Shown here: piece after piece, positions 1-64,000 of the stretch
How positions within the stretch are numbered: position 1 is the first letter of the stretch
How the letters are laid out: every line of letters begins with the position of its first letter
Sequence record: KX828711
Reading direction: 5' to 3' (one strand)
From: Shigella phage SH7
Length of the DNA stretch: 64,000 nucleotides
Position numbers and translations under genes: made by a program
The notes under the pieces: model-generated
What the model was told of the DNA's origin: nothing
Databases searched by the model: none
The model's input: only the letters and a program-made list of their open reading frames with translations

Positions 1-309
1 ATAATCGTCGTTTAAATAACAGACCGTCCATTCAGGAGAAACAAAATCAGTAAATTCAACGTCAAAATCGCATGTTAATAAATGAATTGATTCAATACTG
101 TTAATAAGTATTCCAGGACGTATTAAAGATTTTTTACCTCTAGAAAATCTTCCAGAAAGACTTTCATCAGTTTCATATGAAGAACCCCAATAATAATTAC
201 GTCCTTCTGCCATACGTTTAAGAGCATTTAATAATTGGTCTGGAACATCAACCTGTCTTTGGAACTCTTCAAACATTGAATTGAAATCACTTTGCATTTT
301 CATTTTCAT
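1..309 (-). CDS. hypothetical protein, N-terminal part only (gene runs off the window start)
   Basis: Minus-strand frame open from ATG near 307-309 (MKMKMQSDFNSMFEEF...) to position 1 with no stop; GGAG-like RBS upstream. Confidence 0.45.
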   Translation of the reverse strand, partial: MKMKMQSDFNSMFEEFQRQVDVPDQLLNALKRMAEGRNYYWGSSYETDESLSGRFSRGKKSLIRPGILINSIESIHLLTCDFDVEFTDFVSPEWTVCYLNDDY

Positions 310-328
310 TCCTATTTACTCCAAGTAA

Positions 329-346
329 TAGGGGCCGAAGCCCCTT
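329..346 (-). terminator. hairpin GGGGCCGAAGCCCC-type, likely terminator after ORF 351..944
   Basis: GC stem with CGAA loop directly 3' of the minus-strand ORF; same hairpin recurs near 40683 and 61163. Confidence 0.4.
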
Positions 347-350
347 ATCA

Positions 351-944
351 TTATTTCAGAGAATTAATGTATTCCTGAACATCAGCAGAGGTAGTTTCAA
401 CCCCAGAAATATTACCGTTAAAGGTTTCAACTCGAGCAAGAGTATCTTCAATATCAACCTTAGTCAGTGCTGCAATTTCAACTACATCATCAGCAGTACT
501 AATTCCGAGGGCATTCGCGGCGCGAGTTTCACGGATATATTCCAATTTAACTGCAAGTTCTTGGCGAGCATCATCTAACTCAACTACTTTCTTGGCGATT
601 TCAATTCGCATTTCAGCATAACCATCAGCTTTAGTAGTTAACTGCTCAGCTGTTCGACGATATAGTAAACCGAGTTTAGCATGCATTGTTACATCTTGAC
701 CTTCGGAAAGAAGCTTGCGAATTTCACGCTCTTTTGATTCGGCCTGTCGATTCTTTTCGACAATAAGTTCACGAATACGCTTTTCTTCATTAATAGATTT
801 AACAGAAGCAGTTTTTAGATCTTTAATCTTATCAAGTAGTTTTGCTGCCGCAGCAGTATACTGTTCTTCAACAGATAGATTTTTAGCCATAGCAGAACCA
901 AGTTTAGTGCGAATAAACTCAACAATTTTCTTCAGTGTGTTCAT
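351..944 (-). CDS. hypothetical alpha-helical coiled-coil protein (197 aa)
   Basis: ORF track; AAGGA RBS; T4-type early promoter-like element upstream; charged heptad-like sequence throughout. Confidence 0.6.
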
Positions 945-970
945 AGTATTTCCTTAGGTTGGTATAATTA

Positions 971-1000
971 GATAATATCACGTTTCTAATAGATTGTAAA
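971..1000 (-). promoter_or_regulatory. T4-type early promoter-like element (GTTTACA, 17-nt spacer, TGnTATTAT)
   Basis: Minus strand reads GTTTACA then 17 nt then TATTAT preceded by TG, about 25 nt upstream of the ORF 351..944 start. Confidence 0.45.
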
Positions 1001-1001
1001 C

Positions 1002-1337
1002 TTATTCTTCGTCTAGCTCGTCGATAAAGGCGTCGATGGCCTCGACAACGGCATCATTGATAGCCAATAAAATAAAATCATCGTCAGTACCTTTAGAAGA
1101 TTCTAAAGCATTGATATATGCTTGGTTGGCGAGTTCCCAAGCCTTTTTAAAATAAGGAGCTTCATCATCGGGGCCAACGAAACGCACGCCTTCAAAGATA
1201 CGGTTAGCATAATCCAATACCCACTGTACAGGCATGTTTTGAGAACGTTCGTTAAACTCTTTAAATTCCTTAGATTCAAAAAGCTCTTCAGGATAATCAT
1301 TTCTATTACAAAAAGCTTTACTAAAGTTACGTTTCAT
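1002..1337 (-). CDS. hypothetical protein (111 aa, acidic C-terminus)
   Basis: ORF track; own early promoter-like element at 1363-1392. Confidence 0.55.
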   Translation of the reverse strand: MKRNFSKAFCNRNDYPEELFESKEFKEFNERSQNMPVQWVLDYANRIFEGVRFVGPDDEAPYFKKAWELANQAYINALESSKGTDDDFILLAINDAVVEAIDAFIDELDEE

Positions 1338-1362
1338 AATGTTTTCCTTGTGATGATAAGTC

Positions 1363-1392
1363 TATAGTAACGCCTTCATACTTAGATGTAAA
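1363..1392 (-). promoter_or_regulatory. T4-type early promoter-like element
   Basis: Minus strand GTTTACA, 17-nt spacer, TACTAT. Confidence 0.45.
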
Positions 1393-1546
1393 CTATTTCA
1401 ACATCGCCTTTTGCTGCTTTATAACCTTCAGCCCAAGATACAACCGAGTTTTTATCTGAAGATTCAAATTCTGGCATTGGGCTTTCGCCAATGTTCACGC
1501 AGTATGTTTCTTCATTTTCGTCGAACCAAATAATTAAAGTAGTCAT
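1382..1546 (-). CDS. small hypothetical protein (54 aa)
   Basis: Hand-translated minus-strand ORF MTTLIIWFDENEETYCVNIG... with GGAG RBS; below the 60-aa ORF-track cutoff. Confidence 0.35.
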   Translation of the reverse strand: MTTLIIWFDENEETYCVNIGESPMPEFESSDKNSVVSWAEGYKAAKGDVEIVYI

Positions 1547-1583
1547 TTATTTCTCCGTTTCTGTATTTGTTTTGATAAGTCTA

Positions 1584-1612
1584 TAATAACACCATCCTTG
1601 GTGTTTGTACAC
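1584..1612 (-). promoter_or_regulatory. early promoter-like element (weaker -35 TGTACA, -10 TATTAT)
   Basis: 17-nt spacing between TGTACA and TATTAT on minus strand upstream of the 54-aa ORF. Confidence 0.3.
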
Positions 1613-1614
1613 AA

Positions 1615-1878
1615 TTATTTCATATTATTGAAATATTCTTCTGCGATTTCGTCGTTATCATGGTAAACTTTAGAAGACAGTTTAACATAACCTTCAGCAG
1701 TGAACATGTTAATCACAACCTTTACAGTATACCACTGACCGTCTTCATTACCCATTACTGCGTAAGTTTCAAACATCGGATGATCAGGACCGATAACTTT
1801 AATATCATTCACTGTACGACCGAAATCTTCTGAAACGCATTTCATAAAGAAGTTGAACAGTTCGCCGTAATTATCCAT
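1615..1878 (-). CDS. hypothetical protein (87 aa; start moved to internal ATG)
   Basis: ORF-track frame 1615..1998, but an early promoter-like element lies inside its 5' part; ATG at 1878 (MDNYGELFNFF...) has a GGAG RBS. Confidence 0.5.
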   Translation of the reverse strand: MDNYGELFNFFMKCVSEDFGRTVNDIKVIGPDHPMFETYAVMGNEDGQWYTVKVVINMFTAEGYVKLSSKVYHDNDEIAEEYFNNMK

Positions 1879-1921
1879 TTCGTTCTCCAAGTTGTTTTCT
1901 GTATCAGTAGTTGATAGTTGT

Positions 1922-1951
1922 ATAGTACCATGGAAGAACAGGGATGTAAAC
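1922..1951 (-). promoter_or_regulatory. T4-type early promoter-like element
   Basis: Minus strand GTTTACA, 17 nt, TACTAT. Confidence 0.45.
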
Positions 1952-2057
1952 AGTTTTGTGAAAAAATTTTTAGGGAATTCTAGGGCGGAGAGGGGCAATT
2001 AAAAGGTAGGATAATATATTATAAAGGGTATAAACTAAATGATGCTTAGAGAGGCCC

Positions 2058-2105
2058 GGAAAGGCCTAGATACCAAAAAGCCCCAACCTTTCGGTCGGGG
2101 CTAAG
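2058..2105 (-). terminator. tandem hairpins then T-run: terminator downstream of ORF 2110..2583
   Basis: GAGGCCCGGAAAGGCCTC hairpin plus AGCCCCAACCTTTCGGTCGGGGCT hairpin, CTTTTT on minus strand. Confidence 0.55.
2074..2105. repeat. direct repeat copy A of a 30-nt terminator hairpin module (copy B at 2630-2660)
   Basis: CAAAAAGCCCCAACCTTTCGGTCGGGGCTAAG versus TAAAAAGCCCCAACCTTTCGGCTGGGGCTAAG, flanking the internal-protein-like gene. Confidence 0.6.
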
Positions 2106-2109
2106 AATG

Positions 2110-2583
2110 TTATTTGATTTGTTTAGCAGACCAAATGCGGTCTTTAATAATTTTTTGGATGTCTTCAACATACTCAAGAGAGTGAGCATGTGGGTTATCT
2201 TTGAAACTATAAGCACGAGCTAGCTTTTGGCCTTCAGTTTTGATTACTAAAAGCTCTTTAAGGATAGCTTCATATTTGGAGATAATTCCTTTAACAATAT
2301 TTTTTTCTTGTGCAGCTTTAGGATCTGCTTTAGGAGCAGGTTTACCCGAAGCCTTTGCAAAAGCAGCGCCAGTAGCAACTAGACTTTTCCAGGCCATACT
2401 AACCGCATTTCCTGTAAATCCTTCTGCTTTCATGTCGCGAGCAAATTGGAATCGCGATTCGTCAGAAGCATCTTTATAGGAATATTTACCCGCGGCAATG
2501 GCAGCTTTTGCAACAGCTTGAATTTCAGTGCTAGATGCTTCATTTAACACCGCTTCATTTAAAAATTGAGCATATGATTTCAT
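2110..2583 (-). CDS. internal-protein-like head protein with N-terminal capsid targeting sequence (157 aa)
   Basis: N-terminus MKSYAQFLNE resembles the T4 internal protein CTS (MK-T/S-Y-x-E/Q-F-I/L-x-E, gp21 cleavage after E); minus-strand TATAAATA late promoter and AGGAAA RBS upstream; Ala/Lys-rich basic body. Confidence 0.6.
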   Translation of the reverse strand: MKSYAQFLNEAVLNEASSTEIQAVAKAAIAAGKYSYKDASDESRFQFARDMKAEGFTGNAVSMAWKSLVATGAAFAKASGKPAPKADPKAAQEKNIVKGIISKYEAILKELLVIKTEGQKLARAYSFKDNPHAHSLEYVEDIQKIIKDRIWSAKQIK

Positions 2584-2619
2584 CTTATTTCCTGTTTTAA
2601 TTCGTGGTTTTAATATACT

Positions 2620-2627
2620 TATTTATA
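2620..2627 (-). promoter_or_regulatory. late promoter TATAAATA
   Basis: Exact TATAAATA on minus strand about 35 nt upstream of the ATG at 2583. Confidence 0.55.
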
Positions 2628-2629
2628 CT

Positions 2630-2660
2630 AAAAAGCCCCAACCTTTCGGCTGGGGCTAAG
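2630..2660 (-). terminator. hairpin AGCCCCAGCCGAAAGGTTGGGGCT then T-run (near-identical copy of 2074-2105)
   Basis: Stem-loop followed by TTTTT on minus strand; closes the noncoding stretch downstream of the tRNA operon. Confidence 0.55.
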
Positions 2661-2960
2661 CCTTGCGGCAACCTTGTCGGGGTTCCACCTGCTAAGGCAA
2701 GTGTTTGTACGAAACGCCGGGATTCGAACCCGGTTACCAAGCAGTTGACGCTACTCAATATTTTTAAAAGGCCATATCTCGACCATATCCGAACGTTCCG
2801 TCAAAAACGCTACTCGGCTTACGGCAAAGATATTTCCTCGAATCGATAATTCGGTGCGCCGTTTCTGCTGTGATATAAGGGGACATTAACAGATCGTAAA
2901 GATTTGTTAATGCCAGTCCTTAAACAGGGAACATCAGTCCGACGACTTACCGGTAGCGAC
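2661..2960 (-). ncRNA. structured noncoding region, possible small stable RNA(s) or tRNA relic
   Basis: About 300 nt with no credible ORF between the 116-aa ORF and a terminator; contains a canonical tRNA T-arm (CCGGGTTCGAATCCCGG) without a full cloverleaf, an 8-bp hairpin at about 2884-2912 and a repeated GAGTAGCGT motif. Confidence 0.35.
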
Positions 2961-2968
2961 CCGGTTTC

Positions 2969-3319
2969 TTAATATTCTTTTAAAGCATCAATCTGTTCAC
3001 GACGTTTACGCCATAAATCAATTGCTTCATACGCAGATTCAGCATTTCGAATTGGACGGCATTTATATAAAGACTTGTGATTTTGATATTGCGTAGATAA
3101 CGGAATTTTATCTAAAAGGTCTTTACGTTCAAAGTATTCGTAACCATCTAAGCCAAATGAACGATTTTTGAGAAATTGCCAATGACCATATTCGTTTTCG
3201 ACATAAACATAATCCGCGTGTTGATAAAGCAAATTAATTACACGTTCAGAAATAATAGTGTCATTGTGATTAAAATAAAATGTTAAATCATGAACTACTA
3301 AATAAACATTACCTTTCAT
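2969..3319 (-). CDS. hypothetical protein (116 aa) immediately downstream of tRNA-Arg
   Basis: ORF track; GAGGAAA RBS; no separate promoter, so probably co-transcribed with the tRNA operon. Confidence 0.55.
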   Translation of the reverse strand: MKGNVYLVVHDLTFYFNHNDTIISERVINLLYQHADYVYVENEYGHWQFLKNRSFGLDGYEYFERKDLLDKIPLSTQYQNHKSLYKCRPIRNAESAYEAIDLWRKRREQIDALKEY

Positions 3320-3335
3320 ATTTTCCTCACTTAAT

Positions 3336-3411
3336 TGGTCGAGGCAGTAGGGATCGAACCTACGACCTAGGACTTAGAAGGTCCTTGCTCTTCCTTCTGA
3401 GCTATGCCCCG
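3336..3411 (-). tRNA. tRNA-Arg (anticodon UCU)
   Basis: Hand-folded 76-nt cloverleaf: 7-bp acceptor stem, anticodon loop CUUCUAA, T-loop TTCGATC, CCA encoded. Confidence 0.8.
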
Positions 3412-3415
3412 TAAT

Positions 3416-3491
3416 TGGGGTGACCGATGGGAGTCGAACCCATGACTACGAGAATCACAATCTCGAGTTCTACCAACTGAACTACGGCCAC
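3416..3491 (-). tRNA. tRNA-His (anticodon GUG)
   Basis: 76-nt cloverleaf, anticodon loop UUGUGAU, discriminator C, CCA encoded; no encoded G at -1. Confidence 0.6.
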
Positions 3492-3604
3492 ATTAATACC
3501 TACTCCAACAATCAAGATGTCTTCACACGAAATTAAGAGAAGAGTGATCAGTTCAACCCCGATAATCGCGTCAAGTAGATATTAATGTGACAGTTGTCAC
3601 AAAT
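3492..3604 (-). other. 113-nt spacer inside the tRNA array with no cloverleaf; possible small stable RNA
   Basis: tRNA-sized gap between tRNA-Asn and tRNA-His; contains the inverted repeat TGTGACA-N2-TGTCACA next to the tRNA-Asn 3' end. Confidence 0.3.
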
Positions 3605-3680
3605 TTGGCGGACGTGATAGGATTCGAACCTATAACCAATCGCTTAACAGGCGATCGCTCTGCCATTGAGCTACACATCC
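3605..3680 (-). tRNA. tRNA-Asn (anticodon GUU)
   Basis: 76-nt cloverleaf, anticodon loop CUGUUAA, T-loop TTCGAAT, CCA encoded. Confidence 0.75.
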
Positions 3681-3684
3681 AAAT

Positions 3685-3771
3685 TGGTGGGGAGTGATGG
3701 AGTCGAACCACCCGAGTCGCAATGACAATGGATTTACAGTCCACACCGCTACCTCTACGGGATAACTCCCC
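3685..3771 (-). tRNA. tRNA-Tyr (anticodon GUA), long variable arm
   Basis: 87-nt type II cloverleaf, anticodon loop CUGUAAA, acceptor GGGGAGT/ACTCCCC, CCA encoded. Confidence 0.7.
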
Positions 3772-3784
3772 TTAATTCTTAATT

Positions 3785-3859
3785 TGGTGGCCCTAGGTGG
3801 AATTGAACCACCATCTGGCGATTATGAGTCGCTTGCTTGAACCTTCCAGCTACAGGGCC
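3785..3859 (-). tRNA. tRNA with CAU anticodon (Ile lysidine-type as in T4, or Met)
   Basis: 75-nt cloverleaf, anticodon loop CUCAUAA; sits at the position of T4 tRNA-Ile in the conserved order. Confidence 0.7.
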
Positions 3860-3860
3860 T

Positions 3861-3936
3861 TGGTGCTGATTGACGGAATCGAACCGCCGACCTTCTCATT
3901 ACAAGTGAGTTGCTCTACCTACTGAGCTAAATCAGC
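3861..3936 (-). tRNA. tRNA-Thr (anticodon UGU)
   Basis: 76-nt cloverleaf, anticodon loop CUUGUAA, CCA encoded. Confidence 0.8.
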
Positions 3937-3941
3937 AAAAC

Positions 3942-4031
3942 TGGCGGAGGCAATAGGATTTGAACCTATGAGTCGCCGGAGCGACTGCCGGTTTTCAAGA
4001 CCGGTGCATTAAACCACTCTGCCACGCCTCC
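3942..4031 (-). tRNA. tRNA-Ser (anticodon UGA), long variable arm
   Basis: 90-nt type II cloverleaf GGAGGCGTGGCAGAGTGG..., anticodon loop CUUGAAA; matches recalled T4 tRNA-Ser. Confidence 0.85.
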
Positions 4032-4033
4032 AG

Positions 4034-4107
4034 TCTCCATACAAGGATTTGAACCTTGGACCTCCTGATCCCAAATCAGGCGCTCTACCAAACTGAGCTA
4101 CACGGAG
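4034..4107 (-). tRNA. tRNA-Pro (anticodon UGG), CCA not encoded
   Basis: Cloverleaf CTCCGTGTAGCTCAGTTTGGTAGAGC..., anticodon loop UUUGGGA. Confidence 0.85.
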
Positions 4108-4117
4108 TAAATTAAAT

Positions 4118-4191
<74 letters not shown>

Positions 4192-4196
4192 AAATT

Positions 4197-4283
4197 TGGT
4201 GCGAGAAGTGGGACTCGAACCCACAAGGAAATCATTCCGCAGCATTTTAAGTGCTGTGCCTTTACCAATTTGACCATTCTCGC
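4197..4283 (-). tRNA. tRNA-Leu (anticodon UAA), long variable arm
   Basis: 87-nt type II cloverleaf GCGAGAATGGTCAAATTGG..., anticodon loop CUUAAAA, CCA encoded. Confidence 0.85.
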
Positions 4284-4284
4284 G

Positions 4285-4357
4285 CTGGGAATAAAGGACT
4301 CGAACCTTTGCATCCTGGAATCAAAATCCAGTGCCTTACCAACTTGGCTAATTCCCA
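4285..4357 (-). tRNA. tRNA-Gln (anticodon UUG), CCA not encoded
   Basis: Cloverleaf TGGGAATTAGCCAAGTTGG..., anticodon loop UUUUGAU. Confidence 0.85.
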
Positions 4358-4368
4358 ATTATTAACAA

Positions 4369-4386
4369 AGGCTCTTAAGCAAGAGC
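4369..4386 (-). other. hairpin GGCTCTT-AAGC-AAGAGCC between the middle promoter and the first tRNA
   Basis: 7-bp stem followed by T-rich run on minus strand; could terminate the upstream small-gene operon, attenuate, or mark a processing site. Confidence 0.35.
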
Positions 4387-4420
4387 CCTTGATGATAGAG
4401 GGTATTAATCAGTGCGATAT

Positions 4421-4458
4421 GAGTTAATAATAACAAATAATTCTTAAAGCATATTTAC
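4421..4458. repeat. repeat copy A of a 35-nt middle-promoter module (copy B at 63247-63285)
   Basis: 29 identical nt TTAATAATAACAAATAATTCTTAAAGCAT plus matching flanks at both loci. Confidence 0.6.
4427..4452 (-). promoter_or_regulatory. MotA-dependent middle promoter-like element upstream of the tRNA operon
   Basis: Minus strand TATGCTTTA (MotA box) then 12 nt then TATTAT; same module repeated upstream of gene 31. Confidence 0.5.
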
Positions 4459-4742
4459 CATTTATGATAATACATATTTACGATGCATTCAAGACCCAAA
4501 GGATTTTTGAAAATATCATATTCAAGAGGACCTTTTTCTGTTTCGATAAAGAAATCAAAATTTACTGTATTAAATTTACGGTCTTCCTTCACTAATTTAA
4601 CTTGTGAAGATGAACGGTCAATGTAAACCTTTTCAACTTCAAAATATGTTAAAATGCCATAATCATCAATCAAGGCTTTAGCTGCTTCTTGATCATATTT
4701 ATATCCATTTTCAATGGATGATACTTTCGCATAAAGAATCAT
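4455..4742 (-). CDS. hypothetical protein (95 aa from ATG; ORF-track start is a TTG two codons upstream)
   Basis: ORF track; in the variable tRNA-to-ipI interval. Confidence 0.5.
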   Translation of the reverse strand: MILYAKVSSIENGYKYDQEAAKALIDDYGILTYFEVEKVYIDRSSSQVKLVKEDRKFNTVNFDFFIETEKGPLEYDIFKNPLGLECIVNMYYHKW

Positions 4743-4744
4743 TA

Positions 4745-5125
4745 TCAACCTTCATCAACAATAGTATGCGTATTGGCATTTACAATTTGCCACCAATCAA
4801 AGCGATTAGAACCATAATCTGGTTTGTTTTCATTTTCTTTGATAATGTCACGGAGTTCATCTTCGGTAGCGGCTTTCGCTATTAAATCAGCATATCCACC
4901 ACGAGGATAATAATTATCACCTGCAAAAAGTAAAAAGTTTGGTTTAATGTTATTGAACTCTTCAAGAGTAATAACTTTTCCTGACGGTTGAACAATCTCT
5001 ACATATTTATATCCCAATTTTTGAGCAGCATCTACTGCTTCAAGCAAAGTATCATGAGCCCATCCAATTTGACAACCTGGCTTTTCAGATGGATTAGCCT
5101 GATAATCCGCATACACTTTATACAT
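4745..5125 (-). CDS. hypothetical protein (126 aa from ATG; ORF-track start is TTG)
   Basis: ORF track; ATG MYKVYADYQ... preceded by AGGTG RBS, 1 nt after the stop of the upstream ORF. Confidence 0.5.
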   Translation of the reverse strand: MYKVYADYQANPSEKPGCQIGWAHDTLLEAVDAAQKLGYKYVEIVQPSGKVITLEEFNNIKPNFLLFAGDNYYPRGGYADLIAKAATEDELRDIIKENENKPDYGSNRFDWWQIVNANTHTIVDEG

Positions 5126-5126
5126 T

Positions 5127-5312
5127 CTATTCACCTTTAGAAATTTTATCCATAACGATAGCAATTAAACCAATTAAAAATGCTACTACAAGTGAAAAAA
5201 CATTTTCTGCTGTAGTCAATAATCCGCATATAAATCCAACAAACATTGAAAAACTAAAAGCGGAAGCAGAAATTGCAATAGCAACATTTCGAATTAATTC
5301 ACAACGTTTCAT
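5127..5312 (-). CDS. small predicted membrane protein (61 aa)
   Basis: Two hydrophobic segments (AIAISASAFSFSMFVGFICGLL and VFSLVVAFLIGLIAIVM); GAGGAG RBS; early promoter-like element upstream. Confidence 0.5.
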   Translation of the reverse strand: MKRCELIRNVAIAISASAFSFSMFVGFICGLLTTAENVFSLVVAFLIGLIAIVMDKISKGE

Positions 5313-5340
5313 TTTATTCTCCTCGGTAGTTGATAGGGTA

Positions 5341-5370
5341 ATAGTATCACTACTAAAACCCTATGTAAAC
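5341..5370 (-). promoter_or_regulatory. T4-type early promoter-like element
   Basis: Minus strand GTTTACA, 17 nt, TGATACTAT. Confidence 0.45.
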
Positions 5371-5388
5371 AACTTTGTGAAATATTTA

Positions 5389-5676
5389 TTACAAAAGATT
5401 TTTAGCAATAATCTTGAGATGTGCCGCAGAAATGTGTTTAGCTTTAAACAACGCAGTTTCTTCAGCAGGAGAGATAATGATTGTAGCACCATCCTTTTTA
5501 GCAGACCACCCATCACCTAGGTAAACAGTACCTTTGATTTCTTCGCCATCAACCAAGCTAATCATTGGTTTACCTTCTCGTCCTTTATTTGCTTTAATAA
5601 CTTCAGAAGTAAGAGTAGCTTCAGTAATAGTAGAAACCGGGGTAGTTGTAGAAGTAAACTCTTTGAAAGTTTTCAT
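5389..5676 (-). CDS. ipI: internal protein I-like (95 aa) at the ipI locus, with CTS-like N-terminus
   Basis: Position between tRNAs and gene 57B, 95 aa as for T4 IPI precursor, N-terminus MKTFKEF...; identity to T4 IPI not verified. Confidence 0.65.
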   Translation of the reverse strand: MKTFKEFTSTTTPVSTITEATLTSEVIKANKGREGKPMISLVDGEEIKGTVYLGDGWSAKKDGATIIISPAEETALFKAKHISAAHLKIIAKNLL

Positions 5677-5708
5677 TTTTTATTTTCCTAATTAATTTTG
5701 ATGAGATA

Positions 5709-5738
5709 ATAGTATCACTACCTCATCAGCATGTAAAC
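5709..5738 (-). promoter_or_regulatory. T4-type early promoter-like element upstream of ipI
   Basis: Minus strand GTTTACA, 17 nt, TGATACTAT. Confidence 0.45.
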
Positions 5739-5750
5739 AACTTTGTGAAA

Positions 5751-6447
<697 letters not shown>

Positions 6448-6448
<1 letters not shown>

Positions 6449-7161
6449 TATAGTACCTTTAGTGTATTTTTAATTTTAGAAAAAAGTTCTTCAAGAGAAC
6501 CGTCGTTTGTAATTACTAAATCGCCATCACGAATTGGCAATCCAGCTTCTGTAATATGTGTATCATTGGATTTTTGACCAGGACGAACTACATGAATTAC
6601 TGTAGCACCCATCGCCCTAGCCGCATCCATTTCATGATCTTGACGAGTATCAGGAACGATATAATAATCATAACCTGAGTTAAATTTATCAAGATAATCT
6701 AAAGCAAATAATTTTACCCAATACATGCGGTCGAAGTTATTAACAATCAAATCCGTACCTAGGGCTTGCATCAGACGACGGACTGACCATTGATCTTCAA
6801 TATTATTTATAACGTCAGTAATCTTGTTAAATGCTACGAAATTAACTGCGTCATCAAAAACAAACACACCTTTAATTGGGCTTTTACTATTAAGATAGCA
6901 AAATGCTTGTTCCATAATCGTAATTACTTCTAATTTAGTCAGATTTAAATTAGTCTCACGATCATAGTTAATTCCTTCAAACTCTTTACGAGTTAAGCAA
7001 GGATAGTCAGTGTTTGCTGCAAATACACCCCATGCATAAGCCAATGCATCCTTAATAGGACCAGCAAGTTGATATTTAACTGCAGAATAATTATTCATGA
7101 TAAAATCTGCAGTAGTATCTTTTCCACTACGCTTTACACCACTTAAAAAGATTAGTTTCAT
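6448..7161 (-). CDS. 1: deoxynucleoside monophosphate kinase gp1
   Basis: P-loop-like GVKRSGKDT near N-terminus; size and position match T4 gene 1. Confidence 0.9.
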
Positions 7162-7186
7162 ATGTTTCTCCTCAAATTTAGTTAAG

Positions 7187-7212
7187 ATTATAACACATGA
7201 AACTGAAGCATT
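7187..7212 (-). promoter_or_regulatory. MotA-dependent middle promoter-like element for gene 1
   Basis: Minus strand AATGCTTCA then 11 nt then TATAAT, upstream of gene 1 ATG. Confidence 0.5.
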
Positions 7213-7741
7213 AAACTTCTGCTATAATTTTGCCATCTTTTTCTACTTGAAAATACGTATAAGGAATCGTTGCTGTGCATACTAAGGCTGGGTCTGAATC
7301 TTCTGTGTAGCTAAATTCTACTTCAGACAGGTCAGAAACCCAAGGCTTATAAAAGTTTATTGACATCACGATTTCAGTTTTACTATTATCTAAAATGTAA
7401 AGTGTAATGTATTCAGGACCTGTTTTTTGGGCAGTATTTTCGCCTGTAAGATAGTTACTAGTTCCTAGCATCCATTCATACATTCCTATCCATGACTTAA
7501 GCTCTTCATCAACTATAAATCTCACGATGAGTGGATCGTACTCAAATGTAACTCCTGGACGTTGTGCTCTGCCTAGTCCAAACGGCCCAGTCACGGTATC
7601 AGTAACAGGTATTCTAATTCCCGGAATAGGAACTGACTGAGCATTTAAAGTAAAAGCAGATGTAGTATTACTATGTGGTATTGATACTACAAAGTTAGTT
7701 GTATTTGCTTGGTTAAAAATTTGTTGCAGTGCTTGCGACAT
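7211..7741 (-). CDS. 3: gp3 tail completion / sheath stabiliser (176 aa from MSQALQQ...)
   Basis: ORF-track frame 7211..7822; start placed at the internal ATG with GAGGAA RBS, giving the T4 gp3 length. Confidence 0.8.
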   Translation of the reverse strand: MSQALQQIFNQANTTNFVVSIPHSNTTSAFTLNAQSVPIPGIRIPVTDTVTGPFGLGRAQRPGVTFEYDPLIVRFIVDEELKSWIGMYEWMLGTSNYLTGENTAQKTGPEYITLYILDNSKTEIVMSINFYKPWVSDLSEVEFSYTEDSDPALVCTATIPYTYFQVEKDGKIIAEV

Positions 7742-7847
7742 ATATTCCTCATAATGCTTTATAAATGTTGGTGGTATAATGGGTCTAAGTCCCTTCCATT
7801 CAATTCCAATTAGAACAAACAATAGAAAAGAATGGAAGATAATAGAA

Positions 7848-8672
7848 TTAGATATTTGACCAGACTTTGTTTGCAGAGAAACGTTTTCCTTTTGAAACGA
7901 ACTGCTGAAGTGGCATTAACACAACGTTCGCCCAGTCTTTCGGGGCGATTTCAACAAGGCTACCCATAATATTACCGGGTATATATGCCTTGATCATTTG
8001 GTCTGCACCCCTAAATCCTTTCACTTGACTCCAATCAATTTTTAATTTCGTTTTATTAGTAATAGTAGGTGTATTTGCATATTGCTTTAAAAGCTCTTCT
8101 AGAAATTGCTGACGAGCTTTAGGTGGAATATAGTGCAAGTTTAATCCGTACATTAAATTATGCTTACCTAAGCCAAGGTAAATTATCAAAGGAAATTTAT
8201 CCCAGTAAGGAAGAGTTTCCTTGTGTTTAGCATCATAAGCAAAAGCATATATTCGCCCCGGCTGCAGGCGAACAACTTTATGTCCTTTTACTTGCTTAAT
8301 AGTTTCAGCAAACCACTTTCTGGTTTTATTATTAATTGCTGCGCCTTCATTACGAATTTTATCGCGCAATGTTTGTCTGAATGAATTTATCATAAGCAGT
8401 TGTCTTTCTTGCTTATTGAGTTTATTCATTGGTTTTGATTCAAGCTTTTGAATCTTTTCAGCCGTTTTAATTCCTGAAGCATATTTTGACATTGCTGAAG
8501 TAAACGTAGAGTATTTGATTCCTCTTTCTTCAGCAAATTGCTTTCCTGTCATTCCTTTTGCTTTGGCCTTTTTATATTCAAGACCTATCTGAATCCATTT
8601 CTTTTCGTTTAATGATTGCTTAACCTTTGGAACTTGGGGAGTGCTTTCATTAATTATTTGAAAAATAGCCAT
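7848..8672 (-). CDS. 2: gp2 DNA end protector protein
   Basis: 274 aa, order 4-2-3 as in T4. Confidence 0.85.
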
Positions 8673-9124
8673 TATGCCCCCTTAAAGCCAAGAGCTCGTA
8701 ATCCATCTTCTGTTAGAATTCTAAATTTTATTCCACGTTTTTCAGCTAAAGCTTGCGCTGCTTTCCATTTGTCGGTATTAACAGAATATGTATAAATTTC
8801 ATTCATAAATCTTTTCTTCGCTGCAGTTGTTAGATGTGCTGGTTTAACTGGTGGTTGTGTTTCTTTTTTAGGTTTTATTTCAATAAAAAATTCTTGCCCA
8901 GAAGAATCTTTCATCCAAATATCCATGAAGTATCTACGTTTTTTCCCTTCTGCATTACAAAAATAAGGAATTACTGCTGTTTCACTACCCCATGCAATAA
9001 TTTCTGGATTTTTATCTAACCATTCAAAAAAGAATTTTTCCCAATTTGATCTATACGTAATTTTTTTAGGGTCACCTCTATACTTTGATATATTTTTAGG
9101 AACCCATTTTCCAGAATATGCCAT
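8672..9124 (-). CDS. 4: gp4 head completion protein
   Basis: 150 aa, divergent from gene 53 as in T4; stop overlaps gene 2 start. Confidence 0.85.
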
Positions 9125-9135
9125 TGGATTCTCCT

Positions 9136-9143
9136 TATAAATA
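9136..9143 (+). promoter_or_regulatory. late promoter TATAAATA for gene 53
   Basis: Exact TATAAATA about 30 nt upstream of gene 53 ATG. Confidence 0.6.
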
Positions 9144-9150
9144 GATAATA

Positions 9151-9158
9151 TATTTATA
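9151..9158 (-). promoter_or_regulatory. late promoter TATAAATA for the 4-2-3 operon
   Basis: Exact TATAAATA on minus strand about 27 nt upstream of gene 4 ATG; divergent with the gene 53 promoter. Confidence 0.6.
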
Positions 9159-9171
9159 AACAGGAGGGCCC

Positions 9172-9762
9172 ATGCTCTTTACATTTTTTGATCCGATTGA
9201 ATATGCGGCCAAAACGGTGAATAAAAACGCGCCGACTATTCCTATGACAGATATTTTTAGAAACTATAAAGACTATTTTAAACGCGCTCTTGCGGGATAC
9301 CGCTTACGTACTTATTATATTAAAGGTTCACCACGCCCGGAAGAATTAGCAAATACTATATATGGAAATCCACAGTTGTATTGGGTTTTATTGATGTGTA
9401 ATGATAATTATGATCCGTATTATGGATGGATTACTTCGCAAGAAGCTGCTTATCAAGCATCTATACAAAAATACAAAAATGTAGGTGGAGACCAAATAGT
9501 ATATCATGTAAATGAGAACGGTGAAAAATTTTATAATTTAGTATCATATGATGATAATCCATATGTTTGGTATGACAAAGGTGATAAAGCTAGAAAATAT
9601 CCTCAATATGAAGGAGCACTTGCTGCGGTCGATACGTATGAAGCTGCTGTTCTTGAAAATGAAAAACTTCGTCAAATAAAAATAATAGCAAAATCAGACA
9701 TCAATTCATTTATGAACGACCTTATACGTATAATGGAGAAATCTTATGGAAATGATAAGTAA
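9172..9762 (+). CDS. 53: gp53 baseplate wedge protein
   Basis: 196 aa, immediately upstream of gene 5. Confidence 0.9.
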   Translation: MLFTFFDPIEYAAKTVNKNAPTIPMTDIFRNYKDYFKRALAGYRLRTYYIKGSPRPEELANTIYGNPQLYWVLLMCNDNYDPYYGWITSQEAAYQASIQKYKNVGGDQIVYHVNENGEKFYNLVSYDDNPYVWYDKGDKARKYPQYEGALAAVDTYEAAVLENEKLRQIKIIAKSDINSFMNDLIRIMEKSYGNDK

Positions 9763-11473
9763 TAACCTTAATTGGTTTGTTGGTGTTGTTGAAGATAGAA
9801 TGGACCCATTAAAATTAGGTCGTGTTCGTGTTCGTGTTGTTGGTCTGCATCCACCTCAAAGAGCACAAGGTGATGTAATGGGTATTCCAACTGAAAAATT
9901 ACCATGGATGTCAGTTATTCAACCTATAACTTCTGCAGCAATGTCAGGAATTGGAGGTTCTGTTACTGGACCGGTAGAAGGAACTAGAGTTTATGGTCAT
10001 TTTTTAGACAAATGGAAAACTAACGGAATTGTCCTTGGCACGTATGGTGGAATAGTTCGCGAAAAACCGAATAGACTTGAAGGATTTTCTGACCCAACTG
10101 GACAGTATCCTAGACGTTTAGGAAATGATACTAACGTACTAAACCAAGGCGGAGAAGTAGGATATGATTCCTCTTCTAATATTATCCAAGATAGTAATCT
10201 AGACACCGCAATAAATCCCGATGATAGACCGTTATCAGAAATTCCAACTGATGATAATCCAAATATGTCAATGGCTGAAATGCTTCGCCGCGATGAAGGA
10301 TTAAGACTAAAAGTTTATTGGGATACCGAAGGATATCCGACAATTGGTATTGGTCATCTTATCATGAAGCAGCCAGTTCGTGATATGGCTCAAATTAATA
10401 AAGTTTTATCAAAACAAGTTGGTCGTGAAATTACTGGAAACCCAGGTTCTATTACAATGGAAGAGGCGACAGCTTTATTTGAGCGTGATTTGGCTGATAT
10501 GCAACGTGACATTAAATCACATTCTAAAGTAGGACCAGTCTGGCAAGCTGTTAACCGTTCTCGTCAAATGGCGTTAGAAAATATGGCATTTCAGATGGGT
10601 GTTGGTGGTGTAGCTAAATTTAACACAATGTTAACTGCTATGTTAGCCGGAGATTGGGAAAAAGCATATAAAGCCGGTCGTGATTCATTGTGGTATCAAC
10701 AAACAAAAGGCCGTGCATCCCGTGTTACTATGATTATTCTTACGGGAAATTTGGAATCATATGGTGTTGAAGTGAAAACCCCAGCTAGATCTCTATCAGC
10801 AATGGCTGCTACTGTAGCTAAATCTTCTGACCCTGCTGACCCTCCTATTCCAAATGACTCGAGAATTTTATTCAAAGAACCAGTTTCTTCATATAAAGGT
10901 GAATATCCATATGTTCACACAATGGAAACTGAAAGCGGTCATATTCAAGAATTTGATGATACCCCTGGGCAAGAACGATACAGATTAGTTCATCCGACAG
11001 GAACATATGAGGAAGTATCACCGTCAGGAAGAAGAACAAGAAAAACTGTTGATAATTTGTATGATATAACCAACGCTGATGGTAATTTTTTGGTAGCCGG
11101 TGATAAAAAGACTAACGTCGGTGGATCAGAAATTTATTACAACATGGATAATCGTCTTCACCAAATAGATGGAAGCAATACAATATTTGTACGTGGAGAC
11201 GAAACTAAGACGGTTGAAGGTAATGGAACTATCCTAGTTAAAGGTAATGTTACTATTATAGTTGAAGGCAATGCTGACATTACAGTTAAAGGAGATGCTA
11301 CCACTTTAGTTGAAGGTAATCAAACTAATACAGTAAATGGAAACCTTTCTTGGAAAGTTGCTGGGACAGTTGATTGGGACGTTGGTGGTGATTGGACAGA
11401 AAAAATGGCATCTATGAGTTCTATTTCATCTGGTCAATACACAATTGATGGATCGAGGATTGACATTGGCTAA
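9746..11473 (+). CDS. 5: gp5 baseplate hub with cell-puncturing lysozyme domain
   Basis: 575 aa; central T4-lysozyme-like domain (LRRDEGLRLKVYWDTEGYPTIGIGHL); C-terminal beta-helix with repeated VxGxxxxx units. Confidence 0.95.
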   Translation: MEMISNNLNWFVGVVEDRMDPLKLGRVRVRVVGLHPPQRAQGDVMGIPTEKLPWMSVIQPITSAAMSGIGGSVTGPVEGTRVYGHFLDKWKTNGIVLGTYGGIVREKPNRLEGFSDPTGQYPRRLGNDTNVLNQGGEVGYDSSSNIIQDSNLDTAINPDDRPLSEIPTDDNPNMSMAEMLRRDEGLRLKVYWDTEGYPTIGIGHLIMKQPVRDMAQINKVLSKQVGREITGNPGSITMEEATALFERDLADMQRDIKSHSKVGPVWQAVNRSRQMALENMAFQMGVGGVAKFNTMLTAMLAGDWEKAYKAGRDSLWYQQTKGRASRVTMIILTGNLESYGVEVKTPARSLSAMAATVAKSSDPADPPIPNDSRILFKEPVSSYKGEYPYVHTMETESGHIQEFDDTPGQERYRLVHPTGTYEEVSPSGRRTRKTVDNLYDITNADGNFLVAGDKKTNVGGSEIYYNMDNRLHQIDGSNTIFVRGDETKTVEGNGTILVKGNVTIIVEGNADITVKGDATTLVEGNQTNTVNGNLSWKVAGTVDWDVGGDWTEKMASMSSISSGQYTIDGSRIDIG

Positions 11474-11507
11474 TATACTTCCAATGAGCGCTGATTTAGG
11501 AGAATCC

Positions 11508-12002
11508 ATGGAAGGTTCTTCTATCGACGTCACCTTTACCGCTCAATTAGAAACAGGTGAAACGTTAGTATCTATAAATATAACTAGTTACGAAGAAACT
11601 CCTGGGGTTTTAGTAGAAGAAAATCGCTTATATGGAACATATGAATCTGTATTTGGTTTCGGAAATGACGCGTTGAAATATCGTTTAGGCGATGAATTTA
11701 AAACTGCTGCTTCATGGGAAGAACTTCCTACTGATTCTGATACTCAGCTGTATTTGTGGAAAGCTCCTCAAAATCTCCAGAAGACATTCACTTACGAAGT
11801 AACATTAATATATGACTACCAAGAACAAAGTGAATCTGGGGGTTCTGGCAGTAATTCTAGGTCATCTTCTGATACTACTGAACCGACGGATCCTCCTGCT
11901 CCAGTAAGAAAAACTCTCGTTAAAAATTATACTAAAACTATAGTTGGAAATTGGAGTCGTTGGGCTAATAAACTGAGAAGCTATGTATATGAGAGGCCAT
12001 AA
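11508..12002 (+). CDS. 5.1: gp5.1-like protein (start at ATG with AGGAG RBS)
   Basis: ORF-track frame 11445..12002; chosen ATG lies after the gene 5 stop. Confidence 0.6.
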
Positions 12003-12296
12003 ATGTCAGGATTAAGTTATGATAAGTGTGTTACTGCTGGCCATGAAGCGTGGCCTCCAACAGTTGTGAATGCTACACAAAGTAAAGTATTCACTGGAGG
12101 AATTGCTGTTTTAGTAGCAGGCGATCCAATTACAGAACACACAGAAATTAAAAAGCCATATGAAACACATGGCGGAGTGACACAACCTAGAACTTCTAAG
12201 GTATATGTCACTGGAAAGAAAGCTGTTCAAATGGCTGATCCAATATCATGCGGTGATACTGTGGCTCAGGCATCATCTAAAGTATTCATTAAATAG
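12003..12296 (+). CDS. 5.4: gp5.4 PAAR-like spike tip protein
   Basis: 97 aa, between 5.1 and 6 as in T4. Confidence 0.8.
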
Positions 12297-12304
12297 GATT
12301 TAAA

Positions 12305-14287
12305 ATGGCAAATACCCCTGTAAATTATCAATTAACAAGAACAGCAAATGCTATTCCCGAGATATTCGTCGGGGGTACGTTTGCTGAAATAAAACAAAAC
12401 CTCATTGAATGGCTTAATGGCCAAAATGAATTTTTGGATTATGATTTTGAAGGCTCAAGATTAAACGTTCTGTGCGACCTTTTGGCTTATAATACATTAT
12501 ACATTCAGCAGTTTGGTAATGCTGCTGTGTATGAAAGCTTTATGCGTACTGCTAACTTACGAAGTTCAGTTGTTCAAGCTGCGCAAGATAACGGATATTT
12601 ACCTACTTCAAAATCCGCTGCGCAGACCGAAATTATGTTAACATGCACCGACGCATTGAATAGGAATTACATTACAATTCCTCGCGGAACTCGCTTTTTA
12701 GCATATGCAAAAGATACTTCTGTTAATCCATATAACTTCGTTTCTACCGAAGACGTTATTGCTATTCGTGATAAAAATAACCAATATTTTCCACGTTTAA
12801 AATTGGCCCAGGGACGTATAGTAAGAACTGAAATCATTTATGATAAATTAACACCTATTATCATTTATGATAAAAATATTGATAGAAACCAGGTTAAATT
12901 ATATGTTGATGGAGCGGAATGGATTAACTGGACGAGAAAGTCAATGGTTCATGCTGGTTCTACATCAACAATTTATTATATGCGTGAAACTATTGATGGA
13001 AACACTGAATTCTATTTTGGTGAAGGTGAAATTTCTGTTAATGCTTCTGAAGGAGCTTTGACTGCTAATTATATTGGAGGTCTTAAACCTACTCAGAACT
13101 CTACGATTGTTATTGAGTACATTAGTACTAATGGTGCTGACGCGAACGGCGCAGTCGGATTTTCATACGCAGATACATTAACAAATATAACTGTCATCAA
13201 TATTAATGAAAATCCAAACGGTGATCCAGATTTTGTTGGGGCAGATGGCGGCGGTGATCCAGAAGATATTGAGCGTATCCGCGAATTGGGTACTATTAAA
13301 CGCGAAACCCAACAACGATGCGTAACTGCGACTGACTATGATACATTCGTTTCAGAGAGATTCGGTTCTATTATTCAAGCTGTTCAGACTTTCACTGATT
13401 CTACTAAACCTGGGTACGCATTTATTGCTGCTAAACCTAAATCAGGATTGTATTTAACTACTGTACAACGTGAAGATATTAAAAATTATCTCAAAGACTA
13501 TAATTTAGCTCCTATTACACCATCAATTATTTCTCCTAATTATCTTTTTATTAAGACTAATTTAAAAGTCACATATGCTTTAAATAAACTACAAGAATCT
13601 GAGCAGTGGCTTGAAGGTCAAATAATTGATAAAATTGATCGCTATTATACCGAAGATGTAGAAATTTTTAACTCGTCTTTCGCTAAATCTAAGATGTTGA
13701 CATATGTAGATGATGCAGATCATTCTGTCATTGGTTCATCAGCGACTATTCAAATGGTTCGTGAAGTACAAAACTTCTATAAAACACCTGAAGCAGGTAT
13801 TAAATACAATAATCAAATAAAAGATCGTTCTATGGAATCTAATACGTTTTCATTTAATTCTGGACGAAAGGTTGTAAATCCTGATACTGGTTTAGAAGAA
13901 GATGTATTATATGACGTTCGTATAGTATCAACAGACCGAGATTCTAAAGGAATTGGTAAAGTTATTATTGGTCCATTTGCTTCTGGCGATGTTACAGAAA
14001 ATGAAAACATTCAGCCATATACAGGCAATGATTTTAATAAATTAGCAAATTCTGATGGACGCGACAAATACTATGTTATCGGTGAAATAAATTATCCGGC
14101 TGACATGATTTATTGGAATATCGCTAAAATTAATTTAACATCTGAAAAATTTGAGGTTCAGACTATTGAATTATATTCTGACCCAACCGATGATGTTATC
14201 TTTACTCGCGATGGTTCACTGATTGTATTTGAAAATGACTTACGTCCACAATACTTAACTATCGATTTGGAGCCTATATCACAATGA
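12305..14287 (+). CDS. 6: gp6 baseplate wedge protein
   Basis: 660 aa, T4 order. Confidence 0.95.
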   Translation: MANTPVNYQLTRTANAIPEIFVGGTFAEIKQNLIEWLNGQNEFLDYDFEGSRLNVLCDLLAYNTLYIQQFGNAAVYESFMRTANLRSSVVQAAQDNGYLPTSKSAAQTEIMLTCTDALNRNYITIPRGTRFLAYAKDTSVNPYNFVSTEDVIAIRDKNNQYFPRLKLAQGRIVRTEIIYDKLTPIIIYDKNIDRNQVKLYVDGAEWINWTRKSMVHAGSTSTIYYMRETIDGNTEFYFGEGEISVNASEGALTANYIGGLKPTQNSTIVIEYISTNGADANGAVGFSYADTLTNITVININENPNGDPDFVGADGGGDPEDIERIRELGTIKRETQQRCVTATDYDTFVSERFGSIIQAVQTFTDSTKPGYAFIAAKPKSGLYLTTVQREDIKNYLKDYNLAPITPSIISPNYLFIKTNLKVTYALNKLQESEQWLEGQIIDKIDRYYTEDVEIFNSSFAKSKMLTYVDDADHSVIGSSATIQMVREVQNFYKTPEAGIKYNNQIKDRSMESNTFSFNSGRKVVNPDTGLEEDVLYDVRIVSTDRDSKGIGKVIIGPFASGDVTENENIQPYTGNDFNKLANSDGRDKYYVIGEINYPADMIYWNIAKINLTSEKFEVQTIELYSDPTDDVIFTRDGSLIVFENDLRPQYLTIDLEPISQ

Positions 14288-17200
14288 CAGTAAAAGCACC
14301 TTCAGTCACTAGTCTCAGAATTTCCAAGTTATCCGCAAATCAGGTGCAAGTACGCTGGGATGACGTTGGTGCTAATTTCTACTATTTTGTAGAAATCGCT
14401 GAGACAAAAACAGACTCGGGGGAAAATCTCCCGAGCGATCAATATCGTTGGATTAATTTAGGATATACAGCAAACAATAGTTTCTTTTTTGATGATGCTG
14501 ATCCACTAACATCATACATCATTAGAGTAGCTACAGCTGCACAAGATTTTGAGCAATCTGATTGGGTTTATACAGAAGAGTTTGAAACTTTTGCTACGAA
14601 TGCTTACACATTTCAAAACATGATTGAAATGCAATTAGCCAATAAATTCATTCAGGAAAAATTTACTCTTAACAATTCTAATTATGTCAATTTTAATAAT
14701 GACACTATAATGGCTGCATTGATGAATGAATCGTTCCAATTCAGCCCATCATATGTTGATGTTTCATCAATCAGTAATTTTATTATTGGTGAAAATGAGT
14801 ATCATGAAATACAAGGTTCCATTCAGCAAGTATGTAAGGATATTAACCGAGTTTATTTGATGGAATCAGAAGGGATTCTATATCTTTTTGAGCGCTATCA
14901 ACCCGTAGTTAAAGTATCTAATGATAAAGGACAAACCTGGAAAGCTGTAAAGCTCTTCAATGACCGTGTAGGATATCCTTTATCTAAGACAGTATATTAC
15001 CAATCTGCAAACACGACATACGTTCTAGGATACGACAAGATTTTCTACGGCCGCAAATCTACTGATGTTAGATGGTCAGCTGATGATGTCAGATTTAGTT
15101 CACAGGATATAACATTTGCTAAACTTGGTGACCAATTGCATCTAGGATTTGATGTAGAAATTTTTGCCACTTATGCGACTTTACCAGCTAATGTATACCG
15201 CATTGCAGAAGCTATTACTTGCACCGATGATTACATTTACGTTGTCGCCAGAGACAAAGTTAGATACATAAAAACGAGTAATGCACCTATAGATTCTGAT
15301 CCATTATCTCCGACATATTCGGAAAGACTTTTTGAACCTGATACAATGACTATAACTGGAAATCCTAAAGCAGTATGCTATAAAATGGATTCTATCGGTG
15401 ATAAAGTTTTTGCTCTTATTATTGGTGAAGTTGAAACATTAAATGCTAATCCTAGAACATCAAAAATAATTGATTCTGCTGATAAAGGAATATATGTTTT
15501 AAATCATGACACGAAAACATGGAAAAGAGTTTTTGGCAACACTGAAGAAGAAAGAAGACGTATTCAACCCGGATATGCGAATATGTCAACTGACGGTAAA
15601 TTAGTTTCTCTGTCTTCGAGTAATTTTAAATTTTTAAGTGATAATGTTGTTAATGACCCTGAAACTGCAGCAAAATATCAGTTAATTGGCGCTGTTAAAT
15701 ATGAATTTCCTCGTGAATGGTTAGCTGATAAGCATTATCATATGATGGCATTTATAGCGGATGAAACATCTGATTGGGAGACTTTTACTCCTCAACCAAT
15801 GAAATACTACGCAGAACCGTTCTTTAACTGGTCTAAAAAATCTAACACACGTTGTTGGATAAACAACTCTGATAGAGCTGTAGTAGTTTATGCTGATTTA
15901 AAATACACTAAAGTTATAGAAAATATTCCGGAAACATCACCAGATAGATTAGTTCATGAATACTGGGATGATGGTGATTGCACTATAGTAATGCCAAATG
16001 TTAAATTCACTGGATTTAAAAAATATGCATCAGGAATGCTTTTCTACAAATCCTCTGGTGAAATAATTTCTTACTATGATTTTAACTATCGTGTGAGAGA
16101 TACAGTAGAAATTATTTGGAAGCCAACTGGTGTATTTTTAAAAGCATTTTTACAAAACCAAGAGCATGAGACTCCTTGGTCACCAGAAGAAGAGCATGGA
16201 TTAGCTGATCCTGATTTAAGACCATTGATTGGCACAATGATGCCTGATTCTTATTTGCTACAGGATTCGAATTTTGAGGCATTTTGCGAAGCATATATTC
16301 AGTATCTTTCTGATGGATATGGAACTCAGTACAATAATTTACGAAATTTAATTCGTAATCAGTATCCTAGAGAAGAACATGCGTGGGAATATCTGTGGTC
16401 AGAGATATATAAAAGAAACATTTATTTGAACGCGGATAAGCGAGATGCTGTAGCAAGATTTTTTGAATCACGCAGTTATGATTTTTATTCTACCAAAGGA
16501 ATTGAAGCATCATACAAATTTCTTTTTAAAGTTCTTTATAATGAAGAAGTTGAAATTGAAATTGAATCTGGGGCTGGTACTGAATATGACATAATCGTTC
16601 AATCTGATTCTTTGACTGAAGATTTAGTAGGACAAACGATTTATACAGCCACAGGAAGATGTAATGTTACTTATATAGAAAGAAGTTATTCTAATGGTAA
16701 ATTGCAATGGACCGTAACTATTCATAATCTTTTGGGAAGATTAATTGCTGGTCAAGAAGTTAAAGCAGAAAGACTTCCTAGTTTTGAAGGCGAAATTATT
16801 CGTGGGGTTAAAGGAAAGGATTTGCTTCAAAACAATATAGACTATATTAATAGAAGTAGATCATACTATGTAATGAAAATTAAATCCAATTTACCTTCTT
16901 CCCGCTGGAAATCTGACGTTATTCGTTTTGTTCATCCAGTAGGATTTGGATTTATAGCAATTACTCTTTTAACAATGTTTATTAATGTTGGTTTAACTCT
17001 TAAACATACAGAGACTATAATTAATAAATACAAAAACTATAAATGGGATTCTGGATTGCCTACTGAATATGCTGATAGAGTAGCTAAATTAACTCCAACT
17101 GGTGAAATTGAGCATGATTCAGTAACAGGCGAAGCAATTTATGAGCCTGGCCCAATGGCTGGTGTAGAATATCCTCTTCCTGATGACTATAATGCTGAAA

Positions 17201-17382
17201 ATAATAATTCAATATTTCAAGGTCAATTGCCGTCTGAACGACGTAAATTAATGAGTCCTCTATTTGATGCTTCTGGAACAACATTTGCGCAATTTAGAGA
17301 TTTAGTTAATAAACGTCTAAAAGATAATATAGGAAATCCAAGAGACCCTGAAAATCCAACACAGGTTAAAATAGATGAATGA
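14284..17382 (+). CDS. 7: gp7 baseplate wedge protein
   Basis: 1032 aa, ATGA overlap with gene 6. Confidence 0.95.
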   Translation: MTVKAPSVTSLRISKLSANQVQVRWDDVGANFYYFVEIAETKTDSGENLPSDQYRWINLGYTANNSFFFDDADPLTSYIIRVATAAQDFEQSDWVYTEEFETFATNAYTFQNMIEMQLANKFIQEKFTLNNSNYVNFNNDTIMAALMNESFQFSPSYVDVSSISNFIIGENEYHEIQGSIQQVCKDINRVYLMESEGILYLFERYQPVVKVSNDKGQTWKAVKLFNDRVGYPLSKTVYYQSANTTYVLGYDKIFYGRKSTDVRWSADDVRFSSQDITFAKLGDQLHLGFDVEIFATYATLPANVYRIAEAITCTDDYIYVVARDKVRYIKTSNAPIDSDPLSPTYSERLFEPDTMTITGNPKAVCYKMDSIGDKVFALIIGEVETLNANPRTSKIIDSADKGIYVLNHDTKTWKRVFGNTEEERRRIQPGYANMSTDGKLVSLSSSNFKFLSDNVVNDPETAAKYQLIGAVKYEFPREWLADKHYHMMAFIADETSDWETFTPQPMKYYAEPFFNWSKKSNTRCWINNSDRAVVVYADLKYTKVIENIPETSPDRLVHEYWDDGDCTIVMPNVKFTGFKKYASGMLFYKSSGEIISYYDFNYRVRDTVEIIWKPTGVFLKAFLQNQEHETPWSPEEEHGLADPDLRPLIGTMMPDSYLLQDSNFEAFCEAYIQYLSDGYGTQYNNLRNLIRNQYPREEHAWEYLWSEIYKRNIYLNADKRDAVARFFESRSYDFYSTKGIEASYKFLFKVLYNEEVEIEIESGAGTEYDIIVQSDSLTEDLVGQTIYTATGRCNVTYIERSYSNGKLQWTVTIHNLLGRLIAGQEVKAERLPSFEGEIIRGVKGKDLLQNNIDYINRSRSYYVMKIKSNLPSSRWKSDVIRFVHPVGFGFIAITLLTMFINVGLTLKHTETIINKYKNYKWDSGLPTEYADRVAKLTPTGEIEHDSVTGEAIYEPGPMAGVEYPLPDDYNAENNNSIFQGQLPSERRKLMSPLFDASGTTFAQFRDLVNKRLKDNIGNPRDPENPTQVKIDE

Positions 17383-18379
17383 TTCAAGTGTTATCTATCG
17401 TGCGATAGTTACTTCAAAATTTAGAACAGAAAAAATGTTGAATTTTTATAATTCAATTGGAAGTGGTCCGGATAAAAACACTATCTTTATCACATTTGGA
17501 AGATCAGAACCGTGGTCATCAAATGAAAATGAGGTGGGCTTTGCTCCACCTTATCCTACCGATTCTGTATTAGGTGTAACTGACATGTGGACTCATATGA
17601 TGGGAACCGTAAAGGTTCTTCCATCTATGCTTGATGCAGTTATTCCTCGTAGAGATTGGGGAGATACTAGATATCCGGATCCATACACATTTAGAATTAA
17701 CGATATTGTAGTGTGTAACTCAGCTCCTTACAATGCTACTGAATCAGGCGCAGGCTGGTTAGTATATCGTTGTTTAGATGTTCCTGATACCGGAATGTGT
17801 TCAATAGCATCTTTAACTGATAAAGATGAATGCCTTAAGTTAGGTGGAAAATGGACTCCTTCTGTTAGGTCAATGACTCCTCCTGAAGGTCGAGGAGACG
17901 CGGAAGGAACAATCGAACCCGGCGACGGATATGTTTGGGAATATCTTTTTGAGATTCCGCCTGATGTATCTATAAATAGATGCACGAATGAATATATCGT
18001 GGTTCCTTGGCCTGAGGAATTAAAAGAAGACCCGGCTAGATGGGGGTATGAAGATAATCTCACTTGGCAACAAGATGATTTTGGATTAATTTACCGTGTT
18101 AAGGCAAATACTATCCGTTTTAAAGCATATTTAGATTCAGTTTATTTTCCTGAGGCTGCATTGCCGGGAAATAAAGGATTTAGACAAATATCAATAATCA
18201 CGAATCCTCTTGAAGCTAAAGCTCATCCAAATGACCCAAACGTTAAAGCTGAAAAGGATTATTATGATCCGGAAGATTTAATGAGGCATTCGGGCGAAAT
18301 GATTTATATGGAAAATAGGCCACCTATTATCATGGCAATGGATCAAACAGAAGAAATCAATATTCTGTTTACATTTTAA
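17375..18379 (+). CDS. 8: gp8 baseplate wedge protein
   Basis: 334 aa, T4 order. Confidence 0.95.
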   Translation: MNDSSVIYRAIVTSKFRTEKMLNFYNSIGSGPDKNTIFITFGRSEPWSSNENEVGFAPPYPTDSVLGVTDMWTHMMGTVKVLPSMLDAVIPRRDWGDTRYPDPYTFRINDIVVCNSAPYNATESGAGWLVYRCLDVPDTGMCSIASLTDKDECLKLGGKWTPSVRSMTPPEGRGDAEGTIEPGDGYVWEYLFEIPPDVSINRCTNEYIVVPWPEELKEDPARWGYEDNLTWQQDDFGLIYRVKANTIRFKAYLDSVYFPEAALPGNKGFRQISIITNPLEAKAHPNDPNVKAEKDYYDPEDLMRHSGEMIYMENRPPIIMAMDQTEEINILFTF

Positions 18380-18384
18380 CTTAA

Positions 18385-18410
18385 GGGAGCCCATGGGCTC
18401 CCTTTTTCTT
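18385..18410 (+). terminator. rho-independent terminator after gene 8
   Basis: GGGAGCCCATGGGCTCCC hairpin followed by TTTTTCTT. Confidence 0.7.
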
Positions 18411-18418
18411 TATAAATA
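18411..18418 (+). promoter_or_regulatory. late promoter TATAAATA for gene 9
   Basis: Exact TATAAATA about 25 nt upstream of gene 9 ATG. Confidence 0.6.
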
Positions 18419-18442
18419 CTATAAACTCATAAGGAAACCGCT

Positions 18443-19309
18443 ATGTTCATTCAAGAACCAAAGAAATTGATTGATACCGGCGAAATTGGTAACGCTTCTA
18501 CTGGTGATATCTTATTCGACGGTGGTAATAAAATTAATAGTGATTTTAACGCAATTTATAATGCGTTTGGCGATCAGCGTAAAATGGCAGTAGCAAATGG
18601 TACTGGTGCTGACGGCCAAATTATCCATGCTACTGGATATTATCAAAAGCATTCTATCACAGAGTACGCAACTCCGGTGAAAGTTGGTACTAGGCATGAT
18701 ATTGATACCTCTACTGTAGGTGTTAAAGTTATCATTGAAAGAGGCGAACTTGGCGACTGTGTTGAATTTATTAACTCAAATGGATCAATATCAGTTACTA
18801 ATCCTTTAACGATTCAGGCTATTGATTCAATTAAAGGTGTTTCAGGTAATTTGGTAGTAACTGCTCCATATAGTAAAGTTACTTTACGCTGCATTTCATC
18901 TGATAATTCTACGTCGGTTTGGAATTATTCTATTGAAAGCATGTTTGGTCAAAAGGAATCACCGGTTGAAGGTACATGGAATGTTTCTACATCCGGATCA
19001 GTTGATATTCCACTATTTCATCGCACTGAATACAATATGGCTAAATTGCTAGTTACGTGCCAATCTGTAGATGGAAGAAAAATTAAAACAGCAGAAATAA
19101 ATATTCTTGTGGATACTGTTAATTCAGAGGTCATTTCTTCTGAATATGCTGTCATGCGAGTTGGGAATGAAACCGAAGAAGACGAAATCGCTAATATTGC
19201 ATTTAGTATTAAAGAAAATTATGTAACGGCGACTATAAGTTCTTCAACTGTCGGTATGAGAGCAGCAGTTAAAGTTATCGCTACGCAGAAAATCGGGGTG
19301 GCTCAATAA
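18443..19309 (+). CDS. 9: gp9 baseplate wedge protein (long tail fiber connector)
   Basis: 288 aa, T4 order. Confidence 0.95.
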   Translation: MFIQEPKKLIDTGEIGNASTGDILFDGGNKINSDFNAIYNAFGDQRKMAVANGTGADGQIIHATGYYQKHSITEYATPVKVGTRHDIDTSTVGVKVIIERGELGDCVEFINSNGSISVTNPLTIQAIDSIKGVSGNLVVTAPYSKVTLRCISSDNSTSVWNYSIESMFGQKESPVEGTWNVSTSGSVDIPLFHRTEYNMAKLLVTCQSVDGRKIKTAEINILVDTVNSEVISSEYAVMRVGNETEEDEIANIAFSIKENYVTATISSSTVGMRAAVKVIATQKIGVAQ

Positions 19310-21114
19310 TGAAACAAAATATTAATATCGGTAATGTTGTAGATGATGGTACCGGTGACTACCTGCGTAAAGGTGGTATAAAAATAAATGAAAACTTTGA
19401 TGAGCTTTATTATGAACTCGGTGATGGTGATGTTCCATATTCAGCCGGTGCCTGGAAAACTTATAATGCTTCATCAGGACAAACATTAACAGCAGAATGG
19501 GGAAAATCATATGCCATTAACACTTCATCTGGAAGAGTAACTCTGCAACTTCCTAAAGGAACCGTTAATGATTATAATAAAGTAATTAAAGCTAGGGATG
19601 TATTTGCAACATGGAATGTTAATCCAGTTACTCTAGTAGCCGCTTCTGGTGATACTATTAAAGGATCATCGTCATCAGTTGAAATTAATGTCCAATTTAG
19701 CGATTTAGAGTTAGTTTATTGTGCTCCAGGACGTTGGGAATATGTCAAAAACAAGCAAATTGACAAAATTATTAGTTCAGATATTAGTAATGTAGCACGT
19801 AAAGAATTTTTAGTCGAAGTTCAAGGACAAACAGACTTTTTAGATGTTTTCCGTGGAACTAGCTATAATGTTAATAACATCCGAGTAAAACACCGCGGTA
19901 ATGAATTATATTATGGCGATGTATTTAGTGAAAACAGTGACTTTGGCTCTCCTGGGGAAAATGAAGGAGAATTGATTCCTCTTGATGGATTTAATATTAG
20001 GTTAAGACAGCCTTGTAATATTGGTGACACTGTTCAAATTGAAACATTTATGGATGGTGTATCACAATGGAGAAGTTCATATACAAGACGCCAAATAAAA
20101 GTATTAGATTCAAAATTAACGTCAAAAACTTCTTTAGAAGGAAGTATTTACGTTACTGATTTATCAACAATGAAATCAATTCCATTCTCTGCATTTGGAT
20201 TAATTCCTGGAGAACCTATTAATCCTAATTCTCTTGAAGTTCGTTTTAATGGAATTTTACAACAACAAGCTGGAACAGCCGGATATCCTCTGTTTTTGTG
20301 TGAAGGTGCTAATTCAGATACGCAAGCAGGATGTATATCTCTTGGTGGTGAATGGAAAGAATCGAATACAGATTATTCTATAGAATATGAAGATGGAAAA
20401 CCTGTCAGTCTTTTATTTGATAGAAAATTTGAATCCGGCGATATAATCGTTATAACATGGTTCAATAATGATTTAGGAACTCTTTTAGAAAAAGATGACA
20501 TTATTGAATTAACTGATGACCGTTATGTTAGTAAAGGATCATCTACTGAAGTTACTGGTGATGTAGCCTTAACAGATTTTGATAAAATCGGTTGGCCAAA
20601 TGTTGAAAAAGTTGATTCTTATACTAGAACGTATAATTCAATATCATCTATTTTCGACAGCATTTATCCTGTTGGTTCAATTTATGAAAATGCTATAAAC
20701 CCAAATAATCCGGTGACTTATATGGGATTTGGTTCATGGAAATTATTTGGTAAAGGGCAGGTTTTAGTAGGATGGAATGATGATGTTACAGATCCAAACT
20801 TTGCATTGAACAATAATGATTTAGATTCTAGCGGAAATCCTTCACATACCGCCGGTGGAACAGTTGGTACAACATCAGTAACGCTTGAAAACGCAAATCT
20901 TCCTGCGACTAAAACTGATGAAAGAGTTTTAATTGAAGACGAAAATGGATCAGTTATTATTGGAGGATGTCAATATGACCCAGACGAAACTGGTCCTATA
21001 TATACAAAATATCGTGAAGACTACGCAACAACAAACTCTTCACATACTCCTCCTACTAATATTAGTAATATTCAACCGTCTATTACTGTATACCGTTGGA
21101 TAAGGATTGCATAA
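19309..21114 (+). CDS. 10: gp10 baseplate wedge protein
   Basis: 601 aa, TAATG overlap with gene 9. Confidence 0.95.
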
Positions 21115-21773
21115 TGAGTTTACTTAATAATAAAGCGGGAGTTATTTCCCGCTTAGCAGATTTTCTTGGTTTTAGAACTAAGAAAAATGATATTTCGGTT
21201 ATGAATAATCAGCCGGTAGGCGCTGTAACAATTTCACAAATAGCAAAAGGTTTTTATGACCCAAATGTAGAATCTGCTATCAACGATGTTAGAAATATGG
21301 CAGAGCAACAGGTTGGAGCTGTATTAATTAATATAAGCGGCGTATCTCCTACTGGCGTACAACAAACCGACTATTGGTCATTTGAAGGAACTGTTACTGA
21401 TACTTCAGCCAAACCAGGTGACCCAGTTATTGTTAACATGTTTGGTATTCCAGTTAAAGCTACTAACGGAATGACTTCAATTGAATTTACCAGTGCCGTT
21501 AGAATAGCTCTACAGGAAATGGTTGCAAAATTTATTGCAATTGATTCATTTGAAGACCATCCTACCATAGGAAATAAAATACAAGTTAAGTATTTAGATA
21601 ACCAAGAACATATCTTAGAGCAATACTCTGATAAAGGAATTACTTTCAAACAAGAAATAATTTCTCCTTCTAAACCTGGATATGGAACTTGGCAATTATT
21701 AGGTGCGCAAACTGTCACGTTAGATAGTCACACACAACCTACAGTATTTTATTATTTTGAGAGAATAGCATGA
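21114..21773 (+). CDS. 11: gp11 baseplate wedge / short tail fiber attachment protein
   Basis: Start at MSLLNNKAG... gives 219 aa as in T4; ORF-track start 21096 is an upstream in-frame extension. Confidence 0.9.
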
Positions 21774-23320
21774 GTAATAATACATATCAGCACGTATCAA
21801 ATGAATCAAAATATGTTAAATTCGATCCAGTTGGATCGAATTTTCCTGACACTGTTACGACGGTGCAGTCTGCATTATCAAAAATAAGTAATATCGGCGT
21901 AAATGGTATTCCTGATGCAACTATGGAAGTTAAAGGAATAGCAATGATTGCATCAGAGCAAGAGGTTTTAGATGGAACAAATAATTCTAAAATCGTTACA
22001 CCAGCTACATTAGCAACAAGATTATTGTATCCAAATGCTACTGAAACTAAATATGGTTTAACACGTTATTCATCAAATGAAGAAACATTAGAAGGCTCAG
22101 ATAATAATTCATCAATAACACCGCAAAAACTGAAATACCATACTGATGATGTGTTTCAAAATAGATATTCGTCTGAGTCATCAAACGGGGTTATTAAAAT
22201 ATCATCTACGCCTGCAGCTTTGGCTGGTGTCGATGATACTACGGCGATGACTCCGCTGAAAACCCAAAAACTTGCAATAAAATTAATTTCACAAATAGCT
22301 CCTTCAGAAGACACTGCAACAGAATCTGTGAGAGGAGTAGTTCAATTATCTACTGTTGCACAAACTCGTCAAGGAACTCTCCGCGAAGGATATGCAATTT
22401 CCCCGTATACCTTTATGAATTCTGTTGCAACACAAGAATATAAGGGTGTTATACGTCTAGGAACACAAGCAGAAATTAATAATAATTTGGGGGATGTTGC
22501 AGTAACAGGTGAAACACTAAATGGTCGAGGAGCTACCGGTTCTATGCGTGGGGTAGTAAAATTAACGACGCAAGCTGGTATTGCTCCTGAAGGTGATAGC
22601 TCTGGGGCATTAGCCTGGAACGCAGATGTAATTAATACTCGTGGTGGACAAACTATTAATGGTTCTTTAAATTTAGATCATCTCACAGCAAATGGAATTT
22701 GGTCGCGCGGTGGAATGTGGAAAAATGGCGATCAACCTGTTGCCACTGAAAGATATGCGTCCGAAAGGGTTCCGGTTGGAACTATTATGATGTTTGCGGG
22801 TGATTCAGCACCTCCAGGTTGGATTATGTGTCATGGTGGAACTGTGTCAGGAGACCAATATCCTGATTATAGAAACACTGTTGGAACAAGATTTGGTGGG
22901 GATTGGAATAATCCAGGGATTCCTGATATGCGAGGTCTTTTTGTTAGAGGAGCGGGCACCGGTGGTCATATTTTAAATCAACGAGGACAAGATGGTTATG
23001 GGAAGGATAGACTTGGTGTAGGATGTGATGGAATGCATGTTGGCGGTGTTCAAGCACAACAAATGTCATACCATAAACATGCTGGTGGTTGGGGAGAATA
23101 TAACAGAAGTGAAGGTCCATTTGGCGCGTCTGTTTATCAAGGATATCTTGGAACTAGAAAATATTCCGACTGGGATAACGCTTCATACTTCACCAATGAT
23201 GGATTTGAATTAGGTGGACCGAGAGATGCCCTTGGTACACTTAATCGTGAAGGATTAATTGGTTATGAAACTAGACCATGGAATATATCATTAAACTATA
23301 TTATTAAAATTCATTACTAA
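21770..23320 (+). CDS. 12: gp12 short tail fiber
   Basis: 516 aa, between 11 and wac. Confidence 0.9.
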
Positions 23321-23329
23321 GGATTACAA

Positions 23330-24787
23330 ATGATTGAATTAAAAGAGTTACCTTTTGTTGATAGCGTTCCTGGCGAAGGTCAGGAGCGTATTTCATGGAT
23401 TAAAAATGGTGAAGAAATATTAGGAGCTAGTACTAAGTATGGAAACGATGGATCAATGAATAGACCAACTGTTTCCGTGTTTAAAAATGTTGAGGTTCTT
23501 GACGAAAATATAGGAATTCTTAAAACAGCATTAGAAACATCCCAGGAAGATATTAAAACCATTCAGGGTATCTTAGATGTATCTGGTGATATAGAAGCTT
23601 TATCGCAAATAAGTATCAATAAAAAGGATATCACTGATCTTAAAACGCTTACGAGTGAACATACCGAAATATTAAATGGAACTAATAATACTGTCGATAG
23701 CATTCTTGCTGACATTGGTCCATTTAATTCGCAAGCAAATTCAGTTTATAGAACGATTAGAAATGATTTGTTATGGATTAAAAGGGAATTAGGACAATAT
23801 GCTGGGCAAGACATTAACGGTCTTCCTGTTGTAGGAAATAGCAGCACGGGTATGAAGCACCGTATCATTAATAATACAGATGCTATAACTTCCCAAGGAA
23901 TGCGTCTAAGTGATTTGGAAGAAAAATTTATTGAATCTGATGTAGGTTCACTGACAATTGAAGTCGGAAATCTTAGACAAGAACTTGGACAAAGACCATC
24001 TTCATTTAGTGAAAGCATATATTCACGTGTGCATAATTTAGATCAATCACAGATTAATCTTAGTTCCGAAATTAAATCTATCAAAACTTCTATTGGATAT
24101 CCAGGAAATACTTCAATAATCACAGATGTTAACACTAATACACGAGAAATTTCAGCTTTAAATGATGAACTAAATAAAAGCGGAGGTGTTAAACAACGAT
24201 TAACTATTATTGAAACATCGATTGGTTCAGATGATATTCCTTCTAGTATTAAAGGTCAAATTAAAGATAATACCACATCAATCGAGTTTTTAAATGGAAT
24301 TGTTGGTGAAAACACTTCATCTGGACTACGAGCAAATGTTTCATGGTTAAACCAAATTGTTGGAACTGATTCTAGCGGTGGACAACCTTCTCCTCCTGGG
24401 TCTCTTTTAAATAGAATTTCAACAGTTGAAACATCCGTTAATAGATTGAACAATGATGTTCAAAACTTACAAGTTGAAATTGGTAATAACAATTCCGGAA
24501 TTAAAGGACAAGTTGTAGCATTAAATAAATTAGTAAATGGAACAAATCCAAATGGCTCAACTGTCGAAGAACGCGGATTGACTAATTCAATAAAAGCTAA
24601 TGAGACTAACATTGCTTCAATTAATCAAGAGATTCGTAGCATTAAAAGCGATGTATCTTCATTACAAAGGGATGTCCAGACTTTACAGGAAGCCGGTTAT
24701 ATTCCTGAAGCTCCAAGAGATGGGCAAGCTTACGTTCGTAAAGACGGCGAATGGGTATTGCTTTCTACCTTTTTATCACCAGCATAA
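23330..24787 (+). CDS. wac: fibritin (whisker antigen control)
   Basis: 485 aa coiled-coil protein ending in the foldon sequence [27 protein letters not shown]. Confidence 0.95.
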
Positions 24788-24791
24788 CATG

Positions 24792-24807
24792 GGGCCGCAA
24801 GGCCCCA
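24792..24807 (+). other. GC hairpin GGGGCCGCAAGGCCCC after wac (weak terminator candidate)
   Basis: Perfect stem-loop but no T-run follows. Confidence 0.3.
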
Positions 24808-24818
24808 AAGGATTTTAA

Positions 24819-26520
<1,702 letters not shown>

Positions 26521-26561
26521 TAAATATTATAAACTAATTAAAGCCCAGATTAGGAGAAATC

Positions 26562-29702
<3,141 letters not shown>

Positions 29703-29730
29703 TATTAAAGCATATTAAAGAGGATTAAAA

Positions 29731-31710
29731 ATGACTTTATTATCTCCGGGCATTGAGCTCAAAGAAACTACGGTTCAAAGCACCGTGGTTAATAACTCTA
29801 CTGGTACAGCAGCTTTGGCCGGTAAATTCCAGTGGGGTCCTGCTTTTCAGATTAAACAGGTTACAAATGAAGTAGATTTAGTTAATACTTTTGGTCAACC
29901 AACCGCTGAAACTGCTGACTATTTTATGTCTGCGATGAATTTCTTGCAGTACGGAAATGACTTACGAGTAGTTCGTGCTGTTGATAGAGATACCGCTAAA
30001 AACTCATCACCAATCGCTGGTAATATTGAATACACAATTTCTACCCCAGGTAGTAACTATGCGGTTGGAGATAAAATCACGGTCAAATATGTTTCAGATG
30101 ATATTGAAACTGAAGGTAAAATTACTGAAGTAGACGCAGATGGAAAAATTAAGAAAATTAATATTCCTACTGCAAAAATTATCGCTAAAGCGAAAGAAGT
30201 AGGTGAATATCCAACACTAGGTTCTAACTGGACTGCGGAAATTTCTTCGTCTTCATCTGGTTTAGCTGCGGTAATAACTCTTGGAAAAATTATTACTGAT
30301 TCTGGTATTTTATTAGCTGAAATTGAAAATGCTGAAGCTGCTGTGACAGCGGTTGACTTTCAAGCAAATCTCGAAAAATACGGAATTCCAGGAGTAGTAG
30401 CTCTTTATCCAGGCGAATTAGGCGATAAAATTGAAATTGAAATCGTATCTAAAACTGACTATGCAAAAGGAGCTTCTGCATTACTCCCAATTTATCCAGG
30501 TGGTGGTACTCGTGCATCTACTGCCAAAGCAGTGTTTGGATATGGACCGCAAACTGATTCACAGTACGCTATTATAGTTCGTCGTAATGATGCTATTGTT
30601 CAAAGCGTTGTTCTTTCAACTAAGCGTGGTGAAAAAGATATTTACGATAGTAACATCTATATCGATGACTTTTTCGCAAAAGGCGGCTCAGAATATATTT
30701 TTGCAACTGCACAAAACTGGCCAGAAGGCTTCTCTGGAATTTTAACTCTGTCTGGTGGATTATCATCAAATGCTGAAGTAACAGCAGGAGATTTGATGGA
30801 AGCTTGGGACTTCTTTGCTGACCGTGAATCCGTTGATGTTCAACTGTTTATTGCGGGTTCTTGTGCCGGTGAATCTTTAGAAACAGCATCTACTGTCCAA
30901 AAACACGTCGTTTCAATTGGGGATGCTCGCCAAGATTGCTTAGTATTGTGCTCTCCTCCGCGTGAAACTGTAGTTGGAATTCCTGTAACTCGTGCTGTTG
31001 ATAACTTAGTCAATTGGAGAACTGCAGCAGGTTCATACACTGATAATAACTTTAATATCAGTTCAACCTACGCAGCAATTGATGGTAACTACAAGTATCA
31101 GTATGACAAATATAATGATGTGAATCGTTGGGTTCCATTAGCAGCTGATATTGCTGGTTTATGCGCGAGAACCGATAACGTTTCTCAGACTTGGATGTCT
31201 CCAGCTGGTTATAATCGTGGTCAGATTCTTAACGTTATTAAACTGGCTATTGAAACTCGCCAGGCTCAGCGCGACCGTTTATACCAAGAAGCTATCAACC
31301 CAGTAACTGGTACAGGTGGCGATGGTTACGTATTGTATGGTGATAAAACAGCTACTTCTGTTCCTTCTCCGTTTGATCGTATTAACGTTCGTCGTCTGTT
31401 TAATATGTTGAAAACGAATATCGGACGTAGTTCAAAATATCGTTTGTTCGAATTAAACAACGCGTTTACTCGTTCATCATTCCGCACAGAAACTGCCCAG
31501 TACTTACAGGGAATTAAAGCTCTCGGTGGAATTTATGAATATCGTGTAGTTTGCGATACAACAAATAATACTCCGTCAGTAATTGATAGAAATGAGTTTG
31601 TTGCAACATTCTACATCCAACCGGCTAGAAGCATTAACTACATTACCTTAAACTTCGTAGCAACTGCTACTGGTGCAGATTTCGATGAGTTAACTGGTCT
31701 TGCAGGTTAA
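29731..31710 (+). CDS. 18: gp18 contractile tail sheath protein
   Basis: 659 aa, T4 order. Confidence 0.95.
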   Translation: MTLLSPGIELKETTVQSTVVNNSTGTAALAGKFQWGPAFQIKQVTNEVDLVNTFGQPTAETADYFMSAMNFLQYGNDLRVVRAVDRDTAKNSSPIAGNIEYTISTPGSNYAVGDKITVKYVSDDIETEGKITEVDADGKIKKINIPTAKIIAKAKEVGEYPTLGSNWTAEISSSSSGLAAVITLGKIITDSGILLAEIENAEAAVTAVDFQANLEKYGIPGVVALYPGELGDKIEIEIVSKTDYAKGASALLPIYPGGGTRASTAKAVFGYGPQTDSQYAIIVRRNDAIVQSVVLSTKRGEKDIYDSNIYIDDFFAKGGSEYIFATAQNWPEGFSGILTLSGGLSSNAEVTAGDLMEAWDFFADRESVDVQLFIAGSCAGESLETASTVQKHVVSIGDARQDCLVLCSPPRETVVGIPVTRAVDNLVNWRTAAGSYTDNNFNISSTYAAIDGNYKYQYDKYNDVNRWVPLAADIAGLCARTDNVSQTWMSPAGYNRGQILNVIKLAIETRQAQRDRLYQEAINPVTGTGGDGYVLYGDKTATSVPSPFDRINVRRLFNMLKTNIGRSSKYRLFELNNAFTRSSFRTETAQYLQGIKALGGIYEYRVVCDTTNNTPSVIDRNEFVATFYIQPARSINYITLNFVATATGADFDELTGLAG

Positions 31711-31726
31711 TACGGTGCATTCTAAA

Positions 31727-31744
31727 GGCCTGTTTCGGCAGGCC
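31727..31744 (+). terminator. hairpin GGCCTGTTTCGGCAGGCC after gene 18
   Basis: Stem-loop right after the gene 18 stop; a late promoter follows immediately. Confidence 0.45.
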
Positions 31745-31745
31745 A

Positions 31746-31753
31746 TATAAATA
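31746..31753 (+). promoter_or_regulatory. late promoter TATAAATA (distal) for gene 19
   Basis: Exact TATAAATA. Confidence 0.5.
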
Positions 31754-31804
31754 CACTATATCCTTAATTCTTTAATTCTATATGCCCTAGGTTAAACATA
31801 GGGA

Positions 31805-31812
31805 TATAAATA
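31805..31812 (+). promoter_or_regulatory. late promoter TATAAATA (proximal) for gene 19
   Basis: Exact TATAAATA about 15 nt upstream of gene 19 ATG. Confidence 0.55.
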
Positions 31813-31826
31813 CTACAGAGGCTAAT

Positions 31827-32318
31827 ATGTTTGTAGATGATGTAACACGAGCGTTTGAATCTGGTGATTTTGCTCGACCTAACTTATTCCAAGTAGAAAT
31901 TTCTTATCTTGGACAAAATTTTACGTTCCAATGTAAAGCTACTGCTCTACCAGCTGGTATTGTAGAAAAAATTCCAGTCGGATTTATGAACCGTAAAATT
32001 AACGTAGCAGGCGATCGTACATTCGATGACTGGACTGTTACAGTAATGAACGATGAAGCTCATGATGCTCGCCAGAAGTTCGTTGATTGGCAAAGCATTG
32101 CTGCGGGGCAAGGAAACGAAATTACTGGTGGAAAACCTGCAGAGTATAAAAAGAGCGCTATCGTTCGTCAATATGCTCGTGACGCTAAAACAGTAACAAA
32201 AGAAATCGAAATTAAAGGTCTGTGGCCTACTAACGTGGGTGAACTTCAATTAGATTGGGATTCAAACAATGAAATCCAAACATTTGAAGTAACTCTTGCT
32301 CTCGATTATTGGGAATAA
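31827..32318 (+). CDS. 19: gp19 tail tube protein
   Basis: 163 aa, T4 order. Confidence 0.95.
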   Translation: MFVDDVTRAFESGDFARPNLFQVEISYLGQNFTFQCKATALPAGIVEKIPVGFMNRKINVAGDRTFDDWTVTVMNDEAHDARQKFVDWQSIAAGQGNEITGGKPAEYKKSAIVRQYARDAKTVTKEIEIKGLWPTNVGELQLDWDSNNEIQTFEVTLALDYWE

Positions 32319-32325
32319 AATGAAT

Positions 32326-32339
32326 GGGGAGAAATCCCC
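32326..32339 (+). other. hairpin GGGGAGAAATCCCC after gene 19
   Basis: Stem-loop with no clear T-run. Confidence 0.3.
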
Positions 32340-32350
32340 ATCCTGCTTAA

Positions 32351-33975
<1,625 letters not shown>

Positions 33976-33976
<1 letters not shown>

Positions 33977-34233
33977 TGGAAGGTTTAATTGAAGCTATTA
34001 AATCAAACGACCTCGTAGCCGCTCGTAAATTCTTTGCTGAAGCCATGGCTGCAAGAACGATTGATTTAATTAAAGAAGAAAAAATCGCTATCGCTCGCAA
34101 TTTCTTAATCGAAGGTGAAGAACCCGATGATGAGGATGATGACGAAGACGAGGATGATGAAGATAGCGATGATAAAGACGACAAAAAAGACAAAGACTCT
34201 GACGAAGATGACGAAGACGAGGATGATGAATAA
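33976..34233 (+). CDS. 67: gp67 prohead core protein with poly-acidic C-terminus
   Basis: 85 aa; C-terminal run of D/E residues; between 20 and 68. Confidence 0.85.
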
Positions 34234-34658
34234 TGCTTCTGATCCCTGAAACTCATGAATTAGTTCTCGAGAATGTCGAAGCACTTATTCCTGAAGCACA
34301 GGGTCGCTTTGACGAATTGTCTTCTGCTTTAAATAAAGACGATATAAATACAATTGTCGAGAATATGCTTGATGATGAAACTGATTTAGCGGTTGCATTA
34401 GCTTCTATTAATGAAAATATGCCGTTAAATGAATTCATCGTTAAACATGTTTCTGCCCGTGGTGAAATTACTCGCACTAAAGATCGCAAAACCCGCGAAC
34501 GAAATGCATTTCAAACCACTGGGTTGTCTAAAGCAAAACGTAGACAAATTGCTCGTAAAGCTACCAAAACGAAGATTGCCAATCCAGCAGGTCAATCTCG
34601 TGCTCAGCGTAAGCGTAAAAAAGCTCTTAAACGCCGTAAAGCATTAGGATTAAGCTAA
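34233..34658 (+). CDS. 68: gp68 prohead core protein
   Basis: 141 aa, T4 order. Confidence 0.85.
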
Positions 34659-35296
34659 TGAATGAACCCCAATTACTAATTGAAACTTGGGGTCAACCTG
34701 GCGAAATTATTGATGGCGTACCAATGCTTGAATCTCATGATGGAAAAGACTTAGGTTTAAAACCTGGTTTATACATCGAAGGAATATTCATGCAAGCGGA
34801 AGTCGTCAATAGAAATAAACGTCTTTATCCAAAACGTATATTAGAAAAAGCGGTAAAAGACTATATTAATGAGCAAGTTTTAACTAAACAAGCTCTCGGA
34901 GAATTAAATCATCCTCCACGCGCTAATGTTGACCCGATGCAAGCCGCTATCATTATAGAAGATATGTGGTGGAAAGGAAATGACGTATACGGACGAGCTC
35001 GTGTTATTGAAGGTGACCATGGTCCTGGAGATAAATTAGCAGCTAATATTCGTGCCGGATGGATTCCAGGAGTTTCTTCTCGTGGATTAGGTTCATTGAC
35101 TGACACAAATAAAGGTTATCGTATAGTAAACGAAGGATTCAAATTAACTGTAGGTGTTGATGCAGTATGGGGCCCAAGTGCTCCAGATGCATGGGTAACT
35201 CCTAAGGAAATTACCGAATCACAGACGGCGGAAGCCGATACAAGTGCCGATGACGCCTATATGGCTCTCGCAGAGGCCATGAAAAAAGCGTTATAA
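34658..35296 (+). CDS. 21: gp21 prohead core protease
   Basis: 212 aa, T4 order. Confidence 0.95.
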   Translation: MNEPQLLIETWGQPGEIIDGVPMLESHDGKDLGLKPGLYIEGIFMQAEVVNRNKRLYPKRILEKAVKDYINEQVLTKQALGELNHPPRANVDPMQAAIIIEDMWWKGNDVYGRARVIEGDHGPGDKLAANIRAGWIPGVSSRGLGSLTDTNKGYRIVNEGFKLTVGVDAVWGPSAPDAWVTPKEITESQTAEADTSADDAYMALAEAMKKAL

Positions 35297-35299
35297 ATA
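35292..35299 (+). promoter_or_regulatory. late promoter TATAAATA for gene 22
   Basis: Exact TATAAATA overlapping the gene 21 stop. Confidence 0.55.
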
Positions 35300-35326
35300 T
35301 TATTATCTAAACAACAGGACTACAAA

Positions 35327-36136
35327 ATGCTTAAAGAACAACTGATTGCCGAAGCGCAGAAAATTGATGCTTCTGTTGCTCTTGATAGTATTTTCGAATC
35401 AGTTAATATTTCTCCGGAAGCAAAAGAAACTTTCGGCACTGTATTCGAAGCTACCGTCAAGCAGCACGCCGTTAAATTAGCTGAATCTCATATCGCTAAA
35501 ATTGCTGAAAAAGCAGAAGAAGAAGTAGAAAAAAATAAAGAAGAAGCCGAAGAAAAAGCTGAGAAGAAAATCGCTGAGCAAGCTTCTAAATTCATTGACC
35601 ATCTTGCAAAAGAATGGCTCGCTGAAAATAAATTAGCAGTTGATAAAGGCATCAAAGCTGAACTGTTTGAATCCATGCTTGGTGGATTAAAAGAGCTCTT
35701 TGTTGAACACAACGTTGTTGTTCCAGAAGAATCAGTTGATGTTGTAGCTGAAATGGAAGAAGAGTTGCAAGAACATAAAGAAGAATCAGCTCGTCTGTTC
35801 GAAGAACTCAATATGCGCGACGCATATATCAATTATGTGCAGCGTGAAGTGGCATTGAGCGAAAGTACTAAAGATCTGACTGAGTCTCAAAAAGAAAAAG
35901 TCTCTGCTCTGGTCGAAGGTATGGATTATTCAGATGCATTCTCAAGTAAATTGAGTGCCATCGTAGAAATGGTGAAGAAGTCTAATAAAGATGAAAGCAC
36001 TATTACTGAGGGTATAAATACTCCTGATACTGAAGCAGCCGGACTGAATTTCGTCACTGAAGCTGTAGAAGATAAAGCTGCACAGGGTGCAGAAGATATT
36101 GTAAGTGTATATGCGAAAGTCGCATCTCGTTTCTAA
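35327..36136 (+). CDS. 22: gp22 prohead core scaffold protein
   Basis: 269 aa, acidic coiled-coil protein, T4 order. Confidence 0.95.
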   Translation: MLKEQLIAEAQKIDASVALDSIFESVNISPEAKETFGTVFEATVKQHAVKLAESHIAKIAEKAEEEVEKNKEEAEEKAEKKIAEQASKFIDHLAKEWLAENKLAVDKGIKAELFESMLGGLKELFVEHNVVVPEESVDVVAEMEEELQEHKEESARLFEELNMRDAYINYVQREVALSESTKDLTESQKEKVSALVEGMDYSDAFSSKLSAIVEMVKKSNKDESTITEGINTPDTEAAGLNFVTEAVEDKAAQGAEDIVSVYAKVASRF

Positions 36137-36154
36137 TTTTAAAGGTTAACACAA

Positions 36155-37720
36155 ATGACTATCAAAACTAAAGCTGAACTTTTGAACAAATGGAAGCCAT
36201 TACTGGAAGGTGAAGGTTTACCGGAAATTGCTAATAGCAAACAAGCGATTATCGCTAAAATCTTTGAAAACCAGGAAAAAGATTTCCAGACAGCTCCGGA
36301 ATATAAAGACGAAAAAATTGCTCAGGCATTCGGTTCTTTCTTAACAGAAGCTGAAATCGGTGGTGACCACGGTTACAATGCTACTAACATCGCTGCAGGT
36401 CAGACTTCTGGCGCAGTAACTCAGATTGGCCCAGCTGTTATGGGTATGGTACGTCGTGCTATTCCTAACCTGATTGCTTTCGATATTTGTGGTGTTCAGC
36501 CGATGAACAGCCCGACCGGTCAGGTATTCGCACTGCGTGCAGTATACGGTAAAGACCCAATCGCTGCCGGTGCTAAAGAAGCATTCCACCCAATGTATGG
36601 TCCAGATGCAATGTTCTCTGGTCAGGGTGCTGCTAAGAAATTCACAGCTCTGGCTGCTAGCACACAAACCACAGTAGGTGATATCTATACTCACTTCTTC
36701 CAGGACACTGGTACTGTGTATCTGCAGGCTTCTGCTCAAGTAACAATTAGTTCTACTGCAGATGATGCAGCTAAATTAGATGCTGAAATTAAGAAACAAA
36801 TGGAAGCTGGTGCACTGGTAGAAATCGCTGAAGGTATGGCTACTTCTATCGCTGAACTTCAGGAAAGTTTCAACGGTTCCACCGATAACCCATGGAATGA
36901 AATGGGCTTCCGTATCGATAAGCAAGTTATTGAAGCTAAATCTCGCCAGCTGAAAGCTGCTTACTCTATCGAATTAGCACAGGACCTCCGCGCTGTTCAC
37001 GGTATGGATGCTGATGCTGAACTGTCTGGTATTCTGGCTACCGAAATCATGCTGGAAATCAACCGTGAAGTTGTTGATTGGATTAACTACTCAGCTCAGG
37101 TTGGTAAATCTGGTATGACCCTGACTCCGGGTTCTAAAGCTGGTGTATTTGACTTCCAGGATCCGATTGATATTCGTGGTGCTCGCTGGGCGGGTGAATC
37201 CTTTAAAGCTCTGTTGTTCCAGATTGACAAAGAAGCAGTTGAAATTGCTCGTCAGACCGGTCGTGGTGAAGGTAACTTCATTATCGCTTCCCGTAACGTA
37301 GTTAACGTTCTGGCTTCAGTTGATACCGGCATTTCTTATGCTGCACAAGGTCTGGCTACCGGCTTTAACACTGATACTACCAAGTCAGTATTTGCTGGTG
37401 TTCTGGGTGGTAAATACCGTGTATATATCGACCAGTATGCTAAACAGGATTATTTCACTGTAGGTTATAAAGGTCCGAACGAAATGGATGCTGGTATTTA
37501 CTATGCTCCATATGTAGCTCTGACTCCGCTGCGTGGTTCCGATCCGAAGAACTTCCAACCGGTAATGGGGTTCAAAACTCGTTACGGTATCGGTATCAAC
37601 CCATTTGCAGAATCCGCTGCTCAGGCTCCGGCTTCTCGCATCCAGAGCGGTATGCCTTCTATTCTGAATAGCCTTGGTAAAAACGCTTACTTCCGCCGTG
37701 TATATGTTAAAGGTATCTAA
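36155..37720 (+). CDS. 23: gp23 major capsid protein
   Basis: 521 aa, T4 order; higher GC content and host-like codon usage typical of this highly expressed gene. Confidence 0.97.
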   Translation: MTIKTKAELLNKWKPLLEGEGLPEIANSKQAIIAKIFENQEKDFQTAPEYKDEKIAQAFGSFLTEAEIGGDHGYNATNIAAGQTSGAVTQIGPAVMGMVRRAIPNLIAFDICGVQPMNSPTGQVFALRAVYGKDPIAAGAKEAFHPMYGPDAMFSGQGAAKKFTALAASTQTTVGDIYTHFFQDTGTVYLQASAQVTISSTADDAAKLDAEIKKQMEAGALVEIAEGMATSIAELQESFNGSTDNPWNEMGFRIDKQVIEAKSRQLKAAYSIELAQDLRAVHGMDADAELSGILATEIMLEINREVVDWINYSAQVGKSGMTLTPGSKAGVFDFQDPIDIRGARWAGESFKALLFQIDKEAVEIARQTGRGEGNFIIASRNVVNVLASVDTGISYAAQGLATGFNTDTTKSVFAGVLGGKYRVYIDQYAKQDYFTVGYKGPNEMDAGIYYAPYVALTPLRGSDPKNFQPVMGFKTRYGIGINPFAESAAQAPASRIQSGMPSILNSLGKNAYFRRVYVKGI

Positions 37721-37735
37721 TCTTTGACGATTTAA

Positions 37736-37765
37736 GGGACCTTCGGGTCCCTTTAGTTGTTTTTA
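37736..37765 (+). terminator. rho-independent terminator after gene 23
   Basis: GGGACCTTCGGGTCCC hairpin followed by T-rich run. Confidence 0.7.
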
Positions 37766-37768
37766 TGG

Positions 37769-37776
37769 TATAAATA
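37769..37776 (+). promoter_or_regulatory. late promoter TATAAATA for gene 24
   Basis: Exact TATAAATA about 28 nt upstream of gene 24 ATG. Confidence 0.6.
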
Positions 37777-37803
37777 AATCATATAAACCAAAAGGAAAGC
37801 GCA

Positions 37804-39087
37804 ATGGCTAAAATCAACGAACTTCTGCGCGAATCAACCACAACGAATAGCAACTCAATCGGTCGCCCAAATCTCGTTGCTTTGACTCGCGCTACCACTA
37901 AATTAATATATTCTGACATTGTAGCAACGCAAAGAACTAATCAACCTGTTGCTGCTTTTTATGGTATCAAATACCTTAACCCAGACAATGAATTTACATT
38001 TAAAACTGGTGCTACTTATGCTGGCGAAGCTGGATATGTAGACCGAGAACAAATCACAGAATTAACAGAAGAGTCTAAATTAACTCTCAATAAAGGCGAT
38101 TTATTCAAATATAATAATATCGTTTATAAAGTATTAGAAGATACACCATTTGCTACCATTGAAGAAAGCGATTTAGAATTAGCTCTTCAGATTGCAATTG
38201 TTCTTTTAAAGGTTCGTCTATTTTCTGACGCAGCGTCAACGAGCAAATTTGAAAGCTCTGATAGCGAAATTGCGGATGCTAGATTCCAGATTAATAAATG
38301 GCAAACCGCAGTTAAATCTCGTAAACTTAAAACTGGCATCACAGTTGAATTAGCACAAGATTTAGAAGCAAATGGATTCGATGCTCCTAATTTCTTGGAA
38401 GATTTGCTTGCAACTGAAATGGCAGATGAAATCAATAAAGATATTCTGCAGTCTTTGATTACAGTATCAAAACGTTATAAAGTTACAGGAATTACTGATA
38501 CTGGATTCATTGATTTGAGTTATGCATCTGCACCTGAAGCTGGTCGTTCATTATACCGAATGGTGTGTGAAATGGTTTCACATATCCAGAAAGAATCAAC
38601 TTATACAGCAACGTTCTGTGTTGCTTCAGCTCGTGCTGCTGCGATTCTTGCTGCATCAGGTTGGTTAAAACATAAACCAGAAGATGACAAATATCTTTCA
38701 CAAAATGCCTACGGGTTCTTAGCTAATGGTTTACCGCTTTATTGCGATACTAACAGCCCATTAGATTATGTAATCGTTGGTGTAGTAGAAAATATCGGTG
38801 AAAAAGAAATTGTCGGATCAATTTTCTATGCTCCGTATACAGAAGGTCTTGACTTAGATGACCCTGAACATGTAGGTGCATTTAAAGTTGTAGTTGACCC
38901 AGAAAGCTTACAACCATCTATCGGTTTATTGGTTAGATATGCTTTATCTGCAAATCCTTACACTGTAGCAAAAGATGAAAAAGAAGCAAGAATAATTGAT
39001 GGTGGAGACATGGATAAAATGGCTGGTCGTTCAGATTTGTCTGTTTTATTAGGTGTTAAGCTACCAAAAATTATTGTTGATGAATAA
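37804..39087 (+). CDS. 24: gp24 capsid vertex protein
   Basis: 427 aa, gp23 paralog position. Confidence 0.95.
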   Translation: MAKINELLRESTTTNSNSIGRPNLVALTRATTKLIYSDIVATQRTNQPVAAFYGIKYLNPDNEFTFKTGATYAGEAGYVDREQITELTEESKLTLNKGDLFKYNNIVYKVLEDTPFATIEESDLELALQIAIVLLKVRLFSDAASTSKFESSDSEIADARFQINKWQTAVKSRKLKTGITVELAQDLEANGFDAPNFLEDLLATEMADEINKDILQSLITVSKRYKVTGITDTGFIDLSYASAPEAGRSLYRMVCEMVSHIQKESTYTATFCVASARAAAILAASGWLKHKPEDDKYLSQNAYGFLANGLPLYCDTNSPLDYVIVGVVENIGEKEIVGSIFYAPYTEGLDLDDPEHVGAFKVVVDPESLQPSIGLLVRYALSANPYTVAKDEKEARIIDGGDMDKMAGRSDLSVLLGVKLPKIIVDE

Positions 39088-39115
39088 AACAAAGGGACCG
39101 AAAGGTCCCCTTTGT
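39088..39115. terminator. bidirectional terminator between gene 24 and rnlB
   Basis: AACAAAGGGACC-GAAA-GGTCCCTTTGTT hairpin flanked by A/T runs, between convergent genes. Confidence 0.7.
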
Positions 39116-39119
39116 TTAT

Positions 39120-40124
39120 TTAGCTCACCAACTCAATCCAAGCTGGACGAAGTACATCTTGTACCATTTTAACTAATTCCTTCTTAATCAAAGAAGGATT
39201 ATCCGCTTGAGTTAGAGTAATACCTTCACGAGAAGTTTCTTCCAAAATATCTTGAACAGTTAGTCCCATCACCTTTCCAAAATCTTTAGGACCAATTTCA
39301 CCAATTTTAGAAATAACGTTATTTACTCGGTTCAGTGTAACGTAACAAGCTAAAATTCCTACCAATTTGTTATCAGCTTCTGATAGTTCAACTTTAACTT
39401 TAATAGGCTTATCAGACTTTTTCTTTTCACTAAATTTGGAATTCTTGCATTTAATTGCTACACGATTGCCATTAGGCATCCAAGAAGGATAACAAGGTTT
39501 CAATACATATCCTTCAGCGGTAAATACTTCGCCTTTTGCTTCGGCATTCCAAACGCATTTATTTGCATCAACTAATCCAGCATGGTCTACTGTAAAATTA
39601 TAATCTTGGACGACAGAATCTAAATCATTTGGCAATTTAATAAGCTCTTCAAATTTACCGCGACCTAAAAGTGGAGCAATTTTAAATTTAAATGTATTGC
39701 AGAATGATTCCATCATATAATCATCGACATAAGTCACGTCACCACTTTCCATAGTAACAATAATGTCAAATACATAGAAATCTTTATCACCATAATCAAC
39801 ATTCTTCTGAATGCCAGGCCCAGCGAATTCACCAAAGACTTGATAAGATACAACTGCTGAAGTTTCCATAATATCTTGTACTGCTTTAATGGAATCATCG
39901 TAATTCTTTAGAATAATTTCATACCCAAAGAAATCTTCAGCAGGAAGAATCGGTCCAGTACGTTTAGCGCAAGTTACTTTATCACGCTCGATAATTAGTG
40001 AAAAGTTTGTGCCGTGAATCTTTTCACGAGCTACCCACTCCCCACCAGTCAATCCCAGGCTATAAAGTTTTTCAATAAATTTAGAGTTGTAATGATTTTC
40101 AAGACTGCTATACTTTTTAAACAT
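39120..40124 (-). CDS. rnlB: RNA ligase 2
   Basis: 334 aa; N-terminus [20 protein letters not shown] and ligase motif I KIHGTNF recognised as T4 Rnl2. Confidence 0.95.
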
Positions 40125-40133
40125 AATTAATCC

Positions 40134-40412
40134 TCAAAATGTAATTTCTAACCAATCACCATCACGCTGATCACTATTGACTTTAAAGCTGAATCCTTCT
40201 TTTCTCAGCCAATCACCAATTTCTTCAGTAATCAATTTATCACGAGCAATACAATAATAATTAAAATGTGTTTTACCTTGTTCAGCTGCTTTATTAGCAA
40301 GTTCCGAAAAATCTTTAATAAAACACTCTAGTTTAAACTGTTTACTTTTAAGTGCTTTTTCGCGCAATTGATTAGCAAAAGATTCATTTTCATAAAGATC
40401 ATACTGTTCCAT
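40134..40412 (-). CDS. hypothetical protein (92 aa; T4 24.2 position)
   Basis: ORF track, between rnlB and hoc. Confidence 0.6.
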   Translation of the reverse strand: MEQYDLYENESFANQLREKALKSKQFKLECFIKDFSELANKAAEQGKTHFNYYCIARDKLITEEIGDWLRKEGFSFKVNSDQRDGDWLEITF

Positions 40413-40614
40413 TTTTCACCTTTTTATTGATATGTCTTTTTCTATAGACAACTTTTTCTCGAGTTTCAAATTTATTCTTAGCAGTCATAGCTCGAGCCCA
40501 TAATACAGCCACTTCTTTTGCCTGTAAGTTTAATTCACGAGCAATTTCAATGAATGACTTTCCAGACTCATGAAGAGTAAACACCACAACCTCAGTTCTC
40601 ATAATCAATCTCAT
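40399..40614 (-). CDS. small hypothetical protein with helix-turn-helix-like segment (71 aa; T4 24.3 position)
   Basis: Segment SFIEIARELNLQAKEVAVLWARA resembles an HTH; start codon choice uncertain. Confidence 0.5.
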   Translation of the reverse strand: MRLIMRTEVVVFTLHESGKSFIEIARELNLQAKEVAVLWARAMTAKNKFETREKVVYRKRHINKKVKNGTV

Positions 40615-40682
40615 GTTATCGAGTTGATGCCATTATATACATCGTTTTCTGATTGTGTTTTGTGTGCTTTCAAAATGAAGAA

Positions 40683-40699
40683 AGGGGCCGAAGCCCCTG
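40683..40699 (-). terminator. hairpin GGGGCTTCGGCCCC after hoc
   Basis: GC stem-loop immediately 3' of hoc on the minus strand. Confidence 0.45.
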
Positions 40700-40702
40700 A
40701 GA

Positions 40703-41833
40703 TTATGGATAAGTATAGATGATACCAGTTTCTAAAGCAGTTTTATGAATGATGTATCCATTACGTGATTCTTGAACATCAACTTCTGGATAGTCTTTCA
40801 TCATTTTCTGAAGAGTGTAACGGTGCAAGTAGTACTTACTATCTGGGTCGTCAGTTTTCCAATCTTTACCTTCTTCAGTCATTTTTTGGATTTCATCCAT
40901 AACCCACCAACCGCACCAGATATAAGCTGAAGTACGATGTGGAAGAGGATGAACATAAGGCAATTCACCTTTTGGTTCCGTAGCAACTTTATCAGTTACC
41001 TGAACTTGACCTGTTGTTTTAACTGTTTTGCTATCATAGTCAGTTGCTGTAACGACAGCAGTAACTTCAATAGTTTGACTTCCAACAGATGAGGTATCAA
41101 CAGTATATACGTTAGTTGACCCTTCTACAGGAGAAGAATCTTTCTTCCATGAATAAGTAATTTGCGCTTCTTCTGGAGCATCAGTGACATTAGCAGTAAA
41201 TGTAGCCGAAGCATCTTGCTGAACATTAATAGAAGGAGGAGTCAATGTAACCTGTGGATTCATTGTCTTTTTATTAACCGTCAGTGACACTTCATTAGAA
41301 GTAACGCTCAGTGCATCATAATCTGTCGCAGTTACTTGAGCTATGCACTTGATTTTTTTAACTCCGCTTGTGTCAGGAGTGTAATTGAATGTAGCAGAAG
41401 TTGCTTCGCCCACAGGAGAACCGTCAACGTACCATTGATACGTAGCAGATGCACCTGATGGCTGCGAAGCCAAAGCAGCGGTAAATTCAATAGCTGTTCC
41501 GATTACTCCAGCGTCAGGGCTATTAGGAGTTACAGCTAAGGTGGTCGTTTGTGTCTTATTTTGAACTGTGATAGTTGTTGTCGCTTCAGCCGTTTCCGGG
41601 CCTCCTTCAGAAAGTGTATTTGTTGCAACTACTTTAATAGTCTTTTGACCGGCAGGTCCTTTTAGTACATAACTAAAAGTTGCTTCAGCTCCATCTTGTG
41701 GAGCATCATCTACAGTCCAAGCATATGTAATAGTTCCGCCTCCAGTTTCACCACTGGGTGTAGCAGTAAACTGCTGAGTCTGATCTATAACTCCAGTAGG
41801 TGTTTTAGGAGTTATATCAACTGTAAAAGTCAT
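40703..41833 (-). CDS. hoc: Hoc highly immunogenic outer capsid protein
   Basis: 376 aa with tandem Ig-like Thr/Val-rich repeats and conserved C-terminal domain; T4 position. Confidence 0.92.
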   Translation of the reverse strand: MTFTVDITPKTPTGVIDQTQQFTATPSGETGGGTITYAWTVDDAPQDGAEATFSYVLKGPAGQKTIKVVATNTLSEGGPETAEATTTITVQNKTQTTTLAVTPNSPDAGVIGTAIEFTAALASQPSGASATYQWYVDGSPVGEATSATFNYTPDTSGVKKIKCIAQVTATDYDALSVTSNEVSLTVNKKTMNPQVTLTPPSINVQQDASATFTANVTDAPEEAQITYSWKKDSSPVEGSTNVYTVDTSSVGSQTIEVTAVVTATDYDSKTVKTTGQVQVTDKVATEPKGELPYVHPLPHRTSAYIWCGWWVMDEIQKMTEEGKDWKTDDPDSKYYLHRYTLQKMMKDYPEVDVQESRNGYIIHKTALETGIIYTYP

Positions 41834-41842
41834 AAGTTATCC

Positions 41843-42523
41843 TTATTTTAATGTTACGAAAGAAGAATTGCGTGTTTCACGAATTAAAACTGATCCATCG
41901 CGATTAATGTAATAAATTAAGCTAAATAAAGTTTGGTGCGCTGACGCATGTTCAAAACTAGTTGGGTGAGATTTCCAATCCGGAGTTTCAGCAATCCATT
42001 GATAAATCCACCAAGGAACAGTACAGAATCCTGGATTTTTTCCAATCAGCTGAAGATTCGGACTAAAGTTTTCTGGAAGAGTAAATACAGACGGCTTTTC
42101 AGATTCAATAATCTCAGCTACAGCCTGTTCAAACTTTTCTTCAACAAAGGGAGTATCTTCAATCAAAACATAGGTATTTTCAGGAATTTTATCCGTTTCT
42201 ACTACTTCAATTTTAATGTCAGATTTAACTGGAGAATCAATCAGAAGTGCTGCTTCTGGATTGACTTCTTCATCGTCATATTTTAATCCCTCTGCGGCAT
42301 CAGCAGCATCAATTAAGTCTTTAATAGATAACCCATCAGTCTCTGGCATAGGTTCACTAGCGAGCTTCTGGAGGGCTTCTTCAATATCAGCAACGATATT
42401 ATCAAAAGATTTATTCTTTTTGACCTTTATACCAAACTGTTCAGCATATTCAGCTAATTTAGCTTTAGCTTCTTTGTTATCATCAAGAGCCTTCAGCTCT
42501 GCAATATAATCTTTATCTATCAT
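41843..42523 (-). CDS. inh: Inh, inhibitor of prohead protease gp21
   Basis: 226 aa, downstream of hoc and divergent from uvsW. Confidence 0.85.
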   Translation of the reverse strand: MIDKDYIAELKALDDNKEAKAKLAEYAEQFGIKVKKNKSFDNIVADIEEALQKLASEPMPETDGLSIKDLIDAADAAEGLKYDDEEVNPEAALLIDSPVKSDIKIEVVETDKIPENTYVLIEDTPFVEEKFEQAVAEIIESEKPSVFTLPENFSPNLQLIGKNPGFCTVPWWIYQWIAETPDWKSHPTSFEHASAHQTLFSLIYYINRDGSVLIRETRNSSFVTLK

Positions 42524-42536
42524 AATATTTCCTCAG

Positions 42537-42544
42537 TATAAATA
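42537..42544 (+). promoter_or_regulatory. late promoter TATAAATA for uvsW
   Basis: Exact TATAAATA about 30 nt upstream of uvsW ATG. Confidence 0.55.
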
Positions 42545-42573
42545 TAGATATATTTATTACATGGTATTTAGAC

Positions 42574-44085
42574 ATGACTGACATTAAAGTACATTTTTAT
42601 GATTTTAGTCACGTGAGAATTGATTGTGAAGAAAGTACATTTCATGAACTCCGTGATTTCTTTAGCTTTGAAGCTGATGGGTATCGTTTTAATCCGAAAT
42701 ACAAATATGGCCACTGGGATGGACGAATCCGTCTTTTAGATTATAATCGCCTTCTTCCATTCGGCTTAGTCGGGCAAATTAAAAAGTTCTGTGATAACTT
42801 TGGCTATAAAGCCTGGATTGACCCACAAATTAACGAAAAAGAAGAATTATCAAGAAAAGATTTTGATGAATGGCTTTCTAAATTAGAAATCTATTCAGGA
42901 AATAAAAGAATTGAACCACACTGGTATCAAAAAGATGCAGTGTTCGAAGGATTAGTTAATCGTCGTAGAATTCTTAATCTTCCAACATCCGCCGGTAAAT
43001 CTTTAATTCAAGCTTTGCTTGCACGTTATTATTTGGAAAATTATGAAGGTAAAATTCTTATCATTGTTCCAACAACTGCTTTAACAACTCAGATGGCTGA
43101 TGACTTCGTTGACTATCGTTTATTCAGTCATGCAATGATAAAGAAAATCGGTGGAGGAGCATCAAAAGATGATAAATATAAAAATGATGCACCAGTCGTT
43201 GTTGGTACATGGCAAACTGTAGTAAAACAACCAAAAGAATGGTTCTCACAGTTTGGAATGATGATGAATGATGAATGCCATCTTGCTACAGGAAAAAGTA
43301 TTTCATCTATCATATCAGGTTTAAATAACTGCATGTTCAAATTTGGTCTATCTGGTTCATTACGTGATGGCAAAGCCAATATCATGCAGTATGTTGGAAT
43401 GTTTGGTGAAATATTTAAGCCAGTAACGACTTCTAAGTTAATGGAAGATGGACAAGTAACTGAGCTAAAAATTAATAGTATTTTTCTTCGCTATCCCGAT
43501 GAGTTCACTACTAAATTAAAGGGAAAAACTTATCAAGAAGAAATAAAAATTATTACGGGGCTTAGTAAAAGAAATAAATGGATCGCTAAATTAGCTATTA
43601 AGCTTGCGCAAAAAGATGAAAACGCTTTTGTCATGTTTAAACATGTATCGCATGGTAAAGCTATTTTCGATTTAATTAAAAATGAATACGATAAAGTTTA
43701 TTACGTATCAGGAGAAGTTGATACCGAAACCCGCAATATAATGAAAACCTTAGCTGAAAATGGTAAAGGAATAATTATAGTAGCTAGTTATGGTGTATTT
43801 TCTACTGGTATTTCAGTTAAAAATCTGCATCACGTTGTTTTAGCGCACGGTGTTAAATCTAAAATTATTGTATTGCAAACAATCGGTCGTGTATTACGTA
43901 AGCATGGTTCTAAGACAATAGCAACAGTCTGGGACCTCATAGATGATTGTGGCGTTAAGCCAAAATCTGCTAATACGAAAAAGAAATATGTTCATTTGAA
44001 CTATCTTTTAAAACACGGCATTGATCGTATTCAGCGCTACGCAGATGAAAAATTTAATTACGTAATGAAAACAGTTAATTTATAA
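42574..44085 (+). CDS. uvsW: UvsW DNA/RNA helicase
   Basis: 503 aa; Walker A PTSAGKS and DECH box. Confidence 0.95.
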   Translation: MTDIKVHFYDFSHVRIDCEESTFHELRDFFSFEADGYRFNPKYKYGHWDGRIRLLDYNRLLPFGLVGQIKKFCDNFGYKAWIDPQINEKEELSRKDFDEWLSKLEIYSGNKRIEPHWYQKDAVFEGLVNRRRILNLPTSAGKSLIQALLARYYLENYEGKILIIVPTTALTTQMADDFVDYRLFSHAMIKKIGGGASKDDKYKNDAPVVVGTWQTVVKQPKEWFSQFGMMMNDECHLATGKSISSIISGLNNCMFKFGLSGSLRDGKANIMQYVGMFGEIFKPVTTSKLMEDGQVTELKINSIFLRYPDEFTTKLKGKTYQEEIKIITGLSKRNKWIAKLAIKLAQKDENAFVMFKHVSHGKAIFDLIKNEYDKVYYVSGEVDTETRNIMKTLAENGKGIIIVASYGVFSTGISVKNLHHVVLAHGVKSKIIVLQTIGRVLRKHGSKTIATVWDLIDDCGVKPKSANTKKKYVHLNYLLKHGIDRIQRYADEKFNYVMKTVNL

Positions 44086-44100
44086 GGGCTTCGGCCCTTT
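44085..44100 (+). terminator. hairpin AAGGGC-TTCG-GCCCTT after uvsW
   Basis: 6-bp stem with TTCG tetraloop followed by T-rich run. Confidence 0.45.
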
Positions 44101-44110
44101 GGAGAAAAAG

Positions 44111-44341
44111 ATGTTACTAGAATTTAAACAATTTCTTTATGAAGCTTCTATTGATGAATTTATGGGTAAAATTGCCTCTTGTCAAACATTAGAAGGTTTA
44201 GAAGAACTTGAAGCTTATTATAAGAAAAGAGTTAAAGAAACTGAATTAAAAGATACTGATGACATCTCTGTGAGAGATGCTTTGGCAGGAAAAAGAGCTG
44301 AATTAGAAGATTCAGACGATGAAGTAGAAGAAAGCTTTTAA
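44111..44341 (+). CDS. uvsW.1: UvsW.1-like small protein (76 aa from ATG)
   Basis: ORF-track frame starts at TTG 44099; ATG at 44111 has GGAG RBS and gives the T4 UvsW.1 length. Confidence 0.75.
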   Translation: MLLEFKQFLYEASIDEFMGKIASCQTLEGLEELEAYYKKRVKETELKDTDDISVRDALAGKRAELEDSDDEVEESF

Positions 44342-44396
44342 ATTAAAAAAGGCCCAACCAAAAAGGAAGGGCCAAAACTATAGACTAAAGGTCACA

Positions 44397-44564
44397 CTAT
44401 AGCAAAAGTTGTGTTTCATTTAATTGTTCTTCCGAACTTTCTGAAACTGGTAGTTCTTTAATGTAATTATAGCAAGGCCCAGGATGTACAGGACCTTTGT
44501 CTGTTTCAACAACCAATGCAGAATCGATTGGAGTTTTACAGACAACACAAATCTTATCTGACAT
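44397..44564 (-). CDS. small Cys-containing protein (55 aa; T4 uvsY.-2 position)
   Basis: Hand-translated MSDKICVVCKTPIDS...HPGPCYNY; GAGGAG RBS; TATAAATA upstream; below ORF-track cutoff. Confidence 0.45.
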   Translation of the reverse strand: MSDKICVVCKTPIDSALVVETDKGPVHPGPCYNYIKELPVSESSEEQLNETQLLL

Positions 44565-44589
44565 GATTGTCTCCTCTGAATTATATATC

Positions 44590-44597
44590 TATTTATA
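44590..44597 (-). promoter_or_regulatory. late promoter TATAAATA for the small ORF 44397..44564
   Basis: Exact TATAAATA on minus strand. Confidence 0.5.
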
Positions 44598-44687
44598 ACC
44601 CCATCTTAAAACGCATTTCTTGTACACGCTTTAAACATGCTTCCATTTCTGCTAAAAGTCTAAATACTTCTTTATAATTTGTCATAT

Positions 44688-44915
44688 TTACCCCATATCT
44701 CTCATATGCATATCAATGCCCATATCTTTAGAATAAAAATATTCATCAAGATATCCGGCAAATTTTCCTTTAATATAAAGGACATCTTCACCACATGGGT
44801 GATCGGCCAGGATACGAATATCCTGACGCTTAAGATTATGCTTTTTCATTAAGAATTGAATTTCCGTTTCAAATTCTTCTTCATAATTAAAAGCATCATC
44901 AATGCTATATCTCAT
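44688..44915 (-). CDS. hypothetical protein (75 aa; T4 uvsY.-1 position)
   Basis: ORF track; directly downstream of uvsY with overlapping stop/start. Confidence 0.7.
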   Translation of the reverse strand: MRYSIDDAFNYEEEFETEIQFLMKKHNLKRQDIRILADHPCGEDVLYIKGKFAGYLDEYFYSKDMGIDMHMRDMG

Positions 44916-45328
44916 TATTTTCCAGCCTCAAATGCTCGCATGTCTTGAATATGCTTAATAGCAAATCCGCGTGATTTGATAGCATCAAGAGCTCCGCTAC
45001 AGAAATCCAATAAAATTCCCCAATATTGTAATGAAGTATCAACTTTTAAAACATCCTTATCAGCTGATAGAACTGTCTTCATTTCTGATTTCTCATAGCG
45101 GTCCATACTAAATTCATCACCATCTCCTCGTCCCGAGTAGTAGTCTAATTTAGCTTTAAGAGCAACTTTTTTCTGTGCATCAATTCTAAGCATTTCCTTT
45201 TTAATACTTGAATGCTTATTAAGCCATTTACTATATAACATCACATTATTAGCTGCTTCATACTGTAATTTAGTCGAATCTATAAACACATCTTTCTTCA
45301 ATTCTTCTTGAAGATCTTCTAATCTCAT
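44915..45328 (-). CDS. uvsY: UvsY recombination mediator protein
   Basis: 137 aa, between gene 25 and uvsW as in T4. Confidence 0.92.
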   Translation of the reverse strand: MRLEDLQEELKKDVFIDSTKLQYEAANNVMLYSKWLNKHSSIKKEMLRIDAQKKVALKAKLDYYSGRGDGDEFSMDRYEKSEMKTVLSADKDVLKVDTSLQYWGILLDFCSGALDAIKSRGFAIKHIQDMRAFEAGK

Positions 45329-45368
45329 ATTGTTCTCTATTCAATTGTTATTGGATGGACTTAGATTC

Positions 45369-45396
45369 ATTATACCACGTTTATACGTGAAGCATT
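45369..45396 (-). promoter_or_regulatory. MotA-dependent middle promoter-like element for uvsY
   Basis: Minus strand AATGCTTCA then 13 nt then TATAAT. Confidence 0.55.
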
Positions 45397-45793
45397 ATAC
45401 TCTATTACTGGAAGCCAGCTGCAGTTTTATCTGCTCAATATCATCAGGATTATCGATGACCGAAAAGCGTATTTCTACTATCAGAGTATAATCATCATAA
45501 ACTGGTATCACATTAACTGATAATTTATCAATACGTGGCTCATAGTTTCTTACTGCGCTTTCGATATTGCGCTCAACTGTGTCAGCAGTAAGAGGAGTCA
45601 TATTTTCAAAAAGTTGGTCTGATAAATCACATCCAAATTCAGGGTCAAACGGTCTTGAACCTTTTCTTGTTGTAATAATTCCCAAAAGGCTATTTTTAAT
45701 TGACCTTAATCCAAGGGATCTAGAAACGTCTTTGTCCCAATCCATTTTCATTTCTGGGTCGATGTCAGAATAAAGCTTATTAATATTTGCCAT
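45395..45793 (-). CDS. 25: gp25 baseplate wedge protein
   Basis: 132 aa, T4 order. Confidence 0.92.
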   Translation of the reverse strand: MANINKLYSDIDPEMKMDWDKDVSRSLGLRSIKNSLLGIITTRKGSRPFDPEFGCDLSDQLFENMTPLTADTVERNIESAVRNYEPRIDKLSVNVIPVYDDYTLIVEIRFSVIDNPDDIEQIKLQLASSNRV

Positions 45794-46419
45794 TATAGTA
45801 ACTCAAAGAACTCTTTGAGGCCTCTTATTACATGAGCATGGGTTTTTCCACACTCTGGACATTTAATTGGAACAGCCAAATAAACGGTAGGCTTTAAAAG
45901 CATATCTTTTATAGCCACAATATCTGACTCTGTGATGATAGAATATAAATCTTCTAGTTCCTTTTCATTTAAGTCTTCAACTGGAATGCTTTCCCCGTTA
46001 GCATGAATCGTTTCTATGCATGATACTATCATGTGGGCTATATTTTTATCATCAAAAATTTTAGGGTATCGGAATTTAATTTTAATGTCACCCAGTGTAT
46101 ACCAGAGGTCTTCTGGTGCATCTATTTGTGTATGTAATAGATTTATATGGGTCGGTATTTCAGTTCCACAGGTGCACTTCCAGGAGTTTTCGTGATTAAC
46201 TTCGCCGAGAGAATGTGCCCATAAATGAATCAACAATAGTTCTGATTCTTGGCGGTTTAAATCTTTTGCATTTGTGCAGTCTTTGATTAGCTTTTTAACA
46301 ATTACTTCTACAGAACCATTATTTTTGGCAGTAATAAGTTCTAGATATTCTTTAAGCGTGAATGCGCGACAATTGATTATTTTAGAACCAACTCTCACAT
46401 CAAATTTGTATTCATACAT
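45793..46419 (-). CDS. 26: gp26 baseplate hub protein
   Basis: 208 aa, divergent from gene 51. Confidence 0.9.
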
Positions 46420-46440
46420 ATTTAGCTCCTTTATTTATCA

Positions 46441-46448
46441 TATTTATA
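46441..46448 (-). promoter_or_regulatory. late promoter TATAAATA for gene 26
   Basis: Exact TATAAATA on minus strand, interleaved with the gene 51 promoter. Confidence 0.55.
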
Positions 46449-46452
46449 AATA
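46445..46452 (+). promoter_or_regulatory. late promoter TATAAATA for gene 51
   Basis: Exact TATAAATA about 18 nt upstream of gene 51 ATG. Confidence 0.55.
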
Positions 46453-46469
46453 GAATAAAAGGAGCATCT

Positions 46470-47219
46470 ATGGCAAACATTATTCGTTGTAAATTACCAG
46501 ATGGTGTTCATCGTTTTAAACCATTTACGGTAGAAGATTATCGAGATTTTTTGTTAGTTCGAAACGATATAGAACATCGGTCACCACAAGAACAAAAAGA
46601 AGTAATTGCTGATTTAATTGCTGATTATTTTGGAGACTATCCAAAGACTTGGCAACCATTTATATTTTTGCAGGTATTTGTAGGGTCAATAGGTAAAACT
46701 AAAGTACCAGTCACATTTGTATGTCCAAAATGTAAAAAAGAAAAGACAGTTCCATTTGAAATATACCAAAAAGAATTAAAGGAGCCTGTTTTTGATGTAG
46801 CTAATGTTAAAATTAAATTAAAGTTTCCTTCTGAGTTTTATGAAAATAAAGCAAAGATGATTACTGAAAATATTCATTCTGTTCAAGTAGATGAAATATG
46901 GTATGATTGGAAGGAAATTAGTGAATCAAGCCAAATAGAACTTGTTGATGCCATCGAGATAGAAACATTAGAAAAAATTCTCGATGCAATGAATCCTATT
47001 AATTTAACATTGCATATGTCCTGCTGTGATAAGTATGTAAAAAAATACACTGATATAGTAGATGTGTTTAAGCTATTAGTTAACCCAGATGAGATATTTA
47101 CTTTTTATCAAATTAATCACACACTCGTAAAAAGTAATTATAGCTTAAATTCAATAATGAAAATGATTCCTGCCGAGCGCGGATTCGTATTAAAACTGAT
47201 TGAGAAGGATAAACAATAA
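46470..47219 (+). CDS. 51: gp51 baseplate hub assembly catalyst
   Basis: 249 aa, T4 order. Confidence 0.9.
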
Positions 47220-48394
47220 TGAGTATGTTGCAACGCCCCGGATATCCAAATCTCAGCGTTAAATTATTTGATAGCTACGACGCTTGGAGTAATAATAGAT
47301 TTGTTGAATTAGCTGCTACTATTACCACATTAACTATGCGTGACTCTCTTTATGGTCGAAATGAAGGAATGCTACAATTTTATGATTCTAAAAACATTCA
47401 TACAAAAATGGATGGAAATGAAATAATTCAGATTTCTGTAGCTAATGCAAATGATATTAATAATGTTAAAACACGAATTTATGGATGTAAGCATTTTTCC
47501 GTGTCAGTAGATTCAAAAGGTGATAACATCATTGCTATTGAATTGGGAACTATTCATTCTATAGAAAATCTTAAATTTGGTAGACCGTTTTTCCCTGATG
47601 CAGGTGAATCTATAAAAGAAATGCTTGGTGTCATTTATCAGGATCGCACATTATTAACTCCAGCAATAAATGCTATAAATGCTTATGTTCCTGATATTCC
47701 ATGGACTAGCACATTTGAAAACTATTTGTCCTATGTAAGAGAAGTTGCTCTAGCTGTAGGAAGTGACAAATTTGTATTTGTATGGCAAGACATCATGGGA
47801 GTTAACATGATGGACTATGATATGATGATAAATCAAGAACCATATCCAATGATTGTCGGCGAGCCATCTTTAATAGGTCAATTCATCCAAGAATTAAAAT
47901 ACCCATTAGCATATGATTTCGTTTGGTTGACTAAATCGAATCCTCACAAACGTGACCCAATGAAAAATGCTACTATCTATGCGCATTCATTTTTAGATTC
48001 TTCATTGCCAATGATTACTACAGGAAAGGGTGAAAACTCTATTGTAGTGTCAAGGTCAGGTGCTTATTCTGAAATGACTTATAGGAATGGATATGAAGAA
48101 GCTATTCGTCTTCAAACTATGGCGCAATATGATGGCTATGCTAAATGTTCTACTGTCGGTAATTTTAACTTGACTCCTGGTGTTAAAATTATTTTTAATG
48201 ATAGTAAAAACCAATTTAAAACAGAATTTTACGTTGATGAAGTTATCCATGAATTATCCAATAATAATTCAATAACTCATCTATATATGTTCACTAATGC
48301 AACGAAACTGGAAACAATAGACCCAGTTAAGGTTAAAAATGAATTTAAATCTGATACTACCACTGAAGAAAGTAGTTCTTCCAATAAGCAATAA
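47219..48394 (+). CDS. 27: gp27 baseplate hub protein
   Basis: 391 aa, T4 order. Confidence 0.95.
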
Positions 48395-48872
48395 AGAAGT
48401 TTCTATTCCTAAAATGGGTCTTAAACATTATAACATTTTAAAAGATGTTAAAGGTCCTGATGAAAATTTAAAACTTCTTATTGATTCTATTTGTCCGAAT
48501 TTATCACCGGCAGAAGTTGATTTCGTTTCTATTCATTTATTGGAATTTAATGGAAAGATTAAATCTCGTAAAGAAATAGATGGTTATACTTATGACATTA
48601 ATGATGTTTATGTGTGCCAAAGATTAGAATTTCAATACCAAGGAAATACATTTTATTTTAGACCTCCTGGAAAATTTGAACAATTTTTAACGGTGAGCGA
48701 TATGTTATCCAAATGCTTGCTTAAGGTCAATGATGAAGTTAAAGAAATTAATTTTCTTGAGATGCCAGCATTCGTTTTAAAATGGGCAAATGATATTTTT
48801 ACAACTTTAGCAATTCCTGGCCCTAATGGTCCAATAACCGGAATTGGCAATATTATTGGATTATTTGAATGA
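48339..48872 (+). CDS. 28: gp28 baseplate hub distal subunit
   Basis: 177 aa; 56-nt overlap with gene 27. Confidence 0.85.
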
Positions 48873-50641
48873 AAAAGCCACAAGAAATGCAAACGATGCG
48901 TAGAAAAGTTATTTCAGATAATAAACCGACACAGGAAGCGGCTAAATCCGCTTCCAACACTTTATCTGGGCTTAATGACATTTCTACAAAATTGGATGAT
49001 GCTCAAGCTGCTTCTGAATTAATTGCTCAAACTGTCGAAGAAAAATCGAATGAAATAGTTGGAGCAATTGACAACGTAGAAAACGCAGTGAGTGATACTA
49101 CTGCTGGTTCTGAGTTAATTGCCGAGACCGTTGAAATTGGCAATAATATCAATAAAGAAATAGGCGAATCACTCGGAAGCAAATTAGATAAATTAACGAG
49201 TTTATTAGAACAAAAAATTCAGACAGCTGGAATTCAACAAACAGGAACCAGTTTAGCTACGGTTGAAAGTGCTATTCCTGTTAAAGTTGTTGAGGATGAT
49301 ACAGCTGAATCTGTGGGTCCTTTATTACCGGCTCCTGAAGCAGTTAATAATGATCCTGATGCTGATTTTTTCCCTACCCCTCAGCCAGTTGAACCCAAAC
49401 AAGAATCACCAGAAGAAAAACAGAAAAAAGACGCATTTAACTTAAAATTATCTCAAGCTTTAGATAAATTAACGAAGACTGTTGATTTTGGATTTAAGAA
49501 ATCCATTTCAATTACTGATAAAATATCAAGCATGCTATTTAAGTATACTGTCAGTGCTGCTATTGAAGCCGCTAAAATGACTGCAATGATATTGGCTGTT
49601 GTTGTTGGAATAGACTTGTTGATGGTTCACTTTAAATACTGGTCAGATAAATTTTCGCAAGCCTGGGACTTGTTTAGTACTAACTTTACTAAATTCTCTA
49701 GCGAAACCGGAACATGGGGTCCTTTATTACAGAGCATCTTTGATTCTATTGATAAAATTAAACAGCTTTGGGAAGCTGGAGATTGGGGTGGATTGACAGC
49801 AGCTATTGTTGAAGGACTCGGAAGTGTTCTTTTTAATTTAGGTGAACTTATTCAATTAGGTATGGCTAAATTATCTGCAGCAATTCTTCGAGTCATTCCT
49901 GGCATGAAGGATACTGCTGATGAAGTAGAAGGAAGAGCACTAGAAAATTTCCAAAATTCTACTGGAGCATCTCTCAATAAAGAAGACCAGGAAAAAGTTG
50001 CAAATTATCAAGATAAAAGAATGAATGGAGACCTTGGTCCGATAGCAAAAGGATTAGACAAGATTGCGAACTGGAAAACTCGCGCATCTAACTGGATTCG
50101 TGGTGTTGATAATAAAGAAGCACTAACTACCGACGAAGAACGTGCAGCAGAAGAAGAAAAATTAAAGCAACTTTCTCCTGAAGAAAGAAAAAATGCTTTA
50201 ATGAAGGCTAATGAAGCTCGAGCCGCGATGATTCGTTTTGAAAAATATGCTGATTCAGCTGATATGAGTAAAGACTCAACGGTTAAATCAGTTGAATCTG
50301 CCTACGAAGACCTTAAAAAACGGATGGATGACCCGGATTTAAATAATTCACCGGCAGTTAAAAAAGAACTTGCTGCTAGATTTTCTAAAATTGATGCTAC
50401 TTATCAAGAGCTCAAGAAAAATCAGCCTAATGCCAAACCTGAAACTTCTGCTAAATCACCAGAAGCAAAACAAGTCCAGGTAATAGAAAAGAACAAAGCA
50501 CAACAAGCTCCTGTTCAACAAGCATCTCCTTCGATCAATAATACTAATAATGTTATTAAGAAAAATACTGTCGTTCATAATATGACACCTGTCACAAGCA
50601 CAACTGCTCCTGGTGTATTTGATGCGACTGGAGTTAATTAA
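48869..50641 (+). CDS. 29: gp29 baseplate hub / tail length determinator
   Basis: 590 aa, T4 order. Confidence 0.95.
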   Translation: MKKPQEMQTMRRKVISDNKPTQEAAKSASNTLSGLNDISTKLDDAQAASELIAQTVEEKSNEIVGAIDNVENAVSDTTAGSELIAETVEIGNNINKEIGESLGSKLDKLTSLLEQKIQTAGIQQTGTSLATVESAIPVKVVEDDTAESVGPLLPAPEAVNNDPDADFFPTPQPVEPKQESPEEKQKKDAFNLKLSQALDKLTKTVDFGFKKSISITDKISSMLFKYTVSAAIEAAKMTAMILAVVVGIDLLMVHFKYWSDKFSQAWDLFSTNFTKFSSETGTWGPLLQSIFDSIDKIKQLWEAGDWGGLTAAIVEGLGSVLFNLGELIQLGMAKLSAAILRVIPGMKDTADEVEGRALENFQNSTGASLNKEDQEKVANYQDKRMNGDLGPIAKGLDKIANWKTRASNWIRGVDNKEALTTDEERAAEEEKLKQLSPEERKNALMKANEARAAMIRFEKYADSADMSKDSTVKSVESAYEDLKKRMDDPDLNNSPAVKKELAARFSKIDATYQELKKNQPNAKPETSAKSPEAKQVQVIEKNKAQQAPVQQASPSINNTNNVIKKNTVVHNMTPVTSTTAPGVFDATGVN

Positions 50642-50649
50642 GGAATAAT

Positions 50650-51744
50650 ATGGCAATTGTTAAAGAAATAACTACTGATTTAATTAAAAAGTCCGGTGAG
50701 AAAATTTCAGCTGGACAGAGCACTAAATCAGAAGTAGTAACTAAAACATACACTGCCCAGTTTCCAACTGGGCGTGCTAGTGGTAATGACACTACAGGGG
50801 ACTTCCAGGTAACAGATCTATATAAGAATGGATTATTATTTACTGCATACAATATGTCATCTAGGGATTCTGGAAGTCTTAGATCGATGAGATCTAACTA
50901 CTCTTCTTCATCTTCGAGTATTTTACGTACAGCCAGAAACACTATTAGTAGTACAGTATCAAAACTATCAAATGGATTAATATCAAATAATAATTCAGGA
51001 ACAATAAGTAAAGCTCCTGTCGCAAACATTCTTTTACCGAGATCTAAATCTGATGTTGACACATCATCGCATAGATTTAACGATGTTCAAGAAAGCCTTA
51101 TCAGTAGAGGCGGAGGTACTGCTACTGGTGTGCTAAGTAATATTGCTTCAACTGCAGTATTTGGTGCACTGGAAAGTATAACACAAGGTATAATGGCTGA
51201 TAATAATGAACAGATTTATACGACAGCCAGAAGTATGTACGGCGGTGCTGAAAATAGAACTAAAGTGTTTACATGGGATTTGACTCCACGTTCAACAGAA
51301 GATTTAATGGCTATTATTAATATCTATCAGTATTTTAACTATTTTTCTTATGGTGAAACAGGTAAATCTCAATATGCTGCTGAAATAAAGGGGTATTTAG
51401 ATGATTGGTATCGTTCTACATTAATTGAACCTTTATCTCCGGAAGACGCAGCTAAAAATAAAACACTATTTGAGAAAATGACAGCAAGTTTAACGAACGT
51501 TCTTGTAGTTTCAAACCCGACAATTTGGATGGTGAAAAACTTTGGTGCAACATCTAAGTTTGATGGAAAAACGGAAATATTTGGTCCATGCCAAATACAA
51601 AGCATCAGATTTGATAAAACGCCTAATGGTAACTTTAACGGATTAGCTATTGCTCCAAACCTCCCTAGTACATTTACTCTCGAGATTACTATGAGAGAAA
51701 TTATCACGTTAAACCGTGCTTCTTTATATGCGGGGACTTTTTAA
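50650..51744 (+). CDS. 48: gp48 baseplate tail tube cap
   Basis: 364 aa, T4 order. Confidence 0.95.
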   Translation: MAIVKEITTDLIKKSGEKISAGQSTKSEVVTKTYTAQFPTGRASGNDTTGDFQVTDLYKNGLLFTAYNMSSRDSGSLRSMRSNYSSSSSSILRTARNTISSTVSKLSNGLISNNNSGTISKAPVANILLPRSKSDVDTSSHRFNDVQESLISRGGGTATGVLSNIASTAVFGALESITQGIMADNNEQIYTTARSMYGGAENRTKVFTWDLTPRSTEDLMAIINIYQYFNYFSYGETGKSQYAAEIKGYLDDWYRSTLIEPLSPEDAAKNKTLFEKMTASLTNVLVVSNPTIWMVKNFGATSKFDGKTEIFGPCQIQSIRFDKTPNGNFNGLAIAPNLPSTFTLEITMREIITLNRASLYAGTF

Positions 51745-52709
51745 TGTATTCTTTAGAGGAATTTAATAATCAAGCAATAAACGCAGATTTCCAACGTAAT
51801 AATATGTTTAGCTGCGTTTTTGCGACAACTCCATCAACTAAAAGCTCATCGTTGATAAGTTCAATTAGCAATTTTTCTTATAATAACTTGGGTCTAAATT
51901 CAGATTGGTTAGGATTGTCTCAAGGCGATATTAATCAGGGAATTACAACGTTAATTACAGCTGGCACACAAAAACTAATAAGAAAATCAGGAGTCAGTAA
52001 ATATCTTATTGGTGCCATGAGTCAACGTACTGTCCAGAGTTTATTAGGCTCATTTACAGTTGGTACATATTTAATTGACTTCTTTAACATGGCATATAAC
52101 TCATCTGGATTGATGATATACTCTGTAAAAATGCCAGAGAATAGATTATCCTATGAAACTGACTGGAACTATAATTCTCCTAATATTCGTATAACTGGAA
52201 GAGAATTAGACCCTTTGGTTATTTCATTTAGAATGGATTCAGAAGCTTGTAACTATCGTGCAATGCAAGACTGGGTTAACGCTGTTCAAGACCCAGTAAC
52301 TGGATTGCGTGCTTTACCGCAAGATGTCGAGGCAGATATTCAGGTCAATCTTCATTCTCGCAATGGATTACCACATACTGCGGTGATGTTCACTGGCTGT
52401 ATTCCAATATCTGTGAGTGCTCCTGAGTTATCATATGATGGAGATAACCAAATAACTACATTTGATGTTACTTTCGCTTATAGAGTCATGCAGGCTGGAG
52501 CAGTTGATAGACAAGCTGCCCTTGAATGGCTTGAATCTGCTACTATAAATGGTATTCAAAGCGTTCTCGGAAATAGTGGAGGTGTTACTGGACTATCTAA
52601 TTCGCTTTCACGACTTAGTAGATTAGGGGGAACTGCAGGAAGCATTTCAAATATTAATACTATGACAGGAATTGTCAATTCGCAAAGTAAAATATTAGGA
52701 GCAATATAA
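51744..52709 (+). CDS. 54: gp54 baseplate tail tube initiator
   Basis: 321 aa, T4 order. Confidence 0.95.
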   Translation: MYSLEEFNNQAINADFQRNNMFSCVFATTPSTKSSSLISSISNFSYNNLGLNSDWLGLSQGDINQGITTLITAGTQKLIRKSGVSKYLIGAMSQRTVQSLLGSFTVGTYLIDFFNMAYNSSGLMIYSVKMPENRLSYETDWNYNSPNIRITGRELDPLVISFRMDSEACNYRAMQDWVNAVQDPVTGLRALPQDVEADIQVNLHSRNGLPHTAVMFTGCIPISVSAPELSYDGDNQITTFDVTFAYRVMQAGAVDRQAALEWLESATINGIQSVLGNSGGVTGLSNSLSRLSRLGGTAGSISNINTMTGIVNSQSKILGAI

Positions 52710-52711
52710 CA

Positions 52712-52733
52712 ATGGGGACCGAAAGGTCCCCAT
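52712..52733. terminator. bidirectional terminator between gene 54 and the alt block
   Basis: ATGGGGACC-GAAA-GGTCCCCAT hairpin flanked by T/A runs, between convergent genes. Confidence 0.7.
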
Positions 52734-52737
52734 ATTT

Positions 52738-53028
52738 TTATTTACGGAATGAAATAAAGGCAGCAACTGAAGCAACAGAGGTTTCTTCAATATAAACCTC
52801 AATTTTTACCGGAGCTTCTGACTCAAATTTACCTGTTACTACACCTTGGAAAATACTTTCAGTCTGTTCTGGCTTTGAAAAATTTTCAGAAGGAAAAATT
52901 CCAAACTTTTTATCGGTTCCGAAAATTTTAATAAATTCATCGTAAACTGCTTCATTAAAAGCATTATCAGCAGGAATAACGCCTTCAACTACAAGTTCTT
53001 GACCTAAAAAGCGCAAAGAAGATTTCAT
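52738..53028 (-). CDS. hypothetical protein (96 aa; T4 alt.-3 position)
   Basis: ORF track; GAGGAA RBS; early promoter-like element upstream; N-terminus MKSSLRFLGQE loosely CTS-like. Confidence 0.6.
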   Translation of the reverse strand: MKSSLRFLGQELVVEGVIPADNAFNEAVYDEFIKIFGTDKKFGIFPSENFSKPEQTESIFQGVVTGKFESEAPVKIEVYIEETSVASVAAFISFRK

Positions 53029-53059
53029 TTTGTGTTCCTCATGTTATGTCAGTAAGACT

Positions 53060-53089
53060 ACTATAACACAACACGAGGGACTTGTAAAC
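53060..53089 (-). promoter_or_regulatory. T4-type early promoter-like element
   Basis: Minus strand GTTTACA, 17 nt, TATAGT, overlapping the 3' end of the Alt paralog. Confidence 0.45.
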
Positions 53090-55146
53090 TACATTTTGAA
53101 CTTTTTAGACATTCCGTTAATGTTAACCAAAGAAGCTAAGATTTGAGAAACTTCGTTTTCCTCTTCTTTTGATTCTTCTACAAGGAATTGATTAAATCCA
53201 GCCATTGGACGAACTTCACCAGTTTCCATTAGATGGTCGCCATCATATACTGATTCTTCTAATTGTTCAGAAGGAGGAACGATTGTACCTTCGATTAGAT
53301 ACTTGTTATAAGCAGTTTCTTTCATAAAGTAAGTACTTACTTTATTAATCTTCAGTAAAATTCCACGTGGTAGAATAACTTCAGCTTCTGATGGAAATCC
53401 TGATAAATGACCCGGAACGATAACTTTAACTCGTTCAGCTCCTTTAATTACCATACCCACGCTAGTTTCAGCATCTTCATTAGCATATGTAGAATGACTA
53501 CCCATATGCATCAAATCTTCTGCATCAACGGAACCTTCTCCTTCACCAGAAAATACTGCTCCGGAATCATCTAAGGCCATATAATTTTTACCATACTCAC
53601 CAAAGATATTTGGTTTAAGTGATGTAGATACGAAGTTCTTGAAATAGAACATTTTATTTTCAATGTTATGACGCAAAGTTTTAAAAGTAACTTCTTGTCC
53701 ACGGTAAAGTGTAGTTCCTGGAGGAAGAACTGAACCTTTAGCAAACGCAGAATCCATAGTCTCGATGTGCTTAATAGCGCGCTCCATGTATTCTTCACGT
53801 GTAGAATCAGGTTTACCTAAAAGGAATGAGTTCATTTCAACATACGAATCTGCACAATAATCTTCAATTACATCAGATTCAGCCTGAGTCAATCCTTTTG
53901 GAGTTACTTCAGTGCTTGCATATTCATACGCCTGAGCAGCGGATTCATCAATTAATTTATAAATGCCATTCATGACAAATTGAATAATAGCTGTCTTTTC
54001 ATCTGGCGTAGCTTTAGAACCTTTAACTAAATCATTGACAATTTTCTTAATAACATCAAAGCTATTAGAAATATTAATGTCAGCAAGATCGCTTAAAATT
54101 TTATCAGTTTTATAATCAAAAAATTCTTTATTCTTTAAATATTCTTGAGAACTTTGATATGTTATATCGCTCTGCAACTTGATAGATGGATCACGTAAAC
54201 GTGCATGGGCTAATGCAATATGACTTCGGAAGCTTTCTAGTTCATAATCACTAGATTTAAAACGAGAAGCACTCCTCATATCACCGATAGCTCCTTTGCC
54301 GAAGTTTGAACCAATCTGAATAACGCCAGAGTTCATTGGTCCTTCTGCTTTATATACCGGAACTTTAGATTCAAACTCTTGATATTTCTTAGCAGCAAAG
54401 CTATCACCCTGAAGTGAAGCATCAACAGTAGAATATTGAGCTTGTGCTGCTAATCGACGACTAATTTTAGTTTTCTGAATAACAGCTTGATCCGTACGCT
54501 TATCATTTTCTAAAGCAATAGAAGCAGCAACTGCGACAGCTTTAGGAACAGCATTACCTGTTTTAACGTCTACATAAACATCACCGACTTTCGATTCAAC
54601 TTTTGTGAATAACTCAGTTGAAATAGGAGGTACACCTGGAATGTCTTCTAAATTGGCATTTTTACGGTAAACCATAATATATGCATATTTCTTATCATAG
54701 TCCCAGATTTCCTTTAAAAGAACATATCGACCTGCTCCTTTAGTACGTACTAAACGGTCAGCAATAACTTGCATTTGACGAGCAGCGCCATTTGTTTTAC
54801 TTTTTAGTACGCGGAATAGGCATGCATCAATTTTATACTGTTTCATTGTTTGAAGAGCAGTATCAAAAACAGCATTAATGACGCCAATTGGATTTCCACC
54901 CAAGTTTTTAAGCTTAACTAATGATAATTTTTCATTAACACCTATCATTACGATATGCATCATTTTGTCGCCTGGCTTAACGTTTTTATTCGTATCACCG
55001 CCAGAGGTGTATGTACAAAATCTAAATCCAGGAAGCACGCTTTCTTCACCGGCTTGAATAGCAAAAATTTGTGGTATTTTATGCTTAGGATTTAAGTTAA
55101 CAACCGGCGCCGAAGCGCCGTCAAATAATTCTGTAATAAGTTCCAT
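53089..55146 (-). CDS. Alt-family ADP-ribosyltransferase paralog (685 aa), tandem to alt
   Basis: Same N-terminus MELITELFD and conserved first 240 aa as the adjacent alt; divergent middle; C-terminal ART-like core with R (LYRGQ), STS (FVSTSL) and ExE (SEAEVILPRG); AAGGA RBS 3 nt after the alt stop. Confidence 0.85.
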   Translation of the reverse strand: MELITELFDGASAPVVNLNPKHKIPQIFAIQAGEESVLPGFRFCTYTSGGDTNKNVKPGDKMMHIVMIGVNEKLSLVKLKNLGGNPIGVINAVFDTALQTMKQYKIDACLFRVLKSKTNGAARQMQVIADRLVRTKGAGRYVLLKEIWDYDKKYAYIMVYRKNANLEDIPGVPPISTELFTKVESKVGDVYVDVKTGNAVPKAVAVAASIALENDKRTDQAVIQKTKISRRLAAQAQYSTVDASLQGDSFAAKKYQEFESKVPVYKAEGPMNSGVIQIGSNFGKGAIGDMRSASRFKSSDYELESFRSHIALAHARLRDPSIKLQSDITYQSSQEYLKNKEFFDYKTDKILSDLADINISNSFDVIKKIVNDLVKGSKATPDEKTAIIQFVMNGIYKLIDESAAQAYEYASTEVTPKGLTQAESDVIEDYCADSYVEMNSFLLGKPDSTREEYMERAIKHIETMDSAFAKGSVLPPGTTLYRGQEVTFKTLRHNIENKMFYFKNFVSTSLKPNIFGEYGKNYMALDDSGAVFSGEGEGSVDAEDLMHMGSHSTYANEDAETSVGMVIKGAERVKVIVPGHLSGFPSEAEVILPRGILLKINKVSTYFMKETAYNKYLIEGTIVPPSEQLEESVYDGDHLMETGEVRPMAGFNQFLVEESKEEENEVSQILASLVNINGMSKKFKM

Positions 55147-55149
55147 GAT

Positions 55150-57207
55150 TTATCCTTGAACGAACTTGTAAGGCATGTTTGTAATATCTATGCAAGACGC
55201 AATAATTCCAAGAGATGATTCTACTTTCTGTTTAACATTTGATGAAACAAATGATGCAAAGTCAACTCTGTCTTCTATTTCAATATCACCTGTCATTGCA
55301 ACCAATTCACCAGTTTCCATTAGACGGTCACCGTCATAAATGACTGATTCGGTGAGTTCTTCCGTAGTCATAACTTCAGCTTGAATAAGCTTGTTGTTAG
55401 TTTTGACTGTTCCATCATTGTAAGATGCATCAGTTATTTTATTAACTTTGACCATTAATCCACGTGGCAAAATGACTTCCATTTCATTTGAAGGCGCTAA
55501 ACTTCCGCCTGGTAAAACAACATTGACTTTATCAGCCCCAGTAATAACCCATCCAATTCCGACTAAATTATCGCTAGAATTAACAAGCCCTTCATCATTT
55601 TTATCGATAGAAATGTTTAGACGCTTTTCATCTGGTAAAACACCAACAGCTGAATCAGTCATCCAAGTACCAAAAATGTTTGGATATAATGATGTTGATA
55701 CAAAATTTCTAAAATAAAAAACTCGATTTTTTACCAATGCTTCATATATTGAAGGTAACATTCGCTGTGAACGATATAAAGTAATACCCTTTGGCAATCG
55801 ATCACCATTTTTAAAGGCTGAATCTAAATTATCGATGGCTTGTTCTATTTCAGGTGCTGTTAAAATACTTGTACGCTCATCTGGATTATATAATCCCAAA
55901 AGAGCATTATTCATGTCTACATATCCTGAACCTACATATTCACGAATTCCGCGTTTTTGCGCTGGCGTGTATTTAGATGAATCTTTATTTTCGACTATAG
56001 AATGCAATGACCATCCAACAGTAAGAGCATATCCACGTAATTCTCTTCGAATAATCTTTGTTTTTATTGCATTCCAAGAATTTTGCACTAACTCATTATT
56101 CGCAGTGTCTTGATTTAAATGCGAATGCTTGTTAATATTTCTTTCTAACCAAGCACCTTTATATTTTTCTAAAGTATCATCGACTATAGAAGCAATAGTT
56201 TCTAAAGTTTTTATTGAAGTAATAGATTCTTTTCGTAATCTTTCTAAAGCTTTATTTTTTATTTCTGTATTAACATCAGATTCTTTATCTTCAGGAATTA
56301 TAGAAGCTTCTCTGAATGCCATTCCAGCTGTAACACTATTAAGAGCATTCTCTAATGCAAATCCTGAAGTAGAAATAACAGTTAATTCATTAGCATCAGA
56401 AATTAAAGGAGCGTCAGCGGGTTTATTTAATTCTGCTGCTGAAGCCTCAAATTTTTGAAACATCGGCGTTTCAAATCTAGAAGATTCCAACGACTGACTT
56501 TGTGCAATTGCTCTACGGGAAATTTTAACTTTAACGATTACAGCTTGGTCAGAACGTTTATCATTTTCTTGTGCAATAGATGCTGCAATTGCCTCATTTT
56601 TAGTTACTTGGGCTCCAGTATCTTTATTGATATAAACATCACCGACCTTCGATTCAACTTTAGTAAAGAGCTCGGTACTAATTTCCGGAACTCCTGGAAT
56701 GTCTTCTAGTGATACATTTTTGCGATGTATAAGAATATATGCATACTTTTTATCATAATCCCAGAGTTCCTTAAGAAGGACGTATCTGCCACCTGAACGA
56801 CTACGGATAAGTCTATCAGCAATAACTTGAATTTGTCGAGCTTGGCCAGCAGTTTTAGACTTAAGAATACGAAGCATACAAGCATCAATTTTATACTGAC
56901 GCATCGTTTGCATTGCAACAGTAAAAACTGAATTGATATAATTAATTGGGCTTGGACCAAGACCTTTTAATTTAGCAATTGAACCTTTAGCAGTTAATGT
57001 AAAAGGAACAATATGCATCATTTTATCGCCCATTTTTAAATCGCGATTAGTATCACCTCCAGATGTATAGGTACATAAACGAAAGCCTGGTTGTTCAATT
57101 GCGTCATCGACATGAACTGAAAAAATTTGTGGTATCTTCTTCTTTGGATTTAAGTTTGTAATCGGAAGAGTAGTATCTTCGTCAAATAATTCTGTAATAA
57201 GTTCCAT
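55150..57207 (-). CDS. alt: Alt ADP-ribosyltransferase (packaged in the capsid, modifies host RNA polymerase)
   Basis: 685 aa from second ATG; recognised as T4 Alt-like; ART motifs LYRSQ, FVSTSL, NEMEVILPRG; late promoter upstream. Confidence 0.92.
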   Translation of the reverse strand: MELITELFDEDTTLPITNLNPKKKIPQIFSVHVDDAIEQPGFRLCTYTSGGDTNRDLKMGDKMMHIVPFTLTAKGSIAKLKGLGPSPINYINSVFTVAMQTMRQYKIDACMLRILKSKTAGQARQIQVIADRLIRSRSGGRYVLLKELWDYDKKYAYILIHRKNVSLEDIPGVPEISTELFTKVESKVGDVYINKDTGAQVTKNEAIAASIAQENDKRSDQAVIVKVKISRRAIAQSQSLESSRFETPMFQKFEASAAELNKPADAPLISDANELTVISTSGFALENALNSVTAGMAFREASIIPEDKESDVNTEIKNKALERLRKESITSIKTLETIASIVDDTLEKYKGAWLERNINKHSHLNQDTANNELVQNSWNAIKTKIIRRELRGYALTVGWSLHSIVENKDSSKYTPAQKRGIREYVGSGYVDMNNALLGLYNPDERTSILTAPEIEQAIDNLDSAFKNGDRLPKGITLYRSQRMLPSIYEALVKNRVFYFRNFVSTSLYPNIFGTWMTDSAVGVLPDEKRLNISIDKNDEGLVNSSDNLVGIGWVITGADKVNVVLPGGSLAPSNEMEVILPRGLMVKVNKITDASYNDGTVKTNNKLIQAEVMTTEELTESVIYDGDRLMETGELVAMTGDIEIEDRVDFASFVSSNVKQKVESSLGIIASCIDITNMPYKFVQG

Positions 57208-57230
57208 CATATCCTCTCTAGTGTTTATTC

Positions 57231-57238
57231 TATTTATA
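57231..57238 (-). promoter_or_regulatory. late promoter TATAAATA for alt
   Basis: Exact TATAAATA on minus strand between a terminator hairpin and the alt RBS. Confidence 0.6.
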
Positions 57239-57243
57239 AAATT

Positions 57244-57261
57244 AAAGGCCCGAAGGCCTTT
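57244..57261 (-). terminator. hairpin AAAGGCC-TTCG-GGCCTTT after ORF 57260..57448
   Basis: 7-bp stem with tetraloop, T-run on minus strand. Confidence 0.55.
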
Positions 57262-57448
57262 AGTAATCTAGTGGTAAGAGAGTACGATATATTTCAAACT
57301 TTGGTCCTTTTTCATAGGCATCAAATGTTTCTGTAAATTTATTGTAAGCGTATGCATCTACAAATTCGAGAATGACTTGTGATACAGAAGTAGAAACATC
57401 TCCACCTTCTTTTTGAGCAATGACAATTGTTTCTAAGTAAGCTTTCAT
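57260..57448 (-). CDS. hypothetical protein (62 aa; T4 alt.1 position)
   Basis: ORF track; overlaps the stop of gene 30. Confidence 0.6.
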   Translation of the reverse strand: MKAYLETIVIAQKEGGDVSTSVSQVILEFVDAYAYNKFTETFDAYEKGPKFEIYRTLLPLDY

Positions 57449-58908
57449 AAACCAGTTACCTCATGAAAATCACCAAATACATCCTCGAATGTATTAGCTT
57501 TAGTTTTATCTTCACGTAAACGAATCGCAATCGGAAGAAATAATTTAACGTAATCGGTGCGGCCATCAGATTTTAACCAACCGTTGCATTCGCACTCTAG
57601 AATTTTTCCAATATAATAATTTTGGTTTTCCATAATGCGAGTACGGTCAAGTTCATGCGATTTTACACCGGCTTTATCTTTTAAGCCTGAACCAGCATTT
57701 ACTTTAATTTTTCCACACTCTGACTCAAGAATAAATCCACCAGCTTTAGTAGGGTCTTTACGGTGAGGATAAATTCCTACAATTTTTAAATCAACATCAA
57801 TTACTTCTTTAAATTTATAAAGATTTTTTGAACGAGCATTTTCCCATAATCCATCGGTATTTTTGAGAATAATACCTTCAAGACCTTGGTCAATATACTT
57901 TTTGTAAATTACCTTAGCTTCATCTAGGTTATTTACTAGCTGGTTTTCAATTAAAATTACTTTATCATAGCCTGATGTCATTTGTTCTAGTTTAGAAAAA
58001 CGTACATCATACTTTAAACGAAATGCAGGAAGACCATATATTTCTACTAATGGAACATAGTCCCAGACCTGAAACTTCATGCATTGAGCTTCTTTTTCTG
58101 AAATAGTTCCCTTTAAAGATTTATTAGCGATTCCATTAGAAGCAGTACGTGATTCAGCTACTTCGGCGAATTCTTTAGCTTTACTAATTTCAGGATAAGC
58201 ATCAAAAAGAAAATCTAGGCCTTCTGGCTCCTTTTTAACTTGCTCATGGTATACCAATTCGCCATCAATTAACACACCTTCTGGATGAATCTGGCGAGCT
58301 TCTGCAGTCATTTTAATTAACTCTTCCTTAAGAAGATCTAATCCTAGATATTCATTACCAGCTCGTGATAAAAGACGAACATCATCTAATTCATCACCTC
58401 TGACTTCAGCAAAGCACCGAGCTCCATCAGCTTTTAATTGGGCAAAGGCTGGAAATTTGATATTCTTATTAATGCCTTTTTCATCATAAGAACTTGCCAG
58501 CATTTGAGGTTGTTCAGGAATTAAACCTGGCCAAACTTTGTTTGCAATAGATACTGAAGCACCGCATTCAAGGTCTCGCATCATCACCCGACGCAAAACT
58601 TCAACATCATCTTTTTTACCGTCAGTAATATATCCAGTTAATTCCTCAATTGCCGCATTTCCGGTCAATTTCCGAGTAGCTAACGTGAATTCAATGAAGT
58701 CAAGCATATCGGTAAGAGTTAACATTCCAAAACTCTGGGTAGCAATACCCGGTTTAGGCCATTTCTTGATATAATACTGTAACCCACGAGAATAAGTCAG
58801 ACGATATACTCGTTTAAGCAATTCATTATCTTTATTCTTTTCAAGAATTGCTTGCTTCTGTTTAGTTGAACCAATAGATGCTATTTCATTCAGAATTTTA
58901 AGAATCAT
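57445..58908 (-). CDS. 30: gp30 ATP-dependent DNA ligase
   Basis: 487 aa; N-terminus MILKILNEIASIGSTKQKQAILEKNKDNELLKRVYRL... and adenylation motif KADGAR recognised as T4 DNA ligase. Confidence 0.97.
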   Translation of the reverse strand: MILKILNEIASIGSTKQKQAILEKNKDNELLKRVYRLTYSRGLQYYIKKWPKPGIATQSFGMLTLTDMLDFIEFTLATRKLTGNAAIEELTGYITDGKKDDVEVLRRVMMRDLECGASVSIANKVWPGLIPEQPQMLASSYDEKGINKNIKFPAFAQLKADGARCFAEVRGDELDDVRLLSRAGNEYLGLDLLKEELIKMTAEARQIHPEGVLIDGELVYHEQVKKEPEGLDFLFDAYPEISKAKEFAEVAESRTASNGIANKSLKGTISEKEAQCMKFQVWDYVPLVEIYGLPAFRLKYDVRFSKLEQMTSGYDKVILIENQLVNNLDEAKVIYKKYIDQGLEGIILKNTDGLWENARSKNLYKFKEVIDVDLKIVGIYPHRKDPTKAGGFILESECGKIKVNAGSGLKDKAGVKSHELDRTRIMENQNYYIGKILECECNGWLKSDGRTDYVKLFLPIAIRLREDKTKANTFEDVFGDFHEVTGL

Positions 58909-59174
58909 TGTTCATCCTTTAGAGTTTGGTTTACAGCTCTATTATAAATCAATTCATCATTAAGCTCAGGCAAAGACCTATGATATGTAGTTCTAACTTT
59001 ATTTCCTTGCATCCAGTGCTTGACGTAAATGAAACCTTGCTCTACACATTTTTTAAAAATTCGTTCGTCTTTTTGAGCTCGAAATTCTGGATTGCATCTA
59101 AAAAATTGATTTACGTGACCGTAATCACGTGTAGTATTACCTTCATTTTCATAAATAGTGTGAACAACAAACAT
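58905..59174 (-). CDS. hypothetical protein (89 aa)
   Basis: ORF track; first gene downstream of ligase, overlapping stop/start. Confidence 0.6.
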   Translation of the reverse strand: MFVVHTIYENEGNTTRDYGHVNQFFRCNPEFRAQKDERIFKKCVEQGFIYVKHWMQGNKVRTTYHRSLPELNDELIYNRAVNQTLKDEQ

Positions 59175-60013
59175 TAGAATGCTCCTTGGAAAATATTATC
59201 ACCACCAGTAGGTCTATTATACAAATACTCTATGCCACCAGGTTTAATATAGTTCCATGTCTGAAACGGATGTGTCTGATATGGATGATATAGATGATTA
59301 TAAGGATTAAATCCAGGAGTTCTCCAGGTAGTGTTCCAAGGAAAAGAATCGTTTTTAACCATCTTCTCAATTAAATCTTTTATAGCTTTTTCACTATCAA
59401 AACTTTCTTTATTTTCCTTCGATGGAAAAAGCTTATTCTCTACATCATTCCATGTATAAACTCGCTGCGCAGTTTTTGGAATACTGTCACGCTCCCCTCG
59501 AGCCATCCAATAAACAGGAACATTTAATATTTCACTCGCGTGATCGCAGTGGTGAGCGAGATCGTCAATATAACAAATTACGTTATATTTCTCTTTTGCC
59601 TTTTTGAACAACTCTTCTTTTGAAGAATCATGACCACACATCAATACTTCTGAGAAGGCACCAGGAAAAAGAGCATTCAAATTAAATTGACGATTTAGCA
59701 GAGCGTCAATAGAATCACCCAATGCTGTAACAGCTACAAAATTATAATCTTCTTTTAATTTGTTAATTACACACAGGGCATCTTTATACGGAGACAAGTA
59801 ACGAATAAAATCTGAACGATTGTATTTTTCAATTAACTTGACACCAAGTTCTTCATCGCAATTAAAGAGCTTACCAGGAGAAATAAATTTTTCGTCCTGA
59901 ATCATTTTTAAAATATGTTCCAACGGAAGATTATATTTTTGGGCAAAATAAGGAAGACCTGATTGCCAGCTTAAACATACACCATCAATATCAGTTAAAA
60001 TAGTAGGCTTCAT
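59174..60013 (-). CDS. HAD-superfamily phosphatase-like protein with aromatic/Pro-rich C-terminal tail (279 aa)
   Basis: N-terminal HAD motif I ILTDIDGV and motif IV-like ICYIDD; C-terminal 80 aa rich in W, Y, P, H. Confidence 0.65.
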   Translation of the reverse strand: MKPTILTDIDGVCLSWQSGLPYFAQKYNLPLEHILKMIQDEKFISPGKLFNCDEELGVKLIEKYNRSDFIRYLSPYKDALCVINKLKEDYNFVAVTALGDSIDALLNRQFNLNALFPGAFSEVLMCGHDSSKEELFKKAKEKYNVICYIDDLAHHCDHASEILNVPVYWMARGERDSIPKTAQRVYTWNDVENKLFPSKENKESFDSEKAIKDLIEKMVKNDSFPWNTTWRTPGFNPYNHLYHPYQTHPFQTWNYIKPGGIEYLYNRPTGGDNIFQGAF

Positions 60014-60474
60014 AGAGAGTCTCTTAATAGGTTTAACACATCAATAAATTCAGCTTCAGTTAGTATTGTATCATCTTTTGTTAGACCACTAGCCATGCTG
60101 TGCTTCAAAACTTTTCCTTTCGAGGCTTGTAATGCATCACGAAAGCCCTTGTTTTGGATCGCTGCCTCAAAATACGCATTTGTGTATAATTCTTTCCAGG
60201 CTGGGGAGTATCTTGAAAACGGAACTCCAAGCCAGAAGAGGGTCCCACGGTCCTGAGCTCTAGTATAAGACCTTCCAGCTTGTTGGGCGGCAAGCCCGGA
60301 TAACCCAAATATACGTCTTTGTTGTTCAACATTTTTCACCTTACATCCTTGGAGGAATCCTTCGAGACCTCCAAATTGAATGCCATCCATAACGAAAGGC
60401 CAATAGGCGAAATTACTTAATGCACATGATGGCCACCTAAAATTACTTCTAATCTCTAACTCAGACATTTTCAA
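60010..60474 (-). CDS. YbiA/NADAR-family protein (154 aa)
   Basis: Segment RWPSCALSNFAYWPFVMDGIQFGGLEGFLQGCK aligns with the YbiA signature FSNFAAWPIKVDG...EHYFQAQK. Confidence 0.7.
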   Translation of the reverse strand: MKMSELEIRSNFRWPSCALSNFAYWPFVMDGIQFGGLEGFLQGCKVKNVEQQRRIFGLSGLAAQQAGRSYTRAQDRGTLFWLGVPFSRYSPAWKELYTNAYFEAAIQNKGFRDALQASKGKVLKHSMASGLTKDDTILTEAEFIDVLNLLRDSL

Positions 60475-60667
60475 TGCTTATAATTTCAACATCAGCCCAA
60501 TGACCATAGTTTGGTAGACGAAATTCAACTGGCCAGTCACTGCCTTTTTCTAATATAATAGACTTAACTTGCGGTTCTTCATGTTCATCAGTATATGGAT
60601 TTTTATCTGTTACTTTATATGTGACCTTAATGTACTGAATTCCAAAAATCTTATTAATTATATTCAT
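60461..60667 (-). CDS. hypothetical protein (68 aa)
   Basis: ORF track; overlapping stop/start with neighbours. Confidence 0.55.
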   Translation of the reverse strand: MNIINKIFGIQYIKVTYKVTDKNPYTDEHEEPQVKSIILEKGSDWPVEFRLPNYGHWADVEIISIENV

Positions 60668-60861
60668 ACTAATTCCTTTAATCCGTAAATAGGAGATAAT
60701 TCATCACCCATACGAAGGTCTTCATTTCCATCTACCCAGGAAACAATATAAGCCTCTTTTATTTGAACACCACTCCATTTAAATGGAGGTAGAACCTTAG
60801 AAATTAATCCAGGTATACCAACTCCCTTTAATTCAACAGTTTGACCTAAAAAGAATTTCAT
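60664..60861 (-). CDS. hypothetical protein (65 aa)
   Basis: ORF track; overlapping stop/start with neighbours. Confidence 0.55.
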   Translation of the reverse strand: MKFFLGQTVELKGVGIPGLISKVLPPFKWSGVQIKEAYIVSWVDGNEDLRMGDELSPIYGLKELV

Positions 60862-61148
60862 CAGAACCTCATCTGAAAGCCGTGTGATTTAACATTACCG
60901 CCGCCAATATCAGAAATATTAATTTCACGCGCAATTGAAGGGTCAATGTCAATTTCACGATTAAGTTTAGCGATAGCTAAAGTATCACGCCCATTTACTG
61001 TACGGAATTCTAAAGGACAAACCACATCAACATAATTTTTAATCGATTCACTGGTAGGTTGCAAATGAGCAGGAAGGTCTTTAGGCGCCTTAGAGAAAAC
61101 AACTTCACAGAAATTTTTGCGGGTATCAAAATAAGTAGTCATAAACAT
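60861..61148 (-). CDS. hypothetical protein (95 aa from ATG MFMTTYFD...)
   Basis: ORF-track frame extends to 61199, but that extension runs through a hairpin; ATG at 61148 has GAGGAAAA RBS. Confidence 0.5.
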   Translation of the reverse strand: MFMTTYFDTRKNFCEVVFSKAPKDLPAHLQPTSESIKNYVDVVCPLEFRTVNGRDTLAIAKLNREIDIDPSIAREINISDIGGGNVKSHGFQMRF

Positions 61149-61162
61149 AGTATTTTCCTCAG

Positions 61163-61178
61163 TAAGGGGCCGAAGCCC
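61163..61178 (-). terminator. hairpin GGGGCTTCGGCCCC after ORF 61189..61554
   Basis: Third copy of this GC hairpin, at the 3' end of a minus-strand gene. Confidence 0.4.
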
Positions 61179-61188
61179 CTGTTTTATT

Positions 61189-61554
61189 TTAAATATCAAA
61201 TTCGTTAAGAACTACATCAAAGATTGCTTCAAGATGCTCAGGTTTAGCTCTGTTACTCAGAATATGACGAATCCAAGTTTTAACCAGAAGCTTACGATTA
61301 ACGCCATTCCAGCAAGGATGAGTCCCTAAATCACGTTGACGAAAATCATCATCCAAAGCGATTTTGAAGTTGGAGCCTTCCATTGTGATTGAAACCGTGA
61401 TGCCATTTTCAAATCGCATATAAACGTAGTTAGGAGTCATATACTGTTCAATTTCGCATACTGATCCATTTTGATGTTTCCAAAGGCAGATAGTATCAAT
61501 AGAACCTGCAATACCATTAGAAACATATTTACGTTCAAAGTTGATGTAGTTCAT
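61189..61554 (-). CDS. hypothetical protein (121 aa)
   Basis: ORF track; early promoter-like element upstream. Confidence 0.6.
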   Translation of the reverse strand: MNYINFERKYVSNGIAGSIDTICLWKHQNGSVCEIEQYMTPNYVYMRFENGITVSITMEGSNFKIALDDDFRQRDLGTHPCWNGVNRKLLVKTWIRHILSNRAKPEHLEAIFDVVLNEFDI

Positions 61555-61591
61555 TTTTATTCTCCGAGATGTTTAATTGCGGTACAGGTAT

Positions 61592-61620
61592 ATAATATCA
61601 TATCCTGTACCAAAGTAAAC
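61592..61620 (-). promoter_or_regulatory. T4-type early promoter-like element with -10 inside an 8-bp inverted repeat
   Basis: Minus strand GTTTAC, 17 nt, TATTAT; the -10 lies in the loop of GGTACAGG...CCTGTACC at about 61585-61615. Confidence 0.45.
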
Positions 61621-61622
61621 AA

Positions 61623-61955
61623 TTATTTTACTACTTTCCAATGCTTCATATCAAGTTTACCAACTTTTTTCATCTTCTCAATTAAGCGTTCGGCACGTTG
61701 GCGAGCTGTAACATAATACCATTCACCTAATTCATTTTGTTCAATTTTTCCAACGATTACTGTATTCAATTCATAAATCCAACCAGTAAAGAAATTATGA
61801 ACTTGAATTGTAAAGGTGAAATCTGTTCCCATACCTTCTGTTGTTTCTACTTCAATAATATCACCTTCAACTGCCATTAAGAACCACATAGTTTCATCAT
61901 ATTTACCAGTGAAGCATTTAGTTTTAACTGCAGCGTTCAGATTAATCGTTTTCAT
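61623..61955 (-). CDS. hypothetical protein (110 aa)
   Basis: ORF track; early promoter-like element upstream. Confidence 0.6.
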   Translation of the reverse strand: MKTINLNAAVKTKCFTGKYDETMWFLMAVEGDIIEVETTEGMGTDFTFTIQVHNFFTGWIYELNTVIVGKIEQNELGEWYYVTARQRAERLIEKMKKVGKLDMKHWKVVK

Positions 61956-61983
61956 TTTATTCTCCTTTGTTTGTGTAAGATAA

Positions 61984-62012
61984 TACTATCACAAAGGAAC
62001 CATACTGTAAAC
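61984..62012 (-). promoter_or_regulatory. T4-type early promoter-like element
   Basis: Minus strand GTTTACA, 17 nt, TGATAGTAT. Confidence 0.45.
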
Positions 62013-62065
62013 AACTTTATGCAATCTTTGGAAAATAAAAAAGGACTCCCGAAGGAGTCCTCAAC

Positions 62066-62242
62066 TTATGCTTTCTGCTTACCAAAACGAGAAGCATCAT
62101 CTCGAAGAACCGCACGTGCTCGACGCATGATCTTCTCAACAGTTTGATTGATACGAGAGTTCGACCCACGCTTGTAGCCAGCGCGTTTAGAATCACCAAC
62201 TTTCTTTTCAACTGCTTTCTTTGCTTTAACTTGTTTTGCCAT
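62066..62242 (-). CDS. small basic protein (58 aa from MAKQVKAKK...; T4 30.9 position)
   Basis: ORF-track frame 62066..62284; start choice between two ATGs uncertain; Lys/Arg-rich. Confidence 0.5.
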   Translation of the reverse strand: MAKQVKAKKAVEKKVGDSKRAGYKRGSNSRINQTVEKIMRRARAVLRDDASRFGKQKA

Positions 62243-62488
62243 TATAAATTCTCTTTTAAATGAAAATGCAGGACTTATTGGCATTGCCTGCGCAAGCCCT
62301 CAAGGGGAACATAGGTTTTTTGGATATTTAACGACCAGGATAACCATAAACCCGTCATCATTCACATTCAAGAGGTACACCGTAAAACTGCCGGGGTCTT
62401 AAAACTATAATGATTCGCAAATCATTAATCAGACAGTTCGACGGCTCCTCGATTTTAGCTCACGCTAATGCAGTGAATCTCCAATAAA

Positions 62489-62737
62489 TTACTTCAATGT
62501 TACCACAAAGTGACGAACTGCTTTTCGTGCAGCAGAAGCCAAAGGCTTAGCATATTTAAGTTCATCTTTTTCCTGAAGCTCAGCAGCTAATGCAGTTTGA
62601 GCAGGATTCAGATGTTTGAAATAACGCAGGATTTCAAGAGCTTCGGCTTCAACATCAATAGATGCACCATAGTTTTCGTGACCATTATTCCATGCGTTTC
62701 GTTGCAGTTCAAGAGCGTGTTGTAATTGTTTAATCAT
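62489..62737 (-). CDS. rIII: RIII lysis inhibition accessory protein
   Basis: 82 aa, immediately downstream of gene 31 as in T4. Confidence 0.85.
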   Translation of the reverse strand: MIKQLQHALELQRNAWNNGHENYGASIDVEAEALEILRYFKHLNPAQTALAAELQEKDELKYAKPLASAARKAVRHFVVTLK

Positions 62738-62876
62738 TTAAAAATTCTCGTTAGAGATTAAAACTCGGTAGTCACGTTCTTCTGAATTTCATCTTCTTTC
62801 GACAGATCTCTCAGTTGTAGACTACCACGTAGAATTGTTCGGTTAACTTATTATTCCGACACCCAATTCATATTAT

Positions 62877-62884
62877 TATTTATA
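62877..62884 (-). promoter_or_regulatory. late promoter TATAAATA upstream of rIII
   Basis: Exact TATAAATA on minus strand just 3' of gene 31, about 140 nt upstream of rIII ATG. Confidence 0.45.
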
Positions 62885-63220
62885 TCACTTATAAAGACAT
62901 GGAATAGCTTTATAGTGACAAGTAACGAATTTTTGTTTAATTTCTTTTGGCTGCTTAAGACCCAGAGCTACAAAAGGATGCGGAACATTTCGAATTTGAC
63001 CAACTGGAAGAGAAGTCAAATCACCAACTTCGCAGAAACCTTCAGGAACATCAGGACCGACAGAGTGAACTACACACAGTTCAGGAACTTCACCTTGAAC
63101 ACGTTTACCGATAATAAGTCCTGATTCTGTAACTTCTTCATCACCGGCTTGTGCAGGTTCAGAAACTAAAATAACATATTCACCGACAGCACGAATTGGT
63201 AGCTGTTGTACTTCAGACAT
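62885..63220 (-). CDS. 31: gp31 co-chaperonin (GroES functional analogue for capsid folding)
   Basis: 111 aa; [30 protein letters not shown]... recognised as T4 gp31. Confidence 0.95.
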
Positions 63221-63250
63221 CGTTTTTCCTTTTTGTTAACAGATGAATTA

Positions 63251-63277
63251 ATAATAACAAATAATTCTTAAAGCATT
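63251..63277 (-). promoter_or_regulatory. MotA-dependent middle promoter-like element for gene 31
   Basis: Minus strand AATGCTTTA then 12 nt then TATTAT; near-identical to the module upstream of the tRNA operon. Confidence 0.5.
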
Positions 63278-63585
63278 TATTTACCAATAAATTGAAGCAA
63301 ATGCTCAACTTTCATACCATTAACAGAAATCAATTTGTCAATAGAAAAACCTCGCCATGCACCAAGTTCAACATCAAATACTGGAATCATATCCGTAGAT
63401 TCTTTCCGAGTAGATTCAGTCAATTTACCAGTTTGCATGGTTGGCATAAAATCTGCATCACGAGTACCTTCCATAGTACGAATAGTACCATCAGACTTTT
63501 CAAAAACTACGTTTGAAACACCCATGGACAGTTTAGTTTTCAAAATTTCACGAATTGCTACTTTCTGCTCAGTTGTCAGTTTCAT
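63277..63585 (-). CDS. hypothetical protein (102 aa; T4 31.1 position)
   Basis: ORF track. Confidence 0.65.
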   Translation of the reverse strand: MKLTTEQKVAIREILKTKLSMGVSNVVFEKSDGTIRTMEGTRDADFMPTMQTGKLTESTRKESTDMIPVFDVELGAWRGFSIDKLISVNGMKVEHLLQFIGK

Positions 63586-63822
63586 TTATTTACCTATTAC
63601 AGTTTTAATATGAGTTGTTCCACGTTCTTTAAGAGTGGAAAGCAATTTTTGGCATTTTTCTAAATCAGATTTCCAACTATACGGACTATCAATACAAACC
63701 CAGTTTGACTTATAATACTGCTTCCATTTAGAGAAAAAATACTTCTTATACTCTACAGCAAATGAAATATTCTCGTTGGAATAAGAACTAATTGCTGTGA
63801 GTTGTACCAAACGAAATTTCAT
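63586..63822 (-). CDS. hypothetical protein (78 aa; T4 31.2 position)
   Basis: ORF track; start overlaps the cd stop (TAATG). Confidence 0.65.
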   Translation of the reverse strand: MKFRLVQLTAISSYSNENISFAVEYKKYFFSKWKQYYKSNWVCIDSPYSWKSDLEKCQKLLSTLKERGTTHIKTVIGK

Positions 63823-64000
63823 TATTCACCACAGAATTCGTTGATATTTTCCCAATTTAACTTATTCAAGTTTTTCTTAGGAACATTAAACACTTCAATA
63901 CCCGCATTTCGCAGAATATCATCCCAGCCAGGTTTATTTTTATCGTATGTTTCACAATAAACCAACTTTTTAATACCAGATTGAGCTATCGCTTTTGCAC
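63822..64000 (-). CDS. cd: dCMP deaminase, C-terminal part only (gene starts beyond the window end)
   Basis: Hand translation of the minus-strand frame gives ...AKAIAQSGIKKLVYCETYDKNKPGWDDILRNAGIEVFNVPKKNLNKLNWENINEFCGE, recognised as the T4 Cd C-terminus. Confidence 0.8.
   Translation of the reverse strand, partial: AKAIAQSGIKKLVYCETYDKNKPGWDDILRNAGIEVFNVPKKNLNKLNWENINEFCGE

Follow-up and report, generated by a model that had tools for sequence, protein, structure and literature searches.

The window analysed here is a stretch of 64,000 nucleotides from Shigella phage SH7 (KX828711), a T4-like coliphage (Tequatrovirus), and its positions 1–7200 correspond to the e.5–e.8 / tRNA / ipI / 57B / gene 1 region of T4. 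The genes and RNAs considered here are:

351–944, minus strand: e.6 orthologue, 197 aa ("coiled-coil"), broadly conserved in T4-like phages
1002–1337, minus strand: e.7 orthologue, 111 aa
1382–1546, minus strand: 54-aa ORF, PHROG 5461, in a cassette spanning one −35 box to the next
1615–1878, minus strand: e.8 orthologue, 87 aa
2110–2583, minus strand: 157-aa ORF with an internal-protein-type N-terminal leader, MKSYAQFLNEA
2634–2968, minus strand: rnaD-like plus rnaC-like stable RNA region, aligned to T4 rnaD/rnaC
2969–3319, minus strand: 116-aa ORF, PHROG 3355, an insertion at the exact tRNA-Arg/rnaD boundary, without its own promoter
3336–4357, minus strand: tRNA cluster, 11 genes
4455–5312, minus strand: orthologues of trna.2, trna.3 and trna.4, forming a single operon downstream of the 5341–5370 promoter
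5389–5676, minus strand: ipI, internal protein I (Pfam IPI_T4, nuclease inhibitor)

The initial annotation took the small genes for accessory ones without recognisable function. The 54-aa and 116-aa ORFs do fall into families annotated as of unknown function, PHROG 5461 and PHROG 3355; the function of ipI, however, is known, and there are leads for two more. The e.6 product resembles PspA/Vipp1 and is probably a divergent, ESCRT-III-like protein of this kind (ESCRT-III superfamily), and the leader of the 157-aa ORF appears, from its sequence, to be of the internal-protein capsid-targeting type. Nor is e.6 accessory, being present in 1098 phage records, as far as Aeromonas phages. The e.7 gene is found in only 157 phage records and is absent from RB14, and the 54-aa ORF occurs in 274 records, including Mosigvirus, with T4 and 4E10 lacking it; only 27 records share the 54aa–e.7 junction of the window. 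The 157-aa ORF is absent from T4, has no early promoter unit and is preceded by TATAAATA (2620–2627). The tRNA cluster holds 11 genes and no segB in the window, compared with 8 plus segB in T4.

A repeated early-type promoter element

A repeated element had been described in the region as GTTTACA, a 17-nt spacer and TGnTAyTAT. Searched as written, it has no match in the window; the true spacing is 14 nt from GTTTACA to TGnTAyTAT, which equals 17 nt between the hexamers TTTACA and TAyTAT. At this spacing, a motif search of the window finds four exact copies and, with at most two mismatches, eight (0.78 expected; 0 of 100 shuffles reach eight). The element itself is thus real, with ten copies including variants, all ten on the minus strand, and the positions first given for nine of them (as mapped here, they start at 972, 1364, 1583, 1922, 5341, 5709, 53060, 61592 and 61983) are right to within 1–2 nt. 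Two repeat families among the units, D1 and D2, were recovered by a repeat search of the window independently of the motif scan. The units are:

972–1001, minus strand: promoter of e.6, GTTTACA-N14-TGATATTAT, −35 box directly after the e.7 stop codon
1364–1393, minus strand: promoter of e.7, GTTTACA-N14-CGTTACTAT, without TGn
1583–1612, minus strand: promoter of the 54-aa cassette, GTGTACA-N14-TGTTATTAT, left-hand D2 repeat
1922–1951, minus strand: promoter of e.8, member of the 54-nt repeat family D1
5341–5370, minus strand: promoter of the trna.4-trna.3-trna.2 (+ tRNA) operon, D1 reference copy
5709–5738, minus strand: promoter of ipI, D1 copy 81% identical to the reference
7187–7216, minus strand: early-type promoter of gene 1, GTTTAAT-N14-TGTTATAAT, absent from the initial list
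53060–53089, minus strand: promoter of a 96-aa ORF after the alt paralogues
61592–61620, minus strand: promoter of a 121-aa ORF, GTTTACT, 16-nt hexamer spacing, TGATATTAT
61983–62012, minus strand: promoter of a 110-aa ORF

In every copy, the downstream SD and ATG lie 25–43 nt away. The copies are confined to two early-gene blocks, and the motif search of the window found none in the late block at 7.3–52.7 kb. A generic sigma-70 scan scored no higher than shuffles (29 vs 24; 43 vs 45); therefore, only the specific T4-type element stands out. The extended −10 TGn is present in 9/10 copies, and the better-conserved ones share an A/T-rich stretch upstream of −35; deviations comprise one GTGTACA, one GTTTAAT, one copy without TGn and one with 16-nt spacing. 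At 5341–5370, 5709–5738 and 61592–61620, the −10 box is bracketed by an inverted repeat (TAGGGT/ACCCTA, TGATGAG/CTCATCA and the 8-bp GGTACAGG/CCTGTACC, respectively). That such an element precedes each small gene was overstated: among the 13 minus-strand protein genes at 351–7161, seven have a copy of their own (e.6, e.7, the 54-aa ORF, e.8, trna.4, ipI and gene 1) and six do not (the 157-aa and 116-aa ORFs, trna.2, trna.3, 57B and 57A).

The element is the strong "early" promoter well known from T4-like phages, whose consensus in T4 was reportedly the subject of work by Liebig and Rueger in 1989 and by Wilkens and Rueger in 1996. T4 early promoters are described as UP/−35/TGn/−10 (Hinton 2010, PMC2988021). 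The window units likewise have −35 GTTTAC(A/T), a 17-nt spacer, the extended −10 TGn and −10 TAnnnT, and they lie upstream of early-RNA orthologues at the same genomic positions as in T4; nothing of substance differs, the variants being confined to single copies. In a time-resolved transcriptome, the T4 orthologues e.6, e.7, e.8, trna.2-4, ipI and gene 1 are all of the early RNA class, and by analogy with T4 the units are predicted to be active promoters in SH7. Could they instead be MotA-dependent middle or late promoters? Middle-type elements, a TGCTTTA box plus TATTAT, do lie nearby at ~4421–4452 and ~63245–63276, as does the late-type TATAAATA upstream of the 157-aa ORF, but in the ten units the −35 box is GTTTAC, the spacing is 17 nt, and neither a TGCTT box at −30 nor TATAAATA is present. 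As the T4 orthologues also belong to the early RNA class, a middle or late assignment is extremely improbable.

Stem-loops and their relation to the promoter units

Several gene ends share a hairpin, which had been combined with the promoter into a single promoter-plus-stem-loop architecture. The hairpin is real, as GGGGCCGAAGCCCC occurs exactly three times in the window (331–344, 40684–40697 and 61166–61179) versus 0.01 expected. The stem-loops listed are:

330–345, minus strand: UUCG hairpin AGGGGC-UUCG-GCCCCU, flanked by the e.6 stop codon and the e.5 SD/ATG
40683–40698, minus strand: second copy of this hairpin, after a minus-strand stop codon and followed by a T-rich tail
61165–61180, minus strand: third copy, between two 30.x-region ORFs, with SD/ATG directly after
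2070–2105, minus strand: GAAA-tetraloop terminator, downstream copy, D3 repeat (92% identical) bracketing the 157-aa cassette
2625–2660, minus strand: GAAA-tetraloop terminator, upstream D3 copy, 3' end of the rnaC-like RNA

Each GGGGCTTCGGCCCC hairpin has a stop codon before it and SD plus ATG or a T-rich tail after it. None of the three copies adjoins a GTTTACA promoter; lying away from promoters, they are therefore not evidence of a promoter-plus-stem-loop unit. In the window as a whole, nine hairpins have a UUCG loop and a stem of 5 bp or more, versus 0.63 expected. The GGGGCUUCGGCCCC hairpins, very stable C(UUCG)G tetraloops at intercistronic sites and 3' ends, are a class separate from the promoter units; their most probable role is at the RNA level, as an attenuator, a terminator or a barrier to decay. 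In T4 mRNAs, hairpins with the C(UUCG)G tetraloop are said to have been described by Tuerk et al. in PNAS in 1988; those of the window share the G/C stem closed by C-UUCG-G and the intercistronic or 3'-end location, and no difference was found, the three window copies being identical 16-mers.

An architecture of promoter and stem-loop recalls the PeSLs, the promoter-early stem-loops of T4-like phages (Arbiol et al. 2010, PMC2839356). The consensus of PST/T4-type PeSL promoters, TTTACW-N17-TAYWAT (Comeau et al. 2014, PMC4122927), is identical to that of the window units, which also carry SD and ATG at their 3' end, cluster in the variable early regions and occur at the breakpoints of indels and replacements that distinguish close relatives. 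If they were full PeSLs as Arbiol et al. define them, the units would be mobile terminator-plus-promoter cassettes with a G/C-rich stem-loop as the recombination target, and the GGGGCTTCGGCCCC hairpins would be stem-loop halves. One unit fits this picture: 25 nt upstream of 61983–62012 lies a UUCG terminator hairpin (62041–62062, GGACTCC-TTCG-GGAGTCC plus T6), the only one just upstream of any unit, which makes this a complete PeSL-like composite. In Mosigvirus HX01, moreover, a GTTTACT promoter comes after a GGGGACTTCGGTCCCC hairpin, and duplicated hairpin terminators bracket the 157-aa cassette. The defining upstream terminator-like stem-loop, however, is found at only one window unit (62012), or loosely at two (1951). 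In 7/9 of the units first cited, the −35 box touches the upstream gene's stop codon or runs into it, so an upstream stem-loop has no room; at 1364–1393 the −35 box sits inside the last codons of the 54-aa ORF, and at 53060–53089 the G of GTTTACA doubles as the final base of the preceding gene's TAG stop. Also unlike in PeSLs, inverted repeats, where present, lie inside the unit and bracket the −10 box. Arbiol et al. (PMC2839356) themselves consider the T-even elements analogous rather than homologous to PeSLs. Where the hairpins lie largely refutes the full-PeSL reading for the window, and we consider it improbable.

Cassette variation and its breakpoints

Gene content varies between relatives with breakpoints at promoter copies, as had been proposed, and gene order is not the same in all of them. 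It is e.8/e.7/e.6 in T4 and 4E10, e.8/54aa/e.6 in RB14, where the 54-aa ORF takes the place of e.7, gp044/54aa/gp046/e.6 in Mosigvirus HX01, where the neighbours of the 54-aa ORF differ, and e.8/54aa/e.7/e.6 in the window. In the three 54-aa cassettes compared, homology extends from their own −35 box to the TTTACA of the next promoter. By megablast, T4-type homology ends at window position 1348, the e.7 SD, and RB3/PST-type homology at 1387, the last base of GTTTACA. The cassette is bracketed by the D2 repeats, the right-hand one being the 1364–1393 unit (1567–1616 vs 1348–1397, 72% identical over 50 nt); perfect homologies here are short, 7–13 nt.

At ipI, D1 copies lie on either side of the gene (5330–5383 and 5698–5751). 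Repoila, Tetart, Bouet and Krisch reportedly described, in EMBO J in 1994, homology blocks of ~70 bp flanking the internal-protein (IP) genes of T-even phages. The D1 copies around ipI resemble these blocks, as does RB14, whose extra IP gene Ip5 lies between repeats of the same kind that reach into the conserved MKTFKEF leader. A further shared feature is an early promoter overlapped by weak A/T-rich stem-loops. Unlike the IP-flanking blocks, the window unit type is also found outside IP loci, in the e.6–e.8, 30.x and alt regions, an extension already noted by Comeau et al. 2014 (PMC4122927).

We favour the view, with a probability of roughly 0.88, that the units are T4-type early promoters whose copies also act as short recombination homologies between cassettes. 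But is recombination at the units needed at all? Breakpoints may coincide with repeats without having been caused by them, and selection for polymerase binding could by itself keep the units similar. If they were promoters only, their likeness would reflect convergent or purifying selection for maximal polymerase binding, and gene differences would have other sources, for instance homing endonucleases or illegitimate recombination, and would tend to survive between genes, where promoters also lie. In line with this, two of the four large differences from T4 within 1–7.2 kb are bounded by tRNA or stable-RNA genes and not by promoters, namely the 116-aa ORF (tRNA-Arg/rnaD) and tRNA Tyr/Asn/His versus segB, a homing endonuclease that sits at this locus in T4. 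The 157-aa ORF indel is bounded by the duplicated GAAA-tetraloop terminator, of which T4 has a single hybrid copy; promoter units are thus not the only junctions. At the 54aa/e.6 junction of RB14, the gap between TTTACA and TATAAT is only 12 nt, so this was not a clean homologous exchange. Against promoters alone, the breakpoints are base-exact at the GTTTACA edge and the SD, rather than anywhere in intergenic DNA, and the units are alike beyond the polymerase contacts: ~75 nt of the e.8 unit (1922–1951) are nearly identical to the unit upstream of T4 imm.1, and this stretch, including spacer and 5'UTR, is common to the T4 e.8 and imm.1 units, 43 kb apart. The direct repeats bracketing RB14 Ip5, which comprise promoter plus leader, are 123 nt long, and the ipI promoter of RB14 is chimeric, combining two promoter types. 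For RB49/phi1, mini-circle junctions inside such units have been shown experimentally (Arbiol 2010, PMC2839356). That the units are promoters alone therefore seems unlikely to us.

How would early promoters with a role in recombination work? The elements consist of −35 GTTTAC(A/T), the 17-nt spacer with the extended −10 TGn, and −10 TAyTAT, preceded in the better-conserved copies by the A/T-rich stretch. From what is established for T4, they would be used in the first minutes of infection by the host's sigma-70 RNA polymerase in its unmodified form. Each element would give rise to a short early transcript that starts a few bases past the −10 box and carries the SD and ATG 25–43 nt downstream. 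Since many gene boundaries carry a copy of this 30–55-nt unit, in which the −35 box is often merged with the stop codon of the preceding gene, the copies could serve as short homologies, at which recombination would insert, delete or swap promoter-plus-ORF cassettes. We infer that the rearrangements described here were caused in this way. The gain and loss of small genes at promoter copies is a correct description of SH7, and it is not new, as it is already known from the T4-like group (Repoila 1994; Arbiol 2010; Comeau 2014).

Early-promoter units in the window

A megablast search with window positions 1-6300 matched 1172 phage records, nearly all of them T4-like coliphages and Shigella phages, with Escherichia phage 4E10 as the top relative (97% identity, 96% of the query). 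The genes of window 1-7200, all on the minus strand, were named by comparison with the T4 annotation.

Gene map of window 1-7200 and of the early region at the far end
left edge of the window, minus strand, end of gene e.5
351-944, minus strand, e.6 (197 aa)
1002-1337, minus strand, e.7 (111 aa)
1382-1546, minus strand, 54-aa ORF, extra relative to T4
1615-1878, minus strand, e.8 (87 aa)
2110-2583, minus strand, 157-aa ORF, extra relative to T4
about 2634-2968, minus strand, rnaC-like and rnaD-like RNAs
2969-3319, minus strand, 116-aa ORF, extra relative to T4, function unknown
3336-4357, minus strand, eleven tRNA genes
beyond the tRNA cluster and before ipI, minus strand, trna.2, trna.3 and trna.4
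5389-5676, minus strand, ipI
after ipI, to 7200, minus strand, 57B, 57A and gene 1
52.7-64 kb, far end of the window, alt / gene 30 / 30.x / gene 31 early region

The tRNA set at 3336-4357 consists of the eight tRNAs of T4 plus Tyr, Asn and His, segB is absent, and a 114-nt gap between tRNA-Asn and tRNA-His (3492-3605) carries neither a tRNA nor an Rfam call. Rfam returned the 11 tRNAs only; the rnaC- and rnaD-like RNAs and the hairpins matched no family. The far end holds two tandem Alt-like ORFs on the minus strand (53089-55146 and 55150-57210; 685 and 686 aa) with a mutual identity of 42%; T4 has a single alt gene.

The initial annotation described a repeated element, GTTTACA followed by a 17-nt spacer and TGnTAyTAT, in front of each small minus-strand gene of the accessory regions. 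The element is real and its copies lie within 1-2 nt of where they had been placed, but its spacing was misdescribed and its generality overstated. In the form first noted, the motif has no match in the window; the 17 nt separate the hexamers TTTACA and TAyTAT, and the motif with this geometry, GTTTACA-N14-TGnTAyTAT, matches exactly four times. With up to two mismatches it matches eight times, always on the minus strand, against 0.78 expected, a count reached in 0 of 100 shuffles. A relaxed scan added two further copies, at 61592-61620 (GTTTACT, 16-nt spacing) and, upstream of gene 1, at 7187-7216.

Promoter units, with the gene each precedes where named
972-1001, minus strand, e.6
1364-1393, minus strand, e.7
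1583-1612, minus strand, 54-aa ORF
1922-1951, minus strand, e.8
5341-5370, minus strand, trna.4
5709-5738, minus strand, ipI
7187-7216, minus strand, gene 1
53060-53089, minus strand, far-end early region
61592-61620, minus strand, far-end early region
61983-62012, minus strand, far-end early region

All ten units lie on the minus strand and carry a -35 box that is exactly GTTTAC in eight cases, GTGTAC in one and GTTTAA in one, spaced by 17 nt (nine units) or 16 nt (one unit) from a -10 box of the form TAYTAT, TATAGT, TAGTAT or TATAAT. The extended -10 TGn is present in nine of them, with CG in its place at 1364-1393, and a Shine-Dalgarno (SD) sequence of the GGAG/AGGA type with an ATG follows 25-43 nt after the -10 box in every unit. 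An A/T-rich stretch, ttt(t)cacaaa(g/a)(t/c)t, clearly precedes GTTTACA at 1922-1951, 5341-5370, 5709-5738 and 61983-62012, whereas at 972-1001, 1364-1393 and 53060-53089 the DNA in front of it belongs to the last part of a coding sequence and is not notably A/T-rich. An independent repeat search recovered a 54-nt family (1911-1964, 5330-5383 and 5698-5751) and a 50-nt pair (1348-1397 and 1567-1616). The late-gene block at 7.3-52.7 kb is without any unit. Even in the early region the element does not precede every gene: of the 13 protein genes from 351 to 7161, seven come with their own copy, and the 157-aa ORF, the 116-aa ORF, trna.2, trna.3, 57B and 57A have none. A generic scan of the window for sigma-70 promoters and terminators gave the same counts as shuffles and is powerless here.

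What kind of promoter are these units? They share with the T4 early promoter its -35 GTTTAC(A/T), the 17 (+/-1) nt spacing, the TGn and a -10 of the form TAnnnT, and in T4 the combination of UP, -35, TGn and -10 elements lets the promoter beat those of the host in the competition for sigma-70 RNA polymerase (Hinton review, PMC2988021). In a time-resolved T4 transcriptome, e.6, e.7, e.8, trna.2-4, ipI and gene 1 are all early at the RNA level. We infer that the units would act as early promoters in SH7; a role as middle or late promoters was rejected, given the -35 GTTTAC with its 17-nt spacing and the early RNAs of the T4 orthologues.

The consensus is also identical to that of promoter-early stem-loops (PeSLs) of the PST/T4 type, TTTACW-N17-TAYWAT (Comeau et al. 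2014, PMC4122927), with deviating -10 boxes at 53060-53089 (TATAGT) and 61983-62012 (TAGTAT). PeSLs end on their 3' side with an SD and a start codon, as all ten window units do, and sit at indel or replacement breakpoints between near relatives, as seen for the 54-aa cassette, the e.6 promoter in 4E10 and the Ip5 cassette and ipI promoter in RB14. A PeSL is, however, defined by a terminator-like stem-loop directly upstream of the promoter (PMC2839356, PMC4122927), and the promoter-plus-stem-loop architecture that had been proposed is absent from most units. Only 61983-62012 has such a stem-loop (GGACTCC-UUCG-GGAGTCC followed by T6, 62041-62062); at 1922-1951 a terminator lies 128 nt upstream, and in the other seven units that had first been recognised (those ending at 1001, 1393, 1612, 5370, 5738, 53089 and 61620) the upstream stop codon touches the -35 box or overlaps with it. 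The units are therefore better termed T4 early-promoter homology blocks, which Arbiol et al. (PMC2839356) regard as analogues of PeSLs.

Hairpins and inverted repeats

The hairpin shared by several gene ends, which had been taken as part of the promoter unit, is real but separate from it. The 14-mer GGGGCCGAAGCCCC occurs in three exact copies in the window against 0.01 expected and reads on the sense (minus) strand as AGGGGC-UUCG-GCCCCU, a C(UUCG)G tetraloop hairpin. The three belong to a wider class, since the window holds nine hairpins with a UUCG loop and a stem of 5 bp or more, against 0.63 expected. None of the three GGGGCTTCGGCCCC hairpins adjoins a GTTTACA promoter: a T-rich tail follows one of them, and in the other two the SD and ATG of the downstream cistron come straight after. 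We thus rejected them as the stem-loop halves of promoter units; they are an element of their own.

Several units do carry short internal inverted repeats, 6-10 bp long, which lie mostly around the -10 box and vary in sequence between units.

Units with an internal inverted repeat, and repeat arms
window: 5341-5370 (TAGGGT/ACCCTA), 5709-5738 (TGATGAG/CTCATCA), 61592-61620, 61983-62012 and 1583-1612
T4 locus (L006): 20612, 7215 and 2458
around a -10 box: GGTACAGG/CCTGTACC
around a -10 box, the 3' arm covering the SD, as at 61983-62012: TCCTTTGT/ACAAAGGA

Summed over the ten window units, the best stems reach 62, compared with 46-47 +/- 3 in shuffles and random genomic 45-mers, and this sum was reached in 0 of 1000 draws. 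Ten other units, an independent set drawn from T4 1-50 kb, sum to 55 against 45.5-47, a value equalled in 3 of 1000 shuffles and 24 of 1000 random 45-mers. These repeats bracketing the -10 box are probably the "weak stem-loop" known from the literature.

Two other elements were noted in passing. A palindromic hairpin, ATGGGGACC-GAAA-GGTCCCCAT (52712-52733), separates a convergent plus-strand gene ending at 52709 from a minus-strand 96-aa ORF and is likely a bidirectional terminator. Some 32 nt, ATGCTTTAAGAATTATTTGTTATTATTAA, recur nearly identically on the minus strand at about 4421-4452, upstream of the tRNA cluster, and at about 63245-63276, upstream of a 111-aa gene 31-like ORF; the stretch resembles a middle promoter with a MotA box (TGCTTTA, 12 nt, TATTAT).

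Cassettes and their junctions

That early promoters mark shuffled cassettes, as had been suggested, is supported by base-resolved comparisons with relatives, and the predicted modular variation of the small genes is evident from synteny, the order from e.8 to e.6 differing among related phages.

Gene order from e.8 to e.6
T4 and 4E10: e.8 / e.7 / e.6
RB14: e.8 / 54-aa ORF / e.6, with e.7 missing
HX01 (Mosigvirus): unrelated 101-aa gene / 54-aa ORF / unrelated 75-aa gene / e.6
window: e.8 / 54-aa ORF / e.7 / e.6

Of the records in the phage collection, 1098 contain e.6, 274 the 54-aa ORF and 157 e.7, and only 27 join the 54-aa ORF to e.7 as the window does. Breakpoints in 4E10, RB14 and HX01 were read off alignments. 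The three 54-aa cassettes can be aligned from their own -35 box (TGTACA, directly after the upstream stop) up to the next promoter's TTTACA, which sits within the last codons of the 54-aa ORF; outside these limits the flanks are unrelated among the three phages. By megablast, T4-type homology ends at window 1348, the SD of e.7, and RB3/PST-type homology at 1387, the last base of GTTTACA, so that the 54-aa cassette spans the interval from one -35 box to the next.

Other exchanges also fall at promoter units. In 4E10 the promoter of e.6 has been replaced. RB14 (locus L004, 342-794 and 689-740) carries an extra internal-protein gene, Ip5, between 123-nt direct repeats that are 87% identical and run from the stop region through promoter and 5'UTR into the opening codons of the leader. 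The ipI promoter of RB14 is chimeric, with a spacer of the trna.4 type and a downstream part of the ipI type, which implies a crossover within the promoter unit. The e.8 unit (window 1880-1964) and the T4 imm.1 unit (L006, about 27010-27100) are near-identical over about 75 nt covering the spacer, -10 box and 5'UTR, even though 43 kb separate the two units in T4.

Cassette junctions here are not confined to promoter units. The 157-aa ORF is bracketed by two copies of a GAAA-tetraloop terminator (2070-2105 and 2625-2660, 92% identical), of which T4 has one hybrid copy at the rnaC end; judged by its sequence, the duplication is the signature expected when recombination between terminator copies inserts or deletes DNA. 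The 116-aa ORF lies exactly between tRNA-Arg and the rnaD-like RNA; as it lacks its own promoter, its message would be the precursor transcript of the tRNAs. The tRNA set departs from that of T4 at the point where T4 carries the homing endonuclease gene segB.

The early-promoter/cassette model itself is already known, including for the closest relatives of T4. Its published basis lies in the homology blocks of the IP loci (1994) and the PeSLs (2010 and 2014), and early promoters are textbook T4 biology; Repoila et al. reportedly gave the first description of early-promoter homology blocks, at IP loci, in 1994. Our comparison adds a base-resolved cassette running from a -35 box to the next -35 box in four neighbourhoods and two genera, a cassette between duplicated terminators and a chimeric promoter, examples that illustrate the published model and leave it unchanged. 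The value of the units is as an annotation aid, since copies mark transcription units and likely cassette boundaries in variable early regions.

Protein-level leads: the 157-aa ORF and e.6

The genes inside the modules had been described as lacking a recognisable function, which stands for most of the ORFs but does not extend to the leads on e.6 and the 157-aa ORF. PHROGs, Pfam and NCBIfam returned no function for e.6, e.7, e.8, the 54-, 116- and 157-aa ORFs or trna.2-4, and a PDB sequence search with the single e.8 sequence gave no match. ipI is the sole ORF among those searched with a named family (Pfam IPI_T4, nuclease inhibitor); IPI* blocks the GmrS/GmrD restriction enzyme.

The N terminus of the 157-aa ORF, MKSYAQFLNE|A, aligns with the leaders of T4 IPII and IPIII, RB14 Ip4 and Ip5 and RB14ncORF136c, and thus has the capsid-targeting leader of T-even internal proteins (MKTYQEFIAE-type, with the protease site after E). 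A late-promoter consensus, TATAAATA, lies upstream at 2620-2627. Together, leader and late promoter point to an internal head protein, and the ORF, which has matches in 510 records and is called "hypothetical" in all 40 of the matches listed, is probably an unannotated one; as a candidate injected internal protein it is possibly worth experiment.

The foremost lead is e.6. The initial annotation counted this 197-aa coiled-coil protein among the accessory genes, a view that fails on its distribution: e.6 is nearly universal in T4-like phages, out to Aeromonas phages, and its family is closed, with only 45 clusters at 50% identity. Its AlphaFold (AF2) model (mean pLDDT 74.7, above 85 across the hairpin) has helices at 3-22, 25-80, 86-145, 156-175 and 186-196, in the layout of the N-terminal amphipathic helix a0, the long a1/a2-3 hairpin and the shorter a4 and a5 of PspA, Vipp1 (IM30) and ESCRT-III proteins. 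In a Foldseek search of the PDB with this model, the best eight matches were all Vipp1. In a viral library, the six top-ranked matches were phage proteins, five of them uncharacterised or unnamed and one labelled a tail completion protein, and the first matches beyond these six were a phage PspA/IM30 protein and a Snf7 protein.

At the sequence level, Vipp1 and PspA made up eight of the nine top PDB matches of a broad e.6 profile (best E 1.2e-4, with high coiled-coil bias), their chains aligning co-linearly over residues 1-146. Alignment by hhalign to enterobacterial PspA gave a probability of 68.8% (E 4.5e-5, 168 columns) with a PspA profile that is shallow, since every relative recovered from the database with E. 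coli PspA as the seed was at least 86% identical. A narrow e.6 profile reached only E 1.4-3.4 against PspA/Vipp1 members, the narrow alignment gave an hhalign probability of 0.5% against the single E. coli PspA sequence, and neither Pfam PF04012 nor a PDB sequence search with the single e.6 sequence gave a match. Weighing these results, we put slightly better than even odds on e.6 belonging, as a highly divergent phage member, to the PspA/Vipp1/ESCRT-III superfamily of membrane-remodelling proteins. Phage members of this kind go unmentioned in two recent surveys of the PspA/Vipp1 family.

The e.6 family is without an assigned function though almost universal, which makes the PspA/Vipp1-like reading testable. 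If it is true, T-even phages bring their own phage-shock-protein-like factor, and e.6 would stabilise or remodel the inner membrane in infection, for example during lysis inhibition, and might counter membrane-depolarising abortive-infection effectors.

What the first reader, a model, noticed from the sequence alone, without database searches (positions are those of the whole stretch)
2058..2660. Internal-protein-like gene with a capsid targeting sequence, packaged as a cassette between repeated terminator hairpins
ORF 2110..2583 begins MKSYAQFLNE, a good match to the N-terminal capsid targeting sequence of T4 internal proteins, which gp21 cleaves after the Glu. It has an exact TATAAATA late promoter and strong RBS, and it is flanked on both sides by nearly identical 30-nt hairpin terminator modules in direct orientation (2074-2105 and 2630-2660). 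It lies on the far side of the tRNA array from the canonical ipI locus. Injected internal proteins are known anti-restriction factors (T4 IPI blocks GmrSD), so this may be an alternative injected anti-defence protein that moves by recombination between the repeats.
Basis: partly seen in the sequence, partly recalled or inferred. Interest (0 to 1): 0.55.

Follow-up and report, generated by a model that had tools for sequence, protein, structure and literature searches.

The report
Unrecognised third internal-protein locus in T4-like phage
A small late gene just past the phage's tRNA genes carries the address tag that T4-like phages use to load proteins into the capsid and inject them, so it is probably an unannotated injected protein; it lies at a third site the literature I could read does not list, and T2, T4 and T6 lack it.

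Summary
A 157-aa ORF on the minus strand (2583..2110) begins MKSYAQFLNE|A. It has an exact TATAAATA late promoter 36 nt upstream and an AGGAAA ribosome-binding site. A 36-nt direct repeat (33/36 identical, 555 nt apart) flanks it, and its core is a strong terminator hairpin.

T4, T2, T6, PST and RB6 have a single hairpin at this spot, an empty site. RB32 and NBG2 have this gene. DalCa has it plus a second gene with the same kind of leader.

The leader matches IPIII at all four experimentally critical positions (Y4, F7, L8, E10). It is conserved in relatives below 30% identity. The protein is basic and lysine-rich like known internal proteins, and dN/dS is 0.03-0.09. The window also encodes the prohead protease gp21, and its gp23 is cut at FLTE|A.

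The slot (tRNA array, terminator, gene, e.x genes) is shared by Tequatrovirus, Mosigvirus and Jiaodavirus. I found the gene at no other position, so "moves" is not supported.

Best reading: a new internal-protein family at a third IP locus, annotated "hypothetical" in about 500 genomes. Packaging, cleavage and anti-defence activity are inferred, not shown.

The parts
2625..2660 (-). Upstream copy of the 36-nt direct repeat. Its core (2657..2630) is the intrinsic terminator hairpin that ends the tRNA/rnaD/rnaC transcription unit.
   Evidence: The same hairpin is the only copy at the empty site in T4, T2 and T6.
2620..2627 (-). T4-type late promoter TATAAATA. It overlaps the 3' edge of the repeat and lies 36 nt upstream of the ATG.
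   Evidence: An exact TATAAATA or AATAAATA sits at the same place in orthologues. No sigma-70-like site was called between the hairpin and the ATG.
2588..2593 (-). Ribosome-binding site AGGAAA, 4 nt before the ATG.
   Evidence: read directly from the sequence.
2110..2583 (-). CDS of 157 aa: candidate internal protein, orthologue of RB32ORF133c, member of phrog_2280. Layout: leader residues 1-10 (or 1-15), helical N-domain about 16-75, K/P/A-rich linker 76-95, helical-hairpin C-domain 96-157.
2539..2583 (-). Codons 1-15: leader MKSYAQFLNE|AVLNE|A, with two consecutive L-x-E|A sites that fit the gp21 cleavage motif.
   Evidence: CTS determinants are taken from PMC9026906.
2070..2105 (-). Downstream copy of the 36-nt repeat. 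The hairpin at 2102..2075 terminates the cassette transcript.
2708..2969 (-). Context: homologues of the T4 stable RNAs rnaD (2969..2853) and rnaC (2846..2708), the last genes of the tRNA operon.
   Evidence: 135/139 and 102/116 identical to T4.
34658..35296 (+). Context: prohead protease gp21 (Peptidase_S77), the enzyme expected to remove the leader. The scaffold gene gp22 follows at 35327-36136. gp23 at 36155-37720 carries the FLTE|A cleavage site.

Best explanation
The ORF encodes a previously unannotated T-even-type internal protein (IP).

How it most likely works (all inferred from sequence):
1. The upstream hairpin stops early and middle transcription coming out of the tRNA operon.
2. 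The gene is then transcribed on its own from the TATAAATA late promoter, at the time proheads are built.
3. Its first 10 residues act as a capsid targeting sequence that carries the protein into the gp22 scaffolding core.
4. The prohead protease gp21 removes the leader after Glu10 (FLNE|A), and possibly also after Glu15 (VLNE|A).
5. The basic, lysine-rich mature protein of about 15.5 kDa stays with the packaged DNA and is injected with it.
6. By analogy with the four characterised T-even IPs I found, its most likely job in the host is to block an early DNA-targeting defence, most probably a type IV restriction enzyme variant. This last step is the least certain.

What is shown:
- The cassette (late promoter, RBS, gene, terminator) is bounded by a 36-nt direct repeat of the tRNA-operon terminator.
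- Homologous recombination between the two copies would give exactly the gene-less, single-hairpin state seen in T4, T2 and T6.
- The slot is a third IP locus, syntenic across at least three genera. In some phages it holds a second, unrelated gene with the same kind of leader.
For: Leader:
- Residues Y4, F7, L8 and E10 equal or fit the four positions shown by amber-suppressor analysis of IPIII to control targeting (4, 7) and processing (8, 10). The gp21 motif is L/I-x-E (PMC9026906; sequence).
- It is the only strict match in the window and ranks 2nd of 1,104 starts on a known-IP matrix.
- The leader M-x-x-[FY]-x-x-F-L-x-E-[AG] is kept in almost all family members, down to under 30% identity, although the family has only 13 cluster representatives among 1.84 billion proteins.

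Processing machinery in the same window:
- gp21 Peptidase_S77 scores E = 1.5e-111. gp22 and gp67 are also present.
- gp23 has FLTE|A at residues 62-66.

Expression signals:
- Exact late promoter and RBS, conserved in orthologues.
- No sigma-70-like site was called between the hairpin and the ATG.

Protein properties:
- pI 9.5 and 13.6% Lys, within the range of IPI, IPII, IPIII, Ip4, Ip5 and Ip7.
- It is a real gene: dN/dS 0.03-0.09, including against a Mosigvirus orthologue with dS of about 1.7.

Locus behaviour:
- Empty site in T4, T2, T6, PST and RB6. One cassette in the window, NBG2 and RB32. Two in DalCa. All junctions fall at the hairpin.
- The second gene starts MKTYAEFLTEAA and scores 25.8 on the IP matrix.
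- The AG/GA hairpin variant sits in the upstream copy here and in the downstream copy in RB32, which is consistent with exchange between copies.

Function prior:
- Ip1, Ip2 and Ip3 each inhibit a distinct GmrSD enzyme (PMC12373910).
- Bas37_0260 inhibits McrBC (bioRxiv 10.1101/2025.11.20.689424).
Against: - No direct evidence that the protein is in virions, is cleaved or is injected. I found no virion proteomics covering it.
- Three of the ten leader residues (S3, A5, Q6) were not seen in the eight known-IP leaders used, so its matrix score (11.0) is well below canonical IPs (25-33).
- The family is strongly conserved and syntenic across genera. This is unlike the rapid replacement typical of the two canonical IP loci, and could point to a housekeeping role in the head rather than an arms-race role.
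- No sequence or fold similarity to IPI, IPII, IPIII, Ip4 or any solved structure, so the target cannot be inferred.
- The published generalisation is that IP genes occur only at two loci (PMC2839356).
Confidence: 0.68

Rival explanations
1. The protein is packaged and processed as above, but its role is physical rather than anti-defence. It would be a histone-like internal protein whose K/P/A-rich linker and basic charge help neutralise or organise the packaged DNA, or help it exit.
For: - A lysine/proline/alanine-rich low-complexity linker is present in every family member, although its sequence drifts.
- pI is 9.5.
- Strong purifying selection and conserved synteny across genera fit a conserved structural role better than an arms-race role.
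- Lysines of internal proteins contact DNA phosphates in T4 heads (PMC3012670).
Against: - T4, T2, T6, PST and RB6 do without the gene, so no general structural need exists.
- The four T-even IPs I found with a known function are all type IV restriction inhibitors.
- The two folded helical domains suggest a specific binding function.
Confidence: 0.25
2. The gene is expressed late but its product is not packaged. The IP-like N-terminus would be a by-product of modular shuffling: at IP loci the RBS and the first 30 or so coding nucleotides are part of the recombining homology, so a leader can be carried onto an unrelated gene.
For: - At the canonical ipI locus the repeated element does extend through the RBS into the leader codons (families D2 and D3).
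- The two genes at this locus share nothing detectable beyond the leader by BLASTP or hhalign.
Against: - The leader is sufficient for packaging of foreign proteins in T4 (PMC9026906), so a late-made protein carrying it should be packaged whatever its origin.
- The leader is conserved in distant homologues whose DNA is no longer similar, which implies selection on the peptide itself.
Confidence: 0.08
3. It is a prohead-core accessory that is degraded or expelled during maturation, like gp22, gp67 and gp68, rather than retained and injected.
For: - It has three L/I-x-E motifs (ending at residues 10, 15 and 110).
- It is helical and coiled-coil-like, as gp22 is.
Against: - Only one internal motif exists, inside a predicted long helix.
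- Core proteins are acidic and essential, whereas this protein is basic and dispensable (absent from T4).
- No similarity to gp22, gp67 or gp68 families in Pfam or PHROGs.
Confidence: 0.05

Closest known systems
T-even internal proteins IPI, IPII, IPIII and the alternative Ip4-Ip10 series (Repoila et al. 1994; Black laboratory)
   Same: - An N-terminal 10-residue capsid targeting sequence ending in L/I-x-E|A.
- Small, basic and lysine-rich; non-essential.
- Present or absent between close relatives.
- The gene is bounded by short direct repeats of a regulatory element.
- Encoded next to the tRNA region.
   Different: - No sequence or predicted-fold similarity beyond the leader.
- Lies at a third locus (rnaC-e.8), not at 57B-trna.4 or denV-e.
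- The flanking repeat is a G+C-rich terminator hairpin and the promoter is late-type. At the canonical ipI locus the repeats are early-promoter elements.
- The family is conserved and syntenic across genera rather than constantly replaced.
PeSL cassettes (promoter-early stem-loop) of T4-type phages (Arbiol et al. 2010, PMC2839356; Comeau et al. 2014, PMC4122927)
   Same: - A single accessory ORF is bracketed by repeated stem-loop terminators with GGGG...CCCC stems.
- Insertion/deletion differences between close relatives map to the repeats.
- T4-type recombination is reported to need only short patches of homology, under 50 bp.
   Different: - The promoter joined to the stem-loop is the late TATAAATA, not a sigma-70-like early promoter.
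- Only one locus and two or three copies are involved, not a genome-wide family.
- Mini-circle formation was not tested.
Bas37_0260 (McrBC inhibitor) and Ip2/Ip3 (GmrSD inhibitors)
   Same: IPs recognised only by their leader and otherwise orphan proteins. This is the functional class I consider most likely for this ORF.
   Different: Those proteins have demonstrated targets and lie at the canonical loci. No target is known here and there is no homology to them.

Membership tests
T-even internal proteins (CTS-targeted, gp21-processed, injected) | N-terminal capsid targeting sequence. The residues critical for targeting are positions 4 and 7 of the IPIII leader. | tested here: met
   Y4 and F7 are identical to IPIII (MKTYQEFIAE against MKSYAQFLNE). 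Determinants are from PMC9026906. It is the unique strict match in the window and ranks 2nd of 1,104 starts on the IP matrix.
T-even internal proteins (CTS-targeted, gp21-processed, injected) | gp21 cleavage motif L/I-x-E at the end of the leader (processing positions 8 and 10). | tested here: met
   L8-N9-E10|A11, and again L13-N14-E15|A16. The same phage's gp23 has F-L-T-E65|A66.
T-even internal proteins (CTS-targeted, gp21-processed, injected) | The phage encodes the prohead protease and scaffolding core that receive and process CTS proteins. | tested here: met
   gp21 (Peptidase_S77), gp22 (T4_CASP) and gp67 are in the window.
T-even internal proteins (CTS-targeted, gp21-processed, injected) | Synthesis during prohead assembly (late expression). 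| tested here: met
   Exact TATAAATA 36 nt upstream, directly after a terminator and conserved in orthologues. This is sequence evidence only; no transcript data.
T-even internal proteins (CTS-targeted, gp21-processed, injected) | Small, basic, lysine-rich mature protein. | tested here: met
   147 aa after cleavage, pI 9.5, 13.6% Lys. Known IPs: 70-183 aa, pI 8.2-9.7, 11-16% Lys.
T-even internal proteins (CTS-targeted, gp21-processed, injected) | Physically present in virions in processed form, and injected with the DNA. | not testable with these tools
   No virion mass-spectrometry data found. The AR1 virion-proteome paper and Repoila 1994 are not held.
T-even internal proteins (CTS-targeted, gp21-processed, injected) | Encoded at one of the two recognised IP loci (a published generalisation, not a mechanistic requirement). 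| tested here: not met
   It lies between rnaC and e.8. PMC2839356 and PMC12373910 speak of two loci only.
PeSL-type mobile regulatory cassettes | A stable stem-loop terminator is repeated on both sides of an accessory ORF, with indel junctions in the repeat. | tested here: met
PeSL-type mobile regulatory cassettes | A sigma-70-like early promoter is joined to the stem-loop. | tested here: not met
   No sigma-70-like site was called between the hairpin and the ATG. A late promoter is there instead.
PeSL-type mobile regulatory cassettes | Excision as mini-circles, or occurrence of the same cassette at several genome positions. | tested here: not met
   All homologues in well-assembled genomes lie in the same slot. 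The only exception is a 261-kb record that looks rearranged. Mini-circles cannot be tested here.
Type IV restriction (GmrSD/McrBC) inhibitors IPI*, Ip2, Ip3, Bas37_0260 | Homology to a characterised inhibitor, or demonstrated inhibition. | tested here: not met
   Only the leader aligns with IPIII (hhalign probability 12%). T4 IPI, IPII and IPIII fall in different PHROGs. No match in PDB or BFVD outside the family itself. Activity cannot be tested here.

The most novel reading that the evidence does not exclude
Tevenvirinae carry an ancestral third internal-protein locus at the 3' end of the tRNA operon. Its resident protein is a conserved two-domain, late-only, CTS-targeted protein with a histone-like linker. 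It is injected and neutralises a host defence different from those blocked by Ip1, Ip2, Ip3 or Bas37_0260. Because T2, T4 and T6 have all lost it, fifty years of work on internal proteins missed it.
Probability: 0.3. Interest if true: 0.65.

Novelty: new member of a known kind. Interest (0 to 1): 0.5.

Why it matters
The four T-even internal proteins I found with a known function (Ip1, Ip2, Ip3 and Bas37_0260) are all injected inhibitors of type IV restriction enzymes, and each is specific for one enzyme variant. These results date mostly from 2022-2025.

A further leader-bearing protein that is called "hypothetical" in about 500 sequenced phages is therefore a ready-made candidate anti-defence factor. 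Many of those phages are therapeutic or biocontrol candidates.

T2, T4 and T6 are natural nulls, so the gene can be added back and tested directly.

The finding also corrects the working assumption that IP genes are confined to two loci. It shows a late-promoter, terminator-bounded version of the cassette architecture.

Tried and rejected
Searches that gave nothing informative for the ORF:
- Pfam and NCBIfam.
- PDB by sequence profile.
- Foldseek against PDB: only generic helical hairpins, all with E of 1 or more.
- Foldseek against BFVD: only its own family and one uncharacterised Serratia phage PS2 protein.
- PHROGs gave one family of unknown function, phrog_2280.

Homology tests that failed:
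- The coincidence in length with Ip4 of RB32 (also 157 aa) is not homology.
- The second gene at the locus (DalCa_133) shares nothing with this ORF beyond the leader by BLASTP or hhalign. Both nevertheless match phrog_2280 full-length, and I did not resolve that discrepancy.

An idea I dropped:
- I first read the Klebsiella phage K6 homologue as lying at a different locus, next to a gp19-like gene and a GIY-YIG gene.
- In Jiaodavirus Mineola the same gene is in the tRNA-distal slot, so the 261-kb K6 record is probably rearranged.

Literature:
- Nothing found for RB32ORF133c or phrog_2280.
- No virion proteomics in the fPS-2 paper. The phiR1-RT proteome is not relevant because that phage showed no close homologue.
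- One search on Ip5/Ip7/Ip9 returned only inositol-phosphate papers.
- Repoila 1994, Comeau 2007, the AR1 paper and the Black-laboratory IPI papers are not held. I therefore cannot exclude that one of them mentions this gene.

Full report
**What is in the sequence**

The window is a T4-like (Tequatrovirus) genome in the orientation of the T4 GenBank record.
- e.6 and e.8 homologues lie at the left.
- An 11-tRNA array is at 3336-4357.
- ipI (identical to T4 IPI) is at 5389-5676. Genes 57B, 57A, 1, 3 and 2 follow.

The ORF in question is on the minus strand: ATG at 2583, stop at 2110-2112, 157 aa, MKSYAQFLNEAVLNEASS....

On that strand, in order:
1. The rnaC homologue ends at 2708.
2. A hairpin terminator AGCCCCAGCCGAAAGGTTGGGGC + TTTTT occupies 2657-2630.
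3. TATAAATA occupies 2627-2620.
4. AGGAAA occupies 2593-2588.
5. The ORF.
6. A second hairpin AGCCCCGACCGAAAGGTTGGGGC + TTTTT occupies 2102-2075.

The repeat finder reports one direct repeat in the region: 36 nt, at 2070-2105 and 2625-2660, 92% identical, 555 nt apart. The 28-nt core occurs only twice in 64 kb, with none expected by chance. As minus-strand RNA both hairpins fold at about -20.5 kcal/mol (z = -5.1 and -4.0) with a GAAA loop. The plus-strand versions are weaker. The only corrections are the strand and the slightly longer repeat.

**The site is polymorphic exactly at the repeat**

| State | Genomes | Evidence |
|---|---|---|
| Empty: one hairpin, then GGTATCTAGGCC and the e.8 early promoter | T4, T2, T6, PST | |
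| One cassette | window, NBG2, RB32 | |
| Two cassettes in tandem | DalCa | |

In DalCa the second gene is 187 aa and starts MKTYAEFLTEAA. It ends with a different hairpin followed by the same CTTTTTGGTATCTAGG.

The RB32 GenBank record (2006) already notes that RB32ORF133c is "flanked by 34 bp imperfect direct repeat", but calls it hypothetical.

The AG/GA variant inside the hairpin sits in the upstream copy here and in the downstream copy in RB32. NBG2 has GA in both. That is what exchange between the two copies would produce.

Counts in the phage collection:
- tblastn finds this gene in 510 records, 468 of them full length.
- The second gene is in 165 records.
- About 690 records hold the flanks.
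- In an even sample of 60 of those, roughly 6 were empty like T4.

The classical T-even phages are therefore the minority state.

**The locus is fixed, not wandering**

Orthologues or homologues lie directly after the last tRNA or rnaC terminator and before the e.x genes in:
- Mosigvirus (MM02; IMG/VR loci L015-L017);
- further Tequatrovirus contigs (L013, L014);
- Jiaodavirus Mineola;
- an unclassified IMG/VR contig, L019, about 230 nt after tRNA-Thr.

In fHe-Yen9-01 the homologue is about 1 kb from a tRNA, inside an operon and without a hairpin.

A Klebsiella record that seemed to place the gene elsewhere is 261 kb long and evidently rearranged.

I found no case of the cassette at another genome position. 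The repeats therefore account for loss or gain at one ancestral slot. Deletion in the T4, T2 and T6 lineages is the simplest reading. They do not account for movement around the genome.

**Is it an internal protein?**

The review of the Black laboratory's work states three things (PMC9026906):
- The first 10 residues of IPIII suffice for packaging.
- Positions 4 and 7 matter for targeting, and positions 8 and 10 for processing.
- gp21 cuts after L/I-x-E.

The ORF has Y4, F7, L8 and E10. Its differences from IPIII (T3S, Q5A, E6Q, A9N) fall at the other positions.

Specificity in the window:
- Only IPI and this ORF start MK[ST][YF] among all ATG ORFs of 40 aa or more.
- On a matrix built from eight distinct known-IP leaders, the ORF is second of 1,104 candidate starts. 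Its score is 11.0, against a background of -19.5 +/- 6.4 and a next best of 6.1. This is well below canonical leaders.

The more persuasive evidence is conservation. A full HMM scan of 1.84 billion representatives finds only 13 clusters. Apart from internal fragments, they nearly all begin M-x-x-[FY]-x-x-F-L-x-E-[AG], even at under 30% identity elsewhere. Examples are MLKFNEFLAEG, MINFSDFLNEG and MKSFSSFLNEG.

The same window encodes gp21 (Peptidase_S77), gp22 and gp67. Its gp23 carries FLTE65|A66, which is almost the ORF's FLNE10|A11.

After cleavage the protein would be 147 aa, pI 9.5 and 13.6% Lys, inside the range of IPI, IPII, IPIII, Ip4, Ip5 and Ip7.

It is under strong purifying selection: dN/dS is 0.03-0.09, including against a Mosigvirus orthologue with dS of about 1.7.

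AlphaFold gives a moderately confident (pLDDT 75) all-helical model. It has a disordered leader, a three-helix N-domain, a K/P/A-rich linker and a long helical hairpin.

**Expression**

The late promoter is exact. It follows the terminator T-run directly (CTTTTTAGTATAAATA). The same junction, or a one-base variant, is kept in orthologues in other genera. No sigma-70-like site was called between the hairpin and the ATG, and I saw no MotA-box-like TGCTT there on direct reading of the sequence.

The canonical ipI locus is built differently. In this window and in RB32, IP genes there are bracketed by 54-69-nt repeats consisting of a T4 early promoter, the RBS and the leader codons. This locus is therefore a late-only, terminator-bounded variant of the IP cassette design.

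**Function**

Nothing in Pfam, NCBIfam, PDB (by sequence or fold) or BFVD indicates an activity. Only the leader aligns with IPIII or with the neighbouring second gene.

The inference of an anti-defence role rests on precedent:
- Ip1, Ip2 and Ip3 each block a distinct GmrSD enzyme (PMC12373910).
- IPIII works without its leader when supplied in the host (PMC9391042).
- A further IP, Bas37_0260, blocks McrBC (bioRxiv 10.1101/2025.11.20.689424).

Against a pure arms-race role stand the family's conservation and synteny. A DNA-associated "histone-like" role is the main rival. The two roles are not mutually exclusive.

**Comparison with what is known, and novelty**

IP genes, the capsid targeting sequence, their polymorphism and their repeat-bounded cassettes are long known (Repoila 1994, as cited). 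Repeat-mediated shuffling of ORFs between stem-loop elements is also known (PMC2839356, PMC4122927).

What appears unrecognised in the literature I could read:
- This gene family is an IP candidate. It is "hypothetical protein" in essentially every record. A single UniRef entry for a Klebsiella phage homologue calls it "internal head protein".
- It defines a third IP locus. [quoted passage not shown] Silas et al. 2025 speak of "the two Ip loci".

I could not read Repoila 1994 or Comeau 2007, so earlier mention cannot be excluded.

I classify it as a new member of a known kind. Interest is moderate: it is a concrete, testable lead rather than a new principle.

**Confidence**
- That the gene is real, late-type and repeat-bounded: near certain.
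- That the product is packaged and gp21-processed: about 0.75.
- That it is an anti-defence factor: about 0.45.
- For the combined statement as worded: 0.68.

Noticed in passing
L002 (phage DalCa) 3209-3772, minus strand; absent from the window: A second gene with an IP-type leader (187 aa, MKTYAEFLTEAA) sits in tandem right after this gene in DalCa. It is found in 165 phage records and has its own terminator with a different stem. Its upstream promoter-like element is AATAAATA rather than TATAAATA.
   Followed up: partly
window 2630-2657 and 2075-2102; L004 (RB32) 5927-5954 and 6482-6509: The two-base AG/GA difference in the hairpin stem is in the upstream copy in this window, in the downstream copy in RB32, and absent in NBG2. 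This suggests gene conversion or crossover between the two repeat copies.
   Followed up: partly
P0014 (94 aa, from a 2.9-kb Logan contig), compared with window 4745-5164 and 2110-2205: This is a chimeric protein. The N-terminal part matches trna.3 and is fused at ...IIKEN|PHAHSLEY... to the last 32 residues of this ORF. That implies a deletion of about 2.6 kb that removed the whole tRNA array, rnaC/rnaD and most of this gene.
   Followed up: no
window 5330-5383 and 5698-5751: The canonical ipI gene is flanked by a 54-nt direct repeat (81% identical, spacing 368). The repeat is a T4 early promoter (GTTTACA...TACTAT). RB32 has four such copies around Ip5, Ip9 and Ip7, extending into the leader codons.
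   Followed up: yes
window 2539-2568 (residues 6-15): The leader region reads FLNEA-VLNEA, which looks like a 5-residue tandem duplication giving two consecutive gp21-type sites. Mosigvirus and Jiaodavirus homologues have only one.
   Followed up: no
L015 2782-2875: ARAGORN calls a 'tRNA-Stop (anticodon tta)' of 94 nt between tRNA-Arg and the IP-like gene in a Mosigvirus contig, in the region where rnaD/rnaC lie. It may be a tRNA-like stable RNA rather than a suppressor tRNA.
   Followed up: no
window 2708-2969: Homologues of the T4 stable RNAs rnaC (135/139 identical) and rnaD (102/116) are present, but no Rfam family matches them at E of 0.1 or below. The 116-aa ORF at 2969-3319 ends exactly where the rnaD homologue begins.
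   Followed up: partly
window 3336-4357, against L003 (T4): The tRNA array has 11 genes. His, Asn, Tyr and Met are present here but not annotated in T4. T4's Ile gene and the segB homing endonuclease are missing. A 116-aa ORF, also present in T2 and DalCa, lies just beyond tRNA-Arg at the rnaD end of the array.
   Followed up: no
L006 (Klebsiella phage vB_Kpn_AM_K6, PP355768, 261 kb): The record places the homologue beside a gp19-like gene and a GIY-YIG gene with no tRNAs nearby. Related Jiaodavirus genomes of about 167 kb have it after the tRNA array. The record looks mis-assembled or rearranged.
   Followed up: partly
window 1002-1546: e.7 of T4 is replaced here by two other small ORFs (111 aa and 54 aa). 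RB32 has yet another replacement (RB32ORF130c). The whole e.x stretch next to the cassette is variable.
   Followed up: no

Follow-up and report, generated by a model that had tools for sequence, protein, structure and literature searches.

Two small stable RNAs, species 1 (rnaC) and species 2 (rnaD), have been recognized in phage T4 since the 1970s. In that phage, rnaD follows the tRNA-Arg CCA end without a gap, and both RNAs lie at the distal end of the tRNA cluster. Some phage-encoded tRNAs counter tRNA-targeting defenses, a benefit that depends on the host. Other small RNAs combine parts of a tRNA with unrelated structure: the mascRNA/MEN-beta family (RF01684) has an acceptor-like stem on a T-arm, has no decoding anticodon arm, and is released by RNase P from a longer precursor, and tmRNA (RF00023) has a terminal stem and T-arm with the remainder inserted at the place of the anticodon arm. 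In T4-infected cells, where rnaC reportedly builds up to a stable species of ~140 nt, RNA-seq identified RNAC and RNAD as late RNAs, with northern validation and a described RNAC probe (PMC9697503). Papers from 2010, 2022, and 2025 (PMC3014915 and PMC9697503 among them) called the function of rnaC and rnaD unknown.

We analyzed a window of 64,000 nt from Shigella phage SH7 (KX828711), a Tequatrovirus (T4-like phage), in which the original prediction had flagged 300 nt of structured noncoding DNA. We are highly confident that the flagged interval carries the genes of two separate small stable ncRNAs, the orthologs of T4 rnaD and rnaC; both genes are already known, and finding them again in a T4-like genome is ordinary. 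Their coordinates were obtained by alignment (A1) to the annotated T4T and RB33 genes, plus those annotated in Kha5h; the features of these genomes project onto 2708–2846 (rnaC) and 2853–2973 (rnaD) of the window. The genes of the interval are on the minus strand, and the locus is laid out as follows.

2634–2657, minus strand: intrinsic terminator, 10-bp stem with 7 G-C pairs, GAAA loop, and TTTTT
2658–2707, minus strand: conserved 3′ trailer, 50 nt, folding into three small hairpins
2708–2846, minus strand: rnaC, ortholog of T4 species 1 RNA, 139 nt (mapped from T4T, RB33, and Kha5h)
2847–2852, minus strand: rnaD–rnaC spacer GAAUUA, 6 nt (alignments A1 and A3 and extracted flanks)
2853–2973, minus strand: rnaD, ortholog of T4 species 2 RNA, about 121 nt (mapped from T4T and RB33)
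2969–3319, minus strand: 116-aa ORF, phrog_3355, of unassigned function, between tRNA-Arg and rnaD
3336–4357, minus strand: cluster of 11 tRNA genes, upstream of the RNAs and on the same strand (ARAGORN and Rfam)

The SH7 rnaC is 97.1% identical to that of T4T over 139/139 nt and 98.6% identical to those of RB33 and Kha5h; rnaD matches T4T at 87% and RB33 at 89% identity. Megablast matched 761 phage records, nearly all Tequatrovirus-like, and several of them annotate rnaC, or rnaC and rnaD, beneath the match. Gene order (rnaD, rnaC, trailer, and terminator at the distal end of the tRNA cluster) agrees with T4T, RB33, and Kha5h. The order, strand, trailer, terminator, and location are those of T4; differences from T4 are found in the rnaD distal hairpin and at three wobble positions of rnaC hairpin II. 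One of the three readings in the original prediction, a tRNA-derived small stable RNA comparable to the T4 species 1 and 2 RNAs, was essentially right: these are the actual orthologs at the same genomic position. Each element that it described exists where it had been placed, on the minus strand, including the terminator, which spans 2634–2657. The interval that it treated as one element is, however, two independent RNA genes and a conserved trailer, and its 300-nt extent needs amendment: the stretch is structured, but the RNA region reaches about 2973 rather than 2960 and overlaps the stop of the 116-aa ORF.

Another departure from T4 is this ORF. T4 carries no ORF at its position (T4T layout), whereas the SH7 rnaD lies downstream of the ORF’s stop codon instead of a tRNA CCA end, as it also does in Kha5h and BW-1. 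This placement is context variation and no argument against orthology. Because the ORF separates tRNA-Arg from rnaD, the 5′ end of rnaD must arise from an mRNA–RNA junction. The GAAUUA spacer ahead of rnaC matches the AAUUA-type spacer found between a tRNA CCA end and rnaC in other genera.

Many GenBank records place “hypothetical protein” CDSs here, implying that the interval encodes small proteins, and ORFs of 40, 53, and 81 aa do overlap it. We give this reading next to no credence. The longest open frame varies in strand and phase among the homologs and none stays open throughout, length differences of 1–3 nt would shift any frame, substitutions are paired helix compensations rather than third-codon-position changes, and at this place the curated records of T4, RB, and Kha5h have RNA features. 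The earlier judgment that the interval holds no credible ORF agrees with this, as only ORFs of 20–81 aa overlap it and the open frame differs among homologs. No family in Rfam 15 reached its gathering score for either RNA, and neither ARAGORN nor Rfam called a tRNA in 2600–3000.

We resolved rnaC into a terminal stem and three arms.

2839–2845 with 2710–2716, minus strand: terminal (acceptor-like) stem, CGAUUCG with CGUUUCG (consensus fold)
2717–2733, minus strand: T-arm, CCGGG-UUCGAAU-CCCGG (CCGGGTTCGAATCCCGG), directly abutting the terminal stem
2735–2760, minus strand: hairpin II, 10-bp stem with loop CGUCAA at 2745–2750 (consensus fold)
2769–2838, minus strand: long arm, ~70 nt, with terminal loop UUGACG at 2799–2804 (consensus fold)

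In the model, rnaC is a tRNA-shaped four-way junction with the terminal stem stacked on the T-arm. Its predicted fold has a free energy of −48.8 kcal/mol (z = −3.06), and the covariance model built here scores it at 155 bits. Among 24 distinct homologs from at least eight phage genera, 96.1% of cells were paired, compared with 38–50% for slid partners. Compensatory change was seen in 31 of 50 pairs, and none of 500 shuffles reached the observed values; the alignment behind these counts (A6) was fitted to the model’s structure, which inflates them somewhat. An independent MAFFT and RNAalifold run on 17 sequences nevertheless yielded the same fold, with 45 pairs, 25 of them showing compensatory change.

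The first and last bases of rnaC pair over 7 positions next to the T-arm, forming five Watson–Crick pairs around two invariant U-U oppositions. At the third pair, 16 sequences have G-C, 7 have A-U, and none breaks the pairing. As annotated, rnaC starts one base 5′ of this stem. The TΨC-arm-like element of the original prediction is real and occupies 2717–2733 in the 3′ part of rnaC, but it is not an orphan: the acceptor strand that it seemed to lack lies 115 nt upstream, at the very start of rnaC (2839–2845 with 2710–2716). The central pair of the T-arm covaries, being U-A in 13 sequences, G-C in 9, and U-G in 1. Allowing 1 mismatch, the window contains 9 matches to the T-loop core, GGTTCGAATCC, the one here lying at 2720–2730; the remaining 8 fall within eight of the eleven ARAGORN tRNA genes, and shuffled controls averaged 0.61 matches, with 0 of 100 reaching 9. 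Compensatory changes affect 18 of the 21 pairs in helices 3 and 4 of the long arm and 9 of the 10 in the stem of hairpin II. The long arm stays paired in Karamvirus, Gelderlandvirus, and Marfavirus despite unrelated sequences, and total length holds at 138–142 nt across genera even where the long-arm sequence differs.

Set against tRNA (RF00005 and ARAGORN), rnaC has the 7-position stem (2 of the 7 positions being U-U) running straight into a T-stem of 5 bp whose loop, UUCGAAU, fits UUCRANY, but it does not make a cloverleaf: a 70-nt arm stands in for the D-arm, and the remaining hairpin has a 10-bp stem and a 6-nt loop. The long arm and the 10-bp hairpin would thus occupy the places of the tRNA D-arm and anticodon arm. 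The 3′ tail is UACA and not NCCA except in Marfavirus; the encoded end is U-ACA-A in SH7 and U-CCA in Marfavirus. In Kanagawavirus and Winklervirus, the T-loop is replaced by UGCAUGC and UGCAUC, which leaves strict tRNA-like recognition uncertain.

Such tRNA parts raise the question of whether the RNAs are decayed tRNA genes, relics retained only through their embedding in the operon. The canonical T-arm with its acceptor-like stem, an ARAGORN call of a 95-nt “tRNA-Met” within the PG7 homolog, and a weak Rfam tmRNA match (14.7 bits) would fit. Relics drift, however, whereas rnaC is 83–100% identical across many genera. Its compensatory changes preserve helices that tRNAs do not have, its loops are invariant, every homolog lacks both a D-arm and a 7-nt anticodon loop, and rnaD is devoid of tRNA features, so we consider decay very unlikely. 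The constant length of 138–142 nt, the compensatory changes in most helices, and the invariant loops speak equally against the degenerate tRNA gene and the recombination scar that the original prediction had entertained. A tRNA ancestry of rnaC is plausible; judged from its pattern of substitution, rnaC in its present form is under purifying selection.

A related proposal is that rnaC is a chargeable tRNA or a tmRNA-like molecule that enters the ribosome. It would draw on the same Rfam tmRNA match (E = 9e-4 in an 801-nt search), on the acceptor/T-arm minihelix, and on the U-CCA ends of the Marfavirus versions. The match is far under the gathering score of 47, though, and ARAGORN calls no tmRNA. 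The pairing that cmscan proposes between an internal CGGAACG and the 3′ end is broken (A opposite C) in at least five genera, and rnaC has neither a G3-U70 pair (the third pair is A-U or G-C) nor a tag ORF nor, in most versions, CCA. We therefore regard a ribosomal role of this kind as exceedingly improbable. Like tmRNA, rnaC has a terminal stem and T-arm, with the rest of the molecule set in at the anticodon-arm position; it differs from tmRNA also in having no pseudoknot series, and the Rfam-proposed pairing is contradicted by rnaC covariation. The internal CGGAACG (2792–2798) as the 3′-end partner, giving a tmRNA-like G3-U70 stem that would match the Rfam tmRNA alignment, was rejected because it sets A opposite C in Moon-, Winkler-, and Kanagawa-type sequences, whereas the true 5′ end covaries perfectly. 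The mascRNA family shares the acceptor-like stem on a T-arm, but it is not homologous to rnaC: the Rfam match (14.2 bits, E = 9) covers the T-arm alone, and rnaC is twice as long, with a 70-nt arm replacing the D-arm and a putative kissing-loop pair. Release by RNase P, as for mascRNA, is a step that we infer for rnaC.

The terminal loops of the two rnaC arms, UUGACG on the long arm and CGUCAA on hairpin II, are complementary, and they are invariant in 22 of 24 sequences. In Marfavirus, both loops switch together, to UUGGCG with CGCCAA, replacing an A-U with a G-C pair. Comparison of these sequences indicates that UUGACG and CGUCAA probably form a kissing loop. The case involves a single compensatory event, and an intermolecular form is also possible; intramolecular kissing would need a sharp bend in the long arm. 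Scans of viral and metagenome contigs, from which the T4-type 5′ motif was excluded, contained no third loop state. A loose pattern for wider relatives gave about 60 chance matches, all rejected by the covariance model. The repeated motif noticed earlier, GAGTAGCGT, does occur twice, at 2748–2756 and 2807–2815, both in rnaC. As a conserved feature, the GAGUAGCGU repeat was rejected, since its copies differ in structural role and neither PG7 nor the Karamvirus-type arms have kept it.

The second RNA, rnaD, has a different architecture.

2949–2965, minus strand: 5′ hairpin H1, ACCGG / GUCGCUA loop / CCGGU (covariation)
2940–2946 with 2854–2861, minus strand: long-range stem P2, GUCGUCG with CGGCGCAC (RNAalifold consensus)
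2934–2939, minus strand: internal loop GACUGA, opposite GAAA at 2862–2865 (alignment A5)
2884–2912, minus strand: distal hairpin CATTAACA...TGTTAATG, the variable rod tip (inverted repeat I1)

The conserved core of rnaD starts near 2967, and its 5′ leader overlaps the TAA of the 116-aa ORF (2969–2971). As modeled, rnaD consists of one 5′ hairpin and, after it, a long irregular rod whose internal loops hardly vary and whose tip is freely exchangeable (predicted fold −36.0 kcal/mol, z = −3.05). In the consensus fold, 96.8% of cells were paired, against 33–51% in slid controls, with compensatory change in 10 of 24 pairs; covariation supports the folds of both RNAs. Compensatory change affects three of the five H1 pairs; in the two copies of phage A5-4, for example, A-U gives way to G-C and C-G to A-U or U-A. 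P2 is paired in 98.6% of cells and is near-invariant, hence carrying little covariation information.

In the internal loop, GACUGA is invariant in 21/21 sequences, and in the opposing GAAA the three A’s are invariant, the leading G being A in Kha5h. From this conservation, we propose GACUGA/GAAA as a candidate binding or tertiary motif. A hammerhead-like reading of the loop (CUGAUG...GAAA) was rejected, as the base after CUGA covaries (U-A, A-U, G-C), and so was a K-turn reading, as two extra A’s lie between GA and the stem.

The 5′ (2921–2967) and 3′ (2853–2877) cores are nearly identical to those of T4T and RB33, and the distal arm alone differs. This arm is the 8-bp hairpin of the original prediction, here placed at the tip of rnaD (2884–2912); its arms, 2884–2895 and 2901–2912, are 12 nt each and 92% complementary. 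Among homologs, the distal segment falls into three unrelated sequence types, each with a self-complementary stretch recognized by eye, and RNAalifold leaves it unpaired because the types do not align. A genome-contig scan for rnaD returned one chance match only, within a GC-rich coding region.

The tip is also the site of a reported adaptive change. When phage BW-1 was evolved on E. coli ECOR34, virulence on that strain rose, and an rnaD mutation was the sole change common to all three lines. We found that this SNP, A to G, re-forms a C-G pair within the rnaD distal hairpin, shifting the predicted MFE from −25.9 to −31.0 kcal/mol; the restored C-G state is also present in natural relatives.

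Both genes extend beyond Tequatrovirus. In Moon, PG7, fGh-Ecl01, Melville, and ZX14, rnaC occupies a slot in the tRNA array; its spacing in other genera is 5–7 nt behind one tRNA and 6–11 nt ahead of the next. rnaD is present also in one Vequintavirinae phage. The two RNAs occur independently and at differing positions in tRNA arrays, and comparison of these loci provides evidence that they may be independent modules that move with tRNA clusters, once across phage families. Similar DNA was not found in 5,426 E. coli genomes or 72,556 plasmids; on this comparison, the interval is not of host origin.

The trailer is near-invariant across 12 distinct versions and is attached to rnaC, or straight to rnaD if rnaC is absent. 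It is probably a processing region. Trailer and terminator fold together at −38.2 kcal/mol (z = −3.82), and the Kha5h record annotates a terminator at the equivalent position; the terminator closes the tRNA/rnaD/rnaC transcription unit. The RNAs would form the end of the tRNA operon transcript, in the order tRNAs, 116-aa ORF, rnaD, rnaC, trailer, and terminator, and the host’s tRNA-processing machinery would excise both from the shared transcript. Geometry suggests that the acceptor/T-arm mimic may let RNase P and 3′ exonucleases set the ends of rnaC, and the same mimic may keep rnaC stable.

T4 mutants with deletions spanning the tRNA region remain viable on laboratory strains; a function of rnaC or rnaD would therefore have to be conditional. 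That viability would also suit a purely cis-acting explanation, in which the structures stabilize or punctuate the 3′ end of the tRNA/ORF116 transcript and the excised RNAs are inactive by-products. Consistent with it, the RNAs are always found either within a tRNA transcription unit or at its end, and the highly conserved trailer and terminator accompany either RNA. Yet a barrier needs stable helices and not near-invariant loops (UUGACG/CGUCAA and GACUGA/GAAA) or an A-rich linker, and a spacer does not require a fixed length of 138–142 nt. The independent occurrence of the two RNAs at varied tRNA-array positions, their build-up as discrete species late in infection (PMC9697503), and the fact that the only mutation shared by the three ECOR34-evolved BW-1 lines restores a pair at the rnaD tip likewise point away from it, and we judge a role confined to cis improbable.

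Our leading guess at function, though a doubtful one, is that rnaC and rnaD bind some factor of the host or the phage, with an outcome that depends on the host; they could do so by mimicking tRNA, as decoys, or by countering a host barrier. Phage tRNAs that counter defenses resemble rnaC in cluster location and tRNA shape, a functional analogy only; they are complete decoding tRNAs, whereas rnaC cannot decode. More specifically, and rather unlikely as a whole, rnaC could be a distinct structural class of phage tRNA mimic that titrates a tRNA-binding factor of host or phage and rnaD a growth determinant, both acting as host-range or counter-defense factors. In such a titrating rnaC, the acceptor/T-arm minihelix would give the RNA its tRNA-type maturation and its stability, and the two arms, locked by the conserved six-base-pair kissing loop, would present the titrating surface. 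rnaD, moved between Straboviridae and Vequintavirinae, would set growth on particular E. coli strains; its casting as a strain-specific growth determinant derives from the pair-restoring mutation being the sole shared change in BW-1 on ECOR34. If true, a host-range or counter-defense role would answer a 50-year-old T4 question. Comparative handles on function are offered by the rnaC fold and its probable kissing loop, the rnaD rod, the mobility of both genes, and our reading of the BW-1 SNP.

In many genome records, rnaC and rnaD are covered by hypothetical proteins or spurious tRNAs, a recurrent error that a curated model of the two RNAs would correct. Two such tRNA annotations were examined and set aside. 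The “tRNA-Met” annotated in Moon overlaps the rnaC match by 3 nt only, and the 95-nt “tRNA-Met” of PG7, called within rnaC by ARAGORN, is a lenient prediction whose “anticodon stem” is mostly unpaired.

The phage from which the window derives is a Tequatrovirus, and a 500-base query around window 2661–2960 matched 761 phage records, almost all of them T4-like phages of Escherichia, Shigella, or Yersinia hosts. In several curated records, "rnaC" alone or "rnaC" together with "rnaD" is annotated beneath the match. We aligned the annotated regions of three T4-like phages (T4T, RB33, and Kha5h) to the window and obtained the following layout.

Features of the region (window coordinates)
Upstream of rnaD, same strand: eleven tRNA genes
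2969–3319, minus strand: 116-aa ORF (phrog_3355), between tRNA-Arg and rnaD
2853–2973, minus strand: rnaD ("species 2 RNA"), mapped from annotated relatives
2949–2965, minus strand: rnaD 5′ hairpin, compensatory change in three of five pairs
2940–2946 with 2854–2861, minus strand: closing stem of the rnaD rod (GUCGUCG with CGGCGCAC), next after the 5′ hairpin
2708–2846, minus strand: rnaC (T4 "species 1 RNA"), mapped from annotated T4T, RB33, and Kha5h
2839–2845 with 2710–2716, minus strand: rnaC terminal stem (CGRUUCG with CGUUYCG), first and last bases of the RNA
2769–2838, minus strand: rnaC long arm, ∼70 nt
Between long arm and 10-bp hairpin: A/U-rich rnaC linker
2735–2760, minus strand: rnaC 10-bp hairpin
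2717–2733, minus strand: rnaC T-arm, abutting the terminal stem directly, as in a tRNA
2658–2707, minus strand: conserved trailer, preceding the terminator

The rnaC and rnaD sequences are 97% and 87% identical, respectively, to those of T4T. By mapping and identity, the interval thus holds orthologues of both T4 RNAs, to which one of the readings offered in the original prediction had compared it; it is a correct rediscovery of two already known T4 genes and will not surprise a specialist. A 2022 transcriptome study lists both as late RNAs "of yet unknown functions," used northern blotting for their validation, and describes an RNAC probe (PMC9697503). In the Rfam scan that had been proposed, Rfam 15 gave neither RNA a match at gathering score, and a relaxed scan returned noise and one weak tmRNA match (14.7 bits vs. 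a gathering score of 47). Reading rnaC as a tmRNA or a chargeable tRNA was rejected, as the defining features fail. Many phage records share a recurrent annotation error in which "hypothetical protein" CDSs are placed across rnaC and rnaD. In Enterobacter phage PG7, ARAGORN and the GenBank record both call a 95-nt "tRNA-Met" (605–699) within the rnaC homologue.

The elements first noticed in the interval are real, and all lie on the minus strand: the T-arm (CCGGGTTCGAATCCCGG), the 8-bp hairpin (arms 2884–2895 and 2901–2912), two copies of GAGTAGCGT (2748–2756 and 2807–2815), and the terminator (2634–2657). Given the mapped boundaries, the T-arm and both GAGTAGCGT copies belong to rnaC, and the hairpin is the tip of rnaD. 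The T-arm core, GGTTCGAATCC, has nine matches across the window at up to one mismatch, the other eight falling within 8 of the 11 ARAGORN tRNA genes; shuffled sequences averaged 0.61 matches, and none of 100 reached nine. Folding was better than in shuffled controls for rnaC (z = −3.06), rnaD (z = −3.05), and the trailer with terminator (z = −3.82). Only short ORFs occur across the interval. A protein-coding reading is excluded in practice: no frame is open in every homologue, and the substitutions compensate one another within helices.

To model rnaC, we gathered homologues from the phage collection, IMG/VR, and metagenomes, built a covariance model, and aligned 26 matches (24 distinct) from Tequatrovirus, Mosigvirus, Moonvirus, Winklervirus, Kanagawavirus, Karamvirus, Gelderlandvirus, and Marfavirus. 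The predicted fold is a four-way junction, and an independent MAFFT and RNAalifold run on 17 sequences gave the same one. Standard pairs fill 96.1% of alignment cells, compared with 38–50% when partners are slid by one to three columns; compensatory change is seen at 31 of 50 pairs, and none of 500 shuffles matched the observed values. At the R:Y pair of the terminal stem, 16 sequences have G-C and 7 have A-U, without exception, and two U-U oppositions at mid-stem are invariant. This stem supplies an acceptor-like partner 115 nt upstream of the T-arm, which is therefore not the orphan it had been taken for. In Karamvirus, Gelderlandvirus, and Marfavirus, the long arm is replaced by unrelated sequence that keeps the pairing, and total length stays at 138–142 nt throughout.

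The long-arm loop UUGACG (2799–2804) is perfectly complementary to the hairpin loop CGUCAA (2745–2750). Neither loop varies in 22 of the 24 sequences, and versions whose long arm has been replaced are among these; the Marfavirus clade has UUGGCG and CGCCAA instead, exchanging an A-U pair for G-C. Scans aimed only at the non-T4-type 5′ motif, in contigs from viruses and metagenomes, returned just these two states. Judged from sequence, the loops probably kiss within rnaC, with support that is suggestive rather than strong because it comes from a single evolutionary event; the interaction could instead join two rnaC molecules.

For rnaD, 21 distinct sequences were aligned. Beyond the closing stem lies an internal loop, GACUGA/GAAA, that is invariant save for one G-to-A change in Kha5h, and then a 4-bp helix that opens with U-A in 13 sequences, A-U in 6, and G-C in 1. 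Three mutually unrelated sequence types occupy the variable tip, each containing a self-complementary stretch identified by eye; because these types fail to align, RNAalifold leaves the segment unpaired. Paired cells amount to 96.8% (33–51% when slid), compensatory change affects 10 of 24 pairs, and 0 of 500 shuffles matched these values. The other origins first proposed for the interval, a recombination scar or a degenerate tRNA gene drifting as a pseudogene, are at odds with the conservation pattern of the interval.

The two RNAs occur independently of each other. Moon-, Karam-, Gelderland-, and Marfavirus-type genomes carry rnaC and lack rnaD at that position, and Dhakavirus-type genomes carry rnaD and lack rnaC. 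An unclassified Providencia straboviral genome has rnaD at 93–95% identity. Escherichia phage A5-4 (Vequintavirinae), of a family unrelated to T4, has two copies (1547–1665 and 2458–2557), of which the one is full length and the other has a shortened tip; each directly follows a tRNA, a placement that points to horizontal spread of rnaD along with tRNA clusters. We found no rnaC- or rnaD-like DNA among PLSDB plasmids or 5,426 complete genomes of E. coli, and scanning 185,579 species genomes with a pattern turned up a single chance match, inside a coding region.

In T4, rnaD directly follows the CCA end of tRNA-Arg. The 116-aa ORF, which had no match in a Pfam search and whose stop codon overlaps the rnaD leader, is absent at this place in T4; the window's layout is common to Kha5h and the T4-like phage BW-1. 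rnaC lies 5–7 nt after a tRNA in Moon, PG7, fGh-Ecl01, Melville, and ZX14, and in the first four also 6–11 nt before the next one, a spacing equal to that between tRNAs in those arrays. Because of this tRNA-slot placement and the 12-position acceptor/T-arm stack, rnaC would be freed like a tRNA, with RNase P cleaving the terminal stem at its base and exonucleases trimming the 3′ side back as far as the stem. The annotated 5′ end lies one base upstream of that stem. The trailer, three small and almost invariant hairpins, adjoins rnaC, or rnaD directly in Dhakavirus-type genomes without rnaC; an RNase III cut described in T4 just 3′ of species 1 RNA would fit it. The rnaC 3′ end reads CG-U-CCA (canonical discriminator plus CCA) in two Marfavirus loci (L036 and L110) and CG-U-ACA in all others, which may bear on tRNA-like recognition of this end.

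Near-invariant unpaired loops, fixed length, and independent mobility argue that rnaC and rnaD act as RNAs. In a 2025 evolution study on E. coli strain ECOR34, the only mutation common to three adapted BW-1 lines maps to rnaD, and virulence rose from 0.17 to 0.98 (PMC12685909). The change (T to C at position 164264 of OR125554.1; A to G in the RNA) falls in the distal hairpin, equivalent to window ∼2884–2912, and turns CACAG-UUUUA-CUAUG into CACAG-UUUUA-CUGUG, restoring a C-G pair also found in two natural relatives (L015 and L031); the predicted energy of rnaD falls from −25.9 to −31.0 kcal/mol. This model-based, base-pair-restoring reading is ours and not that of the study. With the hint that this mutation adds, we tentatively favor a role that depends on the host, in which the RNAs might bind a host or phage factor or counter some host barrier, doubtful as this still is; action in cis only and survival as relics both appear less likely. 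Together, the comparative folds, the kissing-loop candidate, and the BW-1 reading make the old question of what rnaC and rnaD do somewhat more testable.

Several neighboring segments also drew attention. In Erwinia phage Virsaitis27, an 84-nt gap between tRNA-Ile and rnaC (945–1028), in which ARAGORN finds no tRNA, ends in CUCCCACCA, resembling a tRNA 3′ end. In the window, a 157-aa ORF (phrog_2280; 2110–2583, minus strand), preceded by a late-promoter-like TATAAATA (∼2619–2626, minus strand), is bracketed by near-identical terminators (2079–2102 and 2634–2657, both minus strand); RB33 carries this cassette and T4T lacks it, suggesting that it was inserted or lost when the terminator copies recombined. 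A 114-nt spacer between tRNA-Asn and tRNA-His (3492–3605, minus strand) is without an ARAGORN or Rfam call. Phage records matching the segment made up of this spacer and tRNA-His number 366, with 214 matching across 80% or more of the segment; 121 of the 366 are Klebsiella phages, and the spacer segment folds better than shuffles (z = −2.98); the spacer may be another unannotated stable RNA.

Follow-up and report, generated by a model that had tools for sequence, protein, structure and literature searches.

In the 64,000-nt stretch of the Shigella phage SH7 genome analysed here (record KX828711; hereafter the window), one short sequence stands almost unchanged before the tRNA gene cluster and again before gene 31. 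The phage is a Tequatrovirus whose best matches are T4-like phages at 98-99% identity, and it differs from T4. The first-pass annotation had read both copies as a middle-promoter module on the minus strand and had favoured a duplicated or mobile regulatory cassette over convergent promoter evolution. The locus raises the question of why two promoters lying so far apart should be so alike, and whether the likeness reflects their promoter class, mobility of the sequence, or exchange between the two sites.

The repeat and its two promoters

The core of the repeat, TTAATAATAACAAATAATTCTTAAAGCAT on the plus strand, occupies 29 nt at 4424-4452 and recurs exactly at 63248-63276, its only two occurrences in the window. 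Aligned without gaps, 4419-4452 and 63243-63276 agree at 33 of 34 positions (repeat family D9). The likeness resumes beyond a 2-nt indel, where ATTTACCA on the plus strand (4453-4460) is found again after two extra bases at 63279-63286, giving the 8-nt TGGTAAAT that both copies have in common on the minus strand. The near-identity at two distant loci noted in the first-pass annotation is confirmed by these alignments; its positions were right, and its end points (4458 and 63285) fell 1-2 nt too short. The two copies are direct repeats 58.8 kb apart. No further match to TTAATAATAACAAATAATTCTTAAAGCAT with three or fewer mismatches was found in the window, and none of 100 dinucleotide-preserving shuffles yielded even one such match. 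Counting copies by a mismatch-tolerant scan gave two in the window and two in the complete T4 genome, where the 29-nt core is present with 0 and 1 mismatch; the next-best match differed at no fewer than 8 of 29 positions.

Copy 1 (4419-4460, minus strand; 34 nt ungapped plus the 8-nt TGGTAAAT) reads TGGTAAAT-ATGCTTTAAGAATTATTTGTTATTATTAACTCAT and sits between the stop codon of a trna.2 homologue and tRNA-Gln. That stop codon, TAA (4455-4457, minus strand), lies within the TGGTAAAT match. On the same strand follow the MotA box ATATGCTTTA (4445-4454, positions -34 to -25), which fits the MotA consensus, and a 12-nt spacer (4433-4444) whose last three bases form the TGn extended -10 element (TGT, 4433-4435). 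The -10 hexamer TATTAT occupies 4427-4432, and transcription is predicted to start at the A at 4420, in register with the T4 start at 72593. Behind the promoter lie 11 tRNA genes at 3336-4357 on the minus strand (Arg, His, Asn, Tyr, Met, Thr, Ser, Pro, Gly, Leu and Gln), of which tRNA-Gln (4284-4357, tRNA annotation) is transcribed first. In Mosigvirus and Dhakavirus, just Met and Arg tRNAs are found behind the same promoter and leader.

The 62-nt leader from the PtRNA start to tRNA-Gln contains a stable hairpin (4366-4391, minus strand; -15.3 kcal/mol, z -3.3), followed by UUUGUUAAUAAU. The hairpin is part of the tRNA transcription unit and is absent from copy 2. No Rfam family matched it or the shared region. 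The leaders of Mosigvirus, Dhakavirus and the Gelderlandvirus-like contigs have equivalent hairpins with changed stem bases. This points to conservation of the structure, perhaps as a processing site or an attenuator.

Copy 2 (63243-63286, minus strand) reads TGGTAAATAA-ATGCTTTAAGAATTATTTGTTATTATTAATTCAT and lies between the stop codon of a 31.1 homologue (63277-63279, minus strand) and the ATG of gene 31 (63218-63220). Gene 31 (62885-63220, minus strand) encodes a GroES-like co-chaperonin of 111 aa, 100% identical to T4 gp31 records. All on the minus strand, the MotA box AAATGCTTTA (63269-63278, -34 to -25) overlaps the 31.1 stop, the TGn element (TGT) is at 63257-63259, and the hexamer TATTAT, again after a 12-nt spacer, is at 63251-63256. 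The A at 63244, in register with the T4 start at 131540, is the predicted start and would leave a 24-nt leader to the ATG; no stem-loop was found in this leader or upstream. At the P31 site of phage Lutter, the depositor's annotation reads "promoter".

At T4 middle promoters, sigma appropriation places AsiA on sigma-70, whose region 4 it remodels, and MotA on a box near -30; sigma-70 region 2 reads the -10 element. Such promoters generally have the box, the spacing and the -10 element seen here, with no -35 element and with TGn in about half of them. Both copies carry a box of the form (a/t)(a/t)(a/t)TGCTT(t/c)A near -30 relative to the predicted starts, a TAnnnT hexamer at 12 +/- 1 bp from the box, and TG at -15/-14, and the TGn is kept at both loci in most genera. 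The MotA box and -10 element proposed in the first-pass annotation are thus in place at ATATGCTTTA and AAATGCTTTA, with TATTAT 12 nt downstream of each. A consensus scan of the minus strand found no sigma-70 -35/-10 pair at either module, matching what is expected of MotA-type promoters. A promoter reading of the plus strand was rejected, the sole consensus match (63236-63265) being within chance expectation and the neighbouring genes at both sites lying entirely on the minus strand. AsiA-remodelled sigma-70, with MotA on the box near -30 and TATTAT as the -10 element, aided by TGn, would direct transcription to start at the A 7 nt on. In T4, motA and asiA lie at 161-163 kb, beyond the part of the genome covered by the window.

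The same promoter pair is present at the same junctions in T4, where PtRNAE (PtRNAsc1; start 72593) and P31 (start 131540) are experimentally identified middle promoters (Hinton, 2010; PMC2988021, Table 1). The entries of that table credit the two starts to Guild (1988) and Nivinskas (1989). Both starts are an A exactly 7 nt past TATTAT, in identical register, and promoter features are absent from the T4 records AF158101 and NC_000866. Because the orthologous T4 sites are mapped middle promoters, the objection that no transcription start maps to either copy does not hold. By their sequence, the two copies are the MotA/AsiA-dependent promoters PtRNA and P31 already known from T4, with MotA dependence and start positions carried over from that phage; annotating them adds nothing categorically new, both elements having been mapped there earlier. 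The 29-nt core of T4 PtRNA is identical to that of copy 1, and T4 P31 is one spacer base off the window core (T-to-C), so that the two cores agree at 29 of 29 positions in the window against 28 of 29 in T4. Behind PtRNA, the window has 11 tRNAs without segB, whereas T4 has 8 together with the segB homing endonuclease gene. In T4, tRNA expression begins early and goes on rising (time-resolved RNA-seq, PMC9697503), a course that, in our own interpretation, would fit a TGn-containing promoter.

A promoter sub-type across T4-like genera

The extent to which promoter class accounts for the likeness was gauged on 58 mapped T4 middle promoters (Hinton, 2010, table), taken from -50 to +15 in the T4 genome and compared in all 1653 pairs. 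T4 PtRNA and P31 agree at 34 of 42 positions, against a mean of 17.6 (sd 2.65) over all pairs and 28 for the next-best pair. Ordinary middle promoters share only the box and the -10 element, whereas PtRNA and P31 also share the spacer, the bases after the -10 element and the start region. Since the pair is an outlier among the 58, the supposition that many middle promoters carry the same 35 nt falls. Plain promoter consensus was rejected on this ground and on the genome-wide scans with their two copies, and the identity beyond consensus claimed in the first-pass annotation is upheld. This excess identity appears to consist mostly of a conserved sub-type signature, to which homogenisation in one lineage has probably been added.

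The comparison covered about 12 T4-like lineages. For P31, it drew on Mosigvirus, Dhakavirus, Kanagawavirus, Jiaodavirus and Karamvirus records and 26 viral contigs; for the tRNA locus, on five genera and a census of TGCTTT-N10-TGnTATTATTA in viral contigs. A MotA-type promoter stands directly before gene 31 in every lineage sampled and before the first tRNA in nearly every one. The Karamvirus tRNA locus, where no clear promoter was found at the expected place, was left out of the comparison. The sub-type common to PtRNA and P31 can be written TGCTTTAAG-N7-TG(T/A)TATTATTAA-start, with variation confined to the 4-5 central spacer positions and the flanks. At the tRNA locus, the promoter reads TGCTTTAAGAATTATTTGTTATTATTAA in Tequatrovirus, ...TTATGTGTTATTATTAA in Mosigvirus and ...TTATGTGATATTATTAC in Dhakavirus, and the TGCTTTAAG / TGnTATTATTA frame recurs in five further lineages. 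PtRNA keeps TGCTTTAAGA(A/G)TTATGTG(T/A)TATTATTA in Mosigvirus, Dhakavirus and others; it is better conserved than P31, and across genera the tRNA-cluster promoter is among the most conserved middle promoters. P31 often retains TGCTTTAAG(A), TG(T/A)TATTATTAAT and T(C/T)(T/C)AT. On these sequences, TGCTTTAAG, TGnTATTATTAA and the start region are an old signature of both loci and not the trace of a recent duplication. The choice posed in the first-pass annotation between duplication and convergence is thereby only partly settled: the identity does extend beyond consensus, and much of it belongs to this old two-locus signature, against a recent duplication.

The central spacer of P31 changes from genus to genus, reading TATT in Tequatrovirus, AGTA in Mosigvirus, AGCG in Dhakavirus, ATTCG and AACCA in two Gelderlandvirus-like contigs, and GTTT in others. 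Among the lineages compared, PtRNA and P31 have identical spacers in Tequatrovirus only; a second near-match of the two spacers (8/9) occurs in a Gelderlandvirus-like contig. Over 34 nt, within-genome identity between PtRNA and P31 is 31-33 in Tequatrovirus, 29-30 in Dhakavirus, 26-29 in the Gelderlandvirus-like contigs, 26 in Mosigvirus and 21-24 elsewhere. Tequatrovirus P31 agrees with Mosigvirus PtRNA at 32 of 34 positions, and with Tequatrovirus PtRNA likewise at 32 of 34; it agrees with the P31 of Mosigvirus and Dhakavirus at only 27-28 of 34, though the flanks are orthologous. Matches to the 37-nt P31 form were obtained in 966 records of the phage collection, 483 of them exact; among the matches listed, Tequatrovirus has two places per record and Mosigvirus one, namely PtRNA at one mismatch.

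The Mosigvirus isolate AV113 (OR352943) carries a Tequatrovirus-type trna.2/PtRNA/tRNA-Gln region, 98% identical to the window over 1 kb and including TGGTAAAT and the TATT spacer. Its P31 is of Mosigvirus type (ATGCTTTACAAATAGTATAGTATTATTAATCTATC), as is its gene 31 region. AV113 is, from this arrangement, a mosaic created by recombination between genera, and its combination of a Tequatrovirus-type PtRNA with a Mosigvirus-type P31 shows that matching promoters are not required.

Outside the window, the middle promoter of T4 gene 32 (P32, start 148057) is a distant third relative. It has GAATTAT(G)TGTTATTATTA in common with PtRNA and P31, as well as GAATTATgTGTTATTATTA, and its 19-mer GAATTATGTGTTATTATTA is identical to Mosigvirus PtRNA; it differs in that the shared stretch is shifted by one base against the MotA box, and in the box itself, which reads TGCTTAC. 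PtRNA, P31 and P32 may form a candidate sub-class of middle promoters. Separately, three contigs of 102-173 kb carry a promoter of the same architecture, TGCTTTAAAATAATGATGTTATTATTA, before a different gene whose product starts MKRIVV. This promoter may also belong to the sub-type, which would add a third locus, in another genus.

Alternative origins of the shared sequence

A mobile or recently duplicated promoter cassette that copies itself to new junctions, in the manner of the PeSLs (promoter-early stem-loop cassettes), would account directly for two near-identical promoters. Mobile regulatory cassettes are known from T4-type phages (PMC2839356, PMC4122927), the presence/absence polymorphism of a 171-aa ORF falls exactly at the upstream edge of the PtRNA module, and the tRNA module, promoter included, has moved into the Mosigvirus AV113. 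PeSLs combine an early sigma-70 promoter with a GC-rich stem-loop, flank variable ORFs in many copies and form minicircles (Arbiol et al., 2010; Comeau et al., 2014). The present pair resembles them in being short repeated regulatory DNA with possible recombination homology, and in having a mosaic junction at one edge of the PtRNA module; it differs in consisting of two MotA-type copies whose syntenic sites are fixed and separated by 58.8 kb that include essential genes. A MotA box stands where the -35 element of an early promoter would be, and the copies have no common stem-loop, the hairpin lying downstream of copy 1 only. In place of many copies at varying junctions beside variable ORFs, there are two in T4, two in the window and, among the matches listed, two places per Tequatrovirus record. 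Exact and degenerate scans of viral contigs and metagenomes found no other junction; the degenerate architecture scan gave 118 matches, about two thirds of them unrelated sequences in other viruses. Moreover, across the lineages sampled, related promoters stand at these two syntenic junctions, which makes both promoter sites old. The mobile cassette of the first-pass annotation is not borne out by these two copies at fixed junctions, the only loci at which related phages were found to carry the module, and we regard such an origin as very improbable. The accompanying proposal that the pair could be a recombination substrate holds in a narrower form. With 58.8 kb and essential genes between the direct repeats, only non-crossover exchange can matter; a crossover between the copies would, judging from gene content, delete or duplicate baseplate, tail, head and replication genes.

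Both loci could instead be held at the same optimum by function alone, as a strong sub-class or as the site of an extra factor, without any exchange. In its favour, PtRNA hardly varies between Tequatrovirus, Mosigvirus and Dhakavirus, about 500 Tequatrovirus records carry the module with next to no change, many genera have TGCTTTAAG and TGnTATTATTAA at both loci, and T4 P32 has GAATTATGTGTTATTATTA too. Set against this, almost every other genus keeps the P31 promoter but has a different spacer in it, so the central bases are not required; T4 tolerates the T-to-C change in its P31 spacer, AV113 is viable with promoters of two types, and TGGTAAAT, being coding in two different frames, is hard to ascribe to promoter function. 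Constraint as the whole explanation is therefore judged unlikely. Coincidence would demand less, namely that AT-rich promoters with a common MotA box, TGn, -10 element and start region should chance on the same 4-5 spacer bases. Most of the identity is indeed conserved sub-type signature, an AT-rich 4-5-mer could match by chance in one of about 10 lineages, the PtRNA/P31 finding was selected post hoc, and a permutation test (below) was not significant. Nevertheless, the pair lies 6 sd above the mean of T4 middle-promoter pairs, the likeness extends 8 nt upstream into coding sequence, the spacers come close to matching a second time (8/9) in the Gelderlandvirus-like contig, and variants at position -3 mirror each other across PtRNA and P31. 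Chance alone is, in our estimate, a decidedly unlikely source of the match. A function of the shared sequence at the RNA level was set aside, since a tRNA lies behind one copy and an mRNA leader behind the other, and no Rfam match was obtained.

Several other repeats were observed in the window. A family of 54-nt direct repeats has four members (1911-1964, 5330-5383, 5698-5751 and 61972-62025); on the minus strand these resemble T4 early promoters (GTTTACA ... TGATACTATTA), contain an internal dyad and are reminiscent of PeSL-type cassettes. Short GC-rich hairpin families (GGGGCCGAAGCCCC, GGGACCGAAAGGTCCC and CCCCAACCTTTCGGTCGGGG) recur between genes, at 326-346, 40679-40699 and 61161-61181; at 37736-37759, 39094-39117 and 52715-52738; and at 2070-2105 and 2625-2660. 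They are probably intrinsic terminators or RNA-stabilising stem-loops. In addition, the repeat pairs 53198-53247/55289-55338 and 54950-55149/57008-57210, spaced by about 2058-2091 nt with 73-97% identity, indicate a duplication of paralogous coding sequence. Their position matches that of T4 alt / alt.-1 / alt.-2, annotated in the T4 record as an old partial duplication.

Probable homogenisation in Tequatrovirus

The explanation that we favour, and consider reasonably probable, is that PtRNA and P31 are promoters of one sub-type at fixed sites that were homogenised in Tequatrovirus, most likely by short-patch ectopic gene conversion or templated repair. Promoters that are paralogous, or at least of the same type, would have been long fixed at the two junctions across T4-like genera; in Tequatrovirus, the remaining free spacer positions would then have been converted to match between the loci, and the upstream 8 nt would have been transferred in the direction opposite to the spacer. 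The observations behind this proposal are that the spacer bases are the same in both Tequatrovirus copies, and that in T4 and SH7 the two copies have the upstream 8 nt in common as well. Homogenisation in this lineage, and short-patch gene conversion as its probable mechanism, are suggestive, not proven.

The two patches point in different directions. TGGTAAAT is coding at both sites in different frames, as Trp-stop in trna.2 and as Gly-Lys-stop in 31.1. Gene 31.1 natively closes with GGTAA(A/G)TAA (Gly-Lys-stop) in Kanagawavirus and Jiaodavirus, as it does in Tequatrovirus. In Dhakavirus and Kanagawavirus, by contrast, the end of trna.2 reads ...TACATTAATATGCTTT(A/T)..., and the stop codon lies within the MotA box or immediately past it. 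Being native to the end of 31.1, with other trna.2 ends differing, TGGTAAAT at the Tequatrovirus PtRNA looks P31-derived. The Tequatrovirus P31 spacer, for its part, looks to be of PtRNA type. A one-way transfer from PtRNA into P31 was dropped, both for the 31.1-native look of TGGTAAAT and for the equal distance of P31 from the Mosigvirus and Tequatrovirus forms of PtRNA.

The sole difference between the copies, the base at -3, varies between C and T at both loci, and the rarer allele at either locus is the commoner one at the other: P31 has C in 55 records, and PtRNA has T in 20 (13 + 7). This polymorphism could also reflect recurrent transition at one unconstrained site. In Citrobacter phage PhiZZ6 (MT176424 / NC_054900), the base is swapped at both loci, with T at PtRNA and C at P31; about 1.8 genomes with such a double swap are expected by chance, so that by itself it is not significant.

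A possible route is templated mutagenesis in T4, in which an imperfect repeat elsewhere in the genome templates multi-base changes; this and short-homology exchange are associated with Singer et al. (1982) and, reportedly, Schultz and Drake (2008). The link is one of analogy, the donor-recipient distance of 59 kb for PtRNA and P31 being greater than in cases described from T4. T4 recombination needs only small patches of homology, in the wording of Arbiol et al. (2010), who cite Singer (1982) on this point. For conversion of the spacer only, the flanking identity blocks of 12 and about 17 nt are very short for homologous recombination. Few sites are informative for conversion, namely 4-5 bases in the spacer, the 8 upstream nt and the single polymorphic position. 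Furthermore, TGGTAAAT is missing from the Tequatrovirus PtRNA allele with the 171-aa ORF upstream, which makes up about half of the metagenomic copies. In a permutation across nine lineages, promoters of the same genome were not significantly more alike than others (P = 0.07, and 0.21 without Tequatrovirus). Genus-wide concerted evolution was set aside on this result, and the claim of homogenisation is limited to Tequatrovirus.

The 171-aa ORF itself, which had no Pfam match, lies between trna.2 and PtRNA in some Tequatrovirus genomes but not in others, and Mosigvirus KAW3E185 also carries it. It terminates at the TAA that belongs to the MotA box TGCTTTAA, which puts the indel junction directly against the box.

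A bolder proposal, put forward tentatively and held to be possible though doubtful, is that PtRNA and P31 are kept alike by recurrent ectopic conversion and that, with P32, they form a deeply conserved MotA sub-class with an extra determinant. If this were true, the pair would be a natural reporter of minimal-homology exchange in T4-like phages, and the AAG after the box, TGnTATTATTAA and the start region would hold a determinant of recognition or strength that is missing from the current consensus.

Altogether, the pair indicates that a T4-like genome can carry two dispersed regulatory sites far more alike than function demands. Should ectopic conversion between such short sites be real, it would be relevant to the ways in which regulatory DNA is homogenised or exchanged in T4-like phages, and the two promoters would offer a simple experimental system, in which one copy is marked and transfer to the other is sought. 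Together with the conversion hypothesis, a sub-type signature longer than the published consensus represents a small, testable addition to what is known of middle promoters in these phages.

Follow-up and report, generated by a model that had tools for sequence, protein, structure and literature searches.

Two old, diverged alt paralogues in tandem in Shigella phage SH7 form the standard Tequatrovirus alt region

Shigella phage SH7 (sequence record KX828711) carries two full-length genes for Alt-type ADP-ribosyltransferases (ARTs) in tandem in the window analysed here, by which we mean the whole stretch of 64,000 nucleotides. This pair is the standard alt region of Tequatrovirus phages and is both ordinary and already annotated, because an intact second copy occurs in 400 of the 500 phage records that match, T2, AR1 and HP3 among them, usually under the label "Alt-like RNA polymerase ADP-ribosyltransferase". 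The two copies are old, diverged paralogues. The explanation that best accounts for the observations as a whole, to which we assign a probability of roughly three in four, is that they encode two diverged injected ARTs, most likely with different targets, and that T4 has lost one of them.

The listing of open reading frames places two minus-strand frames of 685 codons each head-to-tail (Table 1), with the junction sequence gga TAA atc ATG leaving a spacer of 3 nt, in agreement with what a sequence-only reading of this DNA had described. The longest form of the upstream frame (55150..57210) encodes 686 aa and starts MMELIT; its second ATG, at 57207, gives a protein of 685 aa, and this choice of start is also that of the T4 alt annotation. 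Gene 30/alt.1 flank the pair on one side and alt.-3/gene 54 on the other; a late promoter precedes it, and the baseplate genes lie on the opposite strand. Both proteins begin with MELITELFD, and the first 28 nt of the two genes are identical.

Table 1. Positions of genes, domains, catalytic codons and candidate signals in the alt region of the window
Feature	Position	Strand	Remark
alt, T4-type allele	55150..57207	-	685 aa, 96% identical to T4 Alt
Second full-length Alt paralogue	53089..55146	-	685 aa; intact counterpart of T4 alt.-1 plus alt.-2
alt.-3	52738..53028	-	96 aa, DUF5498; last gene of minus-strand block
T4-type late promoter box TATAAATA	57231..57238	-	exact match, 23 nt 5' of upstream ATG
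Terminator-like GC-rich hairpin, then T-run	57243..57262	-	between alt.1 and late promoter
AAGGA ribosome-binding site of downstream copy	55153..55157	-	overlaps alt end; alt stop TAA 55152..55150
Sigma-70/T4-early-like promoter match	53060..53088	-	TTTACA, 17-nt spacer, TG-extended TATAGT; 60-nt gap before alt.-3
Bidirectional terminator-like hairpin, 9-bp stem	52712..52733	.	between converging gene 54 and alt.-3
9-bp direct repeat ACTTTTTAG (plus strand), copy 1	53100..53108	.	one edge of segment absent in T4
9-bp direct repeat ACTTTTTAG, copy 2	54799..54807	.	other edge of segment absent in T4
N-terminal Alt domain, downstream copy	54427..55146	-	aa 1-240; includes MELITE/L
ART catalytic domain, downstream copy	53287..53901	-	aa 416-620, Pfam PF03496
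R482 codon, downstream copy	53701-53703	-	
S507-T-S509 codons, downstream copy	53620-53628	-	
E587-A-E589 codons, downstream copy	53380-53388	-	

We took the Alt family to comprise the head-packaged T4 Alt-like ARTs, defined by phrog_802 and by PF03496 plus PF26846, with PF26846 taken from precomputed Pfam hits only. Both copies have the sequence features of this family, namely an ART domain, the R/STS/ExE motifs, an N-terminal domain of about 240 residues, a gp21 site and the genomic position. The upstream copy is the orthologue of T4 Alt (NP_049811.1) and consists of the N-terminal Alt domain (aa 1-240), a helical middle, the ART domain (PF03496, aa 375-615; E = 4e-34 in Pfam) and a conserved C-terminal tail, with the catalytic motifs LYRSQ, STS and EME. 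In the downstream copy PF03496 is matched at E = 7.6e-20 (Pfam), and phrog_802 matches both proteins over their full length; NCBIfam gave no match for either Alt copy. The earlier proposal that both are full-length Alt-family ARTs is thus borne out, and the motifs quoted for them (LYRSQ, FVSTSL and NEMEVILPRG upstream; LYRGQ, FVSTSL and SEAEVILPRG downstream) are all found.

The catalytic residues of the downstream copy are preserved. R482, S507-T-S509 and E587-x-E589 are invariant across a 19-sequence Alt-family alignment, and R482, S507, E587 and E589 occupy the same alignment positions as the catalytic residues of T4 ModA and ModB. A sequence search against solved structures returned Vis alone, at E = 0.73, so that placing the domain required a fold search. 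The AlphaFold model is of medium confidence (pLDDT 71, falling below 50 in the STS-ExE loop, residues 516-540, and in the C-terminal tail, residues 628-669), and its search against the PDB recovered Vis, Certhrax, CDTa, C3, iota and VIP2 with probability 1.00 and a target TM-score of about 0.6. Loss of the catalytic Glu, which had been named as a finding that would count against an active second enzyme, is therefore not observed; the ExE motif is intact within a C3/VIP2-type fold.

BLASTP aligns the two copies at 42% identity overall (E = 2e-158). The similarity is unevenly distributed, with 68% identity over residues 1-238 and 33% over the rest, in keeping with the earlier description of a conserved N-terminal stretch of about 240 aa followed by strongly differing middle regions. 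Synonymous divergence between the paralogues is saturated (dS 1.35 overall and 1.43 in the N-terminal domain, with four-fold-site identity of about 45%). Thus the N-terminal similarity reflects constraint; recent gene conversion as its source is ruled out by the dS of that domain and by the four-fold-site identity. Each paralogue is separately under strong purifying selection (dN/dS 0.03-0.09), and between phages, at dS 0.12-0.18, dN/dS is about 0.05 for the downstream copy as a whole and 0.02-0.04 for its ART domain.

According to the T4 record, T4 has one alt gene plus the small open reading frames alt.-1, alt.-2 and alt.-3, as the sequence-only reading had it. The products of T4 alt.-1 (NP_049810.1) and alt.-2 (NP_049809.1) match downstream residues 1-55 and 62-118 nearly residue for residue, the DNA of this region is 96.6% identical to the downstream copy over the first 348 nt, and the downstream copy is matched by phrog_23015 (E = 2e-40) and phrog_15247 (E = 3e-38). 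Apart from 53109-54798, the T4 genome and the window are colinear. Because the two copies of ACTTTTTAG flank the 1,699 bp that are missing from T4, they mark the T4 deletion junction. The gene that is intact here has in T4 been split by a frameshift into two small frames and has in addition lost the segment between the repeats, and the T4 RefSeq record flags alt.-1 and alt.-2 as relics of an alt duplication. A 1.7-kb deletion mediated by microhomology would have cost T4 the downstream enzyme. Among T-even phages laboratory T4 is exceptional, because most of its second copy is deleted.

Across the 400 records with an intact second copy, the DNA of this gene is 94-99.5% identical, and it is better conserved than canonical alt. 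The central module of canonical alt has two alleles: 173 records carry the T4-type, as does the phage studied here, and 324 the T2/T6-type. The novelty implied by the sequence-only reading does not survive this comparison, since the intact second copy is widespread and annotated in T2, AR1, HP3 and Sf21. That reading had itself allowed that the downstream copy might be just the ordinary T4 arrangement with an intact frame where T4 has fragments, and this is exactly what is seen. T4 and about 100 other records do not have the second copy, and it is therefore dispensable in at least some hosts.

The signals around the genes point to a shared late transcript. The TATAAATA box is the sole exact late box within 52600..57400; no exact box that could provide an internal late promoter for the downstream copy lies between or inside the two genes, and boxes with one mismatch all lie far from its start codon. 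Both genes would accordingly be transcribed late from the single promoter before the upstream copy, and the downstream gene would be translated from its own AAGGA site overlapping the stop codon of the first gene, a position that suggests translational coupling of the two. The upstream copy had previously been read as canonical Alt with a late promoter of its own, which its identity to T4 Alt and this sole exact box support, and the position of the AAGGA site fits the earlier view that the downstream copy is probably co-transcribed.

T4 gpAlt is present at about 40 copies in the prohead core, where a small N-terminal peptide is removed by gp21 (PMC9958956); the annotation of T4 Alt in X15811 reads "6 amino acids cleaved off". 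Once packaged and injected, the protein attaches ADP-ribose to RNA polymerase and to further proteins (PMC5512222). By homology with T4 Alt, the N-terminal domain of about 240 residues would bring each of the two proteins into the prohead core, and gp21 protease would remove the first six residues of each at MELITE/L (the slash marks the predicted cut), a gp21-type I-x-E motif that is identical in both copies. Both proteins would then be ejected along with the DNA, and in the newly infected cell each R-S-ExE ART domain would modify arginines of host proteins with ADP-ribose taken from NAD+. The upstream enzyme should act like T4 Alt, on RNA polymerase alpha and others. Because the paralogues are only about 25-45% identical in the helical middle, the STS-ExE loop and the ARTT region, the two enzymes most likely differ in their target sets, which may overlap, and a distinct host target for the downstream enzyme is plausible.

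A bolder version of this proposal, which we advance tentatively as somewhat short of an even bet, is that the downstream paralogue, not canonical Alt, is the conserved injected ART of the genus, with targets of its own (for example, a defence or translation factor), and that canonical alt is its fast-swapping partner. It rests on the intact state of the downstream gene in about 80% of records and on its near-invariant sequence. If it is true, canonical alt exchanges its middle and ART regions as one of two cassettes (T4-type or T2/T6-type) while its N- and C-terminal ends stay conserved, and the targets of the downstream enzyme were missed during fifty years of work on T4, as the laboratory phage had deleted the gene.

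The two genes could instead be redundant dosage duplicates with the same targets, chiefly Arg265 of RNA polymerase alpha, such that the second copy does no more than add to the ART that is injected. Domain architecture, catalytic motifs and the ExE (arginine-type) signature are indeed the same in both copies, and T4 grows without the second. However, the low identity outside the N-terminal domain, the saturated synonymous sites and the purifying selection acting separately on each paralogue make this improbable, as long-term keeping of such strongly diverged copies, both retained in about 80% of records, would not be expected of duplicates that merely add dosage.

A different possibility is that only the upstream Alt is injected and that the downstream enzyme is unpackaged and acts late in the producing cell, where its substrates could be, for instance, host or phage proteins at the time of assembly. 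Its second place in a late operon says nothing on localization, and we found no virion proteomics or biochemistry of the downstream protein, and hence no proteomic sign of its packaging, in the searchable literature. Nonetheless, the N-terminal 240 residues have stayed 68% identical between the paralogues while silent sites became saturated, and the two copies do not differ in the MELITELFD start with its I-x-E site or in the first 28 nt. In addition, Yersinia phage PST has a single, chimeric alt gene in which an upstream-type N-terminus (aa 1-100) is joined to a downstream-type body, which argues that the N-termini of the two paralogues are interchangeable. We therefore consider an unpackaged downstream enzyme very unlikely. 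Separately, a single Alt was detected in a Morganella phage proteome, which has no bearing on the two-copy case. Least probable of all, and already disfavoured, is that the downstream copy is a relic, catalytically dead or in decay, en route to the T4 state, or a purely structural protein of the head core: the remnant in T4-like phages and the single chimera in PST do indicate a locus prone to loss, but the 685-codon frame is intact here and in 400 records, its ART domain evolves at a dN/dS of 0.02-0.04 with R, STS and ExE invariant, and the model shows the ART fold.

As a genome feature the pair is nothing new, as it is annotated in hundreds of deposited T-even genomes. To our knowledge, nearly all that is known of injected ADP-ribosylation comes from T4, which is without the second enzyme. 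The second predicted injected arginine ART of T2, T6 and most therapeutic and environmental Tequatrovirus phages is therefore not covered by that knowledge. The targets of the downstream enzyme would be useful to know but no conceptual surprise. Our literature search found no functional study of the second paralogue, returning only the comparative-genomic remark of Nolan et al. (2006) and review articles on Alt in general, and Alt is not mentioned in PMC12373910 or PMC13096335.

Among known systems, T4 Alt matches the upstream copy also in its place beside alt.1 and gene 30 and in the position of its late promoter. With the downstream copy it has architecture, N-terminal domain, MELITE/L site and R-S-ExE motifs in common, although the two are only 42-44% identical overall, the middle region reaching about 13-30% and the ART domain about 25-50%. 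T2 has the same second gene in the same place (T2_202, YP_010073850.1; 98% protein identity to the downstream copy), but its adjacent upstream alt has the other, T2/T6-type, central cassette. AR1 (BAI83209.1), HP3, Sf21, DalCa and others carry the same second Alt-like ART in the same place, with nothing substantive different. In another Tevenvirinae genus, the Gaprivervirus phages SP18 and JS98 have tandem altA/altB genes between gene 30 and alt.-3. Nolan et al. (2006; PMC1524935) counted RB49ORF183c, 44RRORF188c and T4 alt.-1/alt.-2 among the paralogues of alt and described 44RRORF187c as what appears to be a duplication of alt over its full length. The altA/altB products and the RB49 and 44RR paralogues are 32-38% identical to either copy in the window, with no clear one-to-one orthology. 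More distantly, T4 ModA and ModB and the bacterial R-S-E ARTs of the C3, Vis, VIP2 and iota type share with the Alt copies the ART fold and the positions of the catalytic R, S and ExE, but they are stand-alone enzymes or toxin components of about 200 residues, 13-20% identical, that have neither the N-terminal nor the middle region of Alt and are not packaged in the head.

Two 685-aa ORFs lie in tandem on the minus strand, as the sequence-only reading had it; the ORF listing and the junction sequence (gga-TAA-atc-ATG, with a 3-nt spacer) both bear this out. The upstream product begins MELITELFD when translated from the second of two adjacent ATGs, in agreement with the T4 alt annotation, and is 96% identical to T4 Alt. 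The two products are 42% identical overall (BLASTP, E = 2e-158), and a codon-aware comparison divides this into 68% identity at residues 1-238 and 33% beyond, matching the shared MELITELFD start, conserved N-terminal part and strongly differing middle regions described earlier. The ADP-ribosyltransferase (ART) motifs quoted for both copies were each found exactly as given, and the upstream copy is, as proposed, a canonical Alt with its own late promoter. That description was correct in all details, and its interpretation was correct too.

Coordinates of features at the alt locus and elsewhere in the window
Feature	Position	Strand	Remarks
Downstream ORF (second Alt paralogue)	53089..55146	minus	685 aa
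Upstream ORF (alt)	55150..57210 as listed	minus	685 aa from second ATG (57207)
Late-promoter box TATAAATA	23 nt upstream of first ART gene		sole exact box in 52600-57400
AAGGA site of downstream gene	6 nt before its ATG		overlaps stop codon of upstream gene
Identical gene starts ATGGAACTTATTACAGAATTATTTGACG	55119-55146 and 57180-57207		first 28 nt
9-bp direct repeats ACTTTTTAG	53100-53108 and 54799-54807		flank segment absent from T4
C-terminal tails	53089-53260 and 55150-55330
Early-like promoter match (sigma-70)	53060-53088		before alt.-3; TTTACA, 17 nt, TG-TATAGT
alt.-3	52738-53028	minus	96 aa, DUF5498; after ART pair
Bidirectional hairpin	past end of alt.-3
tRNA cluster	3336-4357	minus	11 genes

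The locus is the T4 alt region, with genes 48 and 54 on the plus strand and alt.-3, the two ART genes, alt.1, gene 30 (DNA ligase), 30.1 and 30.2 on the minus strand. A terminator-like hairpin follows alt.1, and the late-promoter box lies directly beyond it; on the simplest reading of these signals, a single late transcript would span both ART genes. In T4, C-terminal extensions of Alt.-3 block CmdA degradation and so allow escape from the CmdTAC defence system (PMC11618068). Elsewhere in the window, the tRNA cluster comprises Arg, His, Asn, Tyr, Met/Ile(CAT), Thr, Ser, Pro, Gly, Leu and Gln genes, compared with a T4 tRNA gene number given as 8 (Table 1, PMC1524935).

Both proteins score well over the threshold of Pfam ADPrib_exo_Tox and match phrog_802 ('Alt-like RNA polymerase ADP-ribosyltransferase') over their full length. 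The downstream protein was modelled with AlphaFold2 (mean pLDDT 71); its C-terminal domain best matches the PDB folds of Vis, Certhrax, CDTa, C3, iota toxin Ia and VIP2, which all belong to the R-S-E-type ARTs. Residues R482, S507, S509, E587 and E589 (downstream numbering) are invariant in a 19-sequence alignment that took in both paralogue types and JS98-like relatives. Between phages (window, T2 and AR1) the downstream gene has a dN/dS of ~0.05, falling to 0.02-0.04 in the ART domain, at a dS of 0.12-0.18, as expected of a gene that encodes a working protein. In the C-terminal tails, the motif ES.(.)YDGD.LMETGE and a terminal KF are invariant in 19/19 Alt-family sequences; the motif sits in a disordered part of the downstream model (residues 628-669, pLDDT below 50) and contains an L-x-E gp21-type site (LME/T), so that the C-terminus may carry a processing or packaging signal of its own.

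gpAlt is a prohead-core protein, present at about 40 copies per head, from which the gp21 protease cuts a short N-terminal peptide (PMC9958956) of six residues (original alt sequence record X15811); injected along with the DNA, it modifies RNA polymerase and further host proteins by ADP-ribosylation (PMC5512222). Since both window proteins open with MELITE/L, containing the I-x-E protease motif, both would be packaged, trimmed and injected, and early in the infection that follows would work as arginine-specific (ExE) mono-ARTs. Identity between the paralogues is only ~13-46% in the middle regions, the long STS-ExE loop and the segment right before ExE, so the two enzymes probably prefer different targets. 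The lone alt gene of Yersinia phage PST (L004:3501-5561) is chimeric: it belongs to the upstream type for its first ~100 residues, where dN to the window's upstream copy is 0, and to the downstream type thereafter. This natural experiment supports interchangeable Alt N-termini, and the chimera presumably arose by unequal recombination of tandem paralogues with loss of one gene's worth of DNA.

Silent sites are saturated between the paralogues (dS 1.35 overall and 1.43 for the N-terminal domain): the duplication is old, and selection on the protein, rather than recent gene conversion, keeps the N-termini alike. Identity between the genes is complete only in their first 28 nt. Selection may have preserved this stretch for translation initiation or for the cleavage peptide, or a very short tract of conversion may account for it.

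The T4 fragments alt.-1 and alt.-2 match the downstream protein nearly residue for residue, at positions 1-55 and 62-118, and the PHROG families made from them match the downstream copy better than the upstream one. At the DNA level T4 is colinear with the window save for absent bases 53109-54798, and its junction keeps one copy of the 9-bp repeat (L001:6105-6113). Thus, T4 once had a full-length second alt gene, which a microhomology-mediated deletion of 1,699 bp, together with a frameshift, reduced to alt.-1 and alt.-2. These do not represent a duplication of just 'the first part of gene alt', and the T4 RefSeq note to that effect is slightly misleading.

We surveyed 50,697 phage records by megablast. 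The downstream gene matched 500, with coverage of at least 80% in 400 (94-99.5% identity), including T2, AR1, HP3, PP01, ime09 and Shigella, Yersinia, Salmonella and Citrobacter phages; most of the ~100 others retain just the first 17%, like T4. The pair is therefore the ordinary arrangement, with an intact ORF where T4 has fragments, an outcome that the sequence-only reading had named as counting against it, and T4 is the derived exception. The full-length upstream gene, a T4-type allele, matched 526 records, 173 of them at this coverage. Queried separately, its central region (residues ~250-650, the helical middle and ART domain) reached that coverage in 173 of 465 records as the T4-type cassette and in 324 of 515 as the T2/T6-type. 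The two alleles (window 55150-57207 against T2 L003:3001-5094) are 98-100% identical at residues 1-250 and ~90-98% over the C-terminal ~100 alignment columns, dropping between these ends to 14-76% with saturated dS. Thus, it is the 'extra' downstream copy that stays constant and canonical alt that comes in two forms across Tequatrovirus, in what looks like modular allele exchange. Allele type and second-copy state assort independently, slur03, for example, having a T2-type alt with a T4-like remnant. No deposited phage exceeds 97% identity over window 52700-57500 (top, AR1, 96.9%). Yersinia phage PYps32T shares 99.5% identity with the downstream gene by itself, and for the upstream gene the highest value is 97.4% (vB_Eco_T-01). 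The locus is thus mosaic, its segments having different nearest relatives.

The searchable literature, limited in coverage, yielded no experimental work on the second paralogue; finding what this second injected ART modifies would be worthwhile at the bench, though hardly surprising. The tandem pair itself is already known as the ordinary, annotated state of the genus: RefSeq and depositors routinely label both genes Alt-like ARTs. The catalytic residues of T4 ModA and ModB align with downstream R482, S507, E587 and E589. Tandem alt paralogues occur in another genus too, as altA/altB of SP18, and Nolan et al. (2006) listed RB49ORF183c, 44RRORF188c and T4 alt.-1/alt.-2 as alt paralogues, with 44RRORF187c an apparent full-length duplication (PMC1524935).
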